Positions 1 through 64,000 of a stretch of 64,000 nt of DNA are shown piece by piece. Numbering within the stretch: the stretch's first letter is position 1; every line of letters starts with the position of its first letter. Source of the DNA: an uncultured bacterium. Lineage in GTDB: Bacteria > Hydrothermota > UBA3073 > NMUJ01 > CBEVQO01. The translations under genes and the position numbers were made by a program. The stretch covers positions 103,229 to 167,228 of the forward strand of contig CBEVQO010000002.1 in the NCBI GenBank assembly GCA_965552055.1, given 5' to 3'. Below the pieces are notes generated by a model. It was not told where the DNA came from. It worked only from the letters and a program-made list of their open reading frames with translations, and made no database searches.

Positions 1-296
1 GGCACCTCTCCCCCATATTCTTCTAAAATTTTTTGCGCTATCTCTTTTATCCTTTTTGCCTTCTGACGATAAAATCCAACAGGTTTTATTATCTCTTCAA
101 TCTCAGTTATATCAGCATTTACAAAATCTTCCGCTGTTTTAAACTTCTTAAAAAGTTTATCCGTTGTGGGAAAAGTTATCTCATCTTTTGTCCTATGTGA
201 TAAAATTGTGCCAATCAAAACTTTAAGAGGTTCTCTTTTTGTCAAAGTAAATCCATATTTTTCTTTCAGGAATTCTACAAATTTTTCAATCTGCAT
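1..296 (-). CDS. nth: Endonuclease III (HhH-GPD glycosylase), 5' part; runs off the window
   Basis: Manual translation from ATG 296: MQIEKF...PLKVLIGTILSHRTKDEIT...IKPVGFYRQKAKRIKEIAQKILEEYGGEVP, typical Nth motifs; not in the ORF track. Confidence 0.9.
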   Translation of the reverse strand, partial: MQIEKFVEFLKEKYGFTLTKREPLKVLIGTILSHRTKDEITFPTTDKLFKKFKTAEDFVNADITEIEEIIKPVGFYRQKAKRIKEIAQKILEEYGGEV

Positions 297-1224
297 GAAT
301 TTCGATTACATCTTTGTCTTTTAGTTCCTCAAATCTATCAACCTTTTGACCCGGTAATCTTCCTTCGCCCCATATTCTTGCATATTTAAAGTTGCGTGCT
401 AAATCTTTGTGAAGAGCTTCTGCTGCATCTATCACCGTTGCACCTTTTTCAAGTATTAATGGGTCTGTATAATCCGGTGGTTTGCCAGGTGCCTTCGTGA
501 ATACTCTTATTATCTCAAGCGCCTCAAATATCTTCTTTTTCATTTCGCTAAGCCCTTCGCCTGTTTTACCCGAAATCAAAATCAAATTTAAATCTGGATA
601 AAATTCTTTTAAAACTTCTAACCTGTCTTTTGAAGATGGATCATCGCATTTGTTTCCACAATACAATATTTTTACATTATGTAATTTTCTCCTTTCTAAC
701 TCCTTTTTTATAACTTGCGGTTGTTCTATAACATCGTCATTACCCAAATCAAGTAATACAAGTATTAAATCACAGGACCTGTATATATCTGTCATCCAGG
801 GAAAATCTGCATTTATTGGTGGCATATCGAGAAATTGAAATTTTATCTCTTCAAAAGGCGTCATACCCACATAGGGTTCCGTTGTCGTAAAAGGATAATC
901 CGCAACTTTAACATCTGCACCCGTTAAAGTGTTAAAAAGTGTTGATTTACCACTATTTGGCATACCACACAGTCCTATCCTTCCAGCACCTTCTCTTGGA
1001 AATCTATACGAAAAGCCTCCCTTTTTCTGACGACGCTGGGCTTCTAACTGGTCCTGTAACTTTGCCATCTTTGCGCGCAACATTGCACGCAATTTATCCG
1101 TGCCTTTGTGATGCGGCATTATGGCAAGCATCTCCTTCAAATATTCTATCTTCTCTTCAAGTGAACTCGCTTCTCTAAATTTTTTCTCAACTTCAAAAAA
1201 CTGTGGCGGTAAATTCGCAGGCAT
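286..1224 (-). CDS. Obg/DRG-family GTPase with C-terminal TGS domain
   Basis: MPANLPP N-terminus, GMPNSGKS (G1), YPFTT (G2), DMPP (G3 variant), NKCD (G4), TGS tail (FKYARIWG...DVIEIH). Confidence 0.9.
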   Translation of the reverse strand: MPANLPPQFFEVEKKFREASSLEEKIEYLKEMLAIMPHHKGTDKLRAMLRAKMAKLQDQLEAQRRQKKGGFSYRFPREGAGRIGLCGMPNSGKSTLFNTLTGADVKVADYPFTTTEPYVGMTPFEEIKFQFLDMPPINADFPWMTDIYRSCDLILVLLDLGNDDVIEQPQVIKKELERRKLHNVKILYCGNKCDDPSSKDRLEVLKEFYPDLNLILISGKTGEGLSEMKKKIFEALEIIRVFTKAPGKPPDYTDPLILEKGATVIDAAEALHKDLARNFKYARIWGEGRLPGQKVDRFEELKDKDVIEIHAD

Positions 1225-1266
1225 TTTTAATAATTATAACAAAAATACTAATTTTGTCAACCTTTT

Positions 1267-2487
1267 TCATAAGACAGGAACAATCTGAGAACCATGGGGC
1301 ATTATCAAAAATCTGGAAGAAGGATTTTTCTCTAAAATGTCATCTATCAACCTCTGCAAATCCTTTACTTTTTCCATCCTCAAAATTTTTGTGGTATTTT
1401 CATCGAGTTCAGAATAAAGATAAATTTTTGCTTTCTTGGTATATTGCACAATTTTTGCAGCTCTTTGCCATCCGACTTTGAAATTCTTCTTTATAAATTC
1501 TATCATCTCATCCGGATTTTCAAAACTTTTCATCATGTTAAAAAATTCATCGTTTCCTATTCCTTTTTCGCAACATGCTACAAAAATTATCCTTCCTTTT
1601 TCTTTCACCACAGGCACACTCGCATCAAGGGCTTTTACCGCTTGATACAGCTCCCTATCCGAAGGAAATGGTGCACATGTTATTACGACATCTGGTTCTT
1701 CCGAAATTTTAATACATAAATTATTTTTGTAAAATTCCACTCCTGCAAAGAAAGCACAATGCAAATCACCACAGAATACTTCGTAAATTTCATCACCGGA
1801 ATATAAAACCTGAATTGAAAAAACTTTATCAAGCGGAAATAAATTTGCTCCATCCATCATATCAAGATGAACAGGATTATTATCCAAATTCAAAATATTA
1901 GCATTTTCATCAAAACACAACTTGTGATTATGTTCTATTGTTTCATAATCAGCTAAACCCGGTAAAAAGCTCTTCCTTCCTCCCATAAATCCTGCAAAAT
2001 AATGTGGCTCAACAGATGTTATTATCAGCAATTTATCAAAATGAGAAAGTCTTTTGTCAAATTTGACCTTTGTGCCTCTTTGGGTAAAGCCATACAACTC
2101 AGTTTCGCTCTCTGTATTATGATACATAATTTTATCTTTAAATTTATGATAAAACTTTCCCAAAATTTTTTGTAATTCATCGTCGGCTGGTGCTCTATGA
2201 GTTCCGCATGCTACCATCACAGTTATATCTTTGCCTTCCAGATAGCGATAAATCCTCTCCAGAACTTTCGCAGTAGGTGTTGACCTGGTATGATCATTAA
2301 CAACTATCAACAGCTTTCCGGTATTTACAAAATCAAAGAAATTTTCCTTTTCCAAAGGATTTAATAACTTTTCTTCAAAATTTAAGTAATGCTTTTTTAT
2401 TTCAACTTTATCAAGCACTTTCAAAACATTTTTATCCGGAATTTCTATTTTTAACTTTTGGTTTTTATATGGAAGTTTTATTTCCAT
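1267..2487 (-). CDS. larA: Nickel-dependent lactate racemase family protein
   Basis: VNDHTRSTPT, ACGTHR, EPHYFAGFMGGRKSFLPG motifs. Confidence 0.88.
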   Translation of the reverse strand: MEIKLPYKNQKLKIEIPDKNVLKVLDKVEIKKHYLNFEEKLLNPLEKENFFDFVNTGKLLIVVNDHTRSTPTAKVLERIYRYLEGKDITVMVACGTHRAPADDELQKILGKFYHKFKDKIMYHNTESETELYGFTQRGTKVKFDKRLSHFDKLLIITSVEPHYFAGFMGGRKSFLPGLADYETIEHNHKLCFDENANILNLDNNPVHLDMMDGANLFPLDKVFSIQVLYSGDEIYEVFCGDLHCAFFAGVEFYKNNLCIKISEEPDVVITCAPFPSDRELYQAVKALDASVPVVKEKGRIIFVACCEKGIGNDEFFNMMKSFENPDEMIEFIKKNFKVGWQRAAKIVQYTKKAKIYLYSELDENTTKILRMEKVKDLQRLIDDILEKNPSSRFLIMPHGSQIVPVL

Positions 2488-3527
2488 AGGGGTAAAGTTG
2501 TTTCTTTTTCTGCTTTCAGTTGTCTTCCACTTTTTACAGAAGAAATTATTGCCTGCATCTTTGTTATCTCGCCAACCATTAGATCCCTTGAATTCTGCAA
2601 CATTGTTATTGCACTTGTAAAACGCTTATTTGCTTCGTTTAATAATTTTGTTAAACTTTTTTCCATCTCCTTTAGAGAAGAACTTAATTTCTGAATACTC
2701 AATGGAGGCTGTTTTATCCTTGTAAATACCTGCAAAAGTAAAAGAATAAAAGGCAATAATAAACTATAACTCAAAATTATAACTCCGCTCTTTGAAGCCT
2801 CTTCTCTCAATTTAAGACCTTCTTTTGTGAATACACAAATTTTATAAACAGTATCCGGAATAACTGCAATACCAAAGCCTGCTGTCATATCCGGGTCGAG
2901 ATACTTTGTTATTTTTTCAACCTGTAATCTTACAGCGCTTATTATTTTTCTTACTGCCTCTCGTTTGACCATAGGATTTTCGTTTTCGGATTCTATTTTC
3001 TCAATTTCTTTTGTTGCCACAAATTTACTGTCTATCGGAATCACTTTATCATCTCCCGGTAAAGAGAGAGCAAATTCTACTCTTCCGCCTCTTATGGGAT
3101 AATCTGTTTTTATCCATTCCGATGGTAAATCCTTAAGCACTTCTCTCACTTTTTCTTCTCCTACTTCCCCCTTTTCGGTGGCATAGCGTGTTTCAAGTCG
3201 TCTAACTGCTTCAAATATTTTCTCATCCTGACGATGATGGTGCTGTAAAAATTCGCCTATGGTTGCGAGTACTTCTTTTATTTTTGAAGTTTCGCTCTGT
3301 GCTTCCTGATTTAATCTTTGAAGATTGTCAATCGCTTCTTTTGTTCTGGAACTTTGTTCTCTCAGCTGTGTTACACTTTCGGTAAGAGATTGAATGGCTG
3401 ACTGCGATTGCTCTACATTCGATAGTTTTTCACGCAAAACCGAAATCTCCGAAATAAATTTGTTATAAATCAAAAATAAAAGAACGAGAACAACGATTAT
3501 AAGAATTATGGCATAAAGCCACATCAT
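2478..3527 (-). CDS. rmuC: DNA recombination protein RmuC family
   Basis: N-terminal TM helix, coiled coil, GEVGE, IPIDSKF nuclease-like motif; start moved to ATG 3527. Confidence 0.82.
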   Translation of the reverse strand: MMWLYAIILIIVVLVLLFLIYNKFISEISVLREKLSNVEQSQSAIQSLTESVTQLREQSSRTKEAIDNLQRLNQEAQSETSKIKEVLATIGEFLQHHHRQDEKIFEAVRRLETRYATEKGEVGEEKVREVLKDLPSEWIKTDYPIRGGRVEFALSLPGDDKVIPIDSKFVATKEIEKIESENENPMVKREAVRKIISAVRLQVEKITKYLDPDMTAGFGIAVIPDTVYKICVFTKEGLKLREEASKSGVIILSYSLLLPFILLLLQVFTRIKQPPLSIQKLSSSLKEMEKSLTKLLNEANKRFTSAITMLQNSRDLMVGEITKMQAIISSVKSGRQLKAEKETTLPLWK

Positions 3528-3571
3528 TACAAAAATTTTTAATAATTTTCCACCTTTGTCAACCAAAAATT

Positions 3572-5548
3572 TTATAAAATTTTTAGGATATTTTTCACTT
3601 TTGTAAGTCCTTCTTTTGCTTTATCGTAATGTGGGTCAATTTCAAGTGCTTTCTCAAACGCCATCTTCGCCTCTTCATACCTGCCCATCCCAAATAATGC
3701 TTCGCCCTTCCATCTCCATGCGATTTCGGCATCCTTCTCGGGATTTAATTTAATAAATTTCTCTGCTGTTTGAAGAGCTTCTTCATATTCTCCCAGCAAA
3801 CAGCATGCTTCTGCAAGACCAAGCCAGCCATCGGGCAACATGGGATTCAATTCAACAACCCTGCAAAATGCCTCTTTCATCTCTTTGTATTTCTCCATAT
3901 ATCTATAAGTCCAGCCAAGTTCTGCATAAATCTCCCATTTATCACCTTCATATTTTAATGCTTCTTTAAAAGATTTCTCTGATTCTTCGTAGTTTCTTAA
4001 TTCAAAGAAAACTCTTCCTTTGTAAAACCATGCTGTTGAGTGCTCTGGCTTCATTTCGGTTACTTTATCGAGTATTTCAAGTGCTTTTTCAAATTCGCCA
4101 ATTTCAAATAATGCCCTTCCTTTTATAAAAAGTGCCCTTACATCTTTTTCATCATTTTTTAATATTTCGTCCGCTATTTCAATTGCGCTCCAGTATTTTT
4201 TAAGTCCGATAAACGCACTTGCTTTGAGATGAAGTGCTTCCATATTTTTCTCTTTTTCAAGAACCGCATTACATAATTTTATCACTGATTGGTAATCTTT
4301 TGTCTCTTTCAACATAAGTTCTGCTTCTCTGATTATTGCATCTTTGCATGCTGGGTCAATCTTCCTTGCTTTCCTAAAAGCATTTATTGCCTTTTTATTT
4401 TCACCCATCTCTTCCAGCACTTTTCCAAGATAATACCAGTAAACGGGATTTTTCTCATCGTCTTCTATAGCTTTTTCTATACAATATTTTGCTTCCTTAT
4501 AATTTCCTTCTTCCATGTATTCGATTGCATCCGAGAAAATCGTTGAAGCCGAATATTCTTCTTCTGGCAATTCTATTTTCTCCTTTATTATTTTATCTGA
4601 TGGATTGCCGAAATGAGCATATCCGCACCATACTATTGACCTCTTTCTATAAAATTCATTGCGAAGTTCCAGAAGTATATGTCCTATTGTTTCGCCTTCC
4701 AGCATCTTTCTGTAAAATTTTACAGCAAAATTTGCACTATCATGTGAGGGAATTTTAAAAAATGAACCTATATAATGTCTCACACCTGCTTCAACAAATC
4801 CTTTCGCAATATCAAAAGAAGTTTCACATGCATTTGCAAATATGAGGAAAACTTTTTCTAAAGGTAAATCTTTAACATCTTCCGCTTTTAACTTCTCTCC
4901 TTTGTAAAGTTTCCAGCCATCTTTTTCCGCATGCCCTATGTAATGAATTATGTTATATTTAAATAGATTCGCTTTGATTTCCTGTTTTGATGCCGTAAAT
5001 CCGCCTCGCAAATCAAGTGATTTAATTCTTTTCTTTTTCTTCAATCTGCTTAATCTGTTGATGATTTCAATTGTTTCCAATTTTGCATCTTTTTCTATAT
5101 CTCTATCTTCTGTTGGATTTTTTATTATAAGCATTTTTAAGGGTGGGTAAATTTTTTCGAATTTTCTTTCTCTTTTTATTCTTATAATGCGTGCAATTTG
5201 GAATTTAAGTCCCCAGAATTCATCATCATATATGATTTCATAAGGAATTTGTAAAAGCCCCTCTTCAACTTCAAAAAGCAATTTGCTTCCTTCTCTCAAT
5301 CTTTTAAAAGCGGGTTCAAATTCTTTAAACATAACTTTAAATAAAGTTTTGCCAATAGATTTTATTTCCTCTGTAAACTCATCAAAATCTTTGCCCGGTA
5401 TTACAATATTACATTTTTCATAAAATTTTTCGCAAATTTCCTTTATATTTTCTATTTTTATTTTTTTCTCGGTAATTCCTGCGTATCGGTGGATTTTAGG
5501 TCGCACAAGTATATAATCGTCGATTTTAAAAAGATGAATTTCTTTCAC
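3572..5548 (-). CDS. CHAT (caspase-like) protease with C-terminal TPR array
   Basis: LLQIPYE, IIHYIGHA (catalytic His), IFANACET (catalytic Cys), WCGYAHFGNP; C-terminal half is TPR repeats. Confidence 0.9.
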   Translation of the reverse strand: MKEIHLFKIDDYILVRPKIHRYAGITEKKIKIENIKEICEKFYEKCNIVIPGKDFDEFTEEIKSIGKTLFKVMFKEFEPAFKRLREGSKLLFEVEEGLLQIPYEIIYDDEFWGLKFQIARIIRIKRERKFEKIYPPLKMLIIKNPTEDRDIEKDAKLETIEIINRLSRLKKKKRIKSLDLRGGFTASKQEIKANLFKYNIIHYIGHAEKDGWKLYKGEKLKAEDVKDLPLEKVFLIFANACETSFDIAKGFVEAGVRHYIGSFFKIPSHDSANFAVKFYRKMLEGETIGHILLELRNEFYRKRSIVWCGYAHFGNPSDKIIKEKIELPEEEYSASTIFSDAIEYMEEGNYKEAKYCIEKAIEDDEKNPVYWYYLGKVLEEMGENKKAINAFRKARKIDPACKDAIIREAELMLKETKDYQSVIKLCNAVLEKEKNMEALHLKASAFIGLKKYWSAIEIADEILKNDEKDVRALFIKGRALFEIGEFEKALEILDKVTEMKPEHSTAWFYKGRVFFELRNYEESEKSFKEALKYEGDKWEIYAELGWTYRYMEKYKEMKEAFCRVVELNPMLPDGWLGLAEACCLLGEYEEALQTAEKFIKLNPEKDAEIAWRWKGEALFGMGRYEEAKMAFEKALEIDPHYDKAKEGLTKVKNILKIL

Positions 5549-5554
5549 AAATTT

Positions 5555-5581
5555 ATTATAATTTGCATTTTATATTGTCAA
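5555..5581 (-). promoter_or_regulatory. sigma70-type promoter TTGACA-N15-TATAAT, GTG start 6 nt downstream
   Basis: Both consensus hexamers read directly. Confidence 0.7.
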
Positions 5582-5880
5582 GAATTCTTCCAGTGAGGAT
5601 GTGAGAGTCCCATTGTGAAAAATGTTTCAACGATATTTGCGATAAAATGCGAAAATTTGTGGGGAAATTTTAATTTGCCTTCCAGTAAGAATTCAACAGT
5701 TTCGTGAATCAATATCCCTAACTTCTCAAACACCGAGCATTTTTGAAAAATGTAAATCTTATCATAAATCCATGCACCCGTTTCCTTTTTCAATTTTATA
5801 ACCTCTCCCTTTTCATCATGCAAAATAAGATTCACATCAGTAAGAACAATTTTTAAAGGAAAGTTTATTTTCTTTTTCAT
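5578..5880 (-). CDS. Hypothetical protein with HExxE and HxxA motifs (possible minimal zincin-like)
   Basis: LIHETVEF...SHFIA; ATGA overlap with upstream gene. Confidence 0.55.
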   Translation of the reverse strand: MKKKINFPLKIVLTDVNLILHDEKGEVIKLKKETGAWIYDKIYIFQKCSVFEKLGILIHETVEFLLEGKLKFPHKFSHFIANIVETFFTMGLSHPHWKNS

Positions 5881-6257
5881 TCTCGTTGAAATTTGCCATT
5901 TTTATTTATTTCTATAAGAATTTTTTCAATTAGTTTATCAACTTCTTTAAGGCGAGACTCCTTTATTTCGAGATCATAAGGAAATCCTTCAATCCATTCT
6001 TTTAATTCATAAAGAACATCTAAAATTTGCCCATCCGCTTTTTCTTCACAATAACCAAAGATAACTTCTTTTGCTTTTTCCCACCCGTTAATAAGTACTT
6101 TCCTAAACACTCTAAGCAGGAAATCTTTTTGTTCGTCTATACTTAATGTTATATTACCTTTCTTTATATCCTCAAATATTTTGCGTAGCTTTTCACAAAA
6201 TTCAGATTCATCGCGAATGCGAAAAATCTCTTTGCAAATTTCCTTCCACTCTCTCAT
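5877..6257 (-). CDS. Hypothetical helical protein
   Basis: ORF; AAGGAGG RBS before ATG 6257. Confidence 0.6.
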   Translation of the reverse strand: MREWKEICKEIFRIRDESEFCEKLRKIFEDIKKGNITLSIDEQKDFLLRVFRKVLINGWEKAKEVIFGYCEEKADGQILDVLYELKEWIEGFPYDLEIKESRLKEVDKLIEKILIEINKNGKFQRE

Positions 6258-6297
6258 AGCTCCCTCCTTTTTCATAACATTATTACATCTCATTACT

Positions 6298-8397
6298 TCA
6301 CATTTTATTTTTAAGAATATTTAACCTTTGGTAGAATTTTCGATTATCTTTTAAATCGTCATAAGTTGAAATAATCAACACTTTCCTTTCAAGGCGGGTA
6401 CTTTCATCTATTTCTGAAAGTTTCCTTATCACAAAACCTGCTTTTTTATATTTTTCTTCTTTCTCTTTCTGATGCCTTAAATATTTCTCATCTTCCATTC
6501 CATAGTGCTCCCATAGTATTTCTTTATCTTTGGATATTAATTTAAAATCGGGACATACTCCAATGTCGAGATACGCGGATAAAGGTTCATATTGATATTC
6601 TATCTCTGCTTTGCGCAAGAGATTAGCAATTAAGCATTCCTGCCAACTTCTTACTTTTTCTCCATTCAAAGTAATAATTCTCAAATTTTCGGGTAGCAAT
6701 CTCACATCTATAGGATTATCAAACAAATATGTTTTTCTTTTTAATAGCTCGGAAGCACTTACATTGAGTAAATTTGCAATGTGGTCTTCTACTATTATAT
6801 AAAGCCGCCTCTGAGCACGAGTTACAGCGGTATACATCATCTCTCTCGATTTAAAATGCTTTAAACCTTTGGGAATAACCAATAACACATTTTCAAATTC
6901 ACTTCCCTGACTCTTATGTATAGTTATGGCGTAAGCATAATCTAAATTTTCTCCTAACTGATTTAAATAAGCAAATTTCTTTGGAGGAAAGAAAAATTTA
7001 ACTTTTCCATTTCTTAACACATATCCCATCATTCCGTTAAATACTTCTATTTTATAATCATTTTTAGTTTGAATCACTTTGTCTCCCATATAAAACTGTT
7101 TTTGTAACACAATATCTGCTTTCTTTGCAAATCTGGATTCTTGGCGTAAAAAGAGACTTAAATTATAGGAGCCATTTTCACCTTTAATTCTAGTTGGGGT
7201 TAGAATCTGTAATTTATCCTCATATACTAAAAATTTATAAAAACCCTTTGCATCTACAGAAAAATCGTTTTCCCTGAGTAATTCCTCAATTGCTTTTTCC
7301 ACCTCCTTTCGTATATTATTTTTAACAACTTTTACAGTTATGACTTCTTTCTCATCGGTTCTTATTGAAAACTTATCCGCGTTATCTTCTGAAATTTTAT
7401 TACTGAATAATTCATTTAATATTTGTTCTTTTATTGCATAAGGTGTATCTGTGAGAAATATTTTAGAGAACTCAACTATCTTTTTACATTCAGTACGAAG
7501 AATTTTTTCTAATTTTACAATACAATCCTTGTGGTTTTTCTGGAGATATTGATAAAGGTCATAGAAAGGCTTGCCAGCATCTACAGGCGGAAGTTGATTC
7601 ACATCCCCTATCATTATAAAATACTGTAAATTGTTTTTATTGATAAGGGTAAGTAGCATCCCTAAAGTTTGAGTATCTACCATAGATGCTTCGTCTATAA
7701 TTATGGCATCAAGCTTCTTTTTGCGTGATTCTTCTGGAACTTCTTTCAAAATAAAATATTCAAAGTCATAAAAATTGCGTAACTCAGTTGATATAAATCT
7801 GTGTATGGTTTTGACTTCAAGGATTCCTTTCAACTTTTCCATCGTTCTCATGGCTGCTTTTCCAGTAGGAGTTAATACTTTTATTTCTTTTAATCCATTT
7901 TTTAACATTGCTTTTACAAGTGCTTTTATTACATGTGTTTTTCCACTTCCAGCAGGGCCTGTTAAAATACCCACTCTCTTTCTAAGAAGAGATTTAACCG
8001 CATTTATTTGCTCTTTTAATATTTCCTCGTATTCTTCTTGGATTAAATTTACGAATGCGTTTTCTTTCAAATCTTCTTTGATTTCGTCCTCTGTTACATC
8101 AGCTTCAGGTTGTGGCAAGCTATTCAAATATTCGATTATTTCCCCTATTCTTTTTTCAAATCTTTTTACCTCTTTTAAAGTATAAACCCAAATTTCATCT
8201 CCATTTACTTTTACTTTATCTATTTCTACTTTTTCCTGAATGAAATTTTCGTATTCCTTTATTTTGTTTATAAACTCCTTCTGATTTATATCATAAATAT
8301 CTTCTCTGTTTCTTCTTTTGAAATACTCCATAATTTCTAAATCTGTTAAAGATGTATGCCCTTCTTTTAAAGCTTGCTTTAATAAAGTAATCAACAA
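6298..8397 (-). CDS. RecD2-like SF1B helicase with C-terminal PD-(D/E)xK-like nuclease domain (3' part of a split gene)
   Basis: GPAGSGKT, IIDEASM, GDVNQLPPV, YAITIHKSQGSEF, YTAVTRA; C-terminal GEKVRSxxE-IAN...YEP...PDF...WEHYG. Confidence 0.85.
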   Translation of the reverse strand: MLITLLKQALKEGHTSLTDLEIMEYFKRRNREDIYDINQKEFINKIKEYENFIQEKVEIDKVKVNGDEIWVYTLKEVKRFEKRIGEIIEYLNSLPQPEADVTEDEIKEDLKENAFVNLIQEEYEEILKEQINAVKSLLRKRVGILTGPAGSGKTHVIKALVKAMLKNGLKEIKVLTPTGKAAMRTMEKLKGILEVKTIHRFISTELRNFYDFEYFILKEVPEESRKKKLDAIIIDEASMVDTQTLGMLLTLINKNNLQYFIMIGDVNQLPPVDAGKPFYDLYQYLQKNHKDCIVKLEKILRTECKKIVEFSKIFLTDTPYAIKEQILNELFSNKISEDNADKFSIRTDEKEVITVKVVKNNIRKEVEKAIEELLRENDFSVDAKGFYKFLVYEDKLQILTPTRIKGENGSYNLSLFLRQESRFAKKADIVLQKQFYMGDKVIQTKNDYKIEVFNGMMGYVLRNGKVKFFFPPKKFAYLNQLGENLDYAYAITIHKSQGSEFENVLLVIPKGLKHFKSREMMYTAVTRAQRRLYIIVEDHIANLLNVSASELLKRKTYLFDNPIDVRLLPENLRIITLNGEKVRSWQECLIANLLRKAEIEYQYEPLSAYLDIGVCPDFKLISKDKEILWEHYGMEDEKYLRHQKEKEEKYKKAGFVIRKLSEIDESTRLERKVLIISTYDDLKDNRKFYQRLNILKNKM

Positions 8398-8495
8398 TGC
8401 TCTTATTCTCTCCTTGTTTACACTATCAAATTTTTTGTTAAGTTCTTCAAAGCGCCTCTTTTCACCAAAATCAATTTCCTCAAAAGTTACAGGTT

Positions 8496-9032
8496 CTAAT
8501 AATCTCTTCCTTTTTCTTTGAAATATAAATATAATTCCTGATAAGGTATTACAAAAATAGGATTTTCAAAATCAACTTTTAAATCAAAAGATACATTAAT
8601 CTTGTTTTTCTTACTGTCACTACTTATATTTGAAATTTCTTTTATTTTTAGACATGCTGCTATTATTTTATCCTCTGCTATTGGATTTTCTCTAATGTGT
8701 ACCAGAGCATATCCCCCTTTCACTAACTCGAGCATTTCCGTTATCTCATCTTCCTTTCCTTTAGTTACTCCATAAAACGCTCCCCAGAGTCTTCCAGTGC
8801 TGAAAAGTTCTTTTTCAATACCACAAGGTGGATTTTGAATTTCTTCTATTTTCTTTCCCGCACAATTCTCGCATTTTTCTGTTCTTTTCTTATTTGCCCA
8901 ATCCCAACCGTATTTTGTTGATTTTACCCAGTTAAAAGATTCGCAATAGACATTTTCCTTGGGATTACGGCATATTCTCCCGTTCCAACCCATATCGTGC
9001 CATGCTACCATTACAGCAAGATGTTTAAACAT
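8496..9032 (-). pseudogene. N-terminal fragment of the RecD2-like helicase (WHDxGWNGRICxNP domain), out of frame with 6298-8397
   Basis: Aligns with the N-terminus of paralog 12519-15365; about 200 codons present in the paralog are absent at ~8495. Confidence 0.8.
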
Positions 9033-9050
9033 AACCCCCCCCTTTCTTTA

Positions 9051-9713
9051 TTAAAGTTTTTCTAATAAAATATCAAAGCGCGCAATTATACTTTTTTCTT
9101 TTCTAATTTTAATGGTATAAACTTTTTTCTCAAAAAGTAAAGTTACAGGTTCTTTTGTCAATGTAGCGATTAGATTTCCATTTGCAAATAATAATGCTTC
9201 TGCATCTTCTATTGGTTTATTTTCTTCTTTGTCCTTTATTTCAATTAACTTCAGATTTATTTTATCATCTTTTGTCTGTACATCGAGTGTAACTTTTATC
9301 TTTTCTGTTTCGCTCTCAATTTTCCATGCGTTTGGCAGTTTTTTACCGCTCCGGGTAGTGATAAATGCTCTTTCTTCTATATGGGTGCTTCCGTATAACT
9401 GGCGTGTTGCTATCTGAAACAGCTTTATGGATAACAAAAGATGCAGGACAGTTGAACACATTTCTTTTTTCTTCTCTCTTTCCAGATATTTCTTTAAACT
9501 TTTCATTTCCATCACTTTGCGAAAACATGCATCACATTCTGTAAGATGCTTCTCAAACACTTCACGCAACTCATCCGGCAGAGTGCCATCAACATATCCT
9601 GCTATCCAGTGTTCGTCATACTCTTTACAATCGGGTATGGGCTCCGTTTTTCTCATCTCTCTCAATGCCCTTAAGAGCCATTCAATATCATCGTTGTCAA
9701 AATCAGGACACAT
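9051..9713 (-). CDS. zf-HC2 anti-sigma factor, soluble, beta-rich C-terminal domain
   Basis: YVDGTL...FEKHLTECDAC (HxxxCxxC); overlaps the sigma gene; no clear TM segment. Confidence 0.85.
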   Translation of the reverse strand: MCPDFDNDDIEWLLRALREMRKTEPIPDCKEYDEHWIAGYVDGTLPDELREVFEKHLTECDACFRKVMEMKSLKKYLEREKKKEMCSTVLHLLLSIKLFQIATRQLYGSTHIEERAFITTRSGKKLPNAWKIESETEKIKVTLDVQTKDDKINLKLIEIKDKEENKPIEDAEALLFANGNLIATLTKEPVTLLFEKKVYTIKIRKEKSIIARFDILLEKL

Positions 9714-10605
9714 TTTCCCTCCTTTTTATATTTTTGAATTTCTTTTCAATCTCCTTTCTTACTCTGTGAATAATCTGGTCAACATAATTACGATTTATTC
9801 CTAAAAACTCTGCTATTTGTTCATAGCAGGGTCTCCTTGCACTCTCCGGGACAGCTTTCCCCTCCTTTAAATACTTTATTATCTGCCATTCTATTTTTGC
9901 ATCCATTAAAACGAGTTCATCGGTTATTTCATCAATCCTTTTCTTTGTCAATTTCATTATGGTTAAAACTTCTCTCCTATCTTCAAGTATATTGAATTCA
10001 GGCCATAACCACAATTTAAAGACGATTCTTTTAAGAGGGGGAAGTTTCTCTATTTCTTTTCTTATTTCCCTGCAAGTCATTTCCGTTATAATTTTATTTT
10101 CTTCGGTTAGATAGCCAATCAGTCCTTTTGGAGGCTTTGTTTTAGCTCTGGTAAACTTCTTTTCTAACTCTTGCTCTCTTTTGCTTTTCTTCTCCGGAGA
10201 CAATCTTTCTTCAATCTCTTCTAAATTTTTTTCATCCATTTTAATTTCGCGTAATTTTCTTATAAGAATGCGTGGAAGCCAATTTATAAAAATTCCTGTT
10301 ATCCATGTTGTGAATTTAGCTTTTGTTCTGTGATTTGGATCGTATCGTTTTATTATTTCAAGATTTGACAATAAATAATTATAAAGGAAATCTCTGCAAA
10401 TATCTTCTTTTTCATCAGAATCTAACTCCTCGAGTATCTGGAATCCCATCTCTTCTTTTCCTCTGAGTTTACTCAAAATAATGCGTTCAATAAGTCCCTT
10501 TAAAACAGAGATATACTTGTCGAGCGCAAAAATTGCTTTTTTGCAGGCATCTAAATCACAATTATGACACTTTTCTAATTGCTCTCGTGAAACTAACTCA
10601 TTCAT
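9703..10605 (-). CDS. Divergent ECF-type RNA polymerase sigma factor
   Basis: Region-2-like EDICRDF...RYDP...KFTTWITGIFIN; region-4 HTH YEQIAEFLGINRNYVDQIIHRVRK; adjacent zf-HC2 gene. Confidence 0.78.
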   Translation of the reverse strand: MNELVSREQLEKCHNCDLDACKKAIFALDKYISVLKGLIERIILSKLRGKEEMGFQILEELDSDEKEDICRDFLYNYLLSNLEIIKRYDPNHRTKAKFTTWITGIFINWLPRILIRKLREIKMDEKNLEEIEERLSPEKKSKREQELEKKFTRAKTKPPKGLIGYLTEENKIITEMTCREIRKEIEKLPPLKRIVFKLWLWPEFNILEDRREVLTIMKLTKKRIDEITDELVLMDAKIEWQIIKYLKEGKAVPESARRPCYEQIAEFLGINRNYVDQIIHRVRKEIEKKFKNIKRRENVS

Positions 10606-10687
10606 GGTTCCCCCTTCACCTTATTTTACATCAAATACAGCGTTGTCAATATCATTTTTTATTAGTTTAGAGAAAGATGCACGCAAA

Positions 10688-10951
10688 CTATTCAAATAAA
10701 CATTTATTGTATCTTCGAGTTTGTTTATAGTGTTATCAATGTCAATAAGTGCATCTCTCATCTCTTTGAATTTTTCCTTTATCTGCTGAATTTCCACATC
10801 CCGTTTTATATATTGGAGAAAGATAGAAAGTCGATGGAGATACTAGCATAACATTCTTTTCGTAGGCGTATGCAGGCTTAATAGGTATAACTTTTCGCCA
10901 CCCGACTATTTTTATCCTGTCACAGCAATTAAATTGTTGATTCTTACCCAT
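10688..10951 (-). pseudogene. Internally deleted, frameshifted RmuC-like remnant
   Basis: Strong RBS; KVIPI joined directly to YAYEKNVMLVSPSTFY (RmuC-like motifs); +1 frame continues as coiled coil RDVEIQQIKEKFKEMRDALIDID to TAG 10688. Confidence 0.6.
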
Positions 10952-10975
10952 CTCCCCTCCTTTTGATTTGCATCT

Positions 10976-11368
10976 TCAATTAAAATCATCTACTTCGTCC
11001 TTTGTGTTTAACTTTACAAAATCTTTTAATTCTTTCTCTTCTGCTTCTTCCAGTAAAACATAACAATTTCTGTTCTTGACTTTTTTAAATTCTAACAATG
11101 CAATTTCGGCAACATCAAAGAATTTCTGGAGCCCGCTGTAAATCCTCTCTGCCTCTTCTTTTATCCTTTGAGGAACTCTCTCTGGATAGGCACACATTAT
11201 TCGCACCATTTGATTTAAATCCTGCAAAAATTTTACAGGAATAACCAGAACATCATATCTCACAAATTCTCTTTTTTCATTTAACATTATTAAAATATGA
11301 TAACCCAGCAATTTACTCAATATCTTCATTGTATTTTTAAATGAACCTCCACTTTTTTCAATCCACAT
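10976..11368 (-). CDS. Hypothetical protein
   Basis: ORF overlapping the end of the ClpX-like gene; GGAGG upstream. Confidence 0.55.
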   Translation of the reverse strand: MWIEKSGGSFKNTMKILSKLLGYHILIMLNEKREFVRYDVLVIPVKFLQDLNQMVRIMCAYPERVPQRIKEEAERIYSGLQKFFDVAEIALLEFKKVKNRNCYVLLEEAEEKELKDFVKLNTKDEVDDFN

Positions 11369-12488
11369 ATCTACCTCCCCTTTTAGATTTGATTTTTACA
11401 TTTAATTCGCCATTTTTTACATCGACAATTATTTTGCCTTCTTTTTGCTGACCGAATATTTCAAATGACATTTCTTCGAGATGACGCATTATAACGCTTT
11501 CTATCGCTCTTGCCCCTGTCTGACGCCTTACAGCTTCTTCTACAATGAAATCTTCTGCACGGGGAGTAATACGAATCTCAAATCCTTCTTCCTGAAATTC
11601 GTTTTTCACCTCCTTCAGTTTCAAATGCAATATTTCTTTTAATGTCTTTTTATCAAGTGGCTCAAAAACAATAATTCTCTGAAAGCGGGCAATGAGTTCT
11701 GGCAGAAATCCATAAGATTGAAACTTTGTTACATCTTCGGCGGTATACTGGTCTATTTCGTATGCTATTTTATTTTCCACACTTTTTATTTCTTTTAAGA
11801 AACCTATTTCCTTTTTAACACTGTGGGTTAAAAATCCGCTAAATGCTCCTATTGCGAAAAATAAGATATTTGAAGTATCGATGTGACCTTCGAGTGACAA
11901 ATCGTCTCTTCCGTAACTTACTTTAGAGCCTTCAACGAGTTTTAGTAATTCGCGCTGAACCCCGTATCCTGATACATCCTTTGTCGTACCAGCACCGGCA
12001 AATCTAATATTGCTGTGACAACCCGCTATCTTGTCAAATTCATCTATCGCAACTACTCCGAATTTCGCAAGAAGCACATTGCCATGTGCAGCCTCTATCA
12101 ATTTGTAAGGTATATTTAACACACTTTCGCCAACATAACCAGTTTCGGAATATTTCGTGATATCAATTATCACATAAGGTAGTTTTAAAATTTTACCGAA
12201 TAACAGTTCTATTATATAGGTCTTGCCGCATCCAGTTGGTCCCATCAATAAATAATTTGTCTTTGGTGGTAGATTTTTCTTTTCTCCGCTTAATATTTTC
12301 TTTACTCTTTTGAAATGGCGATATGCAGCTACGCACATAGCTTTGCGAGCACGCTCCTGACCTCTGTAGCCAAGTTCCTCCAGCTTTTGATAAAGCTCCT
12401 GAGGAGTATAAAGCGGAGCAGACAGGAGTTTATTTATCGCAGCCTCATTTGCCTCAATATGTTCTCTATATCGATAAAATGGCTTCAT
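11358..12488 (-). CDS. ClpX-like AAA+ unfoldase lacking the N-terminal zinc-binding domain
   Basis: GQERA, GPTGCGKT, ETGYVGE, IDEFDKI, KDVSGYGVQRELLK, IGF loop, LPELIARF, TGAR; no C4 zinc finger. Confidence 0.88.
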   Translation of the reverse strand: MKPFYRYREHIEANEAAINKLLSAPLYTPQELYQKLEELGYRGQERARKAMCVAAYRHFKRVKKILSGEKKNLPPKTNYLLMGPTGCGKTYIIELLFGKILKLPYVIIDITKYSETGYVGESVLNIPYKLIEAAHGNVLLAKFGVVAIDEFDKIAGCHSNIRFAGAGTTKDVSGYGVQRELLKLVEGSKVSYGRDDLSLEGHIDTSNILFFAIGAFSGFLTHSVKKEIGFLKEIKSVENKIAYEIDQYTAEDVTKFQSYGFLPELIARFQRIIVFEPLDKKTLKEILHLKLKEVKNEFQEEGFEIRITPRAEDFIVEEAVRRQTGARAIESVIMRHLEEMSFEIFGQQKEGKIIVDVKNGELNVKIKSKRGGRYVD

Positions 12489-12504
12489 TTCACCTCCCCT
12501 TATA

Positions 12505-12533
12505 TTATTACCTATTTCTCAAGTTTTCTTACA
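12505..12533 (-). promoter_or_regulatory. Candidate ECF promoter TGTAAG-N16-GTAATAA upstream of the ClpX-like gene
   Basis: One of five same-spaced copies in the island. Confidence 0.65.
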
Positions 12534-15365
12534 TAACTTTTCTAAATTTCCAAACAAATTTGTTTTCCTTTCTTTGATGGAAGAATGATGTATCTCCAGT
12601 AGTTTTGAAATATCTTCTTCTGTGATCAAATAAACACGATTGCGTGCCCTTGTTACGGCAGTATAAAGCATCTCACGGGTTAAAAAACTTTTGCTTAATC
12701 CTTTTGGAATTACAACTATCACATTGTCAAAATCACTACCCTGACTCTTATGGATGGTAATCGCATAAGCGTAATCAAGTTGTGAGAATTCATTTCTCTT
12801 ATATTTAACCTCCCGATTTAAACAATGAAAATATATTTTCCGCTTTTTCACATAGATTTCTTTATCTTTCACATAGCCTATCATACCATTGAAAACCCAT
12901 TTATCATAATTATTTACATTTTGGATAACCTTATCCTTTATTTTTTCTCTACACCAGAAATCATTCACATACATTTCGTCCTTCAATTCATCTGGTATAA
13001 ATTTTGATTCACTCCTTATAAAATGATTTATCAATAAAGATGAAATTCTTCCTTTTTGACGGGTAGGTGTCAAAATTTCGAGTGCATCTTTTATGACCTC
13101 AAATTCAAAGAAATCGCCTTCACCATACTCTTCCATTATAACTTCTATTGCTTTTTCGATTTCTCCTTTTATATCTCCTTTCCCTATATGTTTAACAGTA
13201 ACAACGGGTTTTCCTTCCTCATTTTTCAAACTATAAATCTCACCTTTAATTTCGTCACCGATTTTTATCCGTTCTTTACTTTGCATCATTTCTCTGAGAA
13301 CTTTAATTTTCTCTCTTTCGGGTACACTTTCGAGGAAAAGTTTTGAGAATTCGGTTATTTTCTTTTGATTTGCTCTATAAATTTTACTCAATTCAACTAT
13401 TTTGCCTTTTCCTGTATTTTTAAAGAAATTGTAAATATCATGAAATGGCTTGCCTGCCTCTACCGGGGGCAATTGATTTACATCTCCCACAAATATAATG
13501 TGTTCCAGTGTATGCTTTTTTATTATCCTGAATAAATCTGCAAGCAATGATGTGCCAACCATTGATGCCTCATCAATTATGAGTGCATGTATAGACAATT
13601 TTTTATCTTCTGGTATTCTCCTTTTTAAAACATAATAATCAAAATCAAAAAATTCTTTCATCTCTTGGGCAATCAATCTATGAATTGTTGTTGCTTTTTC
13701 TCCTCCTATTTCTTTATTTATTTTTACAGTTGCTTTACCTGTTGGAGCCACGATTCTAACTTTTGCAAGTCCATTTATCTGCAATGTATTTACTATTGCC
13801 CCAATTGTATGTGTCTTACCGCTCCCAGCAGGTCCAGTCAAAATACTAACATTAGAACTCAATACCTCTCTTACTGCTGATATTTGCTCCAAATCAAATT
13901 TATCATCTTCGGGATACCTGTAGCCGATAGTGCCTTTTTTGAGTAATTCCTTTATCATTTCTTCTATTAGTTTTTCATCTTCTTTTACATCCTTCAAAGT
14001 AAAAATAATATCTTCTTCTCTTCTCTCAATTTCTACCTTTTCTCTGATGTAATCTTCGTATTGAGTAATCTTTTCAATAAAAGTATCAATGTCCATCGAA
14101 AGTTTTTCTCCTTTTTCCTTTAAATCGTTTAATGTAATAGAGGTATTGCCTTTTTTGAGTTCCTCTTTTAAAATCTTTATGAGTAAAGCCCTTATTCTTT
14201 CTTTTGAGTAAGGAGAATAAAATCTTTTTCTGTATTTTTGCTCCCAGTTGTCTATCTCATCAAATGTTATAGGATGAATATCTTCTTTTGGATTGTAAAT
14301 CATTTCTTCGCACAATAAATAAGGATTATTCTTTTCAACGAGATTTTTAATGTTTATAAAATTCTTTCTGATTTGTTTCTTTATCTCTACCAGTTGTGAT
14401 GGTAAAATTTCGTAATAAATTGCATAATCGTATAAGAATTTATGGAAATTATCGTTTTTGTGTATGATTTTTTCAAGTTCTTTTCTCATTTCTTCTTCAC
14501 CTTCTTCTCCTTTTTCTTCCCATTTTGTAATGAATTGGGAGTATATTTCTCCAAAAGGCTCTTTGCCTTCCTTCAGCACATACATAACCGCTGGTAAGCC
14601 CGGATAAATAAATTTTCTGCCCTCAAGTTCCTCCAGTGCCATCTGAATCCGTGCAGGAAATTCTTCAAGCCTTAAAGCATCTTTTCTGAAATCCATATCT
14701 TCAATATATGCTTTTAGTTTCCCATCATCGTATTGTAAGATTTTCTCCAATTTTTTCAACGCCTCTTTAAGTATAACACATGAAATTTCTGTTACAACGA
14801 AGTTTGCCATATTGCTAAAATATAACTTCCATTCGGGTCTAATATCAAGAACAAGGTCATCGGGAAAATCCTTGCCATATTCTTCAAAGTATTCTATCAT
14901 CTCCTGATACGGAAGGATAAAAATTATATCTTCGGGCTTGAACTCAAAATCTATGAGTAACCCCTTTTTATCTTCTTTTAATTTTATATCGGAAGCTTTT
15001 GCACATCCTACTATTATTCTATTTTCGGAAAGTGGATTTTCACGGCAATAAAAGAATAAATAAGTACCTTTACCCATCCTGCTTAAAAATTGATAAGTTT
15101 CTTCTTTTCTTAATCCTTTTATTCCGAAAAATTTACTGCTTCCTTTAAATTCACTGAAGAGTCCTATTTCCCATACACAAGCTTCCCAGTTTAATGGAGG
15201 TTTTTTATCGGCAAATTCACCGCATCTTAATCTATCTCTGCTATATTTTCCGCGTCTTATATGCGAAAATGATTCGCAATATTTATTCGCTAGCGGATTC
15301 CTGCAAATCCGCCCATTCCAGCCACTATCATGCCAGCATATAAGTATGGTAAGACATTTCATCAT
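12519..15365 (-). CDS. RecD2-like SF1B helicase with Cys-containing WHDSGWNG N-terminal domain
   Basis: GPAGSGKT, APTGKA, IIDEASM, GDVNQLPPV, YAITIHKSQGS, LYTAVTRA; start at ATG 15365 after GGAGG. Confidence 0.9.
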   Translation of the reverse strand: MMKCLTILICWHDSGWNGRICRNPLANKYCESFSHIRRGKYSRDRLRCGEFADKKPPLNWEACVWEIGLFSEFKGSSKFFGIKGLRKEETYQFLSRMGKGTYLFFYCRENPLSENRIIVGCAKASDIKLKEDKKGLLIDFEFKPEDIIFILPYQEMIEYFEEYGKDFPDDLVLDIRPEWKLYFSNMANFVVTEISCVILKEALKKLEKILQYDDGKLKAYIEDMDFRKDALRLEEFPARIQMALEELEGRKFIYPGLPAVMYVLKEGKEPFGEIYSQFITKWEEKGEEGEEEMRKELEKIIHKNDNFHKFLYDYAIYYEILPSQLVEIKKQIRKNFINIKNLVEKNNPYLLCEEMIYNPKEDIHPITFDEIDNWEQKYRKRFYSPYSKERIRALLIKILKEELKKGNTSITLNDLKEKGEKLSMDIDTFIEKITQYEDYIREKVEIERREEDIIFTLKDVKEDEKLIEEMIKELLKKGTIGYRYPEDDKFDLEQISAVREVLSSNVSILTGPAGSGKTHTIGAIVNTLQINGLAKVRIVAPTGKATVKINKEIGGEKATTIHRLIAQEMKEFFDFDYYVLKRRIPEDKKLSIHALIIDEASMVGTSLLADLFRIIKKHTLEHIIFVGDVNQLPPVEAGKPFHDIYNFFKNTGKGKIVELSKIYRANQKKITEFSKLFLESVPEREKIKVLREMMQSKERIKIGDEIKGEIYSLKNEEGKPVVTVKHIGKGDIKGEIEKAIEVIMEEYGEGDFFEFEVIKDALEILTPTRQKGRISSLLINHFIRSESKFIPDELKDEMYVNDFWCREKIKDKVIQNVNNYDKWVFNGMIGYVKDKEIYVKKRKIYFHCLNREVKYKRNEFSQLDYAYAITIHKSQGSDFDNVIVVIPKGLSKSFLTREMLYTAVTRARNRVYLITEEDISKLLEIHHSSIKERKTNLFGNLEKLCKKT

Positions 15366-15396
15366 AGCGGCACCTCCATTACTATCTTCTCTCCTT

Positions 15397-16095
15397 TCAA
15401 ATATCCAAAAATTTTGTCGTTCGTTTGACAGCGTTTTCAATCTCTCTCATATCCTGTGCTGTTAGCGGAGGAGAATATATACCCCTTACCACCCACAATC
15501 CCGATTTTCTTATTTCCCATTTCGGAGAATGTAACCCAAGCCAGTTAGAGGAAGGTTTACATAGCGAACAATTTGCCAAAGTACCTATGAGCTTGTTTTC
15601 TATCTCTTTCCTGTTGCTTTCATTATCCCATAAAATAAACCTGAAACTGAATTGAGTGCGCAATATTTGGGTTATTTTTTCTTCTATTTCTTTCTCTTTT
15701 TCAATATCTCTCAAGTGACCGAATCTCTCTCGATTTTTTCTTGGAGTAAAATCAATTTCCCATACTTCGAGATATGGGTCGTTTTCTCGATTCAACAATG
15801 CCCTGCCTAAATTTTTTCTAAAGATACTTCTATCGGAAGGTTTCGGTTTATTTCTATTCCATTCTGTTCTCCTATTTATAAGAAAATGGTCAGCGATGCG
15901 TGATTTAAAATTTTCTTTCTTATGTGTGCCAACACGAACAATCCTCATCTTTTCGCCACCATGTCCCCATTTCTCTCCTTCTTCATAGAAAAAATAAATT
16001 CCACTATCGGGTAGTGTAACAATATCAAAAGGATACTTTATTACAGGTAGTGTCTCCAGAATTTCATGTAACCATTTACATTTTTCTTCTATCAT
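15397..16095 (-). CDS. GIY-YIG-like nuclease
   Basis: SGIYFFYE...IVRVGTH...KSRIADHF...EIENKLI. Confidence 0.65.
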   Translation of the reverse strand: MIEEKCKWLHEILETLPVIKYPFDIVTLPDSGIYFFYEEGEKWGHGGEKMRIVRVGTHKKENFKSRIADHFLINRRTEWNRNKPKPSDRSIFRKNLGRALLNRENDPYLEVWEIDFTPRKNRERFGHLRDIEKEKEIEEKITQILRTQFSFRFILWDNESNRKEIENKLIGTLANCSLCKPSSNWLGLHSPKWEIRKSGLWVVRGIYSPPLTAQDMREIENAVKRTTKFLDI

Positions 16096-16119
16096 CGTTC
16101 CTCCTTATTATTAAATCTT

Positions 16120-16326
16120 TTATTCCTGTTCGACTTTGGGTTCCCAATTTCCGCACACTTCGTTATCTCTCCTTTTATCCTGCCAGTATCCGCACCAGCC
16201 CTCTGCAGATGTTTCGCCCTCTTCACAGGTAACTTCAATATACCCTGTCGCAGGATTGTAGTAACTGCCACTAAAATATTTGCAAGTAGCACAACATCTT
16301 ATATCTGGTCTGATTGAATAACGCAT
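16120..16326 (-). CDS. Small Cys/Trp-rich putative metal-binding protein
   Basis: CCATCKYF...C...GWC...CGNW; TAATG coupling and GGAGG RBS. Confidence 0.65.
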   Translation of the reverse strand: MRYSIRPDIRCCATCKYFSGSYYNPATGYIEVTCEEGETSAEGWCGYWQDKRRDNEVCGNWEPKVEQE

Positions 16327-17102
16327 TACCCCTCCTTTTTTATTTTTACAAGTTTTTCACCTATTTCCTTTATCCCCAATTTTTCAAAATATTTAATGAT
16401 TTCGCTCGGTGTCAGGGGTGCTATCTGCCATATTAAACTATCAAGATGCAACATTGTTATTCTTTTATCGTTTTTCCTGATTTCAGTTAAAATCTCTGTC
16501 CATACTTGCCTTATTTCTTCATCCGATTGTATGCCAAATAACTCTTTGGTAAATTTTCTGACCCTTGAATCAACCGGAATGGGAATCGGTGTAAAATCAA
16601 AATTGTGCTCACCTTTTATTAACAGTGCGATACCGAGGCATTTCATCGCAAAACAAATTGTTTTCGCAGATTTATTCTGCCCCATTATAAAAGCAAGTTT
16701 ATTCCATATATTCAGGAAATCTGTTGCAATACTTTGTGGAGTGCTTTCCCATATTTCTCTTGCAAGTTCACTTCTAAAATATTTTTCAAGGCGATTTAAT
16801 TTTGCTGTTCTCATTCTTTCATTTTCGTAGAATCTTGCAAGATAAAGATGAAGTTCTTTTAATGTGGAAGGTGCAGGTAGATTCTGGAGTTTCTGTCTTA
16901 TCACGGGCCAGTATGCTATTTCTGCTTTGCCTTTTAGCTGATAATCATTCAGTCCCACAGCGAGCATAAGATTTGCGAATGCACCGAATTTGTATCTGTC
17001 AGCAAATATGTGAAGATGCTTCCACTCGGGCTCATTATGTACAATGCTGTCCCATGCATTATAAGGTATTTGACCCAATATTTTGGCAATTTCTCCTTTC
17101 AT
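16326..17102 (-). CDS. Archaeal-type 8-oxoguanine N-glycosylase/DNA lyase (AGOG family)
   Basis: DYQLKGKAE..YW, KTICFAMK, IPIPVDSRV, LHLDSLIW. Confidence 0.82.
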   Translation of the reverse strand: MKGEIAKILGQIPYNAWDSIVHNEPEWKHLHIFADRYKFGAFANLMLAVGLNDYQLKGKAEIAYWPVIRQKLQNLPAPSTLKELHLYLARFYENERMRTAKLNRLEKYFRSELAREIWESTPQSIATDFLNIWNKLAFIMGQNKSAKTICFAMKCLGIALLIKGEHNFDFTPIPIPVDSRVRKFTKELFGIQSDEEIRQVWTEILTEIRKNDKRITMLHLDSLIWQIAPLTPSEIIKYFEKLGIKEIGEKLVKIKKEG

Positions 17103-17114
17103 TTCACCCCTCTT

Positions 17115-20100
17115 TTATTTAAATTTTATTTCTTTTACTTTTTTATCCGATACATCGTAAAACTCAATCACTTCTAATCGAGGGAATTTTTCTTTTGTTA
17201 TTTTACTCACATCGCAATCTTCATCAACTTTTAATCTTTTTATATTTTTAGGTAATTTTTCGGGGTCAATTGAACTAATTTTTATCGGCCAAACTCTCCT
17301 CATATCAACTTCTTCTACTTCATCAAGTTTACTTAAATCAATATCATGCGCACCTATTCTTTTAACACTTCGAGGTATAACATCGTAGGTTAACTTCTTT
17401 AAAGGTGTTTTCCTAACATCAAGTTCTTCAAGTTCTTCCATTCCGCTCAAATCTATTTCTCTCAAATTTTCACATCTATAAGCATCTATCCTTTTCACTC
17501 TCTTTGGTAACTTTCTGTAATCAAGAGAGGTTATGGAAGTCCAGCTTACATCAAGTTCTTCAATCTCTTCAAGTTCACTCAAATCTATATCACCTGCTCC
17601 TATTTTCTTTACACTACGCGGTATAACATAATAGGTCAACTTCTTTAAAGGGGTTTCCCTTACATCAAGCACTTCAAGTCCTTCCACCCCGCTCAAATCT
17701 ATTTCTCTCAAATTTTCGCACCGCCAAGCATCTATCCTTTTCACTCTCTTTGGTAACTTCCTGTAATCAAGAGAAGTTATGGAAGTCCATCTTACATCAA
17801 GCTCTTCAAGTTCTTCCATTCCACTCAAATTCATTTCTCTCAGATTTTTGCATCCGGAAGCATTTATCCGCCTCACTCTCTTTGGTAACTTTCTGTAATC
17901 AAGAGAGGTTATGGAAGTCCTGCTTACATCAAGTTCTTCAATCTCTTCGAGTTCACTTAAATCTATATCACCTGCTCCTATTTTCTTCACACTGCGGGGT
18001 ATAACATCATAGGTCAACTTCTTTAAAGATGTTTCCCTAACATCAAGCTCTTCGATTCCTTCAATCCTGCTCAAATCTATTTCTTTCAGATTTTCGCACT
18101 CATAGACATCTATCCTTTTCACTCTCTTTGGCAATTTCCTGTAATCAAGAGAGGTTACGGAAGTCCTGCTTATATTAAGTTCCGCAAGTCCTTCCATTCC
18201 ACTCAAATCTATTTCTCTTAGATTTTGGCAGTAAGAAGCATCTATCCTTTTTACTTTCTCTGGTAACTTTCTGTAATCAAGAGAGGTTATGGAAGTCCAG
18301 CTTACGTCAAGTTCTTCAAGTTCTTCAAGTTCACTCAAATCTATATCACCTGCTCCTATTTTCTTTACACTGCGGGGTATAACATCATAGGTCAACTTCT
18401 TTAAAGGTGTTTCCTTCACATCAAGTTTTTCAAGCCCTTCAATTCCACTCAAATCTATTTCTCTCAAATTTTTACACTTGGAGGCATATATCATTTTCAC
18501 TCTCTTTGGCAATTTATTAAGAGAAGTTATGGAAGTCCTGCTTACATCAAGTTCTTCAAGCCCTTCCATCCTACTCAAATCTATTTTTATCAGATTTTCG
18601 CACCGACGAGCATCTATCCTTTTAACTTTCTTTGGTAATTTCTTGTAATTAAGAGAAGTTATGGAAGTCCTACTCACATCAAGTACTTCAAGTTCTTCCA
18701 TTCTGCTCAAATCTATTCCTTTCAAATTTTCGCAGTCGGAAGCATTTATCATTTTCACTCTTTTCGGTAACTTCCTGTAATCAAGAGAGGTTATGGGAGT
18801 CTCATTTACATAAAGTTCTTCAAGTTCTTCCATTCCGCTCAAATCTATTTCTCTCAAATTTTCGCATTCAGGGGCATGCATCATTTTCACTCTCTTTGGT
18901 AACTTCCTGTAATCAAGAGAGGTTATGGGAGTCCAGCTTACATCAAGCACTTCAAGTTCTTCAAGTTCACTCAAATCTATATCACCTGCTCCTATTATCT
19001 TCACACTTCGAGGTATAACATCATAGGTCAGCTTCTTTAAATGTGTTTCCCTCACATCAAGCACTTCAAGTCCTTCAATTCCACTCAAATCTATTTCTCT
19101 CAGATTTTTGCAGTAAGAAGCATCTATCATTTTCACTCTCTTTGGTAACTTTCTGTAATCAAGAGAGGTTATGGAAGTCACGCTTACATCAAGTTCATCA
19201 AGTTCTTCGAGCTTTTCAATTCCACTCAAATCTATTTCTCTGAGATTTTCGCACCACGAAGCATCTATCTTTTTCACTCTTTTTGGTAATTTCTTGTAAT
19301 CAAGAGAGGTTATGGAAGTCCTGCTTACATCAAGTTCTTCAATCTCTTCAAGTTCACTTAAATCTATATCACCTGCTCCTATTTTCTTCACACTGCGAGG
19401 TATAACATCATAGGTCAACTTCTTTAAAGGTGTTTCCCTCACATCAAGTTCTTCAAGCCCTTCAATTCCGCTCAAATCTATTTCTTTCAAATTTTCGCAG
19501 TCGGAAGCATTTATCTTTTTCACTCTTTTTGGTAATTTCCGGTAATCAAGAGAGGTTATGGAAGTCCCGCTTACATTAAGTGTTTCAAGTTCTTTCATTC
19601 CACTCAAATCTATTTCTCTGAGATTTTTGCATCCAGAAGCATCTATCCATTTCACTCTCTTTGGTAATTTCTTAAGAGAGGTTATGGAAGTCCTACTCAC
19701 ATTAAGCACTTCGAGTTCTTCCACCCCGCTCAAATCTATTTCTTTCAAATTTTCGCAGTCGGAAGCATTTATCTTTTTCACTCTTTTTGGTAATTTCCGG
19801 TAATCAAGAGAGGTTATGGAAGTCCCGCTTACATTAAGTGTTTCAAGTTCTTTCATTCCACTCAAATCTATTTCTCTGAGATTTTTGCATCCAGAAGCAT
19901 CTATCCATTTCACTCTCTTTGGTAATTTCTTAAGAGAGGTTATGGAAGTCCTACTCACATTAAGCACTTCGAGTTCTTCCATTCCGCTCAAATCTATTTC
20001 TTTCAAATTTTCGCACCACGAAGCATCTATCTTTTTCACTCTCTTTGGTGACTTTCTGTAATCAAGAGAGGTTATGGAAGTCCCGCTTACATTAAGTTCT

Positions 20101-20474
20101 TCAAGTTCTTCAAATTCACTCAAATCTATTTCACCTGCTCTTATTCTCTTCACACTTCGAGGTATGACATCACAGGTCAACTTCTTTAAAGGTGTTTCTC
20201 TCACATCAAGTTCTTCAAGTTCTTCCATTCCGCTCAAATCTATTTCTCTCAAATTTTCGCATCCATAAGCATCTATCTTTTTCACTCTCTTTGGTAACTT
20301 TCTGTAATCAAGAGAGGTTATAGAAGTCTCGCTCACATCAAGTTCCTTAATTTCTTCGAGTTTATGCAGGTCATCGCTTTCATACACTTCTGCATCTTCT
20401 ATACGCAATTCTCTAATGAATTCATCCCATACCACTTTGACTCCCCACTTTTTCAAAAATTCTTCCATTTTCAT
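17115..20474 (-). CDS. Large cytoplasmic leucine-rich-repeat protein
   Basis: 17 A-type units (LEELDVSxTSITSL..KLPKRVKxIDAxxCxNLxEIDLS) and 7 B-type units (LDVRETPLKKLTYDVIPRSVKKIGAGDIDLS); no signal peptide. Confidence 0.92.
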   Translation of the reverse strand: MKMEEFLKKWGVKVVWDEFIRELRIEDAEVYESDDLHKLEEIKELDVSETSITSLDYRKLPKRVKKIDAYGCENLREIDLSGMEELEELDVRETPLKKLTCDVIPRSVKRIRAGEIDLSEFEELEELNVSGTSITSLDYRKSPKRVKKIDASWCENLKEIDLSGMEELEVLNVSRTSITSLKKLPKRVKWIDASGCKNLREIDLSGMKELETLNVSGTSITSLDYRKLPKRVKKINASDCENLKEIDLSGVEELEVLNVSRTSITSLKKLPKRVKWIDASGCKNLREIDLSGMKELETLNVSGTSITSLDYRKLPKRVKKINASDCENLKEIDLSGIEGLEELDVRETPLKKLTYDVIPRSVKKIGAGDIDLSELEEIEELDVSRTSITSLDYKKLPKRVKKIDASWCENLREIDLSGIEKLEELDELDVSVTSITSLDYRKLPKRVKMIDASYCKNLREIDLSGIEGLEVLDVRETHLKKLTYDVIPRSVKIIGAGDIDLSELEELEVLDVSWTPITSLDYRKLPKRVKMMHAPECENLREIDLSGMEELEELYVNETPITSLDYRKLPKRVKMINASDCENLKGIDLSRMEELEVLDVSRTSITSLNYKKLPKKVKRIDARRCENLIKIDLSRMEGLEELDVSRTSITSLNKLPKRVKMIYASKCKNLREIDLSGIEGLEKLDVKETPLKKLTYDVIPRSVKKIGAGDIDLSELEELEELDVSWTSITSLDYRKLPEKVKRIDASYCQNLREIDLSGMEGLAELNISRTSVTSLDYRKLPKRVKRIDVYECENLKEIDLSRIEGIEELDVRETSLKKLTYDVIPRSVKKIGAGDIDLSELEEIEELDVSRTSITSLDYRKLPKRVRRINASGCKNLREMNLSGMEELEELDVRWTSITSLDYRKLPKRVKRIDAWRCENLREIDLSGVEGLEVLDVRETPLKKLTYYVIPRSVKKIGAGDIDLSELEEIEELDVSWTSITSLDYRKLPKRVKRIDAYRCENLREIDLSGMEELEELDVRKTPLKKLTYDVIPRSVKRIGAHDIDLSKLDEVEEVDMRRVWPIKISSIDPEKLPKNIKRLKVDEDCDVSKITKEKFPRLEVIEFYDVSDKKVKEIKFK
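19468..19983. repeat. Near-perfect 258-bp tandem duplication inside the LRR gene
   Basis: Sequence at 19468 recurs at 19726; antisense shadow ORFs 19558 and 19816 are offset by 258. Confidence 0.85.
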
Positions 20475-20487
20475 TTTACCCCTCCCA

Positions 20488-21174
20488 TTATAATGTTGTG
20501 AGGTCTAATTTTATTTTCAGTAAAATTTCTTTTTCTTTTCTTATGATGCATAGGAAACTCTTTTTCTCAATTGGGAAAGTTACCTCTTTTTCACCCACCG
20601 CTATGAGATTGGCATCTTCATACACCTCAAACACAAAATCTTTAATTTCTTCTTCCTTCTCTTTATCCTTAACCTTTTCCACTATTAATTTTATTTTGCC
20701 ATCTAAATTTACAAATTTTAAAGTTGCATCTACTTTTTTTGAAGTTACTTCATATATGCTTTCCCTAAGCGTTGCTGTCCTGTGCTTGTGAGGTCCTCCT
20801 CGCAGTGCACGACGCCTTGCCTTCATTCTAACCTTTGCGGAAATGTTCCATAGATTAACAATGTTTAAAAAATATGCTCCACGGCGTGTTATTAAAAAGG
20901 CAATCACAGGTAGTTTCGCAAGATTCTTTATCCTTTCTTTTTCTTCAGCCGATAATTTCATTTCTTCATCCCAGCAAAAATCTATAACCCTCTGTAAACA
21001 ATAATCGCAAACCTCAAGATGACTGATGAATTGCAGATGTTGATAAAGAGGAAGTTTTCCTTTTAAAAATTTCACAATATAATCATCATCGTATTTATCA
21101 CATTTTCTGGATAATGCCCTTTCTCTGTAAACAGAAGATAGCCATTGGAGTGCCTTTTCGAACTCGTCCTTCAT
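20488..21174 (-). CDS. zf-HC2 anti-sigma factor, soluble (paralog of 9051-9713)
   Basis: FLKGKL...HLEVCDYC; C-terminal domain aligns with the paralog (KDKE...NLIA...EVT...EKK...IRKEK). Confidence 0.82.
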   Translation of the reverse strand: MKDEFEKALQWLSSVYRERALSRKCDKYDDDYIVKFLKGKLPLYQHLQFISHLEVCDYCLQRVIDFCWDEEMKLSAEEKERIKNLAKLPVIAFLITRRGAYFLNIVNLWNISAKVRMKARRRALRGGPHKHRTATLRESIYEVTSKKVDATLKFVNLDGKIKLIVEKVKDKEKEEEIKDFVFEVYEDANLIAVGEKEVTFPIEKKSFLCIIRKEKEILLKIKLDLTTL

Positions 21175-21851
21175 CCTATCTCCTTTTCAACTTCTTTCCA
21201 TAATTTCTCCAATTCTTTTTTGATGTCGGTGAGAATCCTGCTCACATAATTTGGAGTTTTGTTGACTATGCGGGATATCCGGCGGGGAGGGAGACCCTCC
21301 CCTTCTAAATAACTTTGAATCCATACCCTCGCTATGAACTTCTTTGCGCCACGAAGCTTCTGCAGGTAGGCGTCAACTTTTGTTCGAAAGAGTTTCAGTT
21401 TCTTTTCAAATCTTTTTTCTTCCTCTTCCTGTATTATCTCACCTTCAAGGTCATCCGTTACTTTTGAAGAGATTAAAGATTCTACATCACTATCTTCGTC
21501 TTTTGCTAAATCAGTAAATGGTATTATCTGTGGTTCTTTCTTTTCTTTACGAAGCTGGTTCATAAGCCAGTATTTGAAGCATTTATTACTCCATGCGAGA
21601 AATGAGCCTTTTTCTGGATTGAATTTTTTAATTTGTTTTCCCATAATGAGATAATAGTACAAGAATCTACAAACGAATTCTTCGATTTTTGTGGAAGAAA
21701 AGTAAATGTTCTTTGAGATAAGCAATCGCTTGCATCTTTTCCAGAACAGCTCTATTACTTTTTCGATATCACCAAACATTTTGGCACAAGATTCATCTTT
21801 ACACCTATAACATTCCATTGCGTATTTTTTGATTATAATGTCTTTCACCAA
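21171..21851 (-). CDS. Divergent ECF-type sigma factor
   Basis: KFNPEKGSFLAW...MNQLRK region 2; PRRISRIVNKTPNYVSRILTDIKK HTH; coupled to zf-HC2 gene. Confidence 0.75.
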   Translation of the reverse strand: MVKDIIIKKYAMECYRCKDESCAKMFGDIEKVIELFWKRCKRLLISKNIYFSSTKIEEFVCRFLYYYLIMGKQIKKFNPEKGSFLAWSNKCFKYWLMNQLRKEKKEPQIIPFTDLAKDEDSDVESLISSKVTDDLEGEIIQEEEEKRFEKKLKLFRTKVDAYLQKLRGAKKFIARVWIQSYLEGEGLPPRRISRIVNKTPNYVSRILTDIKKELEKLWKEVEKEIG

Positions 21852-23036
21852 TCATTTTATACCCGCTGTGGATATGTCAAGCAATTTTTCGTCTATCTCG
21901 AATCCAAGATGATTTCTCATTCTGTATTTTTTGATGACATTTTCGCCCCTCTTTAACCCATAAAGGTCTGCCAGTGTCCATCTTTCTTTATATTTGAGGA
22001 ATTTTATTTTGTCTTCGCATCCCCAGTATTCGAGCAATTTTTTCGCTTCATCCTGAGTATGGGGACGCAATTCAATAGCTGCAAATGTCCTGCCTGCTCT
22101 CATAAATGCAGGGTCTATCTCCCTTTCGATATTGGTGGTTATTATGATGCGTGAAGGTATCTGCACTATTCCGCCTGTCAGTGAAAGGAGGTCACCTGTA
22201 ACATCAATCCCTGTTTCTTTGCGTGGCTTTACAAATTTATCGAGGTCATCGAGCAAAATTATCATACCATCTGCTACTTCTTCAAGGAAAGATAAAGATT
22301 TCAAAACAGGTTCCTGACGCACCACGAGCAATTCGTTTTTGCCTGCGAATCTGCAAACATGATGCGCAAACCAGCTTTTGCCAGTGCCACATTCACCAAA
22401 CAGGAAAAGAACAATCTCATTCGAATTAAGATAATCCTCTATAAACTGCTTTACATCACCATATTTTTCTTTAATGACAGGATATTTGAGATTCAGCTCT
22501 TCTGGTTCATCACAATGCACATATTGTTTGAACCATAATGATTTGGGCTCTCCGAAATCTCGCTCTACAACCATAATTTTCACATTTATTCTTATGTATT
22601 TGGGTTTGACTTTATCCTTAACTTTGTATTTTTTTAGCCATTTTTCAATTTTCTTTCCAAAGATTTCTTCTGCTTCTTTACTGCAGAAAAATGCAAAGAT
22701 ATCAACAATTGCTACTTTGTTTTCCGCAACTTCCATTCTGAAGAAACAATTAGCAAATCCTTTAAGAGAAGGAAATGTCACCATAACATCGTAACCTCGA
22801 CCTTTATTTACTATTATTTCCCTTTCTTTATCCAGTTTCTTCATCTCCTCATCGAATTCTTTAAAGAATTTCTCTTCGGAACATGATACCATCATTGAGA
22901 TTCTTCTCGTAAATAAGTTCTTGTTTGCGTCAAGGAGTTTCAACAGCTTTATCACTCTGTACTGTCTTAAAAAGCTATTTACAGGCTCAATATCGTCTAT
23001 ATCTAAATTTATCTGAAATTTATCTTTTAGAGTCAT
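21852..23036 (-). CDS. AAA+ ATPase with uncharacterised N-terminal domain
   Basis: GECGTGKS, ILLDDLD, IIITTN, IDPAFMRAGR. Confidence 0.85.
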   Translation of the reverse strand: MTLKDKFQINLDIDDIEPVNSFLRQYRVIKLLKLLDANKNLFTRRISMMVSCSEEKFFKEFDEEMKKLDKEREIIVNKGRGYDVMVTFPSLKGFANCFFRMEVAENKVAIVDIFAFFCSKEAEEIFGKKIEKWLKKYKVKDKVKPKYIRINVKIMVVERDFGEPKSLWFKQYVHCDEPEELNLKYPVIKEKYGDVKQFIEDYLNSNEIVLFLFGECGTGKSWFAHHVCRFAGKNELLVVRQEPVLKSLSFLEEVADGMIILLDDLDKFVKPRKETGIDVTGDLLSLTGGIVQIPSRIIITTNIEREIDPAFMRAGRTFAAIELRPHTQDEAKKLLEYWGCEDKIKFLKYKERWTLADLYGLKRGENVIKKYRMRNHLGFEIDEKLLDISTAGIK

Positions 23037-23057
23037 AACCCCTCCTTTTAACTTAAA

Positions 23058-23636
23058 TCACACAATATTTAACCTTAACAAATAGTAATAATCTCCTATT
23101 ATGCTTAAGCATAAAGCAAATGTATTGATATCATCGGTATCCTTTCCGAACAACTTTGACATAAGTTTAGAAATTTCTCTATAATTATATATTTTCTTAC
23201 CGCGCTTGAAATTATAAATTTCATTCAATTTAACATGTGTAAAAATTGTTTTCTTTGTTAGGATATTCATTACAGTTTTAGTTATCCCTGAATGAGTGAT
23301 TTCAAAATGATATAATTCGTTTTTCTTTTCATCGATATAATAATCGGTAGCGGCTTTTGCAGGCCAGATGATAATTGTATTCGTTATCGTTTTTATGATA
23401 TTTATTCTGGAAACAATGTATTTGAATATCCTTCTTGATAAAATCAATTGGGAGAAACTTCTTACAGGGAGTATCCATACGATGACACCTTCTATATTTC
23501 CCGAGATTTTATTCTTTTTAAGATAAATTTTGTAATCTTTTTTCATCAGCGGTAGAATCAGAAAATAAAGTATTCTTATGAGAACTGTCTCCACAGCTTT
23601 AAACAAGTTTGCCATTATAATGTTTTTTAACTTCAT
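23058..23636 (-). CDS. Hypothetical protein
   Basis: ORF with AAGGAGG RBS. Confidence 0.6.
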   Translation of the reverse strand: MKLKNIIMANLFKAVETVLIRILYFLILPLMKKDYKIYLKKNKISGNIEGVIVWILPVRSFSQLILSRRIFKYIVSRINIIKTITNTIIIWPAKAATDYYIDEKKNELYHFEITHSGITKTVMNILTKKTIFTHVKLNEIYNFKRGKKIYNYREISKLMSKLFGKDTDDINTFALCLSIIGDYYYLLRLNIV

Positions 23637-23689
23637 TTCACCCTCCTTTTATTGCCCGCCCCGATGGGGCAAGATTTAAATTCTATAAC

Positions 23690-23914
23690 TTATGCACTTT
23701 TCTTATTGATTTTTGCTGCAATAGAAGCGAGCATCGCTATTATCACACCAGGTAAGGAAAATAAGAGCATCCAGAGTGCTTTACCATAATCGTACACAGC
23801 ATCGGCTACTCCTTTTCCTCCGTAGGGAATATGTACTGCCTCCGAATAAAATGCAATAGAAATTATAAGACAAATAGCGAACCATATCCAACCAATGACA
23901 CTTAATGCTCTCAT
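23690..23914 (-). CDS. Small two-TM membrane protein
   Basis: Two hydrophobic helices; GGAGG RBS. Confidence 0.65.
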   Translation of the reverse strand: MRALSVIGWIWFAICLIISIAFYSEAVHIPYGGKGVADAVYDYGKALWMLLFSLPGVIIAMLASIAAKINKKSA

Positions 23915-23962
23915 CTCCCCCTCCTTCTTATTATTTTAACGCCCCATCGGAGCAGGCAAAAT

Positions 23963-24514
23963 TTATCGTAAACATTCAAATGAACTCAAAACTTTTTTAA
24001 TAAGTTTTTCCATCTCACCGCCTACCGCCTGATGAAGATAATCTGTATTAATCGTCCACCAGACATTATATATTGCAAAAGGTTCAAAATGCAGATAATA
24101 AAATCGTGAATATAAACCAAAAGGATGCAATGTCACCACTAAATGCCATTTCCTATCTTTACTGTCATAAATATAAGAGCGACCTTGAATTATCCAGCCT
24201 TCTATTTTATCGCCAATGCATGCTGCTGCAAGATATTCGGATATAGACTTTTCATCCCATCTTTGTGGTGATGGAAATGAAATTATTCCAATGCATAATC
24301 CATACCTGACAGGTGTTTCATAGTCGCCTACTTTAGCACTATAAACAGTGCCATACGCACCCATGTCAACAGTGCGTTCTGTTTTTACATAAAAGTCAGG
24401 AACCTTTACTTTGAATAAGCCACTCGGATGACGATACCATTTCATATCCACACAGAATGCTCCACTTCCGTCTACAATAAAAATCATAAACAATACTATT
24501 TTTAAATACTTCAT
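23963..24514 (-). CDS. Putative exported hypothetical protein
   Basis: Signal-like N-terminus MKYLKIVLFMIFIV; RBS before ATG 24514. Confidence 0.6.
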   Translation of the reverse strand: MKYLKIVLFMIFIVDGSGAFCVDMKWYRHPSGLFKVKVPDFYVKTERTVDMGAYGTVYSAKVGDYETPVRYGLCIGIISFPSPQRWDEKSISEYLAAACIGDKIEGWIIQGRSYIYDSKDRKWHLVVTLHPFGLYSRFYYLHFEPFAIYNVWWTINTDYLHQAVGGEMEKLIKKVLSSFECLR

Positions 24515-24581
24515 AACCCCCTCCTTCCCCATCGGAGCAGGCAAAATTTACTTTCGATTTTCAAAGAGCTCTCTCAATTAT

Positions 24582-24610
24582 TTATTACTTCTTTCATGTA
24601 TTTTCTTACA
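24582..24610 (-). promoter_or_regulatory. Candidate ECF promoter TGTAAG-N16-GTAATAA
   Basis: Exact motif and spacing. Confidence 0.65.
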
Positions 24611-25250
24611 CAAATTTTTTAATGAGTTCATCTTTGTATGCATCTGTCATTTCTTCTCGCTCTCTTGCTCTCATTTTTTCATTATATTCTTTAACTGCTT
24701 CTTTTATCCTTCTGCGTAAGTTCTCCGGACTCGAAGCATAACCCAGTATTTTATTGAACTGAGAAAGAATATAGCGTAAATGTAAAGGTGTGGGAATTAA
24801 TACACTTAATGGTATTTTTTGCTCCTCACCAAATACATTTTTTGTTCTTTTCCATATTATGAAGTAAAATTCTTTGTAATCTGCAACTACTTCAAAATCT
24901 TCATACCCATAAATGTATTTAAATCTGACTTCTTCGGGCTTCACTTCTACTTTTTCACACTTTATCCATTTAAGACAATCAAGCACTTCTTCGAGTTTTA
25001 AAGGTTTATATTTGCCACCCTGACATATTGCTGTCATAAAGCGCCCCTGATCCGGACGCTGATGTAACCTGCATTCTATCATCGTTTTTACCATTTTTGC
25101 AGATAAATGACTACTACTGCTCTCAACAAATCGATAACCTTTCAGTTCTGCCCATACCGGCATAATAACACGAATATCATAGGGATTGTAAATATACCAA
25201 TCCCAAATACCTTCTAATTCTGCCCACACAGGATTTTTAATTTTTAACAT
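24606..25250 (-). CDS. Hypothetical protein
   Basis: ORF; AAGGAGGTG before ATG 25250. Confidence 0.6.
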   Translation of the reverse strand: MLKIKNPVWAELEGIWDWYIYNPYDIRVIMPVWAELKGYRFVESSSSHLSAKMVKTMIECRLHQRPDQGRFMTAICQGGKYKPLKLEEVLDCLKWIKCEKVEVKPEEVRFKYIYGYEDFEVVADYKEFYFIIWKRTKNVFGEEQKIPLSVLIPTPLHLRYILSQFNKILGYASSPENLRRRIKEAVKEYNEKMRAREREEMTDAYKDELIKKFV

Positions 25251-25278
25251 ATCACCTCCTTTTTGCCATCTCATATTT

Positions 25279-25307
25279 ATATTAAACTAAATTACGATTT
25301 TCTTACA
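25279..25307 (-). promoter_or_regulatory. Candidate ECF promoter TGTAAG-N16-TTAATAT (variant)
   Basis: Same -35 and spacing, degenerate -10. Confidence 0.5.
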
Positions 25308-26562
25308 AATCTATTTTCAGAATTAACCAGTCGTTCCTTTTAAAGGGCTTTTCATCTGTCGTTAATAATATTTTTCTTTTAGCTTTTAAATTAAGATATT
25401 TCTTCCATTCTTCGCCTCTCCATAATCCGTCTGTTAGTATTACAAGCATATCCTGTGCTTTTATCCGCTTACTTACTTCAGCGAGCGCTTCTGTAGGGTC
25501 TGTTCCACCCCTACCTTTTATCTTAAAACTCACTTTATTGGTAAATCTCTTAAAACCATAAAATTTAACATCCCAGCATCCCCAGTAAACTTCTGCTTCT
25601 TTGCTCATGCTTTTAATCTCTCCCATAAATTGTTGGAGTTGTTTTTTGTCTATACTTCCACTCGTATCTAAAAGGACGAAAACCCTGCCCTTTTCGAGAT
25701 ATAATCTCCCTTTCGCATCCGGTACCTTTCTGCTGGGACGCTTCCATGTGGGAATGCAAAAACTCGAAATCCATTCCCTGTAATATGTGCGTAAAAGGCG
25801 TTTCCAGTTTACTTTGCTTTTAAATAGAATATCAACAAGTTCTTCCAAGCCAGCGGGAAGATATCCTGCTGTTTTTGCTAATACCAAAGCACGCCTGAAC
25901 TCATCCCTGATTTTTTCCTTTTCTTCATCTCTGACTCCCGAACCCTCGCTAGGATATTTCTTTTCTTCTCCTCCGGCTCCTGAACCCTCGCTAGGATATT
26001 TCTTTTCTTCTCCTCCGGCTCCTGAACTCTCATCTCCTAAATCCTTGCGAGGATAAAGGTCGCTTCCTTTTATAATATTAAGGATACGGTCTATTCTTAT
26101 TTTTCCCGATTTTACCTTTGATAATAATTCTTTGTAAATTTCTTCGGTACTCATCCTTTTTATTTCATATACGGATTTTCCAATCAATTGAGCGATTGTA
26201 AAAGGAGTTATTTCCCTGTAAGATAGTTTGAAATTAAGTTCATCTAAGTATTGATTGACTTTGCAATCGGCTGCTATATTCCATAGCAGGGCATCTATTT
26301 CATCCAGATTTTTTATCCTTTCGCAGTGTTCAAGCACTATATGAAGCAACTCGTGAAATAATAATTTAACGCCTTCTGCAATTGTGTGAATTTTTGATGT
26401 ATTCAAAAAGATTTCCAATCCATTCGTATAAGCCGGAACTTCAGATTCTTCGTCTATTCTTAGATATTTCTGAACCTTCCACAACACAGGGACAAAAAAG
26501 GGAAATAATACAGAACTAATTTCAATCGCTGCTTCAAATATGCTTTTCAACAGGTTGCTCAT
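25303..26562 (-). CDS. DUF2201-type metallopeptidase plus vWA-like domain protein
   Basis: AYTNG, FHELLHIVLEH (HExxH), WNIAADCKVN, LLDTSGSI (MIDAS), GRGGTD, ILTDG. Confidence 0.88.
   Translation of the reverse strand: MSNLLKSIFEAAIEISSVLFPFFVPVLWKVQKYLRIDEESEVPAYTNGLEIFLNTSKIHTIAEGVKLLFHELLHIVLEHCERIKNLDEIDALLWNIAADCKVNQYLDELNFKLSYREITPFTIAQLIGKSVYEIKRMSTEEIYKELLSKVKSGKIRIDRILNIIKGSDLYPRKDLGDESSGAGGEEKKYPSEGSGAGGEEKKYPSEGSGVRDEEKEKIRDEFRRALVLAKTAGYLPAGLEELVDILFKSKVNWKRLLRTYYREWISSFCIPTWKRPSRKVPDAKGRLYLEKGRVFVLLDTSGSIDKKQLQQFMGEIKSMSKEAEVYWGCWDVKFYGFKRFTNKVSFKIKGRGGTDPTEALAEVSKRIKAQDMLVILTDGLWRGEEWKKYLNLKAKRKILLTTDEKPFKRNDWLILKIDL
25940..26027. repeat. 42-bp in-frame tandem duplication in the inter-domain linker
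   Basis: Encodes SGAGGEEKKYPSEG twice. Confidence 0.9.
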
Positions 26563-26574
26563 AATACCTCCTTT

Positions 26575-27708
26575 TTACCATTCTTTTTTAAACTTTGCAA
26601 CTTTTGTTCCTAAATCTTTAATTAATTCTTTGAGAGATGTATCTATCATTTTGAGCATTTCTTCGTAAATTTCTCTCCTCTTTTTGACTGGCAACATCCT
26701 GAAGAAAAGAGAAAGAGTAAGCATCACCATTTCTCTGTCCTCAGAAAGAGCAGGAATGAAAATCACTTCCTCAATTTTCTTATATTTTTCAGGGAAATTT
26801 TTTAACAAATAGTGAGCAAGATGTGTGAAAAAGAGATATTTTATATCCATCGTTTTCAATTTATCTCCGGGATATTTTTTATTCTTAATACACTCTTCTA
26901 TATCCGGGAAATTCCTTGTTACTTTGATAAACTGATAAAATTTACTTCCAACTTCGCCTCCCAAAAATGCCTGACAATCTTCTTCGTAATACTTTTCATT
27001 TTTGTTTAGAAATTCGCTGAGCATCGTCCAGCTTCTTGGAGTCGGATAAGGTTCTACAGCTGTACCCGAATCAGGTGGTTTGTAAAAATCCTCCGGAAAC
27101 TTCATCAAATATGCTATTACATTGGGGTTAGTTCTCTCTTTTGTTGACTCATAAGAAATCCATTCTTTAACGGTGGCAGGTTCAACTTCATATACTGCTG
27201 CGCGATTCATTATCGGAGTGGCTAATTCTGTTGCTACATCGCTGTATTCCGGGGGATTGCCTGCACCCACCACCATTACATCGGGATGAAGTTTCAACCA
27301 TCCAACTCTTTTATCCAGCAACAATTTGAATAAAATGCTCTGTACATCGGGACGCAATGTGTTAGATATTTCATCCAGAAATAATACACCCGGACACTTA
27401 CTTAATGCATGCAATGGTCTGTTATACTTGAACTGAAGCTTTCCATCATTTTCACGGGGTATAAAGAAATCTTCCTGTGTAACCTCATATAATCTAATAT
27501 CGAGCAAGATAAAGGAATTTTTAATTTCTCCGTCGGACAAACTATCATCCCACTCCAGATATTTCAATCCCATCTCTTTTGCTTTTTGTTCTGCAAATTC
27601 ATGAACCTGCTCAGATTTACCGATACCAGGACCTCCAAATAGTATCACAGTGCGAGGATAATGACGATTGAGTGTCTCCAATACACGATTTATTTTTAAT
27701 TTCTTCAT
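26575..27708 (-). CDS. MoxR-like AAA+ ATPase
   Basis: GGPGIGKS, LFLDEI, GAGNP, PTPRSW; start 27708 after RBS. Confidence 0.88.
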   Translation of the reverse strand: MKKLKINRVLETLNRHYPRTVILFGGPGIGKSEQVHEFAEQKAKEMGLKYLEWDDSLSDGEIKNSFILLDIRLYEVTQEDFFIPRENDGKLQFKYNRPLHALSKCPGVLFLDEISNTLRPDVQSILFKLLLDKRVGWLKLHPDVMVVGAGNPPEYSDVATELATPIMNRAAVYEVEPATVKEWISYESTKERTNPNVIAYLMKFPEDFYKPPDSGTAVEPYPTPRSWTMLSEFLNKNEKYYEEDCQAFLGGEVGSKFYQFIKVTRNFPDIEECIKNKKYPGDKLKTMDIKYLFFTHLAHYLLKNFPEKYKKIEEVIFIPALSEDREMVMLTLSLFFRMLPVKKRREIYEEMLKMIDTSLKELIKDLGTKVAKFKKEW

Positions 27709-27721
27709 AACACCCCCCAGC

Positions 27722-28192
27722 TTATTGAAAGAGGCAAATAAAAGATGCAATTGATGTGAGCCTGTCATTTAAATTGTTAAGAATTGAGGTGACATCTCTT
27801 TTTAATTCTTCTTTACTCTTGATATTCTTCTTCCATATCATAAAATAAGTTGAAATTATTTTGATTGAATAACCTTTCACTCCGAGAGATTTGTATATAT
27901 CTTGCATTATACAACCTCTTATGTCCTTATTTTGAAATGAACCCATGTATTTGCTGAAAAGATAAATCAGTTTTTCGAATTCAATTGTGAGAAATACTTT
28001 GTAGTGCTCTCGCTTCACAATCCACATTATAAGTTGAGTATCGTATCCAAATTGTTTCAGCAGAGTTTGTTTAACTTGAATCTCATATCCATTTTCTCCC
28101 AGTAATTTACCTGTTAAATCGAAAGGAAACTGAACCTTTGATTCCAAATCATGCATAATTTCTCTCATTTCACACTGTAATTGCTTAATCAT
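27722..28192 (-). CDS. Hypothetical protein (paralog of 28217-28714)
   Basis: IVKR...CI..DIY..L..KGY pattern shared with neighbour; GGAGG RBS. Confidence 0.6.
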   Translation of the reverse strand: MIKQLQCEMREIMHDLESKVQFPFDLTGKLLGENGYEIQVKQTLLKQFGYDTQLIMWIVKREHYKVFLTIEFEKLIYLFSKYMGSFQNKDIRGCIMQDIYKSLGVKGYSIKIISTYFMIWKKNIKSKEELKRDVTSILNNLNDRLTSIASFICLFQ

Positions 28193-28216
28193 AACACCTC
28201 CTTTAAATTTATAATT

Positions 28217-28714
28217 TTAGCCGTAAGCCCGTTGTTGATATAATATCATCATAATATCGTTGAGAACCGAGATGCAAAATTGTTTCACTTTTGTTTCACT
28301 ATATATATCTCTTGCTATACGGAGGAAACCCTTTCCAACATCAACTTTATAACCTCTTAATTTAAGCCGGTTATATATTTCCCCCAAAATGCATCTTTTT
28401 ACATTTTTGATTACTTTCTTTATTTTTTTCTCTTCCTTTTTATCTTTAATTTTTATCACTGCATTTGGACAGCCAACTGCAACCCATATTCTATAAATCT
28501 TGGACCTTTTAACAATGCGAAGCATAATCCGGGCAGTGATGTTGAAATCAGGGAAATTAATCAACACGGTGGATTTACCATCAATCTGAAAATCCGAGCT
28601 GTTATCACCAAGCTGGCATATTGTAAGGCAAGGTGGGTTCTTAACACCCAGATATATCGCACGCATAATCCTTGCCCCGGCTCCAAAGCACAAAAAATCA
28701 TGCATACGAAACAT
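28217..28714 (-). CDS. Hypothetical protein (paralog of 27722-28192)
   Basis: IVKR...CILGEIYNRLKLRGY; RBS before ATG 28714. Confidence 0.6.
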   Translation of the reverse strand: MFRMHDFLCFGAGARIMRAIYLGVKNPPCLTICQLGDNSSDFQIDGKSTVLINFPDFNITARIMLRIVKRSKIYRIWVAVGCPNAVIKIKDKKEEKKIKKVIKNVKRCILGEIYNRLKLRGYKVDVGKGFLRIARDIYSETKVKQFCISVLNDIMMILYQQRAYG

Positions 28715-28738
28715 AACACCCCCCTTGTTTCTCATTAA

Positions 28739-28767
28739 TTATTACTGCTTTTGATTATTTTCTTACA
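28739..28767 (-). promoter_or_regulatory. Candidate ECF promoter TGTAAG-N16-GTAATAA
   Basis: Exact motif and spacing. Confidence 0.65.
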
Positions 28768-29989
28768 AATCTATTTTCAAAATTGTCCAGTCATTTCTCC
28801 TGAAAGGTTTTTTACTCGTAGTCAAAAGCAATTTTCTTTTCGCATTTATATTAAGATATTTTTTCCACTCATTTCCATACCATTCCCCATCCGTAAGAAT
28901 TACAAGCATATCATGTGGTTTTATAACTTTTTTAACTTCCTTTAAAGCTTTTGTAGGGTCTGTTCCACCTCTCCCTCTTATCTTGAATTTTGTTTCACTA
29001 TTTTTTACCTTTTGCAAACCGTAGAAATCAACATCCCAGCATCCCCAGTAAACTTCTGCATCCTTATTCATAGTTTTTATCTCAGCCATAAACTGTTCAA
29101 GTTCAGCATGCCCGATACTACCGCTTGTATCTACGAGTACATAAACTTTACCTTTTCCCAAATATAATTTGCCTTTGACATCGGGAACTTTTCTGCTCGG
29201 ACGCTTCCATGTTGATACACAAAAATGAGATATCCATTCACGGAAATATGTACGCAAAAATCTCTTCCAGTTTATCTTGCTTTTGTCTTTTGCATCCACA
29301 ACCTCTTCCATCTTTGCTGCTACATTGCCAGCACTCTTCAGCGCTTCTGTTATACCCCGCCTAATTTCATCAAGGTCTATATCTTCAAATTGATTTCCCA
29401 CACCTGCTCCCTCTTCACATTCTTCCATATCTTCATCTACTTCAATAACTTCAGGTATGCATCCACTTGATAAACATTCCAGTAAATCCCAATCTACTTC
29501 TTTTAATCTACCTCGACATTTTTTTACAATCTTTATCTCATGAATCTTCACTACTTCGGCGAGTTTTAAATAAATTTGTTCTGTTGTCATTTTCTCTATT
29601 TGCTGTGGAGAAAAGCCAGTTAATCCTTCAATGATTCTCGCTGTTTGCATATCCTTCGTCTTTAAACCGAGTTTTGACATTATTGCATTCACTTTACAAT
29701 CTGCTGCAAGATTCCACAATAATCTATTTCTTTTATCCATAAATTTCAATCTTAAAGGATGTTCAAGAATATAATGGAAGAAAACATGCAAAAAATTTAT
29801 GCATTCTTCTCCTGTGCTTAACCTCTCGGGGTTTACCCTTATTATCCTGCCATCTGTCTTTACAGGTGTGTCCATTTCTCTATCTTCTACAACTGCTTTT
29901 TCAACCCTGTATAATGCTGGCAAAAGAAAATGTGCTTTGGAAACCGTTAATAATTGCCTTACCTTTTTAATTAATGTTGCGGTATCCAT
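28763..29989 (-). CDS. DUF2201-type vWA protein with degenerate peptidase motif
   Basis: KTDG, FLHVFFHYILEH (no catalytic Glu), WNLAADCKVN, VDTSGSI, GRGGTD. Confidence 0.87.
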   Translation of the reverse strand: MDTATLIKKVRQLLTVSKAHFLLPALYRVEKAVVEDREMDTPVKTDGRIIRVNPERLSTGEECINFLHVFFHYILEHPLRLKFMDKRNRLLWNLAADCKVNAIMSKLGLKTKDMQTARIIEGLTGFSPQQIEKMTTEQIYLKLAEVVKIHEIKIVKKCRGRLKEVDWDLLECLSSGCIPEVIEVDEDMEECEEGAGVGNQFEDIDLDEIRRGITEALKSAGNVAAKMEEVVDAKDKSKINWKRFLRTYFREWISHFCVSTWKRPSRKVPDVKGKLYLGKGKVYVLVDTSGSIGHAELEQFMAEIKTMNKDAEVYWGCWDVDFYGLQKVKNSETKFKIRGRGGTDPTKALKEVKKVIKPHDMLVILTDGEWYGNEWKKYLNINAKRKLLLTTSKKPFRRNDWTILKIDL

Positions 29990-30001
29990 TTTTACCTCCC
30001 G

Positions 30002-31108
30002 CTATGTTGCGATTAACTCATCTGCGGATTCAATTCTACTGCTCAATAATTCTCTAAGTTCTACATGCATTATCTGGAGTATCTTCTCTATCTCATCTTT
30101 TTTCCATCCTTTTAAAATTGCGTGCAATGTAACTACAAGAAATTCTTTATTTCTTTTCAGCATGCGTAGCAGGATTTTATTTTCAACTTCTTTATACCTG
30201 TCTGGATGTTTCCTCACCCACATTGCCACATGGAAAGCAAAATTATATAATTTATCTATTGAATTTATCGTATGTAGTTTTAGCGGATTCTTCAAAATAT
30301 CTTCAACCGATGGTATCCTATATCTCGTTGATAAGAAAAAGTTACTCCCCACTTCTCCTCCCAGGAATGCCTGACAATCTGCTTCAGTGAAATCCGGATT
30401 GTTATTCAGGAAGCAGGATAAAAGTGTCCAGCTTCTAGGTGTAGGATAAGGTTCTGATGTTGCTCCTTTTTGCGGTGGCAGATAAAAATGCTCCGGATGT
30501 TTCAATAAATAAGTGGCGACATAGTGATTGAGGCGACCCTTCTCTGTTTCATAAGAAATCCATTCTTTAACACTTACATGCTCCACCTCATATATGGCTG
30601 CACGGTTCATTATCGGAGTGGCTAACTCCGTTGCTACTTCGCTGTATTCGGGTGGATTACCCGCACCTATAACCATCACATCTTTATGAAGCTTTAGCCA
30701 TCCAACTCTTTTATCGAGTAACAATTTAAACAAAATGCTCTGCACATCCGGGCGAACGGTATTTGAGATTTCATCAAGGAAAAGCACACCGGGATGTTGA
30801 CCCAAAGCTCTCAGAGGTCTGTTATATTTGAAAACTATGCCGTCAGAAGTTTCACGGGGAATAAAGAAATCTTCGGGAGTAACTTCATACAATCTCATAT
30901 CCAGAAGTATAAATGCATTCTTTAAATCTCCTTCTGTAAGCCTATCATCCCATTCCACAAAGTTCAGTCCCAATTTCTCTGCTTTCTCCCTGGCAAACTC
31001 CCTAACCTGTTCGGATTTGCCGATGCCAGGTCCACCAAAGAATATCACCGTCCCGGGAAAATGTTTATGCAGGGTTTCTTTTATCTCATTTACCTTGATT
31101 TTAACCAT
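30002..31108 (-). CDS. MoxR-like AAA+ ATPase (paralog of 26575-27708)
   Basis: GGPGIGKS, LFLDEI, GAGNP, PTPRSW. Confidence 0.88.
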   Translation of the reverse strand: MVKIKVNEIKETLHKHFPGTVIFFGGPGIGKSEQVREFAREKAEKLGLNFVEWDDRLTEGDLKNAFILLDMRLYEVTPEDFFIPRETSDGIVFKYNRPLRALGQHPGVLFLDEISNTVRPDVQSILFKLLLDKRVGWLKLHKDVMVIGAGNPPEYSEVATELATPIMNRAAIYEVEHVSVKEWISYETEKGRLNHYVATYLLKHPEHFYLPPQKGATSEPYPTPRSWTLLSCFLNNNPDFTEADCQAFLGGEVGSNFFLSTRYRIPSVEDILKNPLKLHTINSIDKLYNFAFHVAMWVRKHPDRYKEVENKILLRMLKRNKEFLVVTLHAILKGWKKDEIEKILQIMHVELRELLSSRIESADELIAT

Positions 31109-31134
31109 ATCACCCCCTTATGCTACTTCATTAA

Positions 31135-31163
31135 TATTTACCCTCTTTTACAAATTTCTTACA
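31135..31163 (-). promoter_or_regulatory. Candidate ECF promoter TGTAAG-N16-GTAAATA at the head of the island
   Basis: Same -35 and spacing as the other copies; upstream of first island gene. Confidence 0.6.
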
Positions 31164-31201
31164 AATTTTTGTTGACAAAAGAATAATTTGTTTAATATTC
31201 T

Positions 31202-32884
31202 GTGATGAAATTCAAATTTTTAATGCTTCTTCTTTTACCATCTGTGTTATTTGCGAGAGAGTTAAAAGATTATTTATTAGAGATTTCTTCTGCAATACCG
31301 CTTTCCATTCGTGGTAAGAGACTCGCTGTTATAAATTTTTACGATAGATATTACAAACAAAGAAGAATCTTATCAAAAGAAATAGAATCAATTTTTTCAG
31401 GCATTCTTGTTGATAAATTTAAAGTTGTTGAAAGAGAAAGGATAAAAGACATAATAAAAGTTTTACAGGTTGAAATGCAACCCATTTTTGATGAATCCAC
31501 CGTCGTCAAAATAGGCAAACTCGCAGGTGCTGAATTGCTGTTAACAGGGGATTACAAAGTGGACGAAAAAGAAATCATTTTAAGGACAAAAATTATAGAA
31601 CTTAAATCCGGAATCGTTGAATTTGACAAAAAAATTGAACTACCCCGTAATTGCGTGGATTACGAGATGCTGGGATTCGAAAAAGTACCACTACCTGAAC
31701 GCAAATTGAGGTTAACGATGTTTAAACCCGAAGGCAACATCTCACAAAACATCCTCGACGAAATAAAGAACAGAGCACTTCATATATTATCGGAGTGCAA
31801 GAAAATTCAATTTGTAGAACCATGGGCTGAACATGACCTCGAAATATCAGTAAAGATAAACAAAGCACCTGAAAGAAAAATACAGGGAGAAAATGAAAAA
31901 GTACCAATTGATGGCTTTACAATAAATGTAAGTATGAAAAATTTAAAGACAGGAGAAGTTAAGATGAGCAAAGCTGTAACAGTCCTCGAAGAAGATATCG
32001 TAAATGCTGTGTTAAACTCTTTAAAAATTTTCCTGAACGAAATAACTGTAGCAGGCGGGATAAAGCGTGTGGAAGATAAAACTGCGTTCTTAAATATCGG
32101 AAGAAATAACGGCGTTGATAAAAACCAATATTTTTATATAAAAGACCCAATGGGTGATATCGCAGGTAAATTGATAATCGAAGAAGTAAGCGAAAATTCA
32201 GCAAAAGGCAGAATAATTGAAGGTAAAGATATCTTCGCAGGATATGCGACAGAACTGATGCCAGATAAAGAAGAGAAAAAGAGATTGGAAAAAGAACTTG
32301 CGATCATGGAAAGAAAATATGAAAATGCCATCCAAAAATACATATCAGAATGGATAAGATTTCACTCACCCAAAAGCAGGATAAAACTATTTGCGGGATA
32401 TGGACATTATTTTGATAAACAACAGGATGAATCCTTCAACTATGTTGAGCTTATTCCCAATATTTACGGAGGTGCGGTATTCTTTGGCAACCATCCTAAT
32501 TTTCACCTATTTTTGAAATATTGCTATTTAATGACATCAGACAGCATGCATTCTCAAAATATAACTTCGCATTCCGGTACCATTGGAGGTAGATTTCAGT
32601 TTGCGTTTTCACTTTCTTCGATTAAAATTTCCCCTTATTTAACACTGGGAATAGGAGGCGGTTACTTCACATATACCGAATCTTCGTGGCAGGATGAATG
32701 GTGGGCTGTGCTGTGCGATGTAACAGGCGGAGTAGAATTTGTACATGCTTCACAAAAGGGCATCTTCTTACAATATTATGTAATGAAAAGATTGTGGAAA
32801 AGCGAACCCCAGATTACTTCTCTCTCCAATTTTAAAGAAGATTTCGGTGCAATAATTTTCGGTATATCAATCTGGTTCAAATGA
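31202..32884 (+). CDS. Exported CsgG/FlgO/FlgT-like protein with probable C-terminal beta-barrel
   Basis: Signal peptide; LAVINF..FKVVERE..KIGKLAGAELLLTG; LNIGRNNGV FlgT-C-like; terminal GISIWFK. Confidence 0.65.
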   Translation: MMKFKFLMLLLLPSVLFARELKDYLLEISSAIPLSIRGKRLAVINFYDRYYKQRRILSKEIESIFSGILVDKFKVVERERIKDIIKVLQVEMQPIFDESTVVKIGKLAGAELLLTGDYKVDEKEIILRTKIIELKSGIVEFDKKIELPRNCVDYEMLGFEKVPLPERKLRLTMFKPEGNISQNILDEIKNRALHILSECKKIQFVEPWAEHDLEISVKINKAPERKIQGENEKVPIDGFTINVSMKNLKTGEVKMSKAVTVLEEDIVNAVLNSLKIFLNEITVAGGIKRVEDKTAFLNIGRNNGVDKNQYFYIKDPMGDIAGKLIIEEVSENSAKGRIIEGKDIFAGYATELMPDKEEKKRLEKELAIMERKYENAIQKYISEWIRFHSPKSRIKLFAGYGHYFDKQQDESFNYVELIPNIYGGAVFFGNHPNFHLFLKYCYLMTSDSMHSQNITSHSGTIGGRFQFAFSLSSIKISPYLTLGIGGGYFTYTESSWQDEWWAVLCDVTGGVEFVHASQKGIFLQYYVMKRLWKSEPQITSLSNFKEDFGAIIFGISIWFK

Positions 32885-33639
32885 GGGGATGCTTTACATT
32901 TATACTGGGACTGATAATAGGTGCTCTTGGATTTTATTTCTTCCTGAACAAAGGGTACGGCAATTTGAAGAGAGATGTTAAAATAGCAATTAAAAAATGG
33001 AAAGGCGAAGAAATTTATACAAAACCCTCTTATACCCATAAAACGAAAAAAAGAAAAAGAAGCAAACATAAAAAGAAAGAAAAAGTCCGGAAAAAATTTG
33101 ATTTAAAAGAGAAAATTACGATAGCTTGGCAGGATAGTTTAAAAAATTTGAGAAAAAGAATAAAATGGCTCACGGATGATAAAGAAGAAAAAATAGAGTG
33201 GTTTTACAAAAGAAAAGAAGAGATAAAGGAGAAGCTCGCGCACAAATGCGGGATTGGTGTCGATAAATTTGATAGATTTATAAGAAAAAACATTTACAAA
33301 GCATGGCAGGATAGTGTAAATAAATTGAAAAAAGCAATAGGTGAATGGCCAACAGAGGAACAATATAAATGGTTTGAAAACAGGAAAAATGTAATAAAAG
33401 CAAAATTGTCAAAAGTTATTGGAATAACACAACAAAAATTTGATAAATTGATAAATCAGAACTTCTATAAAGCATGGGTTGATAGTTTAAAGGAAATAAA
33501 AAATAAAATGAAATGGCTGACAGAGGAAAAAGAAAGGGAATATAAATGGTTTAAAAGCAGAAAAGAGGAAATAAAGCGGAAACTTGCAAAGAAATATGGA
33601 CTTACTTTAAAGCAACTCGAAGATTTACTTAAACGCTGA
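32881..33639 (+). CDS. Membrane-anchored basic protein with three ~57-aa internal repeats
   Basis: N-terminal TM; AW(Q/V)DS...W...WF..RK..IK.KL...G three times. Confidence 0.7.
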   Translation: MRGCFTFILGLIIGALGFYFFLNKGYGNLKRDVKIAIKKWKGEEIYTKPSYTHKTKKRKRSKHKKKEKVRKKFDLKEKITIAWQDSLKNLRKRIKWLTDDKEEKIEWFYKRKEEIKEKLAHKCGIGVDKFDRFIRKNIYKAWQDSVNKLKKAIGEWPTEEQYKWFENRKNVIKAKLSKVIGITQQKFDKLINQNFYKAWVDSLKEIKNKMKWLTEEKEREYKWFKSRKEEIKRKLAKKYGLTLKQLEDLLKR

Positions 33640-33999
33640 ATGAATTAAAATTTCTACCATCGGCATCTCTGGTGAGCGTGGATTTGGTATTACCCTCTTT
33701 TTACTCATATCAACTATCAGGTCTAACTGCTCAAGTATTATTTGACCTACAAGAGGCTGAGTGCCTTCGGGCTCTGCCAGAACATTAAATTCACCTGCCC
33801 TGCCACATAACTCCACTGTTACAATGCCATAAATCGATTTCGTTTTTACTTCTCGCATTTTCCTTAGATTTAACTTGTTGATAATATTTTGTGGTAAAAC
33901 TAGCATCGTTGCTCCTGTGTCAATAACACCTTCTACCTCTACTTTCTTCTCGGGTTCAAAAACATTTATAATTTTTATTTTCTCAACCACTTTTCCCAT
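33625..33999 (-). CDS. Clan AA (retropepsin-like) aspartic protease, possibly with a short internal deletion
   Basis: IDTGATML, LVGQIILEQLDLIVD. Confidence 0.82.
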   Translation of the reverse strand: MGKVVEKIKIINVFEPEKKVEVEGVIDTGATMLVLPQNIINKLNLRKMREVKTKSIYGIVTVELCGRAGEFNVLAEPEGTQPLVGQIILEQLDLIVDMSKKRVIPNPRSPEMPMVEILIHSAFK

Positions 34000-34095
34000 T
34001 TTATTCCTATTAATTATAATCTTCTCTTTAAAATGTCAAGCCAAAATTTATATAGTTGCAGTCAACCCGAGCTTGGACGATTAAAATTTTTAAAT

Positions 34096-34260
34096 TTTTA
34101 ATGCGAGGCGTAGCCGAGCACATTACATATGGGTTGATATGTCAGCCCATTACGGGTTTTGGGTTATAGCAGGGGATTCTGGCTTTATCCTCTGTCTGCG
34201 TATTTCAGCGATAGGAGTGGGCTGACTTAATCGGGAAGGTGGGGACAGCGGAGGCGGGGC
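34096..34260 (+). repeat. Dispersed structured element, copy 1 (hairpin, IR-bounded variable core, G-rich end)
   Basis: Both ends match the reverse complement of 46081-46331; inner IR GTCAGCCCA 34141-34149 / TGGGCTGAC 34218-34226. Confidence 0.8.
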
Positions 34261-34269
34261 TAAAAATAT

Positions 34270-34296
34270 TTGACAAAAATTAAAATTGAATAAAAT
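34270..34296 (+). promoter_or_regulatory. mnmG promoter TTGACA-N15-TAAAAT, ATG 5 nt downstream (probably leaderless)
   Basis: Read directly; no RBS. Confidence 0.7.
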
Positions 34297-34301
34297 AAAG
34301 T

Positions 34302-36164
34302 ATGGTGTATCCCGAAAAATTTGATGTCATCGTTGTTGGTGGTGGGCATGCTGGATGCGAAGCTGCCCTTGCCTGTGCACGAATGGGACTTAAAACTCTT
34401 TTACTCACCTTAAATCTTGATACAATCGGTCAAATGAGCTGTAATCCTTCTGTTGGTGGCATTGGCAAAAGTCATCTTGTTTTTGAAGTTGATGCACTTG
34501 GTGGAGAAATCGGTTTTAACACCGACAAAACAGGTATTGGCTTTAAAATGCTGAATACAAGTAAGGGACCTGCTGTCTGGGCTCTGAGAGCTCAGGTTGA
34601 CCGCAAGCGATATAGAGAAGAGATGCAAAAGCAAATATTTAATCAAAAAAATTTAAAGGTAAAACAGGTGCATGTTGGTGAAATTTTGTTAGAACCCAAT
34701 GGAAAAAGGGTTAAAGGTGTGAAATCTGAATCTGGTATGGAATATCATTGCGATGCAGTTATTCTTACTACAGGTACTTTTTTGAACGGCACAATACATA
34801 TTGGGTTGAAGCATTTTTCAGCAGGTAGATTGGGAGAGCCACCTGCAACGGAGCTTGCAAAATGTCTCGTAGAACTTGGCTTTAAACTGGGAAGGTTGAA
34901 AACAGGAACTTCTCCCCGTGTTGACGGAAGAACAATTGACTTTTCAAAACTTCAGCGTCATCCCCAGGATGAAGCCAAATGGCATTTCTCACACAGGACA
35001 AAAGAATTTTCACCACCAAAAGTTGACTGCTGGATGACACATACAACACCAGAAACCCACGAAATTATACTGAAAAATCTGGATAGGTCCCCCCTATATA
35101 CCGGTAAAATAACGGGAACAGGTGTTAGATACTGTCCATCACTCGAAGATAAAGTTGTGAAATTTAGAGATAAAGCACATCATCAGGTAATTATAGAGCC
35201 AGATGGTCTCGACACTCATGAATATTATCTAAATGGTGTATCTACTTCTCTACCCGAAGATGTACAGATTCAGTATTTGAGGACGATACCAGGGCTCGAA
35301 AAGGTTGAAGTAATAAGACCCGGATACGGAATTGAATATGATTTTGTTTTCCCTTCACAAATCTATCCAACTATGGAGACAAAAAAGATAGAAAATCTAT
35401 ATTTTGCAGGTCAAATAAATGGCACAACGGGTTATGAAGAAGCTGCTGCTCAGGGCATAATCGCTGGCATAAATGCGGCTCTCAAACTAAAAGGCAAACC
35501 CCCATTTATACCCAAAAGGTCAGAAAGTTATCTTGGAGTTTTGATTGATGACCTGACAACAAAAGAGATAACAGAACCTTACAGGATGTTTACAACCCGT
35601 GCAGAATATCGCCTTATTTTACGACAGGACAACGCAGATGAAAGATTGATGAAATACGGAGTGGAATTTGGACTCGTATCGCCGGAAGAATACGAAAAAG
35701 TATTGAAAAGAAAAGAAAGAGTGCAGAAGAAAATTTTTGATTTGAAAACAAAAAAAGTATCACCCGAAGAAATAAACCCGATTCTGGAGAAAAAAGGAAG
35801 TTCTAAAATAAAGGTAAAAACATCCCTCTACGATATTTTGAAGCGTCCAGAAATCAAATATGATGATATAAAAGAATTTGCAGGAGATTTGCCCGATAAA
35901 GAACGCTTACAGGTTGAAACCGAAATAAAATATGAAGGATATATTGAGAAGATGAAAAGAGATGCAAAAAGAATGGAAGAATATGAAAATAAAATTATAC
36001 CCGATTGGATAGATTACGATAAGATACAGAATTTATCATTTGAAGCCCGTGAGAAGTTGAAGAAATTGCGTCCAATGACACTTGGTCAGGCATCACGCAT
36101 AGACGGTGTAACACCAGCAGATATCTTCGCAATACTCGTAGAAATGAAGAAAAATCAAAGATGA
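34302..36164 (+). CDS. mnmG: tRNA uridine-5-carboxymethylaminomethyl(34) synthesis enzyme
   Basis: GGGHAGCEAA, MSCNPSVGG, RLKTGT, YCPSLEDK, GQINGTTGYEEAAAQG. Confidence 0.98.
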   Translation: MVYPEKFDVIVVGGGHAGCEAALACARMGLKTLLLTLNLDTIGQMSCNPSVGGIGKSHLVFEVDALGGEIGFNTDKTGIGFKMLNTSKGPAVWALRAQVDRKRYREEMQKQIFNQKNLKVKQVHVGEILLEPNGKRVKGVKSESGMEYHCDAVILTTGTFLNGTIHIGLKHFSAGRLGEPPATELAKCLVELGFKLGRLKTGTSPRVDGRTIDFSKLQRHPQDEAKWHFSHRTKEFSPPKVDCWMTHTTPETHEIILKNLDRSPLYTGKITGTGVRYCPSLEDKVVKFRDKAHHQVIIEPDGLDTHEYYLNGVSTSLPEDVQIQYLRTIPGLEKVEVIRPGYGIEYDFVFPSQIYPTMETKKIENLYFAGQINGTTGYEEAAAQGIIAGINAALKLKGKPPFIPKRSESYLGVLIDDLTTKEITEPYRMFTTRAEYRLILRQDNADERLMKYGVEFGLVSPEEYEKVLKRKERVQKKIFDLKTKKVSPEEINPILEKKGSSKIKVKTSLYDILKRPEIKYDDIKEFAGDLPDKERLQVETEIKYEGYIEKMKRDAKRMEEYENKIIPDWIDYDKIQNLSFEAREKLKKLRPMTLGQASRIDGVTPADIFAILVEMKKNQR

Positions 36165-36782
36165 AAAAAATATATATTTTTGTTATCGCATCGCTAATTG
36201 TAATAACATGCAAAAAGAATAACAAATTATTGAATTTAAAGAAATAGGAAACTGGGCTTATCAATTGCAGAATGCAAATCCTGATGAAATAGATTATTCA
36301 AGAGATGGGACAAATGAAAAAAGGTATAAGATAGAAGCGGAGGATTATAGATTTTACTGGAAAAGTGAGTGGGATAGTGTTCCACCCGACTGGCTTGGCG
36401 AAGAAAACCCTGAATGGCATGGAAATTATGCAGTAAAATACTGGTATAAAGAGTGGAAAGATATAATTTTTCAATATCTTGATACTGTAATCTCACAGGG
36501 CTTTATGGGTGTTTATCTTGATAAAATTGATGATAAAATTTGTAATGGAAATTGCAGAGTATTGCAGACAAAAGGGTGAAAACTTTTATATAATTCACAA
36601 AATGGAGAAAACATCCTTGAATATGATGATGTAAGTTATCATGTGACTATGTTGATGATGGTACGGGATACTGTGGCAGGAATAAATATAGAATTGAGGA
36701 TTATATAAATAAGGCAAAAAAGTATGGTTTTATACCTTATTGTGCGAGAGCAGACCGTGAATTCCTTTCTGACAAGCAATAA
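36161..36782 (+). pseudogene. Fragmented MJ1477/TM1410-type (GH114-like) glycoside hydrolase lipoprotein
   Basis: Signal MKKIYIFVIASLIVITC, then fragments WAYQLQN, DYSRDG, EAEDYRFYW, ENPEWHGNYAVKYW, GFMGVYLD with stops, frameshifts and missing segments. Confidence 0.78.
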
Positions 36783-36785
36783 AAT

Positions 36786-38456
36786 TCATTTTACCTTTAT
36801 TATCTTTTTCATAGTAGAAAGGTGTTTCAATTTTATTCTGATAAAATATACTCCCGAAGAAATATTCAAAGAAACTCTGTGTCCTCTTTTTCCGTGCGTC
36901 AATGTAAAACATTTTATCAATCTACCATTTATGTCGAAAATCTGCAAACTCGCATCGTAACTTAGTATTTCGGGAAATATTATTTTTAACTCATTTGAAG
37001 ATGTTAATAGTGTCGGATAAATTTCAATTTTCGTTTTTTCTTTTCTTTCTTTTATTGCTTCTGGATGATATTCATATGCTCCTATATCAATTGCGTTCCC
37101 ATAGGGTCTTTCATTATATTCAAGGTCAACATCGGGTGCACCTTCTGCTGTACCTGCATCTATTGCAGGACTCCCCTCTTTTAAATGGAAATCGCCTTCT
37201 GTTCCCCATGCAGGACGAACAAAAAGAGGGTCACCATAAATATTGCCTTCTCCCAAAGCAAAAATACTATCGGAAGTATATTCCCTGCCATTCGCATAAA
37301 CCTGTACATCTTCGTTTATATAAAATAGATTGTGGTCAGCAGTTAAATTCACAGCATTGCCAAAATAAACCCTTCTTCCGCCCGATATAATTGTATTGCG
37401 TAAAAGAACATTTATAGGTGCATTTGCAGAATACTGGAAATAAGCGGAGTAATGATTGCGAGATGGCACATCGTATGCCGTTATATTTATAAATTCAAAA
37501 TAACCATTTGTATCTTCCGATTCAACAACAATTAATGACCATGGCGTAGGTGTAGTATCTCTATCTCCTGTACCGTAAATAAGTACATTAACTGCTTTGC
37601 TTGAATCGCCCCATAATTTCAATCCATCAGCCCAGTTATTTGCAATAATACAATTATGAACGAAAGTACGACGAGATTTTGAATCGATTCCATCTCCTCT
37701 ATTGTGCTCCGAAATAACATTGTATATTTCGAGCGGACCTTCAGAAGGCTCCATACCTATTCCATCAGGTCTATCATAAGGTGAAATCGTATCCCGTCCC
37801 ATATAAAAATATCCTGCATATCCCAGATAAGTATTATCAATTATGACATTACGCCAGCCATAAGATGTTCCAGCAGGAGCAGAAATGGCACTCATACCCG
37901 TATGATGAATAGAGCATCCAGATACTCTAACATCTTCAATATCTCCTGCGAAATTTATACCGCATTCTTCAAGATGGTGCATTACTACATTTTCTATGAT
38001 AATGTGTGAAACAAAAGCACCTGCACCGGCTGCACCGCCTGCCTCTATCCCTTCACGCATACCACCAGAATAAGGTGTATCAATATAACTGGTTAATTCG
38101 AGATTCGCAATTTTTACATAACTGAGATTCGAAATATCTATCGCAGAAAGTAAACTTCCTTTACCTGCGAGAACAGGCAAACTATCTCCATATCCCATTA
38201 TCACAGTATAAGCGGTTTGTGTACCTGATGGAGGTGTTATCATATCATCGTAATAAGTTGATAAAACATAGGTTCCGGGTAACATTATCAGAGTATCGCC
38301 AGGAGAAATTTGTTTTGAGCCATAACCCGGTGTAGCCCATGGATGCTCGTAAGTGCCCGGATTCGTATCATTGCCCGAAGGCGAAACATAGTATGTAGTG
38401 GCATATAACTCGTCTAGAAAAAATATAACCCCTATAAAAATAAAAAGACGCATCAT
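36786..38456 (-). CDS. Secreted right-handed beta-helix protein with T9SS-like C-terminal sorting domain
   Basis: YYVSPSGNDTNPGT, DFHLKEGSPAIDAG, DIGAYEY, IFDINGRLI...SGVYFIRI. Confidence 0.85.
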   Translation of the reverse strand: MMRLFIFIGVIFFLDELYATTYYVSPSGNDTNPGTYEHPWATPGYGSKQISPGDTLIMLPGTYVLSTYYDDMITPPSGTQTAYTVIMGYGDSLPVLAGKGSLLSAIDISNLSYVKIANLELTSYIDTPYSGGMREGIEAGGAAGAGAFVSHIIIENVVMHHLEECGINFAGDIEDVRVSGCSIHHTGMSAISAPAGTSYGWRNVIIDNTYLGYAGYFYMGRDTISPYDRPDGIGMEPSEGPLEIYNVISEHNRGDGIDSKSRRTFVHNCIIANNWADGLKLWGDSSKAVNVLIYGTGDRDTTPTPWSLIVVESEDTNGYFEFINITAYDVPSRNHYSAYFQYSANAPINVLLRNTIISGGRRVYFGNAVNLTADHNLFYINEDVQVYANGREYTSDSIFALGEGNIYGDPLFVRPAWGTEGDFHLKEGSPAIDAGTAEGAPDVDLEYNERPYGNAIDIGAYEYHPEAIKERKEKTKIEIYPTLLTSSNELKIIFPEILSYDASLQIFDINGRLIKCFTLTHGKRGHRVSLNISSGVYFIRIKLKHLSTMKKIIKVK

Positions 38457-38633
38457 ACCCTCCTTACCAATTATAAACATTTCACAAGGGTGTCAATTAA
38501 AAATTAAACCGGAATCTCAATTCTCCTTAATTCATAAGTGCAAATGCTTCGATAGCAAGTAATGCAGATAAATATCTTTTGCATTATTAAAATACTTCTT
38601 TGACATCTCAATCGCAAAATGTCAAGTTAAAAC

Positions 38634-38660
38634 TTGACAGAGCAACAAATTGATTAAAAT
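38634..38660 (+). promoter_or_regulatory. glyQ promoter TTGACA-N15-TAAAAT, ATG 5 nt downstream
   Basis: Read directly. Confidence 0.7.
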
Positions 38661-38665
38661 AAGAG

Positions 38666-39523
38666 ATGACTTTTCAGGATGTAGTTTTGAAGTTATCGGA
38701 TTACTGGAGAAAGAAAGGTTGTCTCATCACCCAGCCCTATCCCACAGAGACAGGTGCTTTAACTTTTGACCCCTTTACCTTTTTCAAAGTGCTCGATAAG
38801 GAACCATGGCGGGTGGCATATTACGGAATATCAAAGCGTCCAAAAGATGGAAGATACGCAGAAAATCCCAATCGCTTACAGCAATTTTATCAATATCAGG
38901 TTATTTTAAAACCACCACCGGATGATGTGCAAGAATTGTATCTTAAAAGTTTAGAACATATTGGAATTAACTTGAAAGAGCATGATGTTAGATTTGTTGA
39001 AGATGACTGGGAATCCGAAGCACTTGGAGCACGAGGACTCGGCTGGGAAGTATGGCTCGATGGCCTTGAAATCACGCAATTTACCTATTTTCAGGAAGTA
39101 GCAGGATTCAAATTAAATCCACCTTCTGTGGAATTAACTTATGGACTTGAAAGAATTTGCATGTTTTTACAGAAAAAGGACAATGTATTTGAGATAGAAT
39201 GGGGAGCAGGAATAAAATATGGCGAACTTTTTAAAAAATCGGAATATGAATTTTGTAGATTTAACTATGACGATGCAAATGTTGAATTATACAGAAAGTT
39301 ATTTGACGATTTTGAAAAAGAAGCTATAAGATTTTTAACAGAATTAAAGTTACTGGCACCTGGATACGATTATGTAATGAAGTGTTCCCACATTTTAAAC
39401 ATTCTTGATGCAAGAAGGGCAATAGGTCCTGAGGAGCGTAAAACATACATTGCTCGTGTAAGAAAACTTGCGCATCTTGCAGCAAAATTATATCTTGAGC
39501 AAAAATACGGGGAGGTGAAATGA
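38666..39523 (+). CDS. glyQ: Glycine-tRNA ligase alpha subunit
   Basis: DGRYAENPNRLQ, FVEDDWES, GWEVWLDGLEITQFTYFQ, ELTYGLER. Confidence 0.97.
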   Translation: MTFQDVVLKLSDYWRKKGCLITQPYPTETGALTFDPFTFFKVLDKEPWRVAYYGISKRPKDGRYAENPNRLQQFYQYQVILKPPPDDVQELYLKSLEHIGINLKEHDVRFVEDDWESEALGARGLGWEVWLDGLEITQFTYFQEVAGFKLNPPSVELTYGLERICMFLQKKDNVFEIEWGAGIKYGELFKKSEYEFCRFNYDDANVELYRKLFDDFEKEAIRFLTELKLLAPGYDYVMKCSHILNILDARRAIGPEERKTYIARVRKLAHLAAKLYLEQKYGEVK

Positions 39524-41676
39524 TTCTTTGCTTATTTTTAAGCATTTTTTATGGATACGGTAGTGCGAGTTCACTTGGGGCATACGGCGTTATAGCAAAT
39601 CCCGCTGGAATGAAAATAAGAACAGAATACGGAAGCTTCTCAATCTTGCGGTATCCAATGCTTACATCTGTAACATATCTCGGGGATATCGGATTTTGCA
39701 CAATATCTGACACTCTCACAAAAATAAAATTACTTCCTGAAAATTACATCATCAGTATTGCACCTTTATCTCTTCAAAAAGGCGAATTAACGCTCTTCGG
39801 AGGTTATTCTTTCATAAAGAAAAAAGATAAAAAATTTCATAGAATAGGATTTCTTTTGCCACTTTCTGACAAAATATTTCTGGGCTCACATTTCACATAT
39901 AGTGATGATAAATTGAATTATGAAGCAGGAATTTTCGCAAGACCTTTAAAATTTGTGGATATAAAAGTAGATGTTATAAAAGACACATCTTTAGAATATA
40001 ATTTGGGAGCACTTTTTAAAATTCAGAATTTCGAATTCTGGGGAGACTATCTTTTAAATGTGAAAAGATATAGAGCAGGTTTTCTTTTCAAATACAAGAG
40101 ACTTGGATTTGGTGTTTTTTATGACAAAGGTATCTCTTTTGAATTGTGCTTTCTGAAAAGAAGCGTACCTCTGGCTTTCTTGAAAAAGAAAAGAATTGCA
40201 GAAGTTGTTGTCAAAGGAAGTTATCCCGAGATTAAAATTAAGGGCGATTTGATGTTCGGCTTCAAACCTGTCCCCTATTTTTATAATTTCCTATCAAAAA
40301 TTCATAAACTCTCAAAGATAAAAGGCATAAAAGCGGTCTTATTTAATCTAAAAGATTTTAATATGTCCTATGCACAGGTTGAAGAAGTAAGAGAAGAAAT
40401 TATGAAATTGAAGAAAAAAGGAGTTAAGATTATCTTTTACTCACCCCATTATGGTCCTCTTTCCTATTATCTTGCAAGTTGTGGTGATTATGTGATAATA
40501 TCTCCCATGGGCGAAATTTATCTCGGTGGATTAGCGGTTTATTCTGTGCATTTTAAGAAAACATTAGACAAACTCGATATCGAAGTTGATACTTTTCGGG
40601 TAGGGAAATACAAATCCGCAATAGAGGCATTTGCAAGGGATAAGATGTCGGATGAAGATAGAGAACAAACCATGACTTTTTTAAAAGACTTATGGAAAGA
40701 AATATCATCAAAAATATGCGAGAGATTAAAAATTACTGAAGATTCTCTTATGAAAATTGTGAATGAAAAAATCATTTTGAATGACAGAGAAGCCGTTTCA
40801 CTGGGATTTTGTGATACTTTTCTTTATGAATGGGAAGTTAAAAATTTTGTAAAGAAAAAAATTGGTAGATATAAAATAACTCCGATTGATAAAATTCTAT
40901 CTGATTTTTCTTCTGAAAAATCATTTTTTGCACCCAAGATTGCTGTTGTGATTGCAGAAGGTAACATAATCCTTGGCGAAAGTAATTATTCGCAACATTT
41001 TTTATTTGGCGAACAGAAACTGATAGGTTCAGAAACCATGAAAAAGATTTTTTCACAGATAGAGCGCGATAAAAGGATTAAGGGAGTTGTTTTCAGGGTA
41101 AATTCCGGAGGAGGTGATGCTCTTGCATCGGAAATTATTGCAAAATCACTGGAGAAATGCAGAAAAAAGAAACCAGTAGTTGTATCAATGGGCGAAATGG
41201 CAGCTTCTGGTGGATATTACATATCATGCCTATCAGATAAAATTTATGCCGATAAAATGACGCTAACAGGGTCAATAGGTGTACTTTCTTTAAAACTCAT
41301 ACTCAAAGGTTTATATGATAAACTTGGCATCACCTTTGACACATTAAAAATCGGAGAACATGCTTTGATGTGGTCGGATTTAAGAAAAATGAATGAAAAA
41401 GAAAGAAAAAGGGTAAAAGAACTAATTAAATGGTTTTATGATAAATTTATAGAAAGAGTATCAGAAGGCAGGGGCTTATCAAAATCATATGTTGATTCGA
41501 TTGCCCAGGGAAGAATCTGGTCAGGACTCTCTGCTCTTAACCTAAAATTAATCGACAAAAATGGAAATATTTTTGATGCAATTGAAGAAGTTAAAAATCT
41601 GGCAAAAGTAAAAAAGCCAGAAATTGAAGTTATTATTTTACCGAAAAAGAAGAAAAGAAAATTATTACCATTTTAA
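39520..41676 (+). CDS. sppA: Signal peptide peptidase SppA (long form) with N-terminal extension
   Basis: GKYKSA, RVNSGGG, SMGEMAASGGYY, TGSIGV, QGRIWSG. Confidence 0.9.
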   Translation: MILCLFLSIFYGYGSASSLGAYGVIANPAGMKIRTEYGSFSILRYPMLTSVTYLGDIGFCTISDTLTKIKLLPENYIISIAPLSLQKGELTLFGGYSFIKKKDKKFHRIGFLLPLSDKIFLGSHFTYSDDKLNYEAGIFARPLKFVDIKVDVIKDTSLEYNLGALFKIQNFEFWGDYLLNVKRYRAGFLFKYKRLGFGVFYDKGISFELCFLKRSVPLAFLKKKRIAEVVVKGSYPEIKIKGDLMFGFKPVPYFYNFLSKIHKLSKIKGIKAVLFNLKDFNMSYAQVEEVREEIMKLKKKGVKIIFYSPHYGPLSYYLASCGDYVIISPMGEIYLGGLAVYSVHFKKTLDKLDIEVDTFRVGKYKSAIEAFARDKMSDEDREQTMTFLKDLWKEISSKICERLKITEDSLMKIVNEKIILNDREAVSLGFCDTFLYEWEVKNFVKKKIGRYKITPIDKILSDFSSEKSFFAPKIAVVIAEGNIILGESNYSQHFLFGEQKLIGSETMKKIFSQIERDKRIKGVVFRVNSGGGDALASEIIAKSLEKCRKKKPVVVSMGEMAASGGYYISCLSDKIYADKMTLTGSIGVLSLKLILKGLYDKLGITFDTLKIGEHALMWSDLRKMNEKERKRVKELIKWFYDKFIERVSEGRGLSKSYVDSIAQGRIWSGLSALNLKLIDKNGNIFDAIEEVKNLAKVKKPEIEVIILPKKKKRKLLPF

Positions 41677-41679
41677 ATT

Positions 41680-42633
41680 ATGAGAGCTTTATCTCTTTTT
41701 TCTGGGGGACTTGATAGTTTACTTGCTACCAGATTGATTCAAGAACAGGGTATAGAGGTCATCGGTGTATTTTTCAGGACACCCTTTTTAGCGGTTGGCA
41801 CAGAAAACAAAGTTAAGAAAATGGCAAAGATGGTTGGAATTCCTCTTTTCGTTGTCTTTTTGGGAAGAGAATATATTGAACTTATAAAAAATCCACCCCA
41901 TGGTTATGGTGAAAATATGAATCCATGTCTTGACTGTCACGCCATGATGGCGAAAAAAGCAAAAATGCTAATGGAAAAACTGGGAGCGAAATTTCTGATA
42001 ACAGGAGAAGTAGTTGGAGAAAGAGGAAGCCAAACCCGTCCTTATATGCGTTACATTGAGAAATATGCAGGATTAAAAGATTTAATTTTAAGACCTCTTT
42101 CTGCAAAAATTTTACCCGAAACTATACCGGAAAAAGAAAAATGGGTAAATCGTGAGAAATTATTGGGAATAAGTGGCAGAAGCAGAAAACCTCAATTTGA
42201 ACTCGCACAGAAATACGGATTCAAAGATTTTCCAACACCTTCCGGTGGATGCCTTATTACAGACCCGACCTTCTGCCAAAGATTAAAAGATGCTTTTGAA
42301 CATGGAGAAGATTCTCTCGAAAGAATAGAATTACTAAAATATGGAAGACATTTCAGATTAAAATCCGGTGCAAAAGTAGTTGTCGCAAGAAATGATTTTG
42401 AATCAAGGAAAATCAAAAGGCTGGCAATTTACGGAGATTATTTGATACAGTGTCACAAAGAAAAAGCACCTCTCACATTACTTATGGGCGACGAAAATGA
42501 TTTAGAGGAAGCCATAAAATATTGTATAAAATATTCAAAAATGAAAAAAGGGACTTATACCGTAAGACAGAAAGGCAAAGGTATTTTATACAGGGCGAAT
42601 TTTGACACCGAAGTGTCTGAGAGCATCAAGTAA
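41680..42633 (+). CDS. PP-loop tRNA sulfurtransferase (ThiI/MnmA-like family)
   Basis: FSGGLDS, NPCLDCH, TGEVVG, LRPLSAK, GGCLIT, GRHFR. Confidence 0.8.
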   Translation: MRALSLFSGGLDSLLATRLIQEQGIEVIGVFFRTPFLAVGTENKVKKMAKMVGIPLFVVFLGREYIELIKNPPHGYGENMNPCLDCHAMMAKKAKMLMEKLGAKFLITGEVVGERGSQTRPYMRYIEKYAGLKDLILRPLSAKILPETIPEKEKWVNREKLLGISGRSRKPQFELAQKYGFKDFPTPSGGCLITDPTFCQRLKDAFEHGEDSLERIELLKYGRHFRLKSGAKVVVARNDFESRKIKRLAIYGDYLIQCHKEKAPLTLLMGDENDLEEAIKYCIKYSKMKKGTYTVRQKGKGILYRANFDTEVSESIK

Positions 42634-42954
42634 AGAATATTTTATCGTCAAAAAATCAAGCAGTCCCACTTCTTTTATTATGTCTTCCGCAAGAGAAGAT
42701 AGATTTATCAGCACAATATCGCCTCCAAGACCCCTTGCCGTCTTGGTAAGATAAATTATCACTCCAAGACCCTGTGTGGAAATAAATTCCATATCTTTAA
42801 GATCAAGTATTATCTTTATCTCTCCTTCTTTTATCCTTTTTTCAAAGTAATCCAGTAACACTTGGGAAGATGTATCATCAAGAGCAAAATTAATCTTATA
42901 AACGGGTATACCCTTTACCTCTTCGTATTCCAGTTTTATTCCTTCTTTTTTCAT
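42586..42954 (-). CDS. STAS anti-sigma-factor antagonist
   Basis: IILDLKDMEFISTQGLG...GGDIVL. Confidence 0.88.
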   Translation of the reverse strand: MKKEGIKLEYEEVKGIPVYKINFALDDTSSQVLLDYFEKRIKEGEIKIILDLKDMEFISTQGLGVIIYLTKTARGLGGDIVLINLSSLAEDIIKEVGLLDFLTIKYSLLDALRHFGVKIRPV

Positions 42955-43298
42955 TTGAATTTCAATAATGCCTCATCAAGTGTATCAGTTACATTAAGAA
43001 CGGATAGCAGTTGCACTTCGTTCAATATATCCCAGTTTGGTGAAGACAGTTCACATATCACGAGGTCACCACCTCTTTCCCTTGCCATACGAGTAATAGC
43101 AACAAGAGCACCCAATCCCTGGGTTGATATAAAATCAACTTTCCTCATGTGAAATACTATTTTGCGCCTGCCACTTTTAATTTCTTCTGCCATAAAATCA
43201 ATTAGAGATTGTGAAGTCATTTCATCAAGAGGTGTCGCAATATAATACACAGATACATCTCCATGCTCTTCACGCCAAAATTTGGCAACCTCAGCCAT
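42951..43298 (-). CDS. STAS anti-sigma-factor antagonist
   Basis: VDFISTQGLG...GGDLVI. Confidence 0.88.
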   Translation of the reverse strand: MAEVAKFWREEHGDVSVYYIATPLDEMTSQSLIDFMAEEIKSGRRKIVFHMRKVDFISTQGLGALVAITRMARERGGDLVICELSSPNWDILNEVQLLSVLNVTDTLDEALLKFK

Positions 43299-43647
43299 TA
43301 TCCCCCCTTATTATTGAAATTGCTTCTTTAACTGATGAACACATATCAATCACTTCCGGTATGCCCACAGCTTTTATTATTTCGGAAATTTTTTTGTTTA
43401 AATTAGCTATTATAAACCTGCCTCCTTTGTTTTTACAATTAACACTAAGGGTAAATAAAGCAGCTATCCCATTGGTAGATATAAAATTTACATCACCCAT
43501 ATCAACGATAAGATTGGGTGACTCTTTCTCAATGTAAGATTTGGCTTCTTCAAAAAATTTGCGAGCATATTCCTCATCCATATCACCCGATAGATAAAAC
43601 ACACCAACATCATTTACCTTCTCAAATTTGAAATTATCTACGCACAT
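43291..43647 (-). CDS. STAS anti-sigma-factor antagonist
   Basis: LSGDMD, IVDMGDVNFISTNGI. Confidence 0.85.
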   Translation of the reverse strand: MCVDNFKFEKVNDVGVFYLSGDMDEEYARKFFEEAKSYIEKESPNLIVDMGDVNFISTNGIAALFTLSVNCKNKGGRFIIANLNKKISEIIKAVGIPEVIDMCSSVKEAISIIRGDNG

Positions 43648-46034
43648 ACTATATTCAAAAGCTTGCCCTTCACATAAATTATACGCTTTATCTCTTTACC
43701 CTCTGTAAATCTTTTAACATTCCAGTGAGAAAGCGCTTTCTCCTTAATTTCTTCTTCCCCAGCATCAGCAGGTACCTCAATCTCACCCCTTACCTTGCTA
43801 TTCACCTGCACCACTATTTTTATCTTTTCTTCTTTTATCTCTTTGTAAGATGGCCATTCTGTTCTGAAAACAGATTCTTTTTTGCCAATTTTATGCCACA
43901 GTTCTTCTGCTAAATGCGGTGCAAAAGGTGCTAAAAGCTTTATATAGTTGAAAAGCGCCCAGCCAAAAGCAGGGTCACTATCTTTACCCTGTAATTCGTT
44001 CAAAAATTCCATAAGAGAAGCAATTCCCGTATTCAAACCAAAATTCTCAATCTGTTGGGTTATTCTCTTTATATATTTATGGGTCAATCTGTAAACAGGA
44101 CTATCAACATCGGGTTCCCTTTCTGTAACTTTATCAATGTTTTGCTCAAAGAAGTTAAATAACCTTCTTATAAATCTCCTTGCTCCTGTTACATTCTTAT
44201 CCATCCAGATTCCATCTTTATCAGGCGGTCCCATAAACAAAATAGCAAGACGGGCTACATCCGCTCCTTCTTTCTCAACAAAAGGACCAACTTCAACTAC
44301 ATTTCCCTTTGACTTCGACATAACCTGACCCTTCTCATCCTTTACCATACCCTGATTGAACAACTTTATGGCTGGCTCATCAACATTAACCCAGCCTTTA
44401 TCATAAAGGAACTTTGTCATAAAACGGAAATAAAGAAGATGACCCGTAGCATGCTCAGCACCACCTATATAAAGGTCTATCGGCATCCAGATTTTCACTT
44501 TCTCAGGTTCAAACGGCTTTTTGTCATTTTTAGGGTCAATGTATCTCAGGAAATACCAGGACGAACACATAAATGTATCCATGGTATCTGTATCACGCTT
44601 CGCCTCTCCTCCACATTTTGGACATTTCGTATTCACAAACTCAGGAACAGATGCAAGTGGAGATTTGCCCCGTGGTGCATAATCTTTTACTTCAGGAAGC
44701 AAAACAGGTAAATCTTCTTCGGGCACAGGAACGATTCCACATTTTTCACAATAAATTATAGGAATAGGTGCACCCCAGTATCTCTGACGGGAAATGAGCC
44801 AGTCCCTCAACCTGTATGTTACCTTTTTGCGACCAAATCCCTTTTCATTAAACCACTCTATAAGCTGCGGTATCGCTTCTTCAGATGTTTTACCCGTAAA
44901 CTCACCCGAATTTATCATTATGCCCTTTTCAGTAAAAGCACCATTAGAAAAATCCCATTCGCCTTCCTTTGGCTTTATAACCTGTTTCACAGGAAGATTA
45001 TATTGCTGGGCAAACTCAAAATCTCGCTGATCATGAGCAGGCACACCCATAACAGCTCCTGTGCCATAAAGAGGCAATACATAATCCGCAACATAAAGAG
45101 GCACTCTTTCACCATTCACAGGATTAATGACATATTTCCCGGTAAAATAGCCATTCTTCTGAAATTGACGCTCATATTCAGGACGCCTTAAAACATCTTC
45201 AATAAATCTTGAAAGTCCAGAATCTTTTTTAGAAAGCTCAATCGCAACTGGATGCTCAGGTGCAATTGCAAGAAATGTGACACCAAAAACGGTATCAGGA
45301 CGGGTGGTGAAAACAGATATTTTACCACCATCAAATTCAAAATCAATTTCTGCACCTTCACTCCTTCCTATCCAGTATTCCTGCATTCTTTTTATCTCAT
45401 CTGGCCAGTCTTTTAACTTTTTAAGGTCATTTAATAACCTTTCGGCATAAGCAGTAATCTTTATAAACCATTGATTTAGAGATTTTTTACCAACCTGAGA
45501 GCCACACCTCCAGCATCTACCTTCTATAACCTGCTCATTCGCAAGAACTGTCTGACAGCCAGGACACCAGTTGACATAAGCCTCTTTCTTATAAGCAAGT
45601 CCACTCTTATACAACTGCAAAAATAACCATTGCGTCCACTTATAATAATCGGGATTGCAGGAAATAACTTCCCTGTCCCAATCATAACTTATACCAACGA
45701 GTTTCAAACTTTTCCTTGATTTCTCAATGTTATTCATGGTCCACTCACGGGGATGTATTCCCCTCAAAATAGCAGCATTCTCGGCAGGCAAACCAAAAGC
45801 ATCCCAGCCCATGGGATGTAAAACCTGATAACCCCTCATCCACTTATAACGAGCAATGGTATCACCTATCACATAATTCCTCAAATGTCCCATATGCATA
45901 TCACCGGAAGGATAAGGAAACATACAGAGCAAATAAAATTTCTTCTTCGGATTGTCAGAAACTTTAAAAATACCTTCACTCTCCCAGAATTCCTGCCACT
46001 TCCTTTCTACCTCTTTAAAATCATACTTCTCCAT
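43638..46034 (-). CDS. leuS: Leucine-tRNA ligase
   Basis: MFPYPSG HMGH, WLISRQRYWG, VMSKS. Confidence 0.98.
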   Translation of the reverse strand: MEKYDFKEVERKWQEFWESEGIFKVSDNPKKKFYLLCMFPYPSGDMHMGHLRNYVIGDTIARYKWMRGYQVLHPMGWDAFGLPAENAAILRGIHPREWTMNNIEKSRKSLKLVGISYDWDREVISCNPDYYKWTQWLFLQLYKSGLAYKKEAYVNWCPGCQTVLANEQVIEGRCWRCGSQVGKKSLNQWFIKITAYAERLLNDLKKLKDWPDEIKRMQEYWIGRSEGAEIDFEFDGGKISVFTTRPDTVFGVTFLAIAPEHPVAIELSKKDSGLSRFIEDVLRRPEYERQFQKNGYFTGKYVINPVNGERVPLYVADYVLPLYGTGAVMGVPAHDQRDFEFAQQYNLPVKQVIKPKEGEWDFSNGAFTEKGIMINSGEFTGKTSEEAIPQLIEWFNEKGFGRKKVTYRLRDWLISRQRYWGAPIPIIYCEKCGIVPVPEEDLPVLLPEVKDYAPRGKSPLASVPEFVNTKCPKCGGEAKRDTDTMDTFMCSSWYFLRYIDPKNDKKPFEPEKVKIWMPIDLYIGGAEHATGHLLYFRFMTKFLYDKGWVNVDEPAIKLFNQGMVKDEKGQVMSKSKGNVVEVGPFVEKEGADVARLAILFMGPPDKDGIWMDKNVTGARRFIRRLFNFFEQNIDKVTEREPDVDSPVYRLTHKYIKRITQQIENFGLNTGIASLMEFLNELQGKDSDPAFGWALFNYIKLLAPFAPHLAEELWHKIGKKESVFRTEWPSYKEIKEEKIKIVVQVNSKVRGEIEVPADAGEEEIKEKALSHWNVKRFTEGKEIKRIIYVKGKLLNIVCA

Positions 46035-46044
46035 AATCTTTTAA

Positions 46045-46071
46045 ATTATATCTATTTTTCGATTTTGTCAA
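46045..46071 (-). promoter_or_regulatory. leuS promoter TTGACA-N15-TATAAT
   Basis: Read directly. Confidence 0.7.
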
Positions 46072-46080
46072 GTATTTTTT

Positions 46081-46331
46081 GCCCCGCCTCCCAGTCCCCA
46101 CCTTCCCATGTGCACACCCCGAGCACAGCACAAGCACCATTAACCCTTTCAACGCACTTCTCACACCTTTCCCGTAATAAGTCAAATTCCCAACCAAACC
46201 ATTGCCACACTCAAAAACCACCTAAGCACTTTAAAAGCCCTATCCTCCAACAAAATGCGGTTCAGCTTATGTGCTCGGGGTGTGACAAAAGACCCTTATG
46301 TAACAGGCTCGGCTACGCCTCGCATTAAAAA
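46081..46331 (-). repeat. Dispersed structured element, copy 2
   Basis: Ends match 34096-34260; inner 15-bp perfect IR CACACCCCGAGCACA 46113-46127 / 46270-46284. Confidence 0.8.
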
Positions 46332-46369
46332 CTTTACCCTTGACATTTTCTGTTTTTTGTTATAATGTT

Positions 46370-47023
46370 ATGATGAAAATAAACCACAAAATTATAATCC
46401 TCTTATTTTCTTATATGGTTTCGCTTGCAGTCACCACCCAAAATTCACGGTGTTATCGATTAAAAATGGGGATATTTTTTTCGAATTATCGCCTTTTTCA
46501 AACGAATTGGACAGGTGTCAATAAAAGTGGTTACAGCTGGAATGGTCCTTCGGGAAGTTATACGAATCGTTTGAATATCGGACTTTATTTTTTATACCTT
46601 TTAAACAAAACAGTAACAATAGGAGTAGATATTTCATATTATCATCTTAAATTGAGTGAAAGTATCGGATGTACTGATTACTATCTTCATAAACTTAAAA
46701 TTTTAAACATTTCTCCAACCATAGAGCATAAGGTTTATAAAACCAGTTTACTCACTTTATATGAAGCTGCAGGAATATCATTGTGTAATAATATTTTATC
46801 ACTCGATTATTACGAAAAAACTTTCTACGGTATCACATTCAATATCTTTATAAATTTGGGAATAGATTTCAGATGCAGGGATAAAATGATTATAGGTCCA
46901 ATTATAAAAATAAATTACTACCATAAAAAGATAAAATGGAATAAATCATTTACTTTCATCTCCAACGAGAAAAACGCCCTGCCATTAAGTGGAATTGAAT
47001 TAGGATTAAGATGCCTGTTTTAA
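46370..47023 (+). CDS. Putative outer-membrane beta-barrel protein
   Basis: Signal-like N-terminus, amphipathic strands, terminal Phe; start after promoter 46340-46366. Confidence 0.55.
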   Translation: MMKINHKIIILLFSYMVSLAVTTQNSRCYRLKMGIFFSNYRLFQTNWTGVNKSGYSWNGPSGSYTNRLNIGLYFLYLLNKTVTIGVDISYYHLKLSESIGCTDYYLHKLKILNISPTIEHKVYKTSLLTLYEAAGISLCNNILSLDYYEKTFYGITFNIFINLGIDFRCRDKMIIGPIIKINYYHKKIKWNKSFTFISNEKNALPLSGIELGLRCLF

Positions 47024-47081
47024 AAATCCAAAAATTGTTGACAAACTCACATCAAGATTAAAATTAATGAGGGAGGGGAGT

Positions 47082-48335
47082 ATGTGGCGTTATATCTTAC
47101 CAATATTAATAAGTGTAGGATTGGGTGCACAAACAGTAAAGGTTGGATACGGATACTCAACCGAACACGATGTGAAAACAGCCGTGAAAAAAGCAGTAGC
47201 CGATATGACAAAAGCAATAGGAGAAGAACCAGACTGGGTAATGGTAGTATCAACCGTGCTCTACGACTCAGATGCACTCATAAAAGAATTATCATCTCAG
47301 TTAAAGAAAGCCAAAATATACGGAGAGACAAGTTGCCTTGGAGTAGTTGTGCCCGATGGCTTCATAACAGGAGAAAAAGGTGCACTCGCAGTATTGGGTG
47401 TAAAATCCGATAAAATAACTTTCGGAGTGGGATATGCCGAAATTGGAACAAATCCCAGGGATGCAGGCAAAAAAGCAGTTAAAGCAGCAATCGCAGATGC
47501 CGGTAAGACAATAAAAGAAAAGCCCAAAATAATCCTGATGTGCGCAACACCCGGCGAAGAAGAGGATATCCTCGCAGGTATCGCAGAAGTTGTCGGTAAA
47601 GATGTGCCTGTTTACGGAGGCTCAGCTGCAGACAATGATATATCCGGTAAATGGAAAGTATTTGCACGCAATAAAGCACTATCTAAAGGCGTAGTATTAA
47701 CCGTAGTTTATACCGATTTAAAAATAGGACACGCTTATGCATCGGGATATGTTGGCACCGGCAAGAAAGGTGTTGTAACAAAAGCAGAAGCAAGAAGGAT
47801 TTACGAAATAGATGGTAAACCATGTGCAGATGTGTTCAACGAATGGACAGGCGGAAAATATACCGAAGCAATCAAGAAATGCGAGGTAATACTTGGACCT
47901 GCATCTTTCACACCACTTGCAAGAAGATTCATGGTCGGAAAAGAAGAAAAATGGGTATCAATTCATCCGCACAAGTTCTACGAGGATAAATCTCTATCTG
48001 TGTTCGCAAAGGTAAACACAGGAGATACTCTCTATCTGATTGAAGGAAGCCCGGAGATACTGCTCGAAAGACCAAAGCCCCTCGTCAAAAAAGCACTGTT
48101 AAAAGGTGGGATAAAAACAGAAGATGTAGCTTTCGGAATATTCATCTATTGCGCAGGAACTATGCTCGCAATAAAAGATAAATTCCCAGAAATACCAGGT
48201 GCTATAAAGACATTGCTCGGAGGAAAGCCTTTCATCGGTGCATGTACCTTCGGAGAACAGGGACAGGTGAGCCCTGCTTACGGAAACTTCCACGGAAATT
48301 TGATGTGCTCGATGACTATCTTCGGTGCAAAATAA
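47082..48335 (+). CDS. FIST N/C domain protein with signal peptide
   Basis: [27 protein letters not shown]; GGAGG RBS before ATG 47082. Confidence 0.88.
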
Positions 48336-50097
48336 ATTGAGAAGCTTAAAATTTGAAATCTTATTCACAGTAGAGCTCGTAATAATAATACTCTGTATTA
48401 TAACAGGTTTATATTATGTGCGTCTGGAAAACAAAACTGCATTTCAGCGCTTCTGCTCAAACATAAAAGCAACAACCGATGAAATCGGCTTCTCGGCAAA
48501 AGATGGATTGTTACTCGCAGATAAAAATCTCATCGAATTAAGTATCAAAGAAAAACTTGTCCAAACAAAACTTGAACCTTACGAAATAATACTTTATTCA
48601 AAAGATGGAAAATTTATATGGGGAAGCAGTAAAGGTTTGCTCTCGTATGAGCCACTATTATCGCGAGAAAGTAAATGCGAACTTATAAAAAGGAATTCAA
48701 AAAAATTAATCCAATGCATAAGTGAAATTAAATCGGGCTCAATGACACTGGGATATTGCAAAGCAGTTTATGAACTCACACAATACTTACATGAAGTACG
48801 CAGAAATATAAGAAACATCTTATTGTTATGCATTATGTTTCTCACAATAGGTGCAGGTGCAACCCTTCTGTTATCACGGCGATTGATAAAACCAATTGAT
48901 AAATTAAAAGAAACAGCCCTCAAAGTAGCTTCAGGGGATTACAGCTCGAGAGCAAATGTTTCTTCAAAAAATGAAATCGGCTTGCTCGCAAGCACATTTA
49001 ATGAAATGCTCGATAAACTGCAGGAAAAAACAGAGAGAGAAAAAGAAATAATGGAAGAACTAAAAAAGTTTTCCGATGAGCTGGAAAAAAGCGTAGCAGA
49101 AGTAGTAAAAATATTCAATAAACTGGCAGAAGGTGACTTATCAACCGAAATCAATTTAAATCCCAAATATGAACCTTTAAAAGAATTAAGCGTTTCATTA
49201 AATCAAATGATAAAAGATTTATCAACATTAATATTAAGAGTAAAACAAATTAGCACCGTTGTGATAAATACAGCAGAAGAAGTGAATAAATTAACTCACA
49301 GAGTTACATCGGGTGTTGAACAACAGGAAAAACAGGCAGAAGAAACATCATCATCGGTTGGAGAAGTATTGCACACCATAACATCACTTGCACAAAAAGC
49401 ACAGATGATTAAAGAAGAAGCAGAATCTTCACTGAATTCCGCGGAAAATGGTAAAAAACTGGTAGAAGAAGCAGTTAATCGTATCAATGAATTAAACGAT
49501 GCAATAAATAATGTGGCTGAAAAAATAACGGGTTTAACAGAAAATGCTTCGGCTATCGGTGGTATCATTAACACAATCGAAGATATATCCGAACAAATAA
49601 ATTTGCTGGCATTAAATGCATCAATAGAAGCAGCTCGTGCAGGCGAATATGGAAGGGGATTTTCCGTTGTGGCAGATGAGGTGCGTAAATTGGCTGAAAA
49701 CACAAGAAACGCAGCATCTCAAATCAGTTTCATATTAAAAAATATTCAAACACAAACAGCAGAATCAAGAGAATTAACAGAAGAAGCGAGTAAAATTTCG
49801 AAAGAAACAGTAAATTATGCATCGCAGGCAAAAGATGCCTTATCAAAAATTGTGGAAGATTCAAGAAATTTAACAATGTATGTGGCAGATATGGCAAGAG
49901 CAGAAGAAGAGGAAACATCAGCAGTCGAAATGATATCCCAGAAGGTAAATTCAATTTTACAGATATCAAAGGAAAGCGCTGAAATAGCAGAAAGAGTCAG
50001 CAAATCAATGGAAAATTTATTGGCAGAAATTCAGGAAATGGGAAAATTCATAGTAAAATTTAAAATATCAGAAGAAAAATCCATAAAACCTGTATAA
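48325..50097 (+). CDS. Methyl-accepting chemotaxis-type receptor (2 TM, HAMP)
   Basis: [35 protein letters not shown]. Confidence 0.95.
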
Positions 50098-50322
50098 TTA
50101 AAGTAGACGCTTAATATTAACGCTATCGTCGGACAAATTATGAATTATCTTAAAAGTTGCTTCTCCCGACCTTACATAAAAAATTCTATGACGCTTCCTC
50201 GTCTCAAAATCTTCTCTCAATTCCTGATAAACAATCTCATCAACATCATAATCTTTCCCCTCAAATTTAAATTTAACAGGAAAAGTTTTGCCCCTGTGAC
50301 TCTCAAACCATTTCACTTCCAT
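50098..50322 (-). CDS. Small conserved-looking hypothetical protein
   Basis: ORF MEVKWFESHRG..P..F...G..Y.V.EI. Confidence 0.6.
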   Translation of the reverse strand: MEVKWFESHRGKTFPVKFKFEGKDYDVDEIVYQELREDFETRKRHRIFYVRSGEATFKIIHNLSDDSVNIKRLL

Positions 50323-50380
50323 ATCTCATATTCAAAATTTTTCTCTTATCCACAGCACCGTCCTTTCGTCATCTTCTTCC

Positions 50381-50635
50381 TCAAAGTAATTTCTTCTTTT
50401 CCTTAATTAATTCCTTAACTCGCTCAAATGCTTCTTTTTCGTTATAAACTTTGCCCTTCTTTAAGCCTTCTAAGGCAATCTCAATTCCAGCCTGTTCGTC
50501 AAGATAATACTTAATAGCACGCCTTATTATATCTCCTCTGCTCCTCTCCAGCTCCTCGGCTACTTCGTCAATTAATCCCAAATATTCCTCGGGTATCTTA
50601 AAAGATACCGTCACCATCTTACCCTCTTTGCGCAT
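50381..50635 (-). CDS. CopG/ribbon-helix-helix protein
   Basis: VSFKIPEE...IDEVA...SRGDIIRRAI. Confidence 0.8.
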   Translation of the reverse strand: MRKEGKMVTVSFKIPEEYLGLIDEVAEELERSRGDIIRRAIKYYLDEQAGIEIALEGLKKGKVYNEKEAFERVKELIKEKKKLL

Positions 50636-51788
50636 AACACCCTCCTTGTAATACTTTACAGGGATTTATTTTCATACTCCTTATTTTCACAATTTTACCA
50701 GAATTCAGATAAACTTTGGGAACCCTGCGGGTAAAACCAGTGGTTATCTCATAGTTAATGGTTTCTGCATGAGAAGCAACTTCTTCTACAGGTATTTTCT
50801 TTCCATTATATTCTCCTATCAAAATAGCAACATCCCCCTCTTTAACCTTAATATTTGTAACATCAACCATGAACAAATCCATACAAACTCTACCAACTAT
50901 TTTCGCATATTCACCATTTATTATAACTCTGCCACGATTGGATAAAAGACGGGGATAACCATCACCATACCCAGCAGATACAACAGCTATACGCATATCA
51001 TGGGAAGCAAAAAATGTCCTTCCATAACTAACACTTTCACCCTTCTTTAAATCTTTAACCTGAGAAATTTTAGCCTTGAAACTTAAAACAGGTTTCACAG
51101 AAATTTTTTCTTTTAACCTATCATCAGGATATAAGCCATAAAGCAAAATACCGGGACGAACGGCATTAAAATAAGACTCTCCTTTCGTCAAAATAGCAGA
51201 ACTATTCGCACAATGAATAAAAGGAATGTCCAAATCAACAAAATTTAAAATTTCATTAAAGCGCCGTAATTGAGTATTTACAAAGCCATCTTCTACCTCG
51301 GCATCTGCAAAATGAGTGCAAATACCTTCAATAAATATCCTCTTAAATTTTTTGATTTCTTTCCAGAATTTATCAAACTCATAATATGGAACACCAAGGC
51401 GATGCATACCGGTATCAACCTTTATATGAACCTTGGCACATTTGCCCTGACTCTCTGCTTCTTTCTCTAATCTATCAATGAAAGAAAGATTATAAGCAAC
51501 AGTTGAAAAATCATTCTCTATTATCTCTTTTGCAAAATCCCTTTCTTCTGTCATTAATAAAACCTTCTTTGCAATATCTTTAATTTCGATGGCTTCTTCA
51601 ATCGTTGCCACAGCAAAAAATCTGCAACCACATTCCGTAAGCGCTGATACACACTCAGGAGCTCCATGACCATAGGCATCAGCTTTTACAACTGCTATTA
51701 TCTCCCTATCACCCACTCTCTCCTTTATCTTTTGATAATTATAACATAAAAAATCCAAATTTATTTCAAGCCAGTTGCGAAATCTCAT
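50619..51788 (-). CDS. alr: Alanine racemase
   Basis: AVVKADAYGHG, KVDTGMHRLG, GYGDGYPR, GRVCMD. Confidence 0.97.
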   Translation of the reverse strand: MRFRNWLEINLDFLCYNYQKIKERVGDREIIAVVKADAYGHGAPECVSALTECGCRFFAVATIEEAIEIKDIAKKVLLMTEERDFAKEIIENDFSTVAYNLSFIDRLEKEAESQGKCAKVHIKVDTGMHRLGVPYYEFDKFWKEIKKFKRIFIEGICTHFADAEVEDGFVNTQLRRFNEILNFVDLDIPFIHCANSSAILTKGESYFNAVRPGILLYGLYPDDRLKEKISVKPVLSFKAKISQVKDLKKGESVSYGRTFFASHDMRIAVVSAGYGDGYPRLLSNRGRVIINGEYAKIVGRVCMDLFMVDVTNIKVKEGDVAILIGEYNGKKIPVEEVASHAETINYEITTGFTRRVPKVYLNSGKIVKIRSMKINPCKVLQGGCYAQRG

Positions 51789-51879
51789 CTTTTATTATAA
51801 TCTTGCTACAAAAAAGTCAAGATAAACTTCGGAAATTTCTTTTGAAAAATTTGAAAAATTCACCTTTAGAAATGGGTCA

Positions 51880-51920
51880 CGGAGGGCAAGCCCTCCGAAA
51901 AAATCTCTGGGTGGGCGGGA
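51880..51920 (+). other. GC-rich palindrome followed by a G-rich tract, between divergent promoters
   Basis: CGGAGGGC-AA-GCCCTCCG 51880-51897; GGGTGGGCGGGA 51909-51920. Confidence 0.6.
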
Positions 51921-51968
51921 TAAACAAAATAAAACCTTGACAAAATCATATGGGGAATAAAAATTAAT

Positions 51969-53465
51969 GTGCGACTATCTTTGAGAAATAAATTGATACT
52001 CTTTACAGGAAGCTTGGTTGCAGTAGTTTTCTTTATAACAAGTATCATTGCGATAAAAAGGGAAACCAGAATAATAAAAGATAGATTGATAGAAAGAGGC
52101 AAAGCTATGTGTCAAACCATTTCTTTATCGAATCTCGATGCCTTCATTTATAAAGATATCGCTTCGATGATGAAATTACAGGATGCAGTTTCTGCACTCA
52201 AAAATCAACCAGATGTTATTTATGCAATGGTCATAGATACTACTTTTTCGGTGCTCGCACATACATCAGCTTCAATGATAGGTAAACAAAGTCCTGTCCT
52301 TCAGGGCAAATTACTATGTCAGGGAGAAAATTTCCAGGTGCTCGAAAGTAAAATAAAAAATGAAAAAAGTTTTATAATCACTATGGATATCGTAAACCCG
52401 GATTACGGAGATAGATATGGAAAAGTGATAGTTGCTCTTTCTCAAAAAAGATTATTAAAAGAAGTTGCAAAACTTCGAAACAAAATTTTTTCTTTAAGTA
52501 TAATAGCAATCGGTGGGACAATTTTTGTATTAATAGTGCTGGCACAATTCATAACAAGACCATTAACGGAACTGCGAAAAGGAATAACAGACCTAGCAAA
52601 AGGTAATCTCAATGTAAAAATAAAGGTAAATTCAAAAGACGAACTCGGAGAACTCGCCGAATGGTTTAACAAAATGGTAACCGATTTAAAACAACATATT
52701 GAATTTGAAATAAAAGCAAAAAGAGAAGAAGAAAGAATAAAAAGAGAGTTAGATATGGCAAGGATGATTCAAAGAAACCTTTTACCCAAAATACTTCCAA
52801 CATTACCCGGCTTCAAAATAGCACAAAAATATTTGCCAGCATACGAAGTTAGTGGAGATTATTTCGATTTCATACCCGTAAATAAAGATTGCCTCGGAAT
52901 AATAATAGCTGATATAATGGGAAAAGGGGTACCAGCTGGTCTTGTTATGACAGAAGTGCGCTCCGCAATACATGTATTCGCAAAAGGTGAAACTTCTCCC
53001 TTGAAAGTGCTATCAATGCTTAACTCATACATACTGCCGGGAATAACTCAGCCACTATTTGTAACAATGTTTTATTGCATACTCAATTCAAAAGAAAATA
53101 TGATAAAATATGTGTCGGCAGGTCATCCGCCACCCGTTGTAGTATCAAACAAAGGTATAAAATTGCTAGAAACAAGAGGAATACCAGTAGGAGTGCTGGG
53201 AGATGAATTCCAGGAAATGGTAGAAGAAAAAGAAGAAAAAATAGAGAAAGGAGATTTAATAGTGCTTTATACAGATGGAATTACAGAAGCTCGAAATAAC
53301 TCAAATGAACTCTTTGGCAGAGAAAGATTAATCGAAATACTCAAGAAAAATTATGAAGAAAATCCCGAAAAAATAGTTGACATAATCACAAATTCAATAA
53401 ATAAATGGATGGGCGGAAAGCATCAATCTGATGATATTGCTCTGGTGGTGATAAAAAAGGAATGA
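51969..53465 (+). CDS. Membrane sensor with HAMP and SpoIIE/PP2C phosphatase domains
   Basis: VSGDYFD, IADIMGKG, SAGHP, YTDGITE, DDIAL. Confidence 0.93.
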   Translation: MRLSLRNKLILFTGSLVAVVFFITSIIAIKRETRIIKDRLIERGKAMCQTISLSNLDAFIYKDIASMMKLQDAVSALKNQPDVIYAMVIDTTFSVLAHTSASMIGKQSPVLQGKLLCQGENFQVLESKIKNEKSFIITMDIVNPDYGDRYGKVIVALSQKRLLKEVAKLRNKIFSLSIIAIGGTIFVLIVLAQFITRPLTELRKGITDLAKGNLNVKIKVNSKDELGELAEWFNKMVTDLKQHIEFEIKAKREEERIKRELDMARMIQRNLLPKILPTLPGFKIAQKYLPAYEVSGDYFDFIPVNKDCLGIIIADIMGKGVPAGLVMTEVRSAIHVFAKGETSPLKVLSMLNSYILPGITQPLFVTMFYCILNSKENMIKYVSAGHPPPVVVSNKGIKLLETRGIPVGVLGDEFQEMVEEKEEKIEKGDLIVLYTDGITEARNNSNELFGRERLIEILKKNYEENPEKIVDIITNSINKWMGGKHQSDDIALVVIKKE

Positions 53466-53995
53466 ACGAAATAATTTACATATTCTTAATAGCACAGGTA
53501 GTAAGAGCACCTGCAAAAGTACAACTATCGGTATTCTCCAGAATATTGCCATTCGAACAAAATCTCGGTAAAAGAACAGAAAATGATACATTAACAATCT
53601 GGCTAATTTACTCAAAAGATGTTAAAGAATCCGTAAAAATGAAAGAAGATTTTTTAAATGCTTTTCATTCGTTGAAAAATAAGGCAATAGGCGGATATCC
53701 ATTAAAATGCAGTGAAATCGAGATAAACGATAAAGCCACATTAAACAATATGAAGAAAGGAATAGCTTACATCACCGCAATAGGAATAGATAATCTGAAT
53801 AAAATATTGAAAATAGCAGAGCAAAATAAAATCTTCACCATAACGGGTGAACCGGGATATGTGGAAAAGGGTGTGGCAATGAGCGTGGTACTGGTTTACA
53901 AAAGACCACAGGTATGCCTGAATCTTATGGCTTGTCAAACGGCTGGTGCTAAATTCAATCCTCAAATAATGCAATTTATAAAAACAATAAAATGA
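53462..53995 (+). CDS. YfiR/DUF4154-like periplasmic protein
   Basis: FTITG...VEKGVAMSV...LNL.A...AGAKF...I. Confidence 0.7.
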   Translation: MNEIIYIFLIAQVVRAPAKVQLSVFSRILPFEQNLGKRTENDTLTIWLIYSKDVKESVKMKEDFLNAFHSLKNKAIGGYPLKCSEIEINDKATLNNMKKGIAYITAIGIDNLNKILKIAEQNKIFTITGEPGYVEKGVAMSVVLVYKRPQVCLNLMACQTAGAKFNPQIMQFIKTIK

Positions 53996-55086
53996 TTTTA
54001 GCATTTATCTTAAGTGCTACAGTTGCAGGAATAGTGGGAGAAAAAGGAACAGGCATTCTATTATCCAATGCATCGATTTATATAAACAATAAACTTGTGG
54101 CAAAAAGCGATATAAATGGATTTTTCACATTAACACAGATAGACACAGGCGAATATATCTTCACTGTTAAATTAAAAGGTTACAAAGAATTCAGCCAGAA
54201 AATAAAAATTAAAGAAGGCATGAATAACATCGTTATCCCACTGGAAAAAATCAAAACAAAATTACCCTATCGGCTTAAAAGAGTCGCAATCATTATCTCT
54301 AAAAAAATAAAGGCATATGAAGAAATGAAAAAGGGATTCGAATCAACCTGTGCAGGAGAATTCGATGAATTTACATTGCAAAATGGAAAAATACCAAAAT
54401 TTAATCCCGAAAAATACGATTTATTATGCGCAATAGGAACGGATGCTGTGAATGCAATTAAAAAATATGAAAAACCAAAAATATTTATAGGGGTGCTAAA
54501 TCCTTCAAATGAACTGAAAAAATATAAATTCACAGGAGTAAGTATAAACATAGATTATGGCGAAATAATAAGAGCAACGAAAAATCTATTGCCTTACATG
54601 AAAAAAGTATGCATAATTTACAAAGATATAAATCCTGATTTGATAAAAGAAATCAAAAATGCAAAAGACATTGTGGGTTTTGAGTTGGTTGAATACAAAG
54701 TAAAAGACCTGAAAGAAGCAAAGAAAATTCTTAACAGAATAAATGATATTGATGTTTATGTAATGATGCCCGATGAGTTGAATTTATCTTCAAAATATTT
54801 TGATTATCTTTTAAAAAAGAGTTATGAAAAAGGTTTTCACATAGTTGGTTTATCTGAGAAATTCGTTGCGAAGGGTGGGAGCTTTTGTCTGTGGGTCGAT
54901 ATGGAAGATATGGGAAGACAGGCTGGAGAACTTGCAAATGAAATCTTACTGGCAGAAACAAAACCAGAAGAATTGCCATTTGAAAAAGTAAGAAAAACCA
55001 AATTGATAATAAATTTAAAAACATTCAAAAAATTAAACACAAAAATCCCGGAAATCTTTATTAAGAAAGCATACAAAATTTATTGA
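53992..55086 (+). CDS. Carboxypeptidase-regulatory-like domain fused to an ABC_sub_bind-type ligand-binding domain
   Basis: SDINGFF...GEY...GY; AIGTDA, TGVS, MGRQAG, LIINLK. Confidence 0.75.
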   Translation: MILAFILSATVAGIVGEKGTGILLSNASIYINNKLVAKSDINGFFTLTQIDTGEYIFTVKLKGYKEFSQKIKIKEGMNNIVIPLEKIKTKLPYRLKRVAIIISKKIKAYEEMKKGFESTCAGEFDEFTLQNGKIPKFNPEKYDLLCAIGTDAVNAIKKYEKPKIFIGVLNPSNELKKYKFTGVSINIDYGEIIRATKNLLPYMKKVCIIYKDINPDLIKEIKNAKDIVGFELVEYKVKDLKEAKKILNRINDIDVYVMMPDELNLSSKYFDYLLKKSYEKGFHIVGLSEKFVAKGGSFCLWVDMEDMGRQAGELANEILLAETKPEELPFEKVRKTKLIINLKTFKKLNTKIPEIFIKKAYKIY

Positions 55087-55896
55087 TTATTCAAAAATTA
55101 TCCTGTTTTTATAATTTTTGACATCAACAGAATCTATGGGTGTAAATTTCTTAATAAAAGCACAAACAGCATTTGTGTAAAATCTTCTGGTATCAAACTT
55201 CTTTTCGTCAGGCATCTTTTCTATTGCAATGAAATCATCTCCACCGATAAATGCAATATAATCGTTTATAAGGATATTGTAGGAAGAGTCAGGATGAACT
55301 AATTTACCATTTATCTTTATGGAATCTATCCTTTCTCCTTCTCTTATTATTTCAAAACCTGTTGGGTCGATTTCTTGAGCAGGCTTCAATGTATCGATGA
55401 AGACCTGAACATTATATGATACCTGTAAAAAACCACCTTTACCGATACACGCTGCACTACGCTCAAATATGCTCTTTAACTCACTACCACTTACATTGCG
55501 TAATAAAACTATGCGATTGCTGAAAGGCAAAACTCCTTTAACAAAGGAGTCGGTTATCGGAAAGTTCTCCGTGCGAACAGTACCAGGTGGCAGATAGTCG
55601 TGTAACCTTATTCCACCTGAGTTTTGTAATGCACAATCTATCCTCAAAGTATCTTTAAAAATGCTATCATTTGCATACCATAATACAGCATCACATATAA
55701 TATCACCCAATAAATTTTCACCTCGTCGGAGTACCTCTCGCCTGCCATCTAACATTGTATCAACAACGATGTAGCCAAGAATATCACCTCGGGGAACAAT
55801 TTCACCTGAATACTCAACAACAGGAACAGGTGTCTCCTTACAACATAACACCATTATCAAAAATAATATTATCGAAAGCTTAGAACGCATAACCAA
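55087..55896 (-). CDS. 5'-nucleotidase C-terminal domain lipoprotein
   Basis: RRGENLLGDIICDA, NSGGIR, LPFSN, GFLQVS, GGDDF. Confidence 0.85.
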   Translation of the reverse strand: MVMRSKLSIILFLIMVLCCKETPVPVVEYSGEIVPRGDILGYIVVDTMLDGRREVLRRGENLLGDIICDAVLWYANDSIFKDTLRIDCALQNSGGIRLHDYLPPGTVRTENFPITDSFVKGVLPFSNRIVLLRNVSGSELKSIFERSAACIGKGGFLQVSYNVQVFIDTLKPAQEIDPTGFEIIREGERIDSIKINGKLVHPDSSYNILINDYIAFIGGDDFIAIEKMPDEKKFDTRRFYTNAVCAFIKKFTPIDSVDVKNYKNRIIFE

Positions 55897-57895
55897 CCCT
55901 TATCAGGAACATACTACCGGGTTGAATTAATCCTTTTTTGCCGAATACATCGATGTTTGATGTCTCAACAGGGTCAGAATATTTCCGCATAATCTGTAAG
56001 TTTATCATACTTATTTTTAAGAATAAATTGTTCATGGAATGCAGGAAAGCGATACCTGTTTCCAGATAAGGAGGGATGCTTGCAGTATGCAGACGCTCAA
56101 GCTCCATCCTCCTGTTGGAAGTAAGGGTATCAAGGTAGTTACCATAATTTATCGTCCACCTTATAATTGTTCTTTTTCTTATGCGAAAATCAATCCCTGC
56201 ATTTATTCTCAAACGAGGTATATTACGCAACCAGGTGCCATCCCATGCTTTTATCGCATAAAGATAGGGCTCACCAAGTTCCCTATTCCAGTAGAAGACA
56301 GAATTAAACAACGAAAGGTTTAAAAATAAACCTGTATTAAAAAGCATACCCCTGAGCTCAAAAGCACCTCCATAAGATTTAACATCTCCTATATTTTTGT
56401 AATAGCCAAGCTGACCGCCACCATGAGGGTCAAAAGCCCTTATACAGCCAGACAATTCGCTGTAAAATCCGTTAACCCTTATTTTTAACTTTAAAAGACG
56501 ATAGGTTATTGAAGCCTCATAAGTCCTTATCAATTCAGGTGATAATGTGCTGTCACCCCATATTGCATCCACACCAGTATTACTCCTGTCATAAAGTTCT
56601 TTAAAGGTAGGAGCCCTGAATGCCTGTCCAAACAGCAATTTAATTGAAAGTGGCTTAACAGGAGTAAAAACAAGACCAACACGGGGATTTATCGGTGATT
56701 TTTCGACATCACTGTATTTGTCAAATCTAAAACCAAGAGTCAATCTCATTAGATGTGTTCTGTAACATTTTTGCAGATAAAAAGCAAATACTTTGCGCGA
56801 ACGACCCGATTGAGGAAAAGTAAGACTATCCCAATTGCCAAATTCCCCCATATATTTATCACCTATAATACAATAATTGCGAAGAATTTTAAATTCAGGT
56901 AGCGATAAATACTCAAATTGCACACCAAGAAGCACATCCAATTTATCAGATATGCGATAAAATAGACGCTCCTCAATGCCTCCTGAAATCTCCTTATATT
57001 TTTCATGAGTAAATTTGCCATCAGCAAATGTATCCCTGCTCAAAGGACTTATATAGCCCGAAGGAACTTCCTGCCATAATAAATCCCTTCCCATAAAATC
57101 AAAATATATACGGGTAAGTGAATGAATATCCTCAAAATCTTTGATAAATTGTAAATCGCACAGTAAATTACCGAATTTTAAACGAGAATCTGGTGCACAA
57201 ACAAAAACAGGACCAACATAAGCACCCCTCTCACGATAATGCGATAAAAACATAAACCTTAAATTTCTACCAGTATAATCAAATTTTGAGAAAATCTCAG
57301 AGAGATTCCTCTTTGTATAAGCCGAATCCTTCTCGATAAATTCTTTAAAACCATCAGAATGCGATAATTTTGTGAACATCCTCATGCCTTTAAATTTAGC
57401 CTTTATAAGATTTTCAACCGTATAATTGTTTCCTCCACTTATTGCGAAAGTATTTTTATAAAGTGTATCTGTGATTATATTAATTACTCCGCATAAAGCA
57501 TCTGTGCCAAAAATTGCAGAACCAGGACCCCTTATCACCTCTATTCTCTCAATAAATTCAACGGGCAAATCAAAAATAGCTCCCCCTGTGTAAAAGTCAT
57601 TAACTCTGTGACCATCGATAAGAAGCAGTATCTCGCCAGGTGTGCGCTGACCACGCAGAGCAACACGCCATTCACCATCACTACCCATGCTAACCTCAAT
57701 ATCCGGAATGGTTTTCAAAACATCTATCAGGGTATAACAGGGCAAACGCAAAATGTCTTCTTTACGCAATACCGTTATCACTGCAGGCGCTTCCTCTATG
57801 GGCTCGGGCTTCAAAGTGGGAGACACTACCTTTAACTCTTCCTGAGTAAATAACTCAAGCTCACTGATAGCAAGAAATACAAATACAAGCATCAT
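55880..57895 (-). CDS. TonB-dependent receptor
   Basis: Plug LLLIDG, IERIEVIRGPGSAIFG, GVINIIT; FRAPT; terminal YAF. Confidence 0.92.
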   Translation of the reverse strand: MMLVFVFLAISELELFTQEELKVVSPTLKPEPIEEAPAVITVLRKEDILRLPCYTLIDVLKTIPDIEVSMGSDGEWRVALRGQRTPGEILLLIDGHRVNDFYTGGAIFDLPVEFIERIEVIRGPGSAIFGTDALCGVINIITDTLYKNTFAISGGNNYTVENLIKAKFKGMRMFTKLSHSDGFKEFIEKDSAYTKRNLSEIFSKFDYTGRNLRFMFLSHYRERGAYVGPVFVCAPDSRLKFGNLLCDLQFIKDFEDIHSLTRIYFDFMGRDLLWQEVPSGYISPLSRDTFADGKFTHEKYKEISGGIEERLFYRISDKLDVLLGVQFEYLSLPEFKILRNYCIIGDKYMGEFGNWDSLTFPQSGRSRKVFAFYLQKCYRTHLMRLTLGFRFDKYSDVEKSPINPRVGLVFTPVKPLSIKLLFGQAFRAPTFKELYDRSNTGVDAIWGDSTLSPELIRTYEASITYRLLKLKIRVNGFYSELSGCIRAFDPHGGGQLGYYKNIGDVKSYGGAFELRGMLFNTGLFLNLSLFNSVFYWNRELGEPYLYAIKAWDGTWLRNIPRLRINAGIDFRIRKRTIIRWTINYGNYLDTLTSNRRMELERLHTASIPPYLETGIAFLHSMNNLFLKISMINLQIMRKYSDPVETSNIDVFGKKGLIQPGSMFLIRVGYAF

Positions 57896-57974
57896 AAAAA
57901 AATAATCATCATCTCAAATTGTCAATAGAAAATTTTTATCCTTGACAAATCAAAAATATAGTTAAAATAAAAGG

Positions 57975-59273
57975 ATGATTTTAATAGTGCTTTCCATACA
58001 ATTATGGTATGGGACTTATCTCGGTAACACCAAAATAGGTTATCTGATGCAGGACATCGAAGATGTTGATACTGCCATAATTTACAAAGAATTTTCTTTC
58101 ATGAAATTAAAAATGATGGGAACGGAAAGAATTTTAACTGCCATTGGAGATTATATCTTGCAAAAAGATTACAAAATTAAAAAGTTAAACTTTAAATTGA
58201 AATCTCTTTCTCAGGAATTAAACATTGACGGTATTTGCAAAAGGGATACTTTGTTTTTAAAAATCTTAACCGGTGGAACTTACAGGGAAAAGAAAATACC
58301 AGCAAAAGGCGGAATTTATTTACCCCATTTGATTTATACAATAGCGGTTAAAAGAAGGCAACCTGTAAAATTAAAATGCATTGACCTGACGATAATGGGA
58401 ATTGACTGGGCTGAAGCAAGAATTGAGAAAAATCTGGGAGATAATACTCTTGTATGGGCTCATTTTCTTAATGCCGAATCAAAGGCTCTTATCGATAAAG
58501 ATGGATTTGTGATAAAAGAATGGGCTCCGATGAACATCGTAAATGTAAGGGAAGAAAAAGAAAAAGCACTAAAAGTTGAAGGCGCACCACCAGAAGTTTT
58601 AACATATTACGCAATAAAACCTCAAAAGAAAATTTTAAATCCAAGAAAAGTTAAATATTTGAAACTAAAGGTAAAAGGAGATTTCTTAAATACTGATAGA
58701 CAAAAAGTAAAATGGTCTCTCTTTGGAAGAATACTGGAAGTAAGAGCAATAGAACCGGAAAGGGAAAATATAGGAAGGATACCCGATACTCTTCTGAAAT
58801 ACTTAAAACCTACGGAATTTGTGCAATGTGATGCACCTGAAATTAAACAGAAAGCATTAGAAATAATAAAAGGCGCAAAAACTGATTGGGAAAAAGTAAA
58901 GAAAATATTGCACTGGGTTGATAAAAATGTAAAAGATGTTCCTTCGGTTACAATGCCTTCGGCAATCGAAGTATTAAAAAGTTTAAAGGGGGATTGCAAT
59001 GAGCATGCGGTTTTATTCTGTGCACTCGCAAGAGCAGCAGGCATTCCTGCCGAAATAGTCGTAGGAATAGTTTACATAAATGACGGCTTCTATTATCATG
59101 CATGGAATAAAGTATGGCTCGGTAAATGGATTGAAGTTGACCCAACTTTTGGACAGGAGATTGCAGATGCAACACATCTCGCATTACAGGAAGGGGGGAT
59201 GGAAAATCAGGCAAAAATAATGGGAATCGTCGGCAAAATAAAAATAAAAGTAATAAAATATGAATATCAATAA
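57975..59273 (+). CDS. Transglutaminase-like domain protein
   Basis: GDCNEHA, RAAGIPA, YHAW, W..VDPT. Confidence 0.9.
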   Translation: MILIVLSIQLWYGTYLGNTKIGYLMQDIEDVDTAIIYKEFSFMKLKMMGTERILTAIGDYILQKDYKIKKLNFKLKSLSQELNIDGICKRDTLFLKILTGGTYREKKIPAKGGIYLPHLIYTIAVKRRQPVKLKCIDLTIMGIDWAEARIEKNLGDNTLVWAHFLNAESKALIDKDGFVIKEWAPMNIVNVREEKEKALKVEGAPPEVLTYYAIKPQKKILNPRKVKYLKLKVKGDFLNTDRQKVKWSLFGRILEVRAIEPERENIGRIPDTLLKYLKPTEFVQCDAPEIKQKALEIIKGAKTDWEKVKKILHWVDKNVKDVPSVTMPSAIEVLKSLKGDCNEHAVLFCALARAAGIPAEIVVGIVYINDGFYYHAWNKVWLGKWIEVDPTFGQEIADATHLALQEGGMENQAKIMGIVGKIKIKVIKYEYQ

Positions 59274-59313
59274 AAGCTTGACATCCACAGAATTTGATTC
59301 AAATATAAATGAG

Positions 59314-61452
59314 ATGAACATTTTAATACTCTTCATGGGTTTGAAATTACCGGTGAAAATCTATATCGATGATTATAGACAGATAAGAGAATTACAGAAA
59401 AAAGGTTTAATGATAGAAAATGTTATTTATAATTATGTTGAAACGCATCTTTCCAGAGAAGAAATAGAAAAATGGCGGGAAATGGGTTATAAAGTGGAAA
59501 TTACAAAAGAAGTTACTCCGAAAGCAGGTTATCATAGCTATCGGGAGATAGAAAGGAAGCTTCACTGGATTGCTTCAACTTATCCGGAAATCACCCACTT
59601 AATAAGTATAGGAAAATCAGTGGAAGGCAGGGATATCTGGGCGATAAAAATTTCGGATAATCCACAAAGTTGTGAATATGAACCGAAAGTGCGCTTCGCA
59701 GCTACTATTCACGGTGATGAACCACCCGGAACAGAAGTTTTACTCGCATTAATTGATACTCTTACAAAAAATTACGGAAAAAATGATAAAATCACAGAAC
59801 TTGTTAACACAAGGGAAATATGGATAATTCCTCTTGCGAATCCCGATGGTTATGTTAATCATTCGCGTTACAATGCAAACGGCGTCGATTTAAATAGAAA
59901 CTTCCCTGTACCAGATGGCAGTATAGGAGGTGATGGTACTTATGAACTTGAACCAGAAACTCAGGCATTAATAACTTTTCAGGATACCGCTAACCTCACA
60001 CTCGGATGTATGTTTCATACGGGTGCTCTCGTTGTGAATTACCAGTGGGATTATACCTATGATGTGCCACCGGACGATGTATTGATTGACAAAATAGCAA
60101 GGGAATATGCAAGAAGAAACCCTATGATTTATTACAGCACTTCCGTGCAAACCGCAGATAGTGGAGTGGTGAGAGGCGCTAGATGGTATATCGTAAAAGG
60201 TAGCCTCCAGGATTACAGCTATCACATAAATGGCTTTATAGATTTAACAATTGAAATTTCAGTTACAAAATGGCCCGATACCACTTTATTAAAACAAATA
60301 ATTAACGAAAACATAGAACCTCTTTTATTTTTTATCGAAAAGGCAGGAGATGGACTTTATGGGATAGTTTTTGATACAGTAAATATGTGTCCTGTTATGT
60401 GCGAAATCAAAGTTGAAAATTTACAATCTGTATATTCATGCGGAAATGGGTATTACAAAAAGTTGTTATTAACAGGAAATTACAATGTAAATTTCAGTTC
60501 ACCGGGATATTATCCTGCAAGCTTTGTAATCAATGCGAATTATGACTCTTCAACTAATTTGAATGTTAAACTTACTCCATACTATAAAGATGCCTTTTTA
60601 ATAGGCAAAGTTACGGACGCTTTCACAGGTGCACCTTTGCGATGCAAAGTAACAACAATTTATAGAGGAGAAACAACAAGCACATTAACGGATGACAATG
60701 GAAATTACATATTAAAATTCTGGGAAGGAATATGGGAAAAATTAATTTTTGAAGCTACAGGTTATGAGAAACTCTTCGAAAAATACTTTGCAGTAAAGGG
60801 GACTGTTTTCAAAAATGTAAGTTTAATTCCTTTCTTTTCGTTTTCCAGCGAAACAACAGAAACAATTCCCGATACAAAAGTTCTTAAATCAAGGATATTT
60901 ATTGCCGAAAGTTTAATGATAAAGGAAATGGAAGTATACTTACACATAAACCATCCTGATTTTTCTGAGCTCGTAATTTACATTGAATCACCTGAAGGTA
61001 AATTTGTAAAGCTCTGGGATATGAATTTTGCTACAGGAGATGTTGAAATGTGGTTCGAAAGGGATATTTCTGCAGATTCCGGCTCTTTAACATGGTATGA
61101 GAATACATGTGCAAAAGGTTACTGGACATTACACATTGAGGATAAAAAAGAAGGCAACACAGGAGTATTACTGGGATGGAAGATAAAAGTCATTCCATAT
61201 TGTATTGCTGAAAAAAAGATTGCTCAACATGAATTTAAGATTTACCCCAATCCGGGAAAGAGTTTCACAATTTATTCTTCATTTACCCCCTATCTCTTTG
61301 AAATTTACGATATTTGTGGAAGGAAAATTTATTCTACAATGGTCGATAACAATTTGCAAAATTTGAATTTATCTTTACCTGATGGTGTTTATTTTTTCAG
61401 GGCAAAGTATCCTTTGTGTGAATATTTTAAAAAGGTGGTGGTGATAAAATGA
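59314..61452 (+). CDS. M14 zinc carboxypeptidase with P-proprotein domain and T9SS-like tail
   Basis: IHGDE, NPDG, RYNANGVDLNRNF, FHTG, GSLQD; YPNP...IYDICGR...GVYF. Confidence 0.9.
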   Translation: MNILILFMGLKLPVKIYIDDYRQIRELQKKGLMIENVIYNYVETHLSREEIEKWREMGYKVEITKEVTPKAGYHSYREIERKLHWIASTYPEITHLISIGKSVEGRDIWAIKISDNPQSCEYEPKVRFAATIHGDEPPGTEVLLALIDTLTKNYGKNDKITELVNTREIWIIPLANPDGYVNHSRYNANGVDLNRNFPVPDGSIGGDGTYELEPETQALITFQDTANLTLGCMFHTGALVVNYQWDYTYDVPPDDVLIDKIAREYARRNPMIYYSTSVQTADSGVVRGARWYIVKGSLQDYSYHINGFIDLTIEISVTKWPDTTLLKQIINENIEPLLFFIEKAGDGLYGIVFDTVNMCPVMCEIKVENLQSVYSCGNGYYKKLLLTGNYNVNFSSPGYYPASFVINANYDSSTNLNVKLTPYYKDAFLIGKVTDAFTGAPLRCKVTTIYRGETTSTLTDDNGNYILKFWEGIWEKLIFEATGYEKLFEKYFAVKGTVFKNVSLIPFFSFSSETTETIPDTKVLKSRIFIAESLMIKEMEVYLHINHPDFSELVIYIESPEGKFVKLWDMNFATGDVEMWFERDISADSGSLTWYENTCAKGYWTLHIEDKKEGNTGVLLGWKIKVIPYCIAEKKIAQHEFKIYPNPGKSFTIYSSFTPYLFEIYDICGRKIYSTMVDNNLQNLNLSLPDGVYFFRAKYPLCEYFKKVVVIK

Positions 61453-61940
61453 TTGGTCTAATTCTTTTCATATTGAGTGAAGCCGCTCCCGCGGATTATC
61501 TTACCGCGATAAAGGAAGTGCTACCCAGTGCGAAGAAAGTTGGTATAATGTGTAACATGATGGCGAATGTAGATGCACTTCAGAAGATTGCACAGGCTGC
61601 GACACAACTCGGGCTCGCACCATTCGTGGGCAATGTAAAAGCTCTTGAAGATGTGCCAAAAGCTTTCGAAAGCTTATCGGCACAAAAAGTAGATGTAATA
61701 TGGGTATTCCCTGATGCAACATTAAAAGAAGCAGTAGCAAAAAAATTCATACTCGAAAAAGCTACGGCAGCGAAAATTCCTATAATAGGATATGATGTTG
61801 ATTTCGTAAAAGAAGGAGCATTCTTAACGGTTGTAAAAACAAACGAAGTTAAATATCATGTGAATATGGAAGTAGCAAAAAATCTGGGTATTACAATTCC
61901 GGATGCTGTAAAATCAAAAATAGTAGTAGAAAAGGAGTAG
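61449..61940 (+). CDS. YfiR/ABC_sub_bind-like periplasmic protein
   Basis: KKVGI, VDVIWVFPD, FVKEGA, VN...AKNLGITIP. Confidence 0.72.
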   Translation: MIGLILFILSEAAPADYLTAIKEVLPSAKKVGIMCNMMANVDALQKIAQAATQLGLAPFVGNVKALEDVPKAFESLSAQKVDVIWVFPDATLKEAVAKKFILEKATAAKIPIIGYDVDFVKEGAFLTVVKTNEVKYHVNMEVAKNLGITIPDAVKSKIVVEKE

Positions 61941-61942
61941 CC

Positions 61943-63748
61943 ATGTGGCGTAAAAGTTTAAAAATAAAATTACCGGTATTAATTGCAGGACCTGTTATCG
62001 TATTTTTCTTCCTGTTTATATCATATAGCATAAACTCGCTCAAAAAATCACTGAGAATGGAAACAGAAAGAAGAGCAAAAGCACTCTGCCTGAATCTAGC
62101 TAATACAATGAAATATCATCTCGAAAGTTACACGATTGCAAAAAAAGCAGGCCTACCAGCAGATACATCGACAATCAAAAATGCAATGATACCCTTTGTG
62201 ACAGGAGATATAATGTACGGAATAATTTATGATAAGAATCTCACTCCGATAGTACAAATTAATTCTCACTTACTGAAAAGCAAAGAATTGCCGGGCTTCT
62301 CATTCGAAGAAACTTATTTAAAAATAATTTCCCTAAAAAATAATGCAAAGGTTATGGATGTTGCAATGCCAGTAAGAACAGAGGGACTCGGATTAATAGG
62401 CTTTGTAAGATGCGGAATGGATCTTAAAGCATACTATGAGAATATAAGAAACAGAGTAAGAAATTCCATAACCATGGCAATTCTATTCTTGCTTTTAACA
62501 ATTATCACGATAATTATCGTGACAAAATTCTCCATCCTTAATCCGATATTTACATTAAAGAAAGCAGCTGAGAAAATTGAAAGAGGTGATATAGAAACAA
62601 AAGTAGAGATGAACCGCGAAGATGAACTCGGTACACTTGCGAACTCAATAAACGCAATGGTAGAATCTCTAAAAAGAGAAATGGAAGCTGCGAATAATGC
62701 TCGCAGGGAAGTAGAAGAGAATGCCCGCTATTTACAGGAAAGAATATCTGAATTTTTAAAAATAATAGAAAAGGCTGCTGAAGGTGACCTTACCGTAGTC
62801 GCACCTTTTCGCAACAGCAACGATATGCTAGATGAACTGGCAAAATCAACTAATGAAATGTTCTCCAATCTCTCGTCACTCATAGGAGAAGTTAGAAGTC
62901 TTGCAGAAGCCGTTGCTTCTTCATCCGAAGAAATCACTCAAATAACACAACAAATCGTAGAAGGTGCAAAACGCCAGGAAGCAGAGGCAGCCGAAGCCGC
63001 AGCATCAACAGAAGAGATGTCAGCAACAATACTTTCAACAGCACAAAATGCTTCAACAGCTCAAGAAGAAGCACAAAATTCTCTACAAAATGCAACCGAA
63101 GGCGGCGAAAAAGTAAAAGAAGTAATAGTGAAAATCAACAGCTTAAACGAAACCATAAAACTTGCAGCAGATAGAATAACGGCACTCGGTGAAAAAGCAG
63201 CGGAAATAGGAAGCATCATTGAAATGATCGAAGAAATAGCAGAACAAACAAACTTACTTGCACTGAATGCACAGATAGAAGCAGCAAGAGCAGGTGAATA
63301 CGGAAGGGGCTTCTCAGTAGTAGCGGATGAAATTCGCGGACTCGCAGACAGGTCAAGGAGAGCAACAAGTGAAATAAGCAACACTTTAAAAGCCATTCAG
63401 GCAGAAGTAGAAGAAGCAATTAGAGTTATGAAAGAATCAAGTATTGCATCAGAAGAAGCAACAAGGATTGCACAGGAAGCAGGCGAAGCACTCAGCAGAA
63501 TTGTGGAAGGCTCAAGAACCGTAACAAATACAATCACACAGATAGCAACAGCAGCAGAAGAAGAATCAGCAGCATCAGAAGAAATAGCAAACAAAGTAAG
63601 AGCAATCTCCGAAATAGCAAGACAGGGTGCATCAAGCGCAGAAGAAGTGGCAAAAGCTATGAGCGATTTATCACAGAGAGTTATAACACTCGAAAAAACA
63701 TTACTGAAATTCAAAATCCCAGAAGAAAAAGCAATAAGACCTGTATAA
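61943..63748 (+). CDS. Methyl-accepting chemotaxis-type receptor (2 TM, HAMP)
   Basis: [34 protein letters not shown]. Confidence 0.95.
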   Translation: MWRKSLKIKLPVLIAGPVIVFFFLFISYSINSLKKSLRMETERRAKALCLNLANTMKYHLESYTIAKKAGLPADTSTIKNAMIPFVTGDIMYGIIYDKNLTPIVQINSHLLKSKELPGFSFEETYLKIISLKNNAKVMDVAMPVRTEGLGLIGFVRCGMDLKAYYENIRNRVRNSITMAILFLLLTIITIIIVTKFSILNPIFTLKKAAEKIERGDIETKVEMNREDELGTLANSINAMVESLKREMEAANNARREVEENARYLQERISEFLKIIEKAAEGDLTVVAPFRNSNDMLDELAKSTNEMFSNLSSLIGEVRSLAEAVASSSEEITQITQQIVEGAKRQEAEAAEAAASTEEMSATILSTAQNASTAQEEAQNSLQNATEGGEKVKEVIVKINSLNETIKLAADRITALGEKAAEIGSIIEMIEEIAEQTNLLALNAQIEAARAGEYGRGFSVVADEIRGLADRSRRATSEISNTLKAIQAEVEEAIRVMKESSIASEEATRIAQEAGEALSRIVEGSRTVTNTITQIATAAEEESAASEEIANKVRAISEIARQGASSAEEVAKAMSDLSQRVITLEKTLLKFKIPEEKAIRPV

Positions 63749-64000
63749 TTATCTTAATTCCTTGTATTTCGCCATATCCGCTTTATAGCCCTCTATATCT
63801 CCCAGTTTTTTCCTTACCGCAGCGCGCCTGGCATAGGGCCGTGGGTCGTCCGGTTTTATTTCTATCCATTCACTCAATACTCTTTCGCGGGATTTTAAAT
63901 CACCGATTCTTTCATAAAGATAATCAAGATAATCAAGCACACCTATATCTTCCTTTTTAATCTCATGTGCTTTCTCGAGCTCTGCTATTGCTTCTTTTAT
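63749..64000 (-). CDS. TPR protein, 3' end only
   Basis: Frame is open from the window edge: IKEAIAELEKAHEIK...PDDPRPYARRAAVRKKLGD. Confidence 0.7.
   Translation of the reverse strand: MKEAIAELEKAHEIKKEDIGVLDYLDYLYERIGDLKSRERVLSEWIEIKPDDPRPYARRAAVRKKLGDIEGYKADMAKYKELR

What the first reader, a model, noticed from the sequence alone, without database searches (positions are those of the whole stretch)
17115..20474. Cytoplasmic LRR protein with near-identical DNA repeats and hypervariable residues at fixed positions
Seen: unit order A B AAAAA B AA B AAAA B AA B AA B A B. The framework is conserved at DNA level, but the dipeptide before the Cys varies (YG,SW,SG,SD,SG,SD,SW,SY,PE,SD,RR,SK,SY,YE,SG,WR,YR), as do the residue before TSIT/TPIT (E,G,R,V,W) and the one before I-D/N-A (K,R,W,M). 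A fresh 258-bp duplication is present. Established: these positions lie on or beside the concave ligand-binding face of LRRs, as in VLRs and NLRs. Inference: a receptor diversified by repeat shuffling, placed directly downstream of a sigma/anti-sigma pair, with no signal peptide or effector domain.
Basis: partly seen in the sequence, partly recalled or inferred. Interest (0 to 1): 0.72.

Follow-up and report, generated by a model that had tools for sequence, protein, structure and literature searches.

The report
Expanded hypervariable cytoplasmic leucine-rich-repeat protein
An uncultured bacterium carries one gene with 24 look-alike leucine-rich-repeat units whose predicted binding-face residues vary far more than the scaffold, so it likely encodes a fast-evolving intracellular binder, probably of invader proteins, though its target and any link to the neighbouring sigma factor are untested.

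Summary
An intact 1,119-aa ORF has 17 A and 7 B two-LRR units in the stated order, the listed variable residues and a 256-bp exact duplication. 'Near-identical' overstates it: A units average 84% DNA identity. Variation clusters on the xxLxLxx face (pN 0.27 vs 0.07, p=0.0016), which lies on or just after the model's main strands. Two columns pass a positive-selection test on both trees; the face as a whole is only near omega 1. B units are nearly constant. The gene is a giant member of a small undescribed family of 3-unit LRR proteins (four found). It is not an NLR, VLR or DGR target: no NOD domain, cassettes, reverse transcriptase or template. Shuffling is inferred; recombination tests are equivocal and strain polymorphism of the array is untested. 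It sits in a defence-like cluster, but the one homologue locus read lacks the sigma pair. Best reading: a stand-alone diversified intracellular binder, like fungal high-internal-conservation repeats. This scan noted the same pattern on other DNA.

The parts
17115..20474 (-). LRR gene, 1,119 aa, about 129 kDa, pI 5.3; N-cap, 24 two-LRR units, C-cap; no signal peptide, TM helix or effector domain
   Evidence: full-length AlphaFold2 mean pLDDT 89.7, repeat pattern throughout
20343..20474 (-). N-terminal cap (aa 1-44), shared with the short family members (EFLxK...IYxSxDLxxL)
   Evidence: alignment with P0250, P0265, P0204, P0252; low pLDDT in residues 1-19
17310..20342 (-). Repeat array (aa 45-1055): 17 variable A units (22+22 aa) in runs of 1-5, separated by 7 nearly constant B units (22+16 aa). 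Variable A columns 2, 5, 22, 24, 26, 27, 44
   Evidence: B face pN 0.11 vs pS 0.31
19468..19981 (-). Fresh tandem duplication: 256 bp exact at offset 258 (aa 165-250 and 251-336)
17115..17309 (-). C-terminal cap (aa 1056-1119); a divergent version with changed surface residues is seen in one low-depth contig of run X1
20488..21174 (-). Soluble anti-sigma-like protein with HxxxCxxC motif, 13 nt upstream of the LRR gene; paralogue of the zf-HC2 protein at 9051-9713
   Evidence: no Pfam hit itself; 29% identical, E 2e-15, to the zf-HC2 paralogue
21171..21851 (-). Divergent ECF-like sigma factor, overlapping the anti-sigma-like gene by 4 nt; paralogue of 9703-10605
   Evidence: TIGR02937 E 2.4e-8, under cut-off
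16326..17102 (-). AGOG-type N-glycosylase/DNA lyase, 12 nt downstream of the LRR gene
   Evidence: PF09171 E 1.8e-24
12519..16095 (-). Defence-candidate neighbours: PDC-M57B-like protein (15397-16095) and PDC-S68-like RecD helicase (12519-15440)
   Evidence: PADLOC E 1.4e-64 and 1.9e-100; these are candidate systems, function untested
3572..5548 (-). CHAT (caspase-like)-TPR protein, 11.6 kb downstream, same strand; possible but unproven partner of the sigma pairs
   Evidence: PF12770 E 1.7e-16; similar sigma/zf-HC2/TPR-CHAT order in G031

Best explanation
The gene encodes a repeat protein predicted to be a cytoplasmic LRR solenoid, likely expanded from a three-unit ancestor by intragenic duplication, whose variable face likely binds proteins of invading phages or mobile elements and would act simply by binding them. 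Each A unit carries about seven variable surface residues on a fixed scaffold; runs of one to five A units between constant B spacers would give eight separate binding patches along one chain. Duplication and unequal exchange keep the scaffold uniform and change unit number; ordinary point mutation plus selection enriches Trp, Tyr, Arg, Ser and Gly at the face. Shown: architecture, face-biased variation, selection signal at two to four columns, one fresh duplication, the short family. Inferred: cytoplasmic location, ongoing exchange, invader ligands, action by sequestration, co-transcription with the sigma pair.
For: Face omega 1.11-1.37 vs 0.20-0.23 for the scaffold (p<1e-12 on both trees); M1a vs M2a p=0.0015 and 8e-8, columns 5 and 27 at posterior >=0.96 on both trees. 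In 82 neutral mosaic simulations none reached the observed LRT of 12.96 and 2 passed 5.99. Tree-free: 9 of 20 first/second codon positions on the face have three or more alleles vs 1 of 12 four-fold scaffold sites and 2 of 68 other first/second positions. All 9 Trp of the repeat region are at face columns. Model of aa 810-1119: pLDDT 95, main strands at A columns 44-1-2 and 22-24, so 44, 2, 22, 24 are in the strand and 5, 26, 27 just after it. Four short relatives share both caps and the unit and vary at the same columns; in three of four, units are 58-86% identical within a protein, against 34-35% between the window protein and P0250, which fits lineage-wise homogenisation. Neighbours include two PDC-S68-like and one PDC-M57B-like defence candidates, a CHAT-TPR protein and two MoxR-like/DUF2201 pairs. 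One X1 contig has a C-cap with D1084V, E1085K and conservative L1081I.
Against: The face class as a whole does not exceed omega 1 significantly (p=0.62 and 0.12; counting dN/dS 0.88); only 16 distinct units of 44 codons were available and my codon model is simple. No ligand evidence of any kind. The defence labels are PADLOC candidates, not tested systems. The G078 homologue lies beside a photolyase and DUF1722 gene, not defence genes. The cluster shows no compositional sign of recent transfer (GC 0.347 vs 0.356; 51 of 167 genome windows as distant) and no integrase hit lies on its contig. The X1 variant is one 151-nt contig at depth 3.7 and may be a paralogue or another organism.
Confidence: 0.55

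Rival explanations
1. The LRR protein is the variable sensor of a sigma/zf-HC2/CHAT relay: ligand binding triggers cleavage or release of the soluble anti-sigma and switches on the cluster.
For: 13-nt gap behind the anti-sigma-like gene. In G031 a related sigma and a zf-HC2 protein are followed by a TPR-CHAT protein whose TPRs are 114-bp DNA repeats at about 80% match with variable residues. The second sigma has a weak hit to the type III-E RpoE model (E 0.0026, 17.7 bits vs cut-off 100). Csx29 cleaving the RpoE-binding Csx30 is the precedent (PMC9825189, passages); ECF sigma plus TPR beside caspase systems is noted in PMC8195603 (passages).
Against: No protease or signalling domain on the LRR protein; CHAT-TPR is 11.6 kb away behind the other sigma pair; the G078 homologue has no such neighbours; G031 is one locus, its sigma is only weakly similar (E 2e-4) and has no LRR neighbour in the 16 kb read. 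No binding was tested.
Confidence: 0.18
2. A recent repeat expansion with relaxed constraint: surface positions drift because they tolerate change, and no ligand is driving them.
For: Face omega not significantly above 1; single occurrence of the giant form; slippage-prone DNA.
Against: Other polar surface columns stay fixed (permutation among polar columns p=0.0016); face positions hold more alleles than silent sites; Trp confined to the face; B units in the same array keep their face nearly constant.
Confidence: 0.12
3. A modular nucleic-acid reader with a TALE-like code, the variable residues of each unit reading bases.
For: At the four most variable columns 23 of 68 residues are Arg/Lys and 14 are Trp/Tyr vs 7 acidic; neighbours are DNA enzymes; top Foldseek row is a TLR9 domain. 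Altae-Tran et al. suggested this for Dictyostelium LRRs (PMC10392669, passages).
Against: Protein is net acidic (pI 5.3) and the ten face columns hold 53 acidic vs 42 basic residues; the TLR9 match is 15% identity and ties with dozens of LRRs; about seven columns vary, not one di-residue; units are irregular (38-47 aa).
Confidence: 0.08
4. A present or former target of a diversity-generating retroelement (adenine mutagenesis).
For: Columns 5 and 22 are NNG with third G in 17 of 17 units; columns 2 and 24 are NAT-like, as AAG/AAT templates would give.
Against: No RVT_1 or bAvd match in a 97%-complete genome; no template copy, best outside blastn E 0.012 over 21 nt; column 26 varies at T/C/G positions and 14 of 63 variable positions have no A allele. 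Fixed third G also follows from needing Trp, Met, Arg.
Confidence: 0.03
5. Assembly artefact: the array was stitched from collapsed or mixed repeats.
For: A 256-bp exact repeat is longer than typical short reads; copy number there could be wrong. The protein is not in the exact-match collection while three of four neighbours tested are.
Against: Frame is open over 24 units, 16 of 17 A units are distinct at DNA level and only that one exact tract exceeds 56 nt; the gene lies inside a 495-kb contig without N; an X1 contig runs from the C-cap past the stretch end towards the array with 2 differences.
Confidence: 0.04

Closest known systems
High-internal-conservation (HiC) WD, ANK and TPR repeats of fungal NLRs (Podospora het-d/het-e; Dyrka et al. 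2014, PMC4986451, passages read)
   Same: Internally conserved repeats (meets the 85% over 100 aa rule: 824 of 1,119 residues), few positively selected positions on the concave face, concerted evolution, intracellular.
   Different: LRR rather than WD/ANK/TPR; no NOD or effector domain; single gene with no paralogues to exchange with; bacterial; strain polymorphism not shown here.
Flavobacterium psychrophilum tandem LRR locus (Altae-Tran et al. 2020, PMC10392669, abstract, introduction and passages read)
   Same: Bacterial ~22-residue LRRs with hypervariable positions on one side and signs of recombination.
   Different: There up to 19 genes of 2-14 LRRs with signal peptide and T9SS tail; here one gene of about 50 LRR turns, no export signal, two unit types.
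Dictyostelium purpureum hypervariable LRR proteins (same paper, passages)
   Same: Two consecutive hypervariable residues per repeat, rich in Tyr/Asp.
   Different: Eukaryotic family of over 90 genes; here one gene, about seven variable columns.
IRREKO and short bacterial LRRs (Matsushima 2010, PMC2946307, passages); InlJ 3bz5, Leptospira 4u06, YopM 1g9u
   Same: Same fold (VIA-align Z 19.6-21.3, rmsd 6.5-7.8 A over 280-290 residues); every second turn has the LxxIDLS segment and a second short strand on the convex side.
   Different: 22-residue turns with CxxL alternating with an LPxx-type turn in a 44-residue unit; 14-20% identity; no clear best match, so no family membership.
Protochlamydia LGR proteins (Eugster 2007, PMC2216083, abstract only)
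   Same: Lineage-restricted bacterial LRR arrays grown by concatenation.
   Different: 28-residue RI-like repeats behind a large N-terminal region, six paralogues, intracellular symbiont; adjacent concatenation there, whereas similarity here does not follow position.

Membership tests
HiC repeat binder (works-like comparison) | >=85% identity over >=100 aa between repeats | tested here: met
   8 offsets reach 85%; 824 of 1,119 residues covered
HiC repeat binder (works-like comparison) | positively selected sites on the concave face | tested here: met
   columns 5 and 27 on both trees, 22/26/44 on one or weakly; model; whole face not significantly above omega 1
HiC repeat binder (works-like comparison) | repeat number or order polymorphism among strains | not tested
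   no second full allele was found; only flanks and caps were compared with other runs
NLR / STAND receptor | NACHT or NB-ARC domain and effector domain on the same chain | tested here: not met
   Pfam shows LRR only; model is repeat solenoid end to end
Variable lymphocyte receptor-like assembly | incomplete gene plus flanking donor LRR cassettes | tested here: not met
   tblastn and blastn find no other copy in the genome; definition recalled, not read
DGR target | reverse transcriptase and Avd in the genome | tested here: not met
   0 matches for PF00078 and PF22296, genome 97% complete
DGR target | template repeat | tested here: not met
DGR target | variation confined to template adenines | tested here: inconclusive
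   columns 2, 5, 22, 24 fit, column 26 does not; 14 of 63 variable positions have no A allele
F. psychrophilum-type surface LRR array | signal peptide, T9SS tail, tandem gene copies | tested here: not met
IRREKO LRR | 21-residue LxxLxLxxNxLxxLDLxx(N/L/Q/x)xx in consecutive repeats | tested here: not met
   turns are 22+22 or 22+16; only alternate turns carry the IDLS segment
sigma / zinc anti-sigma / CHAT protease relay | sigma, zf-HC2-type protein and CHAT protease in one cluster | tested here: met
   CHAT gene is 11.6 kb from the LRR gene
sigma / zinc anti-sigma / CHAT protease relay | conserved linkage of this LRR family to the relay | tested here: inconclusive
   absent at the single homologue locus read; three archaeal-labelled homologues had no reachable context
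sigma / zinc anti-sigma / CHAT protease relay | physical or functional coupling of LRR to anti-sigma or protease | not tested
   no complex prediction or experiment
TALE-like nucleic-acid reader | one repeat reads one base through a di-residue | not testable with these tools
   needs binding assays

The most novel reading that the evidence does not exclude
A prokaryotic innate receptor in which a reshufflable LRR array of variable units and constant spacers, with no NOD domain, senses invaders and hands the signal in trans to a soluble zinc anti-sigma/CHAT protease relay, the LRR filling the slot held by an internally conserved TPR array in G031.
Probability: 0.18. Interest if true: 0.8.

Novelty: new variant of a known kind. 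Interest (0 to 1): 0.45.

Why it matters
Internally conserved repeats with a selected binding face are well described in fungal NLRs and in surface LRRs of a fish pathogen. A stand-alone, apparently cytoplasmic version in an uncultured bacterium, grown from a 3-unit family found in both bacteria and DPANN-labelled archaea, extends that strategy to effector-less binders and shows an eight-fold expansion with a constant spacer unit. If the ligands are phage proteins it is a new anti-phage binder class; either way the 44-residue unit is a natural variable scaffold. Interest is held down because the pattern is known, this scan has met it repeatedly, and neither ligand nor strain variation is shown.

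Tried and rejected
Close relatives of the giant form: none among 7,985 scored candidates of 615-1,959 aa (best identities 21-33%), 0 of 40 related genomes, only 23-26% generic LRR loci in genome contigs, 6 weak loci (E 3e-6 or worse) in metagenome contigs, not examined further, none in three viral-contig scans, none in phages, one 30% generic hit in plasmids, no fused or long family member among 7,981 candidates of 582-2,000 aa (weak evidence by the tool's own note). Phylum search with the family profile: 2 of 271 other genomes, G078 (its protein was in the query, so it matches by construction) and G256 (E 2e-10, fetched as L029, not analysed). Anti-sigma and sigma profiles over the same 271 genomes gave mostly weak zf-HC2 or ECF hits; I read only the best one, G031. 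Atlas search of the window protein gave no result; the homologue P0252 gave generic LRR clusters. No RNA holder listed, which says nothing on expression. Promoter/terminator scan at chance level (21 vs 27.3; 4 vs 5.4). Secretion: one FHIPEP gene, flanked by what I read by eye as FlhB- and FlhF-like genes, so probably flagellar; no VipB. No tRNA in the window. Horizontal-island reading dropped for lack of compositional or integrase support. Literature: 0 papers for LRR+archaea+DPANN+hypervariable and 0 for WOR-3+leucine-rich repeat; searches listed nothing on this family; the library lacks most subscription papers. No supplements were read; those of PMC10392669 may list similar clusters. Bacterial gasdermin preprint 10.1101/2021.06.07.447441 (passages) shows LRRs fused to proteases, unlike here.
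Full report
What is there. The minus-strand ORF 17115-20474 encodes 1,119 aa. It consists of a 44-aa N-cap, 24 units and a 64-aa C-cap. Each A unit is two 22-residue LRR turns (LDVSxTSITSLDYRKLPKRVK and xIDAxxCENLREIDLSGMEELEE); each B unit is a 22- plus a 16-residue turn lacking the CxNL segment. A units are 84% identical in DNA on average (77-100%), B units 89%, and 44-aa A units 76% in protein. Only one exact tract is long (256 bp); the other eleven of 45 nt or more are 45-56 nt. There is no hydrophobic segment and no non-LRR domain.

Where the variation sits. I fixed the ten xxLxLxx surface columns from the motif before counting. They have pN 0.269 against 0.070 elsewhere (p=1.3e-4; 1.6e-3 against polar columns only). 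The AlphaFold2 model of aa 810-1119 (16-row alignment that includes shifted copies of the gene itself; pLDDT 95, pTM 0.90) puts the main strands at columns 44-1-2 and 22-24; that these strands form the concave sheet is LRR textbook (PMC2946307, passages). The tool returns no coordinates, so solvent exposure is inferred from the motif, not measured. The full-length model keeps the pattern (pLDDT 89.7, pTM 0.57). Fold searches return generic LRRs at 12-20% identity with no outstanding match.

Is it selection? A codon model on 16 distinct A units (one exact duplicate dropped; two gaps added to the three 42-aa units; three codons removed from the 47-aa unit) gives scaffold omega 0.20-0.23 and face omega 1.11-1.37. 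The two classes differ strongly, but the face class is not significantly above 1 (p=0.62, 0.12). A random-sites test does find a positively selected class (p=0.0015 and 8e-8 on two trees), with columns 5 and 27 at posterior 0.96 or more on both, and 22, 26, 44 less steadily. Mosaic ancestry can fake this, so I simulated neutral data in four freely recombining blocks: 0 of 82 reached the observed statistic, 2 of 82 passed the nominal 5% level. A tree-free count agrees: 9 of 20 face first/second positions have three or more alleles against 1 of 12 four-fold sites, although codon bias may depress the latter. All 9 Trp are on the face and 15 of 17 units have a distinct four-residue combination. 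B units are different: face pN 0.11, below pS 0.31, so they look like constant spacers.

Is it shuffled? One fresh duplication is plain. Similarity does not follow position (Mantel rho -0.12, p=0.87) and the first and last A units are each other's closest match (95%), which does not fit growth by adjacent duplication alone, though a single burst would also give this. Tests for exchange inside units disagree: PHI-like p=0.006-0.023, but p=0.55 when same-codon pairs are removed; clonal simulations reach the observed incompatibility in 9 of 200 (all sites) and 47 of 200 (non-face sites). So shuffling is likely but not shown. A retroelement is unlikely: no RT, Avd or template, although the NNG pattern at columns 5 and 22 remains curious.

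Relatives. No close long relative exists in the collections searched. The exhaustive HMMER search and a profile search exposed four short proteins with the same N-cap, unit and C-cap: P0250 (247 aa), P0204 (332 aa), P0265 (306 aa) and P0252 (274 aa), each with three A-type units and no B unit. Their sources label them Pacearchaeota (two), Aenigmatarchaeota and Hydrothermales. P0252 matches an ORF in G078, a genome of the window's phylum, so the host probably belongs to the phylum NCBI now lists as Caldifarciminota (the older name WOR-3 is recalled). The three archaeal-labelled proteins vary at the same columns and their units are 58-86% alike within a protein. I infer expansion from a three-unit form; with four relatives and no rooted tree the direction is parsimony only.

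Other samples. Runs X1-X3 hold close relatives of the flanks: of 34, 32 and 13 contigs laid upstream, 29, 23 and 11 are at least 95% alike. In X1 two contigs cover the C-cap: one with 2 differences, and one of 151 nt at depth 3.7 with 11 differences in 92 nt. Its listed changes give L1081I, D1084V, E1085K and one silent change, and its loose end reads by hand as IG where the window has RR after the last DM strand. This hints that surface residues differ within the population, but it is one low-depth contig. The array itself was not compared with these runs, so unit number and order in other strains stay open.

Neighbourhood. The gene is 13 nt behind an anti-sigma-like gene that overlaps an ECF-like sigma gene, and 12 nt ahead of an AGOG glycosylase. 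The same-strand cluster 3572-31108 holds a second, paralogous sigma/zf-HC2 pair, two PDC-S68-like helicases and a PDC-M57B-like gene, a ClpX-like ATPase, a CHAT-TPR protein and two MoxR-like/DUF2201 pairs. That is a conflict-type gene set, but composition is ordinary. In G031 a related sigma and a zf-HC2 protein precede a TPR-CHAT protein with 114-bp internal DNA repeats, which makes a sensor role for repeat arrays in such clusters plausible. Against it, the G078 homologue stands alone behind a photolyase.

How it likely works. I take the protein for an intracellular binder with up to eight variable patches on a fixed scaffold, kept uniform by duplication and exchange and diversified by mutation and selection, acting by binding invader proteins without an effector of its own (0.55). 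Rivals: sensor of the sigma/anti-sigma/CHAT relay (0.18), relaxed drift (0.12), nucleic-acid code (0.08), assembly artefact (0.04), DGR relic (0.03).

Comparison and verdict. It works like the HiC repeats of fungal NLRs (PMC4986451, passages) and the hypervariable LRRs of Altae-Tran et al. (PMC10392669, abstract, introduction and passages), but is not an NLR, VLR, DGR target or surface LRR array. I found no paper on this family. Earlier notes of this scan describe the same pattern in phage, CPR and algal DNA and pointed me to those comparators; none matched this sequence. New variant of a known kind; interest 0.45.

Noticed in passing
window 8496-9032 and 6298-8397 (-): Second PDC-S68-like helicase appears split into a 178-aa N-terminal piece and a 699-aa ORF; 34% and 42% identical to the intact copy at 12519-15440.
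   Followed up: partly
window 9051-10605 and 20488-21851 (-): Two paralogous sigma/zf-HC2-type pairs, each followed within a few genes by a PDC-S68-like helicase, suggesting an old duplication of a module; sigma profile found no other genome at E<=1e-5 among 271.
   Followed up: partly
window 25303-27768 and 28763-31108 (-): Two MoxR-like AAA plus DUF2201 (metallopeptidase-vWA) pairs, 59% and 50% identical.
   Followed up: no
window 25918-26031: 42-bp repeat (2.7 copies) in the first DUF2201 gene; one X2 contig lacks one copy, so unit number varies there.
   Followed up: no
window 16120-16326 (-): 68-aa Cys-rich ORF (CCATC...C...WC...C) abutting the AGOG gene; not searched.
   Followed up: no
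window 16326-17102 (-): AGOG-type N-glycosylase, a family I recall as mostly archaeal, directly behind an LRR gene whose relatives are largely archaeal-labelled.
   Followed up: no
L047 5396-10853 (G031:C60): Sigma, 187-aa ORF, 562-aa zf-HC2 protein and TPR-CHAT protein whose 38-aa TPRs are about 80% matched in DNA with variable residues in the IHxxLG segment.
   Followed up: partly
L029 (G256:C5:18413-18928): 505-aa ORF with a weak match to the family profile (E 2e-10); fetched, not analysed.
   Followed up: no
window 17310-20342, A columns 5 and 22: Third codon position is G in 17 of 17 units at both columns while positions 1-2 vary; unexplained beyond the amino acids used.
   Followed up: partly
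window 11358-12488 (-): ClpX-like ATPase under the family cut-off (229 vs 359 bits) inside the cluster.
   Followed up: no

Follow-up and report, generated by a model that had tools for sequence, protein, structure and literature searches.

The stretch of DNA analysed here, referred to as the window, is 64,000 nt long and contains two related GC-rich non-coding elements on opposite strands, copy A ahead of mnmG and copy B ahead of leuS (Table 1). The sequence TTTTTAATGCGAGGCGTAGCCGAGC is identical in the two copies, which also have in common TTACATA.GGGT, GGGAAGGTGGGGAC and GGAGGCGGGGC, followed by AAAAATA.TTGACAAAA; the shared 5′ block comprises 25 nt and the shared 3′ block is G-rich. These blocks had been pointed out in an earlier sequence-only reading of the window and were confirmed by genome searches, with matches far above control: the 5′-block 17-mer had 18 exact and 6 near matches and a 28-nt 3′ pattern had 24, while the reversed 17-mer and the control of the 3′ pattern had none, so that the shared blocks are not due to chance. 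The middle parts are each closed by their own inverted repeat, as had been noticed; contrary to what had been supposed, however, they are not wholly unrelated, since the ATTACGGG box and the position of the stem-loop P2 are common to both. The P2 loop of copy B is related to the cores of copies in the 190- to 463-nt length classes. The third G run in the tail of copy A is interrupted by C, and this tail is consequently not a canonical G-quadruplex motif.

Table 1. Copies A and B, their parts and the adjoining promoter elements and start codons, in window coordinates
Feature	Position	Strand	Sequence or description
Copy A	34092-34269	+	
Copy A 5′ AT-rich flank	34092..34102	+	AAATTTTTAAT; family consensus AAAATTTTTAAT
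Copy A P1, variant H1	34103..34119	+	GC-GA-GGC / GTA / GCC-GA-GC
Copy A conserved box	34123..34136	+	TTACATATGGGTTG
Copy A P2, 157-nt class	34141..34226	+	variable stem-loop
Copy A P2 closing inverted repeat	34141-34149 / 34218-34226	+	GTCAGCCCA/TGGGCTGAC
Copy A ATTACGGG box	34149-34156	+	
Copy A G tail	34233..34260	+	GGGAAGGTGGGGACAGCGGAGGCGGGGC
Copy A 3′ AT flank	34261..34269	+	TAAAAATAT
-35-like TTGACA after copy A	34270-34275		
mnmG start codon	34302		
Copy B	46334-46072	-	
Copy B 5′ AT flank	46324..46334	-	AAGTTTTTAAT
Copy B P1, variant H1	46307..46323	-	
Copy B P2	46113..46284	-	G/T-rich loop of sub-modules
Copy B P2 closing stem	46284-46270 / 46127-46113	-	CACACCCCGAGCACA/TGTGCTCGGGGTGTG; 15 bp, all Watson-Crick
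Copy B ATTACGGG box	46178-46171	-	
Copy B G tail	46081..46107	-	GGGAAGGTGGGGACTGGGAGGCGGGGC; canonical G3+N1-7 x4 motif
Copy B 3′ AT flank	46072..46080	-	AAAAAATAC
TTGACA after copy B	46071-46066	-	followed by TATAAT
leuS start codon	46034	-	

When sought across the 2.2-Mb genome, the end blocks were found to belong to approximately 71 copies rather than two, dispersed over 10 contigs and including A and B. Detection of full copies relied on the tail (70 tail anchors, with P1 upstream in 69); 69 full copies were analysed, one further copy was added by the covariance model, and in one copy the tail has decayed. Besides these there are about 25 fragments, some inverted and many adjoining full copies. 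The build is modular, and the order of the parts is constant in every full copy: an AT-rich 5′ flank with TA at its end; the hairpin P1 with tandem G.A and a GNA or GNNA loop; the box TTACATATGGGT; the variable stem-loop P2, either absent or holding sub-modules rich in G/T (11 to ~380 nt); the tail, in which G positions hardly vary; and TA, followed by the 3′ AT flank. On the plus strand the elements contain 37–49% G and 14–19% C. Copy lengths range from 58 to 463 nt and form at least eight classes, of which the shorter are ~65 nt (n = 9), 97 nt (n = 15), 125 nt (n = 1) and 157 nt (n = 24), and the longer 190 nt (n = 5), 245 nt (n = 2), 266 nt (n = 1), 318 nt (n = 10), 412 nt (n = 2) and 463 nt (n = 1); nine copies consist of the scaffold without any core. 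Each full copy has a single P1 and no inverted partner, with an extra, partly inverted fragment at some loci. The P1 variants H1, H2 and H3 are present across nearly all length classes, and this free assortment indicates that copies recombine. Taken together, these data support the proposal of the sequence-only reading that the elements are dispersed and non-coding, with a scaffold that stays fixed around a variable core closed by a stem.

The family was found in one species only, an uncultured hot-vent bacterium, near-identical strains of which occur in two metagenomes; the matching DNA sequencing runs are labelled as vent and sediment metagenomes, and no RNA run was among the matches listed. 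Pattern searches gave no match in 40 relatives, nor did the covariance model in 21 other genomes of the class, barring one chance-like match: a marginal hit in genome G009 was hairpin-like, had no G tail and was dismissed as chance. The tail pattern alone had at least 96 single matches on genome contigs, in GC-rich genomes, which were likewise attributed to chance. Among viral contigs, one match to the 22-nt pattern only and none to the 5′ pattern were seen, which provides no link to phage. A full-text search of the literature returned no described family matching this one.

Between strains the elements turn over. Eighteen metagenome loci are 94–99.6% identical to the genome, with the differences located at the elements: strain breakpoints fall at the P1 end in two loci (L168 and L170), the tail subtype is swapped and the 5′ part lost in another (L174), and an island with a truncated copy is found in a fourth (L177). 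Between strains the elements differ by 1.61% substitutions and 36 indels, compared with 0.83% and 9 indels for the remaining intergenic DNA and 1.01% and 5 indels for coding sequence, and metagenome contigs stop at elements. An orthologous copy is kept in place in a ~94% relative (94.0% identity for the element and 94.4% for the gene beside it), showing that copies are able to persist stably for a long time. It should be noted that an apparent joint at 46120-46275, with 9 letters between, was rejected as an allele of copy B; it arose from other 97-nt-class copies aligned to the scaffold of B.

Gene context was taken from crude ORF calls (at least 90 aa, greedy selection) rather than from a gene finder. 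By these calls the copies are all intergenic, with 26 of 68 between divergent, 36 between tandem and 6 between convergent genes, in an AT-rich genome that is ~93% coding. Their orientation shows no bias with respect to local GC skew (32/70) or the majority gene strand (30/70), and they have no association with retropepsin-like genes (3/20 within 300 nt of a copy, p = 0.16) or PaREP1-like genes (0/27). The location upstream of a translation gene, seen for both copies in the window, is not a general rule: the downstream genes are diverse, and only 6 of the 33 co-oriented ones examined function in translation or RNA metabolism. Gene ends at most 30 nt from an element number 34, and they are found on the C-rich reading side more often than on the other (24 versus 10, binomial p = 0.024); in 13 of the 24 C-rich-side genes the stop codon TAG is built from the flank TA and the first G of the element. 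One conceivable, albeit unlikely, explanation is that the family serves the host as a cis-element, whereby a long C-rich, G-poor, weakly folded RNA, made by reading from the G-tail side directly after the stop codon, would load Rho, stop transcription ahead of the following promoter and so insulate the packed genes. Apart from the bias and the TAG junction, this agrees with the composition that minus-strand RNA would have (37–49% C, 14–19% G) and with its weak folding, with the rho gene present in the genome, and with the lack of any visible terminator-type hairpin plus T run in either orientation. However, the copies between divergent genes have no gene transcript entering them, entry is from the 'wrong' side for 10 genes, and the bias is modest and could stem from an insertion preference. 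Moreover, strains diverge more rapidly in the elements than in the DNA flanking them, and since none of the relatives searched carries the family, the host got along without it.

P1 is an imperfect palindrome of 15–19 nt with arms 6, 7 or 8 long, whose lengths compensate each other. Over the 69 copies its closing pair is GC in 52, AT in 16 and GT in 1, and tandem G.A is retained in 66; a Watson-Crick variant of P1 folds at −11.6 kcal/mol versus −5.4 kcal/mol with tandem G.A. By nearest-neighbour folding P1 is not predicted to be stable, its DNA fold being no better than that of shuffles and its RNA unfolded at 70 °C. Over 49 distinct copies, pairing was found in 82.3% of cells versus 70.9% after shuffling, with 0 of 500 shuffles as high, and the covariation score was 0.210 versus 0.069 in shuffled data (0/500; 49 distinct copies), slid controls not exceeding 0.05. 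Compensatory changes are present in both P1 and P2; they back the hairpin with tandem G.A recognised earlier, and the lack of covariation that the sequence-only reading had named as a finding that would refute it was not observed.

Compensatory changes could also be expected of a multi-copy structured non-coding RNA, in other words a scaffold RNA with variable cargo made from the G-rich strand, as had been suggested for copies A and B. P1 has loops of the GNRA type, folding is stronger for the plus strand than for minus-strand RNA (−0.287 versus −0.164 kcal/mol per nt), and GC-rich islands in AT-rich thermophile genomes are typical of RNA genes. We nevertheless consider such an RNA very unlikely. 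The element is preceded by no conserved −35/−10, the sequence upstream of the AT flank being unconserved, and is followed by no terminator; many copies lie between divergent genes, and the distribution of the family is limited to a single species. A search of the whole window against Rfam gave no match at the gathering score; with the threshold relaxed to E ≤ 10, UptR (21 bits; cut-off 100 bits) and mir-7957 (17 bits; cut-off 76) were the sole hits. A match to an Rfam family, a possibility considered at the outset, was thus not found. For the 157-nt class, RNAalifold predicted the invariant closing stem alone; inside it, neither strand gave a conserved fold. In a small hairpin of the long cores, three covarying stems are found around a single TGT loop, and the occurrence in it of both G.T and A.C mismatches leaves no clear RNA-strand signature.

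The covariance model places the closing stems of A and B at the same helix position, P2, and aligns the stem of the 157-nt class with the P2 helix found in the 97-nt class, the two showing compensatory flips. The core classes form a nested series, in which this one helix is enlarged by common sub-modules (the ATTAYGG box and the TGT hairpin). Had the scaffold instead been an insertion hotspot, a target into which unrelated small mobile elements (the cores) inserted independently, as in the earlier notion of two different MITEs hitting one site, the nine core-less scaffolds, the constant point at which cores are found and the combination of P1 variants with all core classes would be explained. 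The homologous helix position, the nested sub-modules and the flips all argue against it, as does the finding that cores never occur away from a scaffold or scaffold fragment and none is free-standing, and we regard a hotspot as extremely improbable.

In the tail, 18 G columns show 3 departures in 1242 cells, compared with 152 in 690 for the 10 other columns, figures that are somewhat ascertainment-biased because the tail was used to find the copies; the same pattern of invariant G and variable spacers is also seen between orthologues. The possible 3′ G-quadruplex noticed in copies A and B is borne out in part, as a motif: the canonical form (four runs of at least 3 G, loops of 1–7 nt) is present in 44 of the 69 tails, including that of copy B, and fails in the 157-nt class of copy A (1/24). 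The rest of the genome has 20 such motifs, the family thus supplying 44/64, or about two thirds. With the G-quadruplex term on, a quadruplex is predicted in 41 of 69 plus-strand folds, using RNA parameters only. Beyond the tail, TTGACW follows at 7–22 nt in 35 of 69 copies, and none is found within 40 nt in 34; in 24 copies the tail abuts a stop codon instead of a promoter. A census of leaderless promoters, made with crude gene calls, gave scattered distances between the −10 and the longest-ORF start.

Another possible role would be structural, with a G-quadruplex, or the tail and P1 bound by a host protein, at the upstream edge of promoters, where it would delimit or modulate divergent promoters in a thermophile. 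The near-invariant G positions with free spacers, the concentration of canonical motifs in the family, the predicted quadruplexes, the promoter-like TTGACW after half of the tails and the C-poor cores, which offer no competitor for the G runs, are all consistent with protein docking or DNA structure of this kind. We still deem it distinctly unlikely, as the largest class (157 nt) is almost devoid of the canonical motif, the prediction comes from RNA parameters, the tails against stop codons have no promoter there, and the distance from tail to −35 varies between copies, about half of which have no TTGACW nearby. In addition, the A-tract is equally present at promoters far from elements and hence does not depend on the element.

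The conserved element reaches into the AT-rich flanks on both sides. The upstream TA at −4/−3 is near-invariant (T in 66/69 and A in 68/69), as is the downstream TA (61/69 and 69/69). Terminal inverted repeats are absent from the GC-rich body, whose ends, ATGCGAG... and ...GGCGGGGC, are unrelated; the sole inverted ends are AATTTTTA/TAAAAATT, which are 8 bp long and belong to the AT flank. These inverted flanks and the TA could be a target preference rather than element ends, and coding 3′ flanks deviate from the consensus in the manner expected of host target DNA. No clean pair of filled and empty sites was seen.

The earlier statement that neither a target-site duplication, beyond a possible TA, nor a cognate enzyme is visible holds for the genome, which was searched for selected protein families. 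Y1_Tnp (PF01797) had no match in the 97%-complete assembly, the control being positive in 6 of 14 genomes; TnpB (PF07282) had none either, and no gene for DDE_Tnp_1, rve, DDE_3 or RVT_1 was found in the assembly. The Pfam search for Y2_Tnp was negative, with a control that was silent everywhere. One IS110-type transposase, with ends unrelated to the family, and three tyrosine recombinases are the only mobilisation candidates; none of the multi-copy protein families of the genome is a transposase, and the assembly contains no parent insertion sequence with the ends of the family.

We conclude that the elements are probably small mosaic repeats, intergenic and non-autonomous, which form a family specific to this species and are of the REP/BIME, BOX, ERIC or Correia-like kind. 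The family may have spread in the past by insertion favouring TA within AT-rich tracts at gene boundaries, with later reshuffling mainly via recombination or gene conversion between copies. Its conserved motifs (tandem G.A where Watson-Crick pairs would be stronger, G runs whose spacers vary freely, and C-poor cores) would be read on the G-rich strand when single-stranded, by a putative enzyme or host protein; mobilisation as ssDNA, suggested previously, is hypothetical, and no Y1/HUH gene was found. Adjacency to promoters and stop codons would mostly reflect where insertions are tolerated in a ~93% coding genome. The near-invariant Gs and the orientation bias at gene ends could, for their part, mean host function rather than selfish spread. 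A bolder and doubtful interpretation is that of a new strand-specific element type, a tandem-G.A mini-hairpin plus putative G-quadruplex tail read on ssDNA, either mobilised by enzymes of a family that has no known tie to transposition or co-opted as a promoter-boundary and Rho-loading module.

The unusual traits are the one-sided composition, the weak tandem-G.A hairpin that is kept, and the invariant G runs with free spacers. If functional, the family would offer a natural case for G-quadruplexes or ssDNA recognition at high temperature. When genomes are annotated, such GC-rich islands are best not labelled as RNA genes or as regulatory sites; the elements also mark strain differences and breaks in short-read assemblies.

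Small dispersed repeats are common in bacteria, and to our knowledge neither the means of spread nor the host role has been established for most of them. Integron attC sites, which occur in cassette arrays beside an integron integrase or together with small cassette-like genes, differ from the present family, whose copies are dispersed and have no link to retropepsin-like or PaREP1-like genes. The IS200/IS605-derived palindrome-associated elements undergo ssDNA transposition by a Y1 HUH enzyme. They resemble the family in the subterminal one-strand hairpin, the body without inverted repeats and the TTAC 3 nt after the hairpin; here, however, the hairpin is at one end only, the 3′ end being a G tract, with no TnpA/TnpB and no orientation bias versus strand composition.

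BOX elements are laid out as boxA, repeated boxB and boxC, and Correia elements show a TA duplication. The family resembles BOX in architecture only: fixed end modules, a variable number of internal sub-modules, intergenic location and no known transposase. Host and composition are unrelated, and the ends here consist of a hairpin with tandem G.A and a tail of G tracts, with the internal modules inside a closing stem. In a review (PMC10969869), the BOX family of Streptococcus pneumoniae is named and the Correia element is given as a classical prokaryotic MITE. With Correia-type MITEs, the family shares small size, lack of coding capacity, frequent location directly upstream of genes, TA on both sides and strain differences; unlike classical MITEs, it lacks true terminal inverted repeats, having just the 8 bp in its AT-rich flank, and has no parent IS; nor is an outward promoter evident.

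REP/BIME (REPIN) repeats of Enterobacteria and Pseudomonas are mobilised by RAYT (Y1) transposases. The present family has no RAYT/Y1 gene, its full copies do not form inverted doublets, even though an extra, partly inverted fragment lies alongside at some loci, and it possesses a long strand-asymmetric G-rich body and tail with a stem-loop of 0 to ~400 nt. Like REP/BIME, it comprises tens of extragenic copies with an imperfect palindrome and modules that are mosaic in both orientations, situated at gene ends and between promoters, with a structure read on one strand. It represents a novel family within a familiar category, the bacterial dispersed repeats, its build being G-rich and unusually one-sided.

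The two stretches paired in the sequence-only reading, copy A upstream of mnmG and copy B upstream of leuS, proved to be real and clearly related, and are members of two length classes of one repeat family. They share an identical 5' block, TTTTTAATGCGAGGCGTAGCCGAGC, followed by TTACATA.GGGT, and a 3' end composed of GGGAAGGTGGGGAC, a spacer of 2-3 nt, GGAGGCGGGGC and an A-rich flank running into TTGACA; the closing inverted repeats described for the two cores were both found, in A and in B. The core of copy B belongs with those of the longer classes described below, and the stem that closes it corresponds to their GA-containing stem with Watson-Crick pairs throughout. In the source genome (2.23 Mb, 15 contigs, 35.6% GC, rated 97% complete) the 17-mer of the 5' block gave 18 exact matches and six with 1-2 mismatches (reversed control pattern, 0), and the 3' pattern 24 matches (control, 0). 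A looser anchor in the tail gave 70 sites, 69 of them with a P1-type hairpin upstream, so that the family reaches far beyond the two copies first noticed. A covariance model made from 20 short copies re-found the tail-anchor copies and one extra, with a decayed tail. BLAST after masking yielded approximately 25 further fragments, many adjoining full copies and some inverted, and no core standing apart from the scaffold in the genome.

Coordinates of repeat copies and neighbouring features (G000, source genome; C1, C2 and so on, its contigs; L177, a metagenome locus; window, G000:C2:103229-167228)
Feature	Location	Strand	Remark
Copy A	window 34092-34269	+
Copy B	window 46334-46072	-
Retropepsin-like (clan AA) ORF, 124 aa	window 33625-33999	-	adjoins copy A
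mnmG upstream segment	window 34270-34304		TTGACA and -10-like box a few bases before start codon
leuS upstream segment	window 46071-46032		TTGACA and -10-like box a few bases before start codon
ORF, 227 aa	window 46340-47023	+	without Pfam family
Copy with duplicated tail part	G000:C5:24610-24667	-	GGGGATAGGGAGGTGGGGATAGGGAGGTGGGC
Extra copy, decayed tail	G000:C8:52958-53039
Beta-helix protein loci with repeat copy	G000:C1:385520; C3:106158; C3:199950; C5:125565
Island of 1177 nt	L177:745-1921		compared with G000:C1:340794-340803
IS110-type transposase gene	G000:C6:126424-127452
Transposase-less copy of both IS110-type ends	G000:C1:358245-358480		
Repeat copy abutted by IS110-type right end	G000:C5:37533		IS110-type piece at C5:37460-37522

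The order of parts is identical in every copy: 5' flank (consensus AAAATTTTTAAT), hairpin P1, linker of three variable bases, box (TTACATATGGGT), stem-loop P2, tail (G3-N1-2-G2-N-G4-A-Y-W-G-(C)-G2-A-G2-N-G4-C) and 3' flank (TAAAAATT). P1 occurs in three main versions, H1 (GCGAGGC-GTA-GCCGAGC), H2 (GCGAGC-GTAA-GCGAGC) and H3 (ACGAGC-GAA-GCGAGT), each found in almost all length classes, and two copies carry a fully Watson-Crick form, GCTCGGC...GCCGAGC. Measured from the P1 start to the final GGGGC, the classes are approximately 65 nt (9 copies, without core), 97 nt (15), 157 nt (24, including copy A), 190 nt (5), 245 nt (2, copy B having 243) and 318 nt (10), together with lengths of 125 nt (one copy, core inverted), 266 nt (one), 412 nt (two) and 463 nt (one). 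P2 is absent from the 65-nt class, has a stem of 6-8 bp (CACCCC/GGGGTG) and an 11-nt loop in the 97-nt class, and is closed by another stem, GTCAGCCCA/TGGGCTGAC, in the 157-nt class. In the longer classes the CACCCC stem is extended via a second tandem G.A (CACCCC-GA-GC...GC-GA-GGGGTG), and between one and several G/T-rich sub-modules occupy the loop; these contain an ATTAYGG box (4.15 per kb in elements vs 0.20 per kb in the genome) and a small TGT-loop hairpin. In one copy the tail contains a partial tandem duplication, evidence of slippage within the G tract.

Pairing and covariation were assessed against 500 shuffles. In an alignment of 49 distinct copies, itself fitted to the structure through the covariance model, 82.3% of cells were paired vs 70.9% in shuffles, and the covariation score was 0.210 vs 0.069, neither value being reached in any shuffle (0/500); with the 3' partners slid by 1-3 columns, the score was 0.05 or less. 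P2 was 99.4% paired, and at three pairs the 157-nt and 97-nt classes have opposite orientations (G-C to C-G, U-A to A-U), a difference that divides two subfamilies and may represent few events. Three stems covary in the TGT hairpin (CAAGGC/GCCTTG, CGGGAC/GTCCCG and CAGGTC/GACCTG), which has no clear strand signature because its variants show both G.T and A.C mismatches.

Within P1, the arms are 6, 7 or 8 nt and always matched in length, 52 copies close with G-C, 16 with A-T and one with G-T, and the tandem G.A is retained in 66 of 69 copies (Watson-Crick in two, A.A in one). Mini-hairpins with a GNA loop and sheared G.A pairs are unusually stable as DNA, and P1 had been assigned to this type; the energy models used here do not reproduce such stability. 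As free-standing DNA, P1 folds at -0.8 to -1.6 kcal/mol, not better than shuffles. As RNA, it gives -5.4 (H1), -4.2 (H2) and -0.4 kcal/mol (H3) on the plus strand and -3.3, -1.2 and 0 on the minus strand; the Watson-Crick variant reaches -11.6 kcal/mol at 37 °C and is the only form not predicted to be unfolded at 70 °C. That nearly all copies keep the weak G.A form suggests that the motif is recognised, not that stability is selected for.

According to ORFs called crudely by ourselves (1900, covering 93% of the genome), all copies are intergenic, between divergent (26), tandem (36) or convergent genes (6), and copies A and B lie between divergent genes, as proposed. Among the tandem cases, 24 are opposed to the genes and 12 co-oriented. 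Element orientation was unrelated to local GC skew (32/70) or to the majority gene strand (30/70). Where a co-oriented gene lies beyond the tail, its start codon is mostly 39-54 nt away, and 35 of 69 copies have TTGACW 7-22 nt past the tail. The 33 such genes inspected are of many kinds (phoB, an ABC ATPase, nadC, rnfC, hslV, folD, purB, hypF, putP and others); the reported position before translation genes holds for A and B, whereas family-wide only six of the 33 belong to translation or RNA metabolism (mnmG, leuS, aspS, cysS, pnp and rph). Genes running into the tail end have their stop codon at -1 to 21 nt in 24 cases, in 13 of which TAG is formed from the flank TA and the first G of the element; at the P1 end, ten genes stop within 30 nt (24 vs 10, p=0.024).

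Several neighbouring genes deserve mention. mnmG and leuS lack a Shine-Dalgarno sequence and look leaderless or nearly so. The listed TTG start of the 227-aa ORF overlaps a promoter-like site, TTGACA-N17-TAATGT, so that translation probably begins at the ATG near 46375. A repeat copy lies 60-136 nt upstream of the genes for four of five paralogous beta-helix surface proteins (about 1000 aa, T9SS sorting tail); these copies are of different length classes, and the P1 end always faces the gene.

Conservation in the flanks is highest at a TA on each side (66 and 68 of 69 copies upstream, 61 and 69 downstream), set within mutually inverted tracts of a T-run and an A-run, AATTTTTA/TAAAAATT; coding 3' flanks depart from the consensus (TAATAAT, TATAATC, TAAATAT). 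This pattern would fit flanks that are host target DNA, with a TA preference within AT-rich tracts and a possible TA duplication.

The plus strand of the elements contains 37-49% G and 14-19% C in all classes. In the tail, the 18 consensus-G columns show three departures in 1242 cells vs 152 in 690 for the ten other columns; some ascertainment bias remains in these figures, three G columns upstream of the search anchor show the same near-invariance, and one decayed tail exists. The pattern of fixed G and free spacers is also seen between orthologues: in a relative approximately 94% identical (L175), the element (94.0%) is about as similar as the adjoining gene (94.4%), and all seven differences fall in the edge, P1 loop, linker, tail spacers or 3' flank. 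The suggested G-quadruplex finds a canonical motif (G3+N1-7, four runs) in 44 of 69 tails, with 20 such motifs in the rest of the genome, and ViennaRNA with a quadruplex term (RNA parameters) placed one in 41 of 69 plus-strand folds; in the class of copy A, only one of 24 copies has the motif, because a C breaks the third G run.

Three traits set the family apart: the tandem G.A is kept, the G runs are fixed while their spacers vary freely, and the cores are poor in C. Each of these reads on a single strand only. Because no route to transcription is evident for most copies, we infer that this is the G-rich strand, read as single-stranded DNA. Loading of Rho, whose gene is present, a boundary at promoters or a quadruplex as such together take about a quarter of the probability; the same A-tract before the -35 also occurs at promoter-like sites far from any element, so that the element borders a promoter of the usual kind rather than providing it.

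The tail pattern (up to two mismatches) was absent from 40 relatives ranging from the same order to the same phylum, the source genome being the sole member of its family in the collection searched, and the covariance model gave only one chance-like hit in 21 other genomes of the class. Two metagenomes yielded 18 loci, 94-99.6% identical to the source genome, most aligning end to end and four differing structurally at the element; sequencing runs containing this DNA are labelled as vent and sediment metagenomes. The locus of copy A (L168) and L170 diverge completely from the source genome just past P1, L170 also having another P1 variant; L174 has a different tail subtype and no 5' part; and L177 carries, adjoining a tRNA gene, an island absent from the source genome, with two ORFs, nucleotidyltransferase-like (210 aa) and retropepsin-like (127 aa), and a truncated repeat copy. 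Between strains, substitutions amount to 36/2232 (1.61%) in elements, 22/2642 (0.83%) in other intergenic DNA and 228/22645 (1.01%) in coding DNA, with 36, 9 and 5 indel positions, respectively. These differences, and the spread of P1 variants across length classes, indicate that copies frequently exchange sequence; neither gives evidence of purifying selection acting on the entire element. The retropepsin-like ORF beside copy A belongs to a family of 20 in the genome, and L168 has a different sequence in its place, beginning right at the element end.

No cognate enzyme had been visible, and searches of the assembly with Y1_Tnp, the TnpB zinc-ribbon domain, DDE_Tnp_1, rve, DDE_3 and RVT_1 likewise gave no match; nor did Y2_Tnp, in a search whose control was also silent. 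The multi-copy protein families (surface proteins with T9SS tails, PKD proteins, PaREP1/DUF5618, Uma2 and retropepsin-like) include no transposase. Three tyrosine recombinases are present, one adjoining a repeat copy on contig 9. The single IS110-type transposase was rejected as parent, its ends being unrelated to those of the repeats. Both its ends also occur elsewhere without the transposase, and a fragment from the right end sits flush against the 5' flank of one repeat copy.

The family is one of lineage-specific mosaic intergenic repeats. It matches no Rfam family and, unlike REP/RAYT, IS200/IS605 derivatives and classical MITEs, lacks the defining features of each that were tested; it resembles REP/BIME or BOX elements in being small, modular, non-coding, extragenic and recombining between copies.
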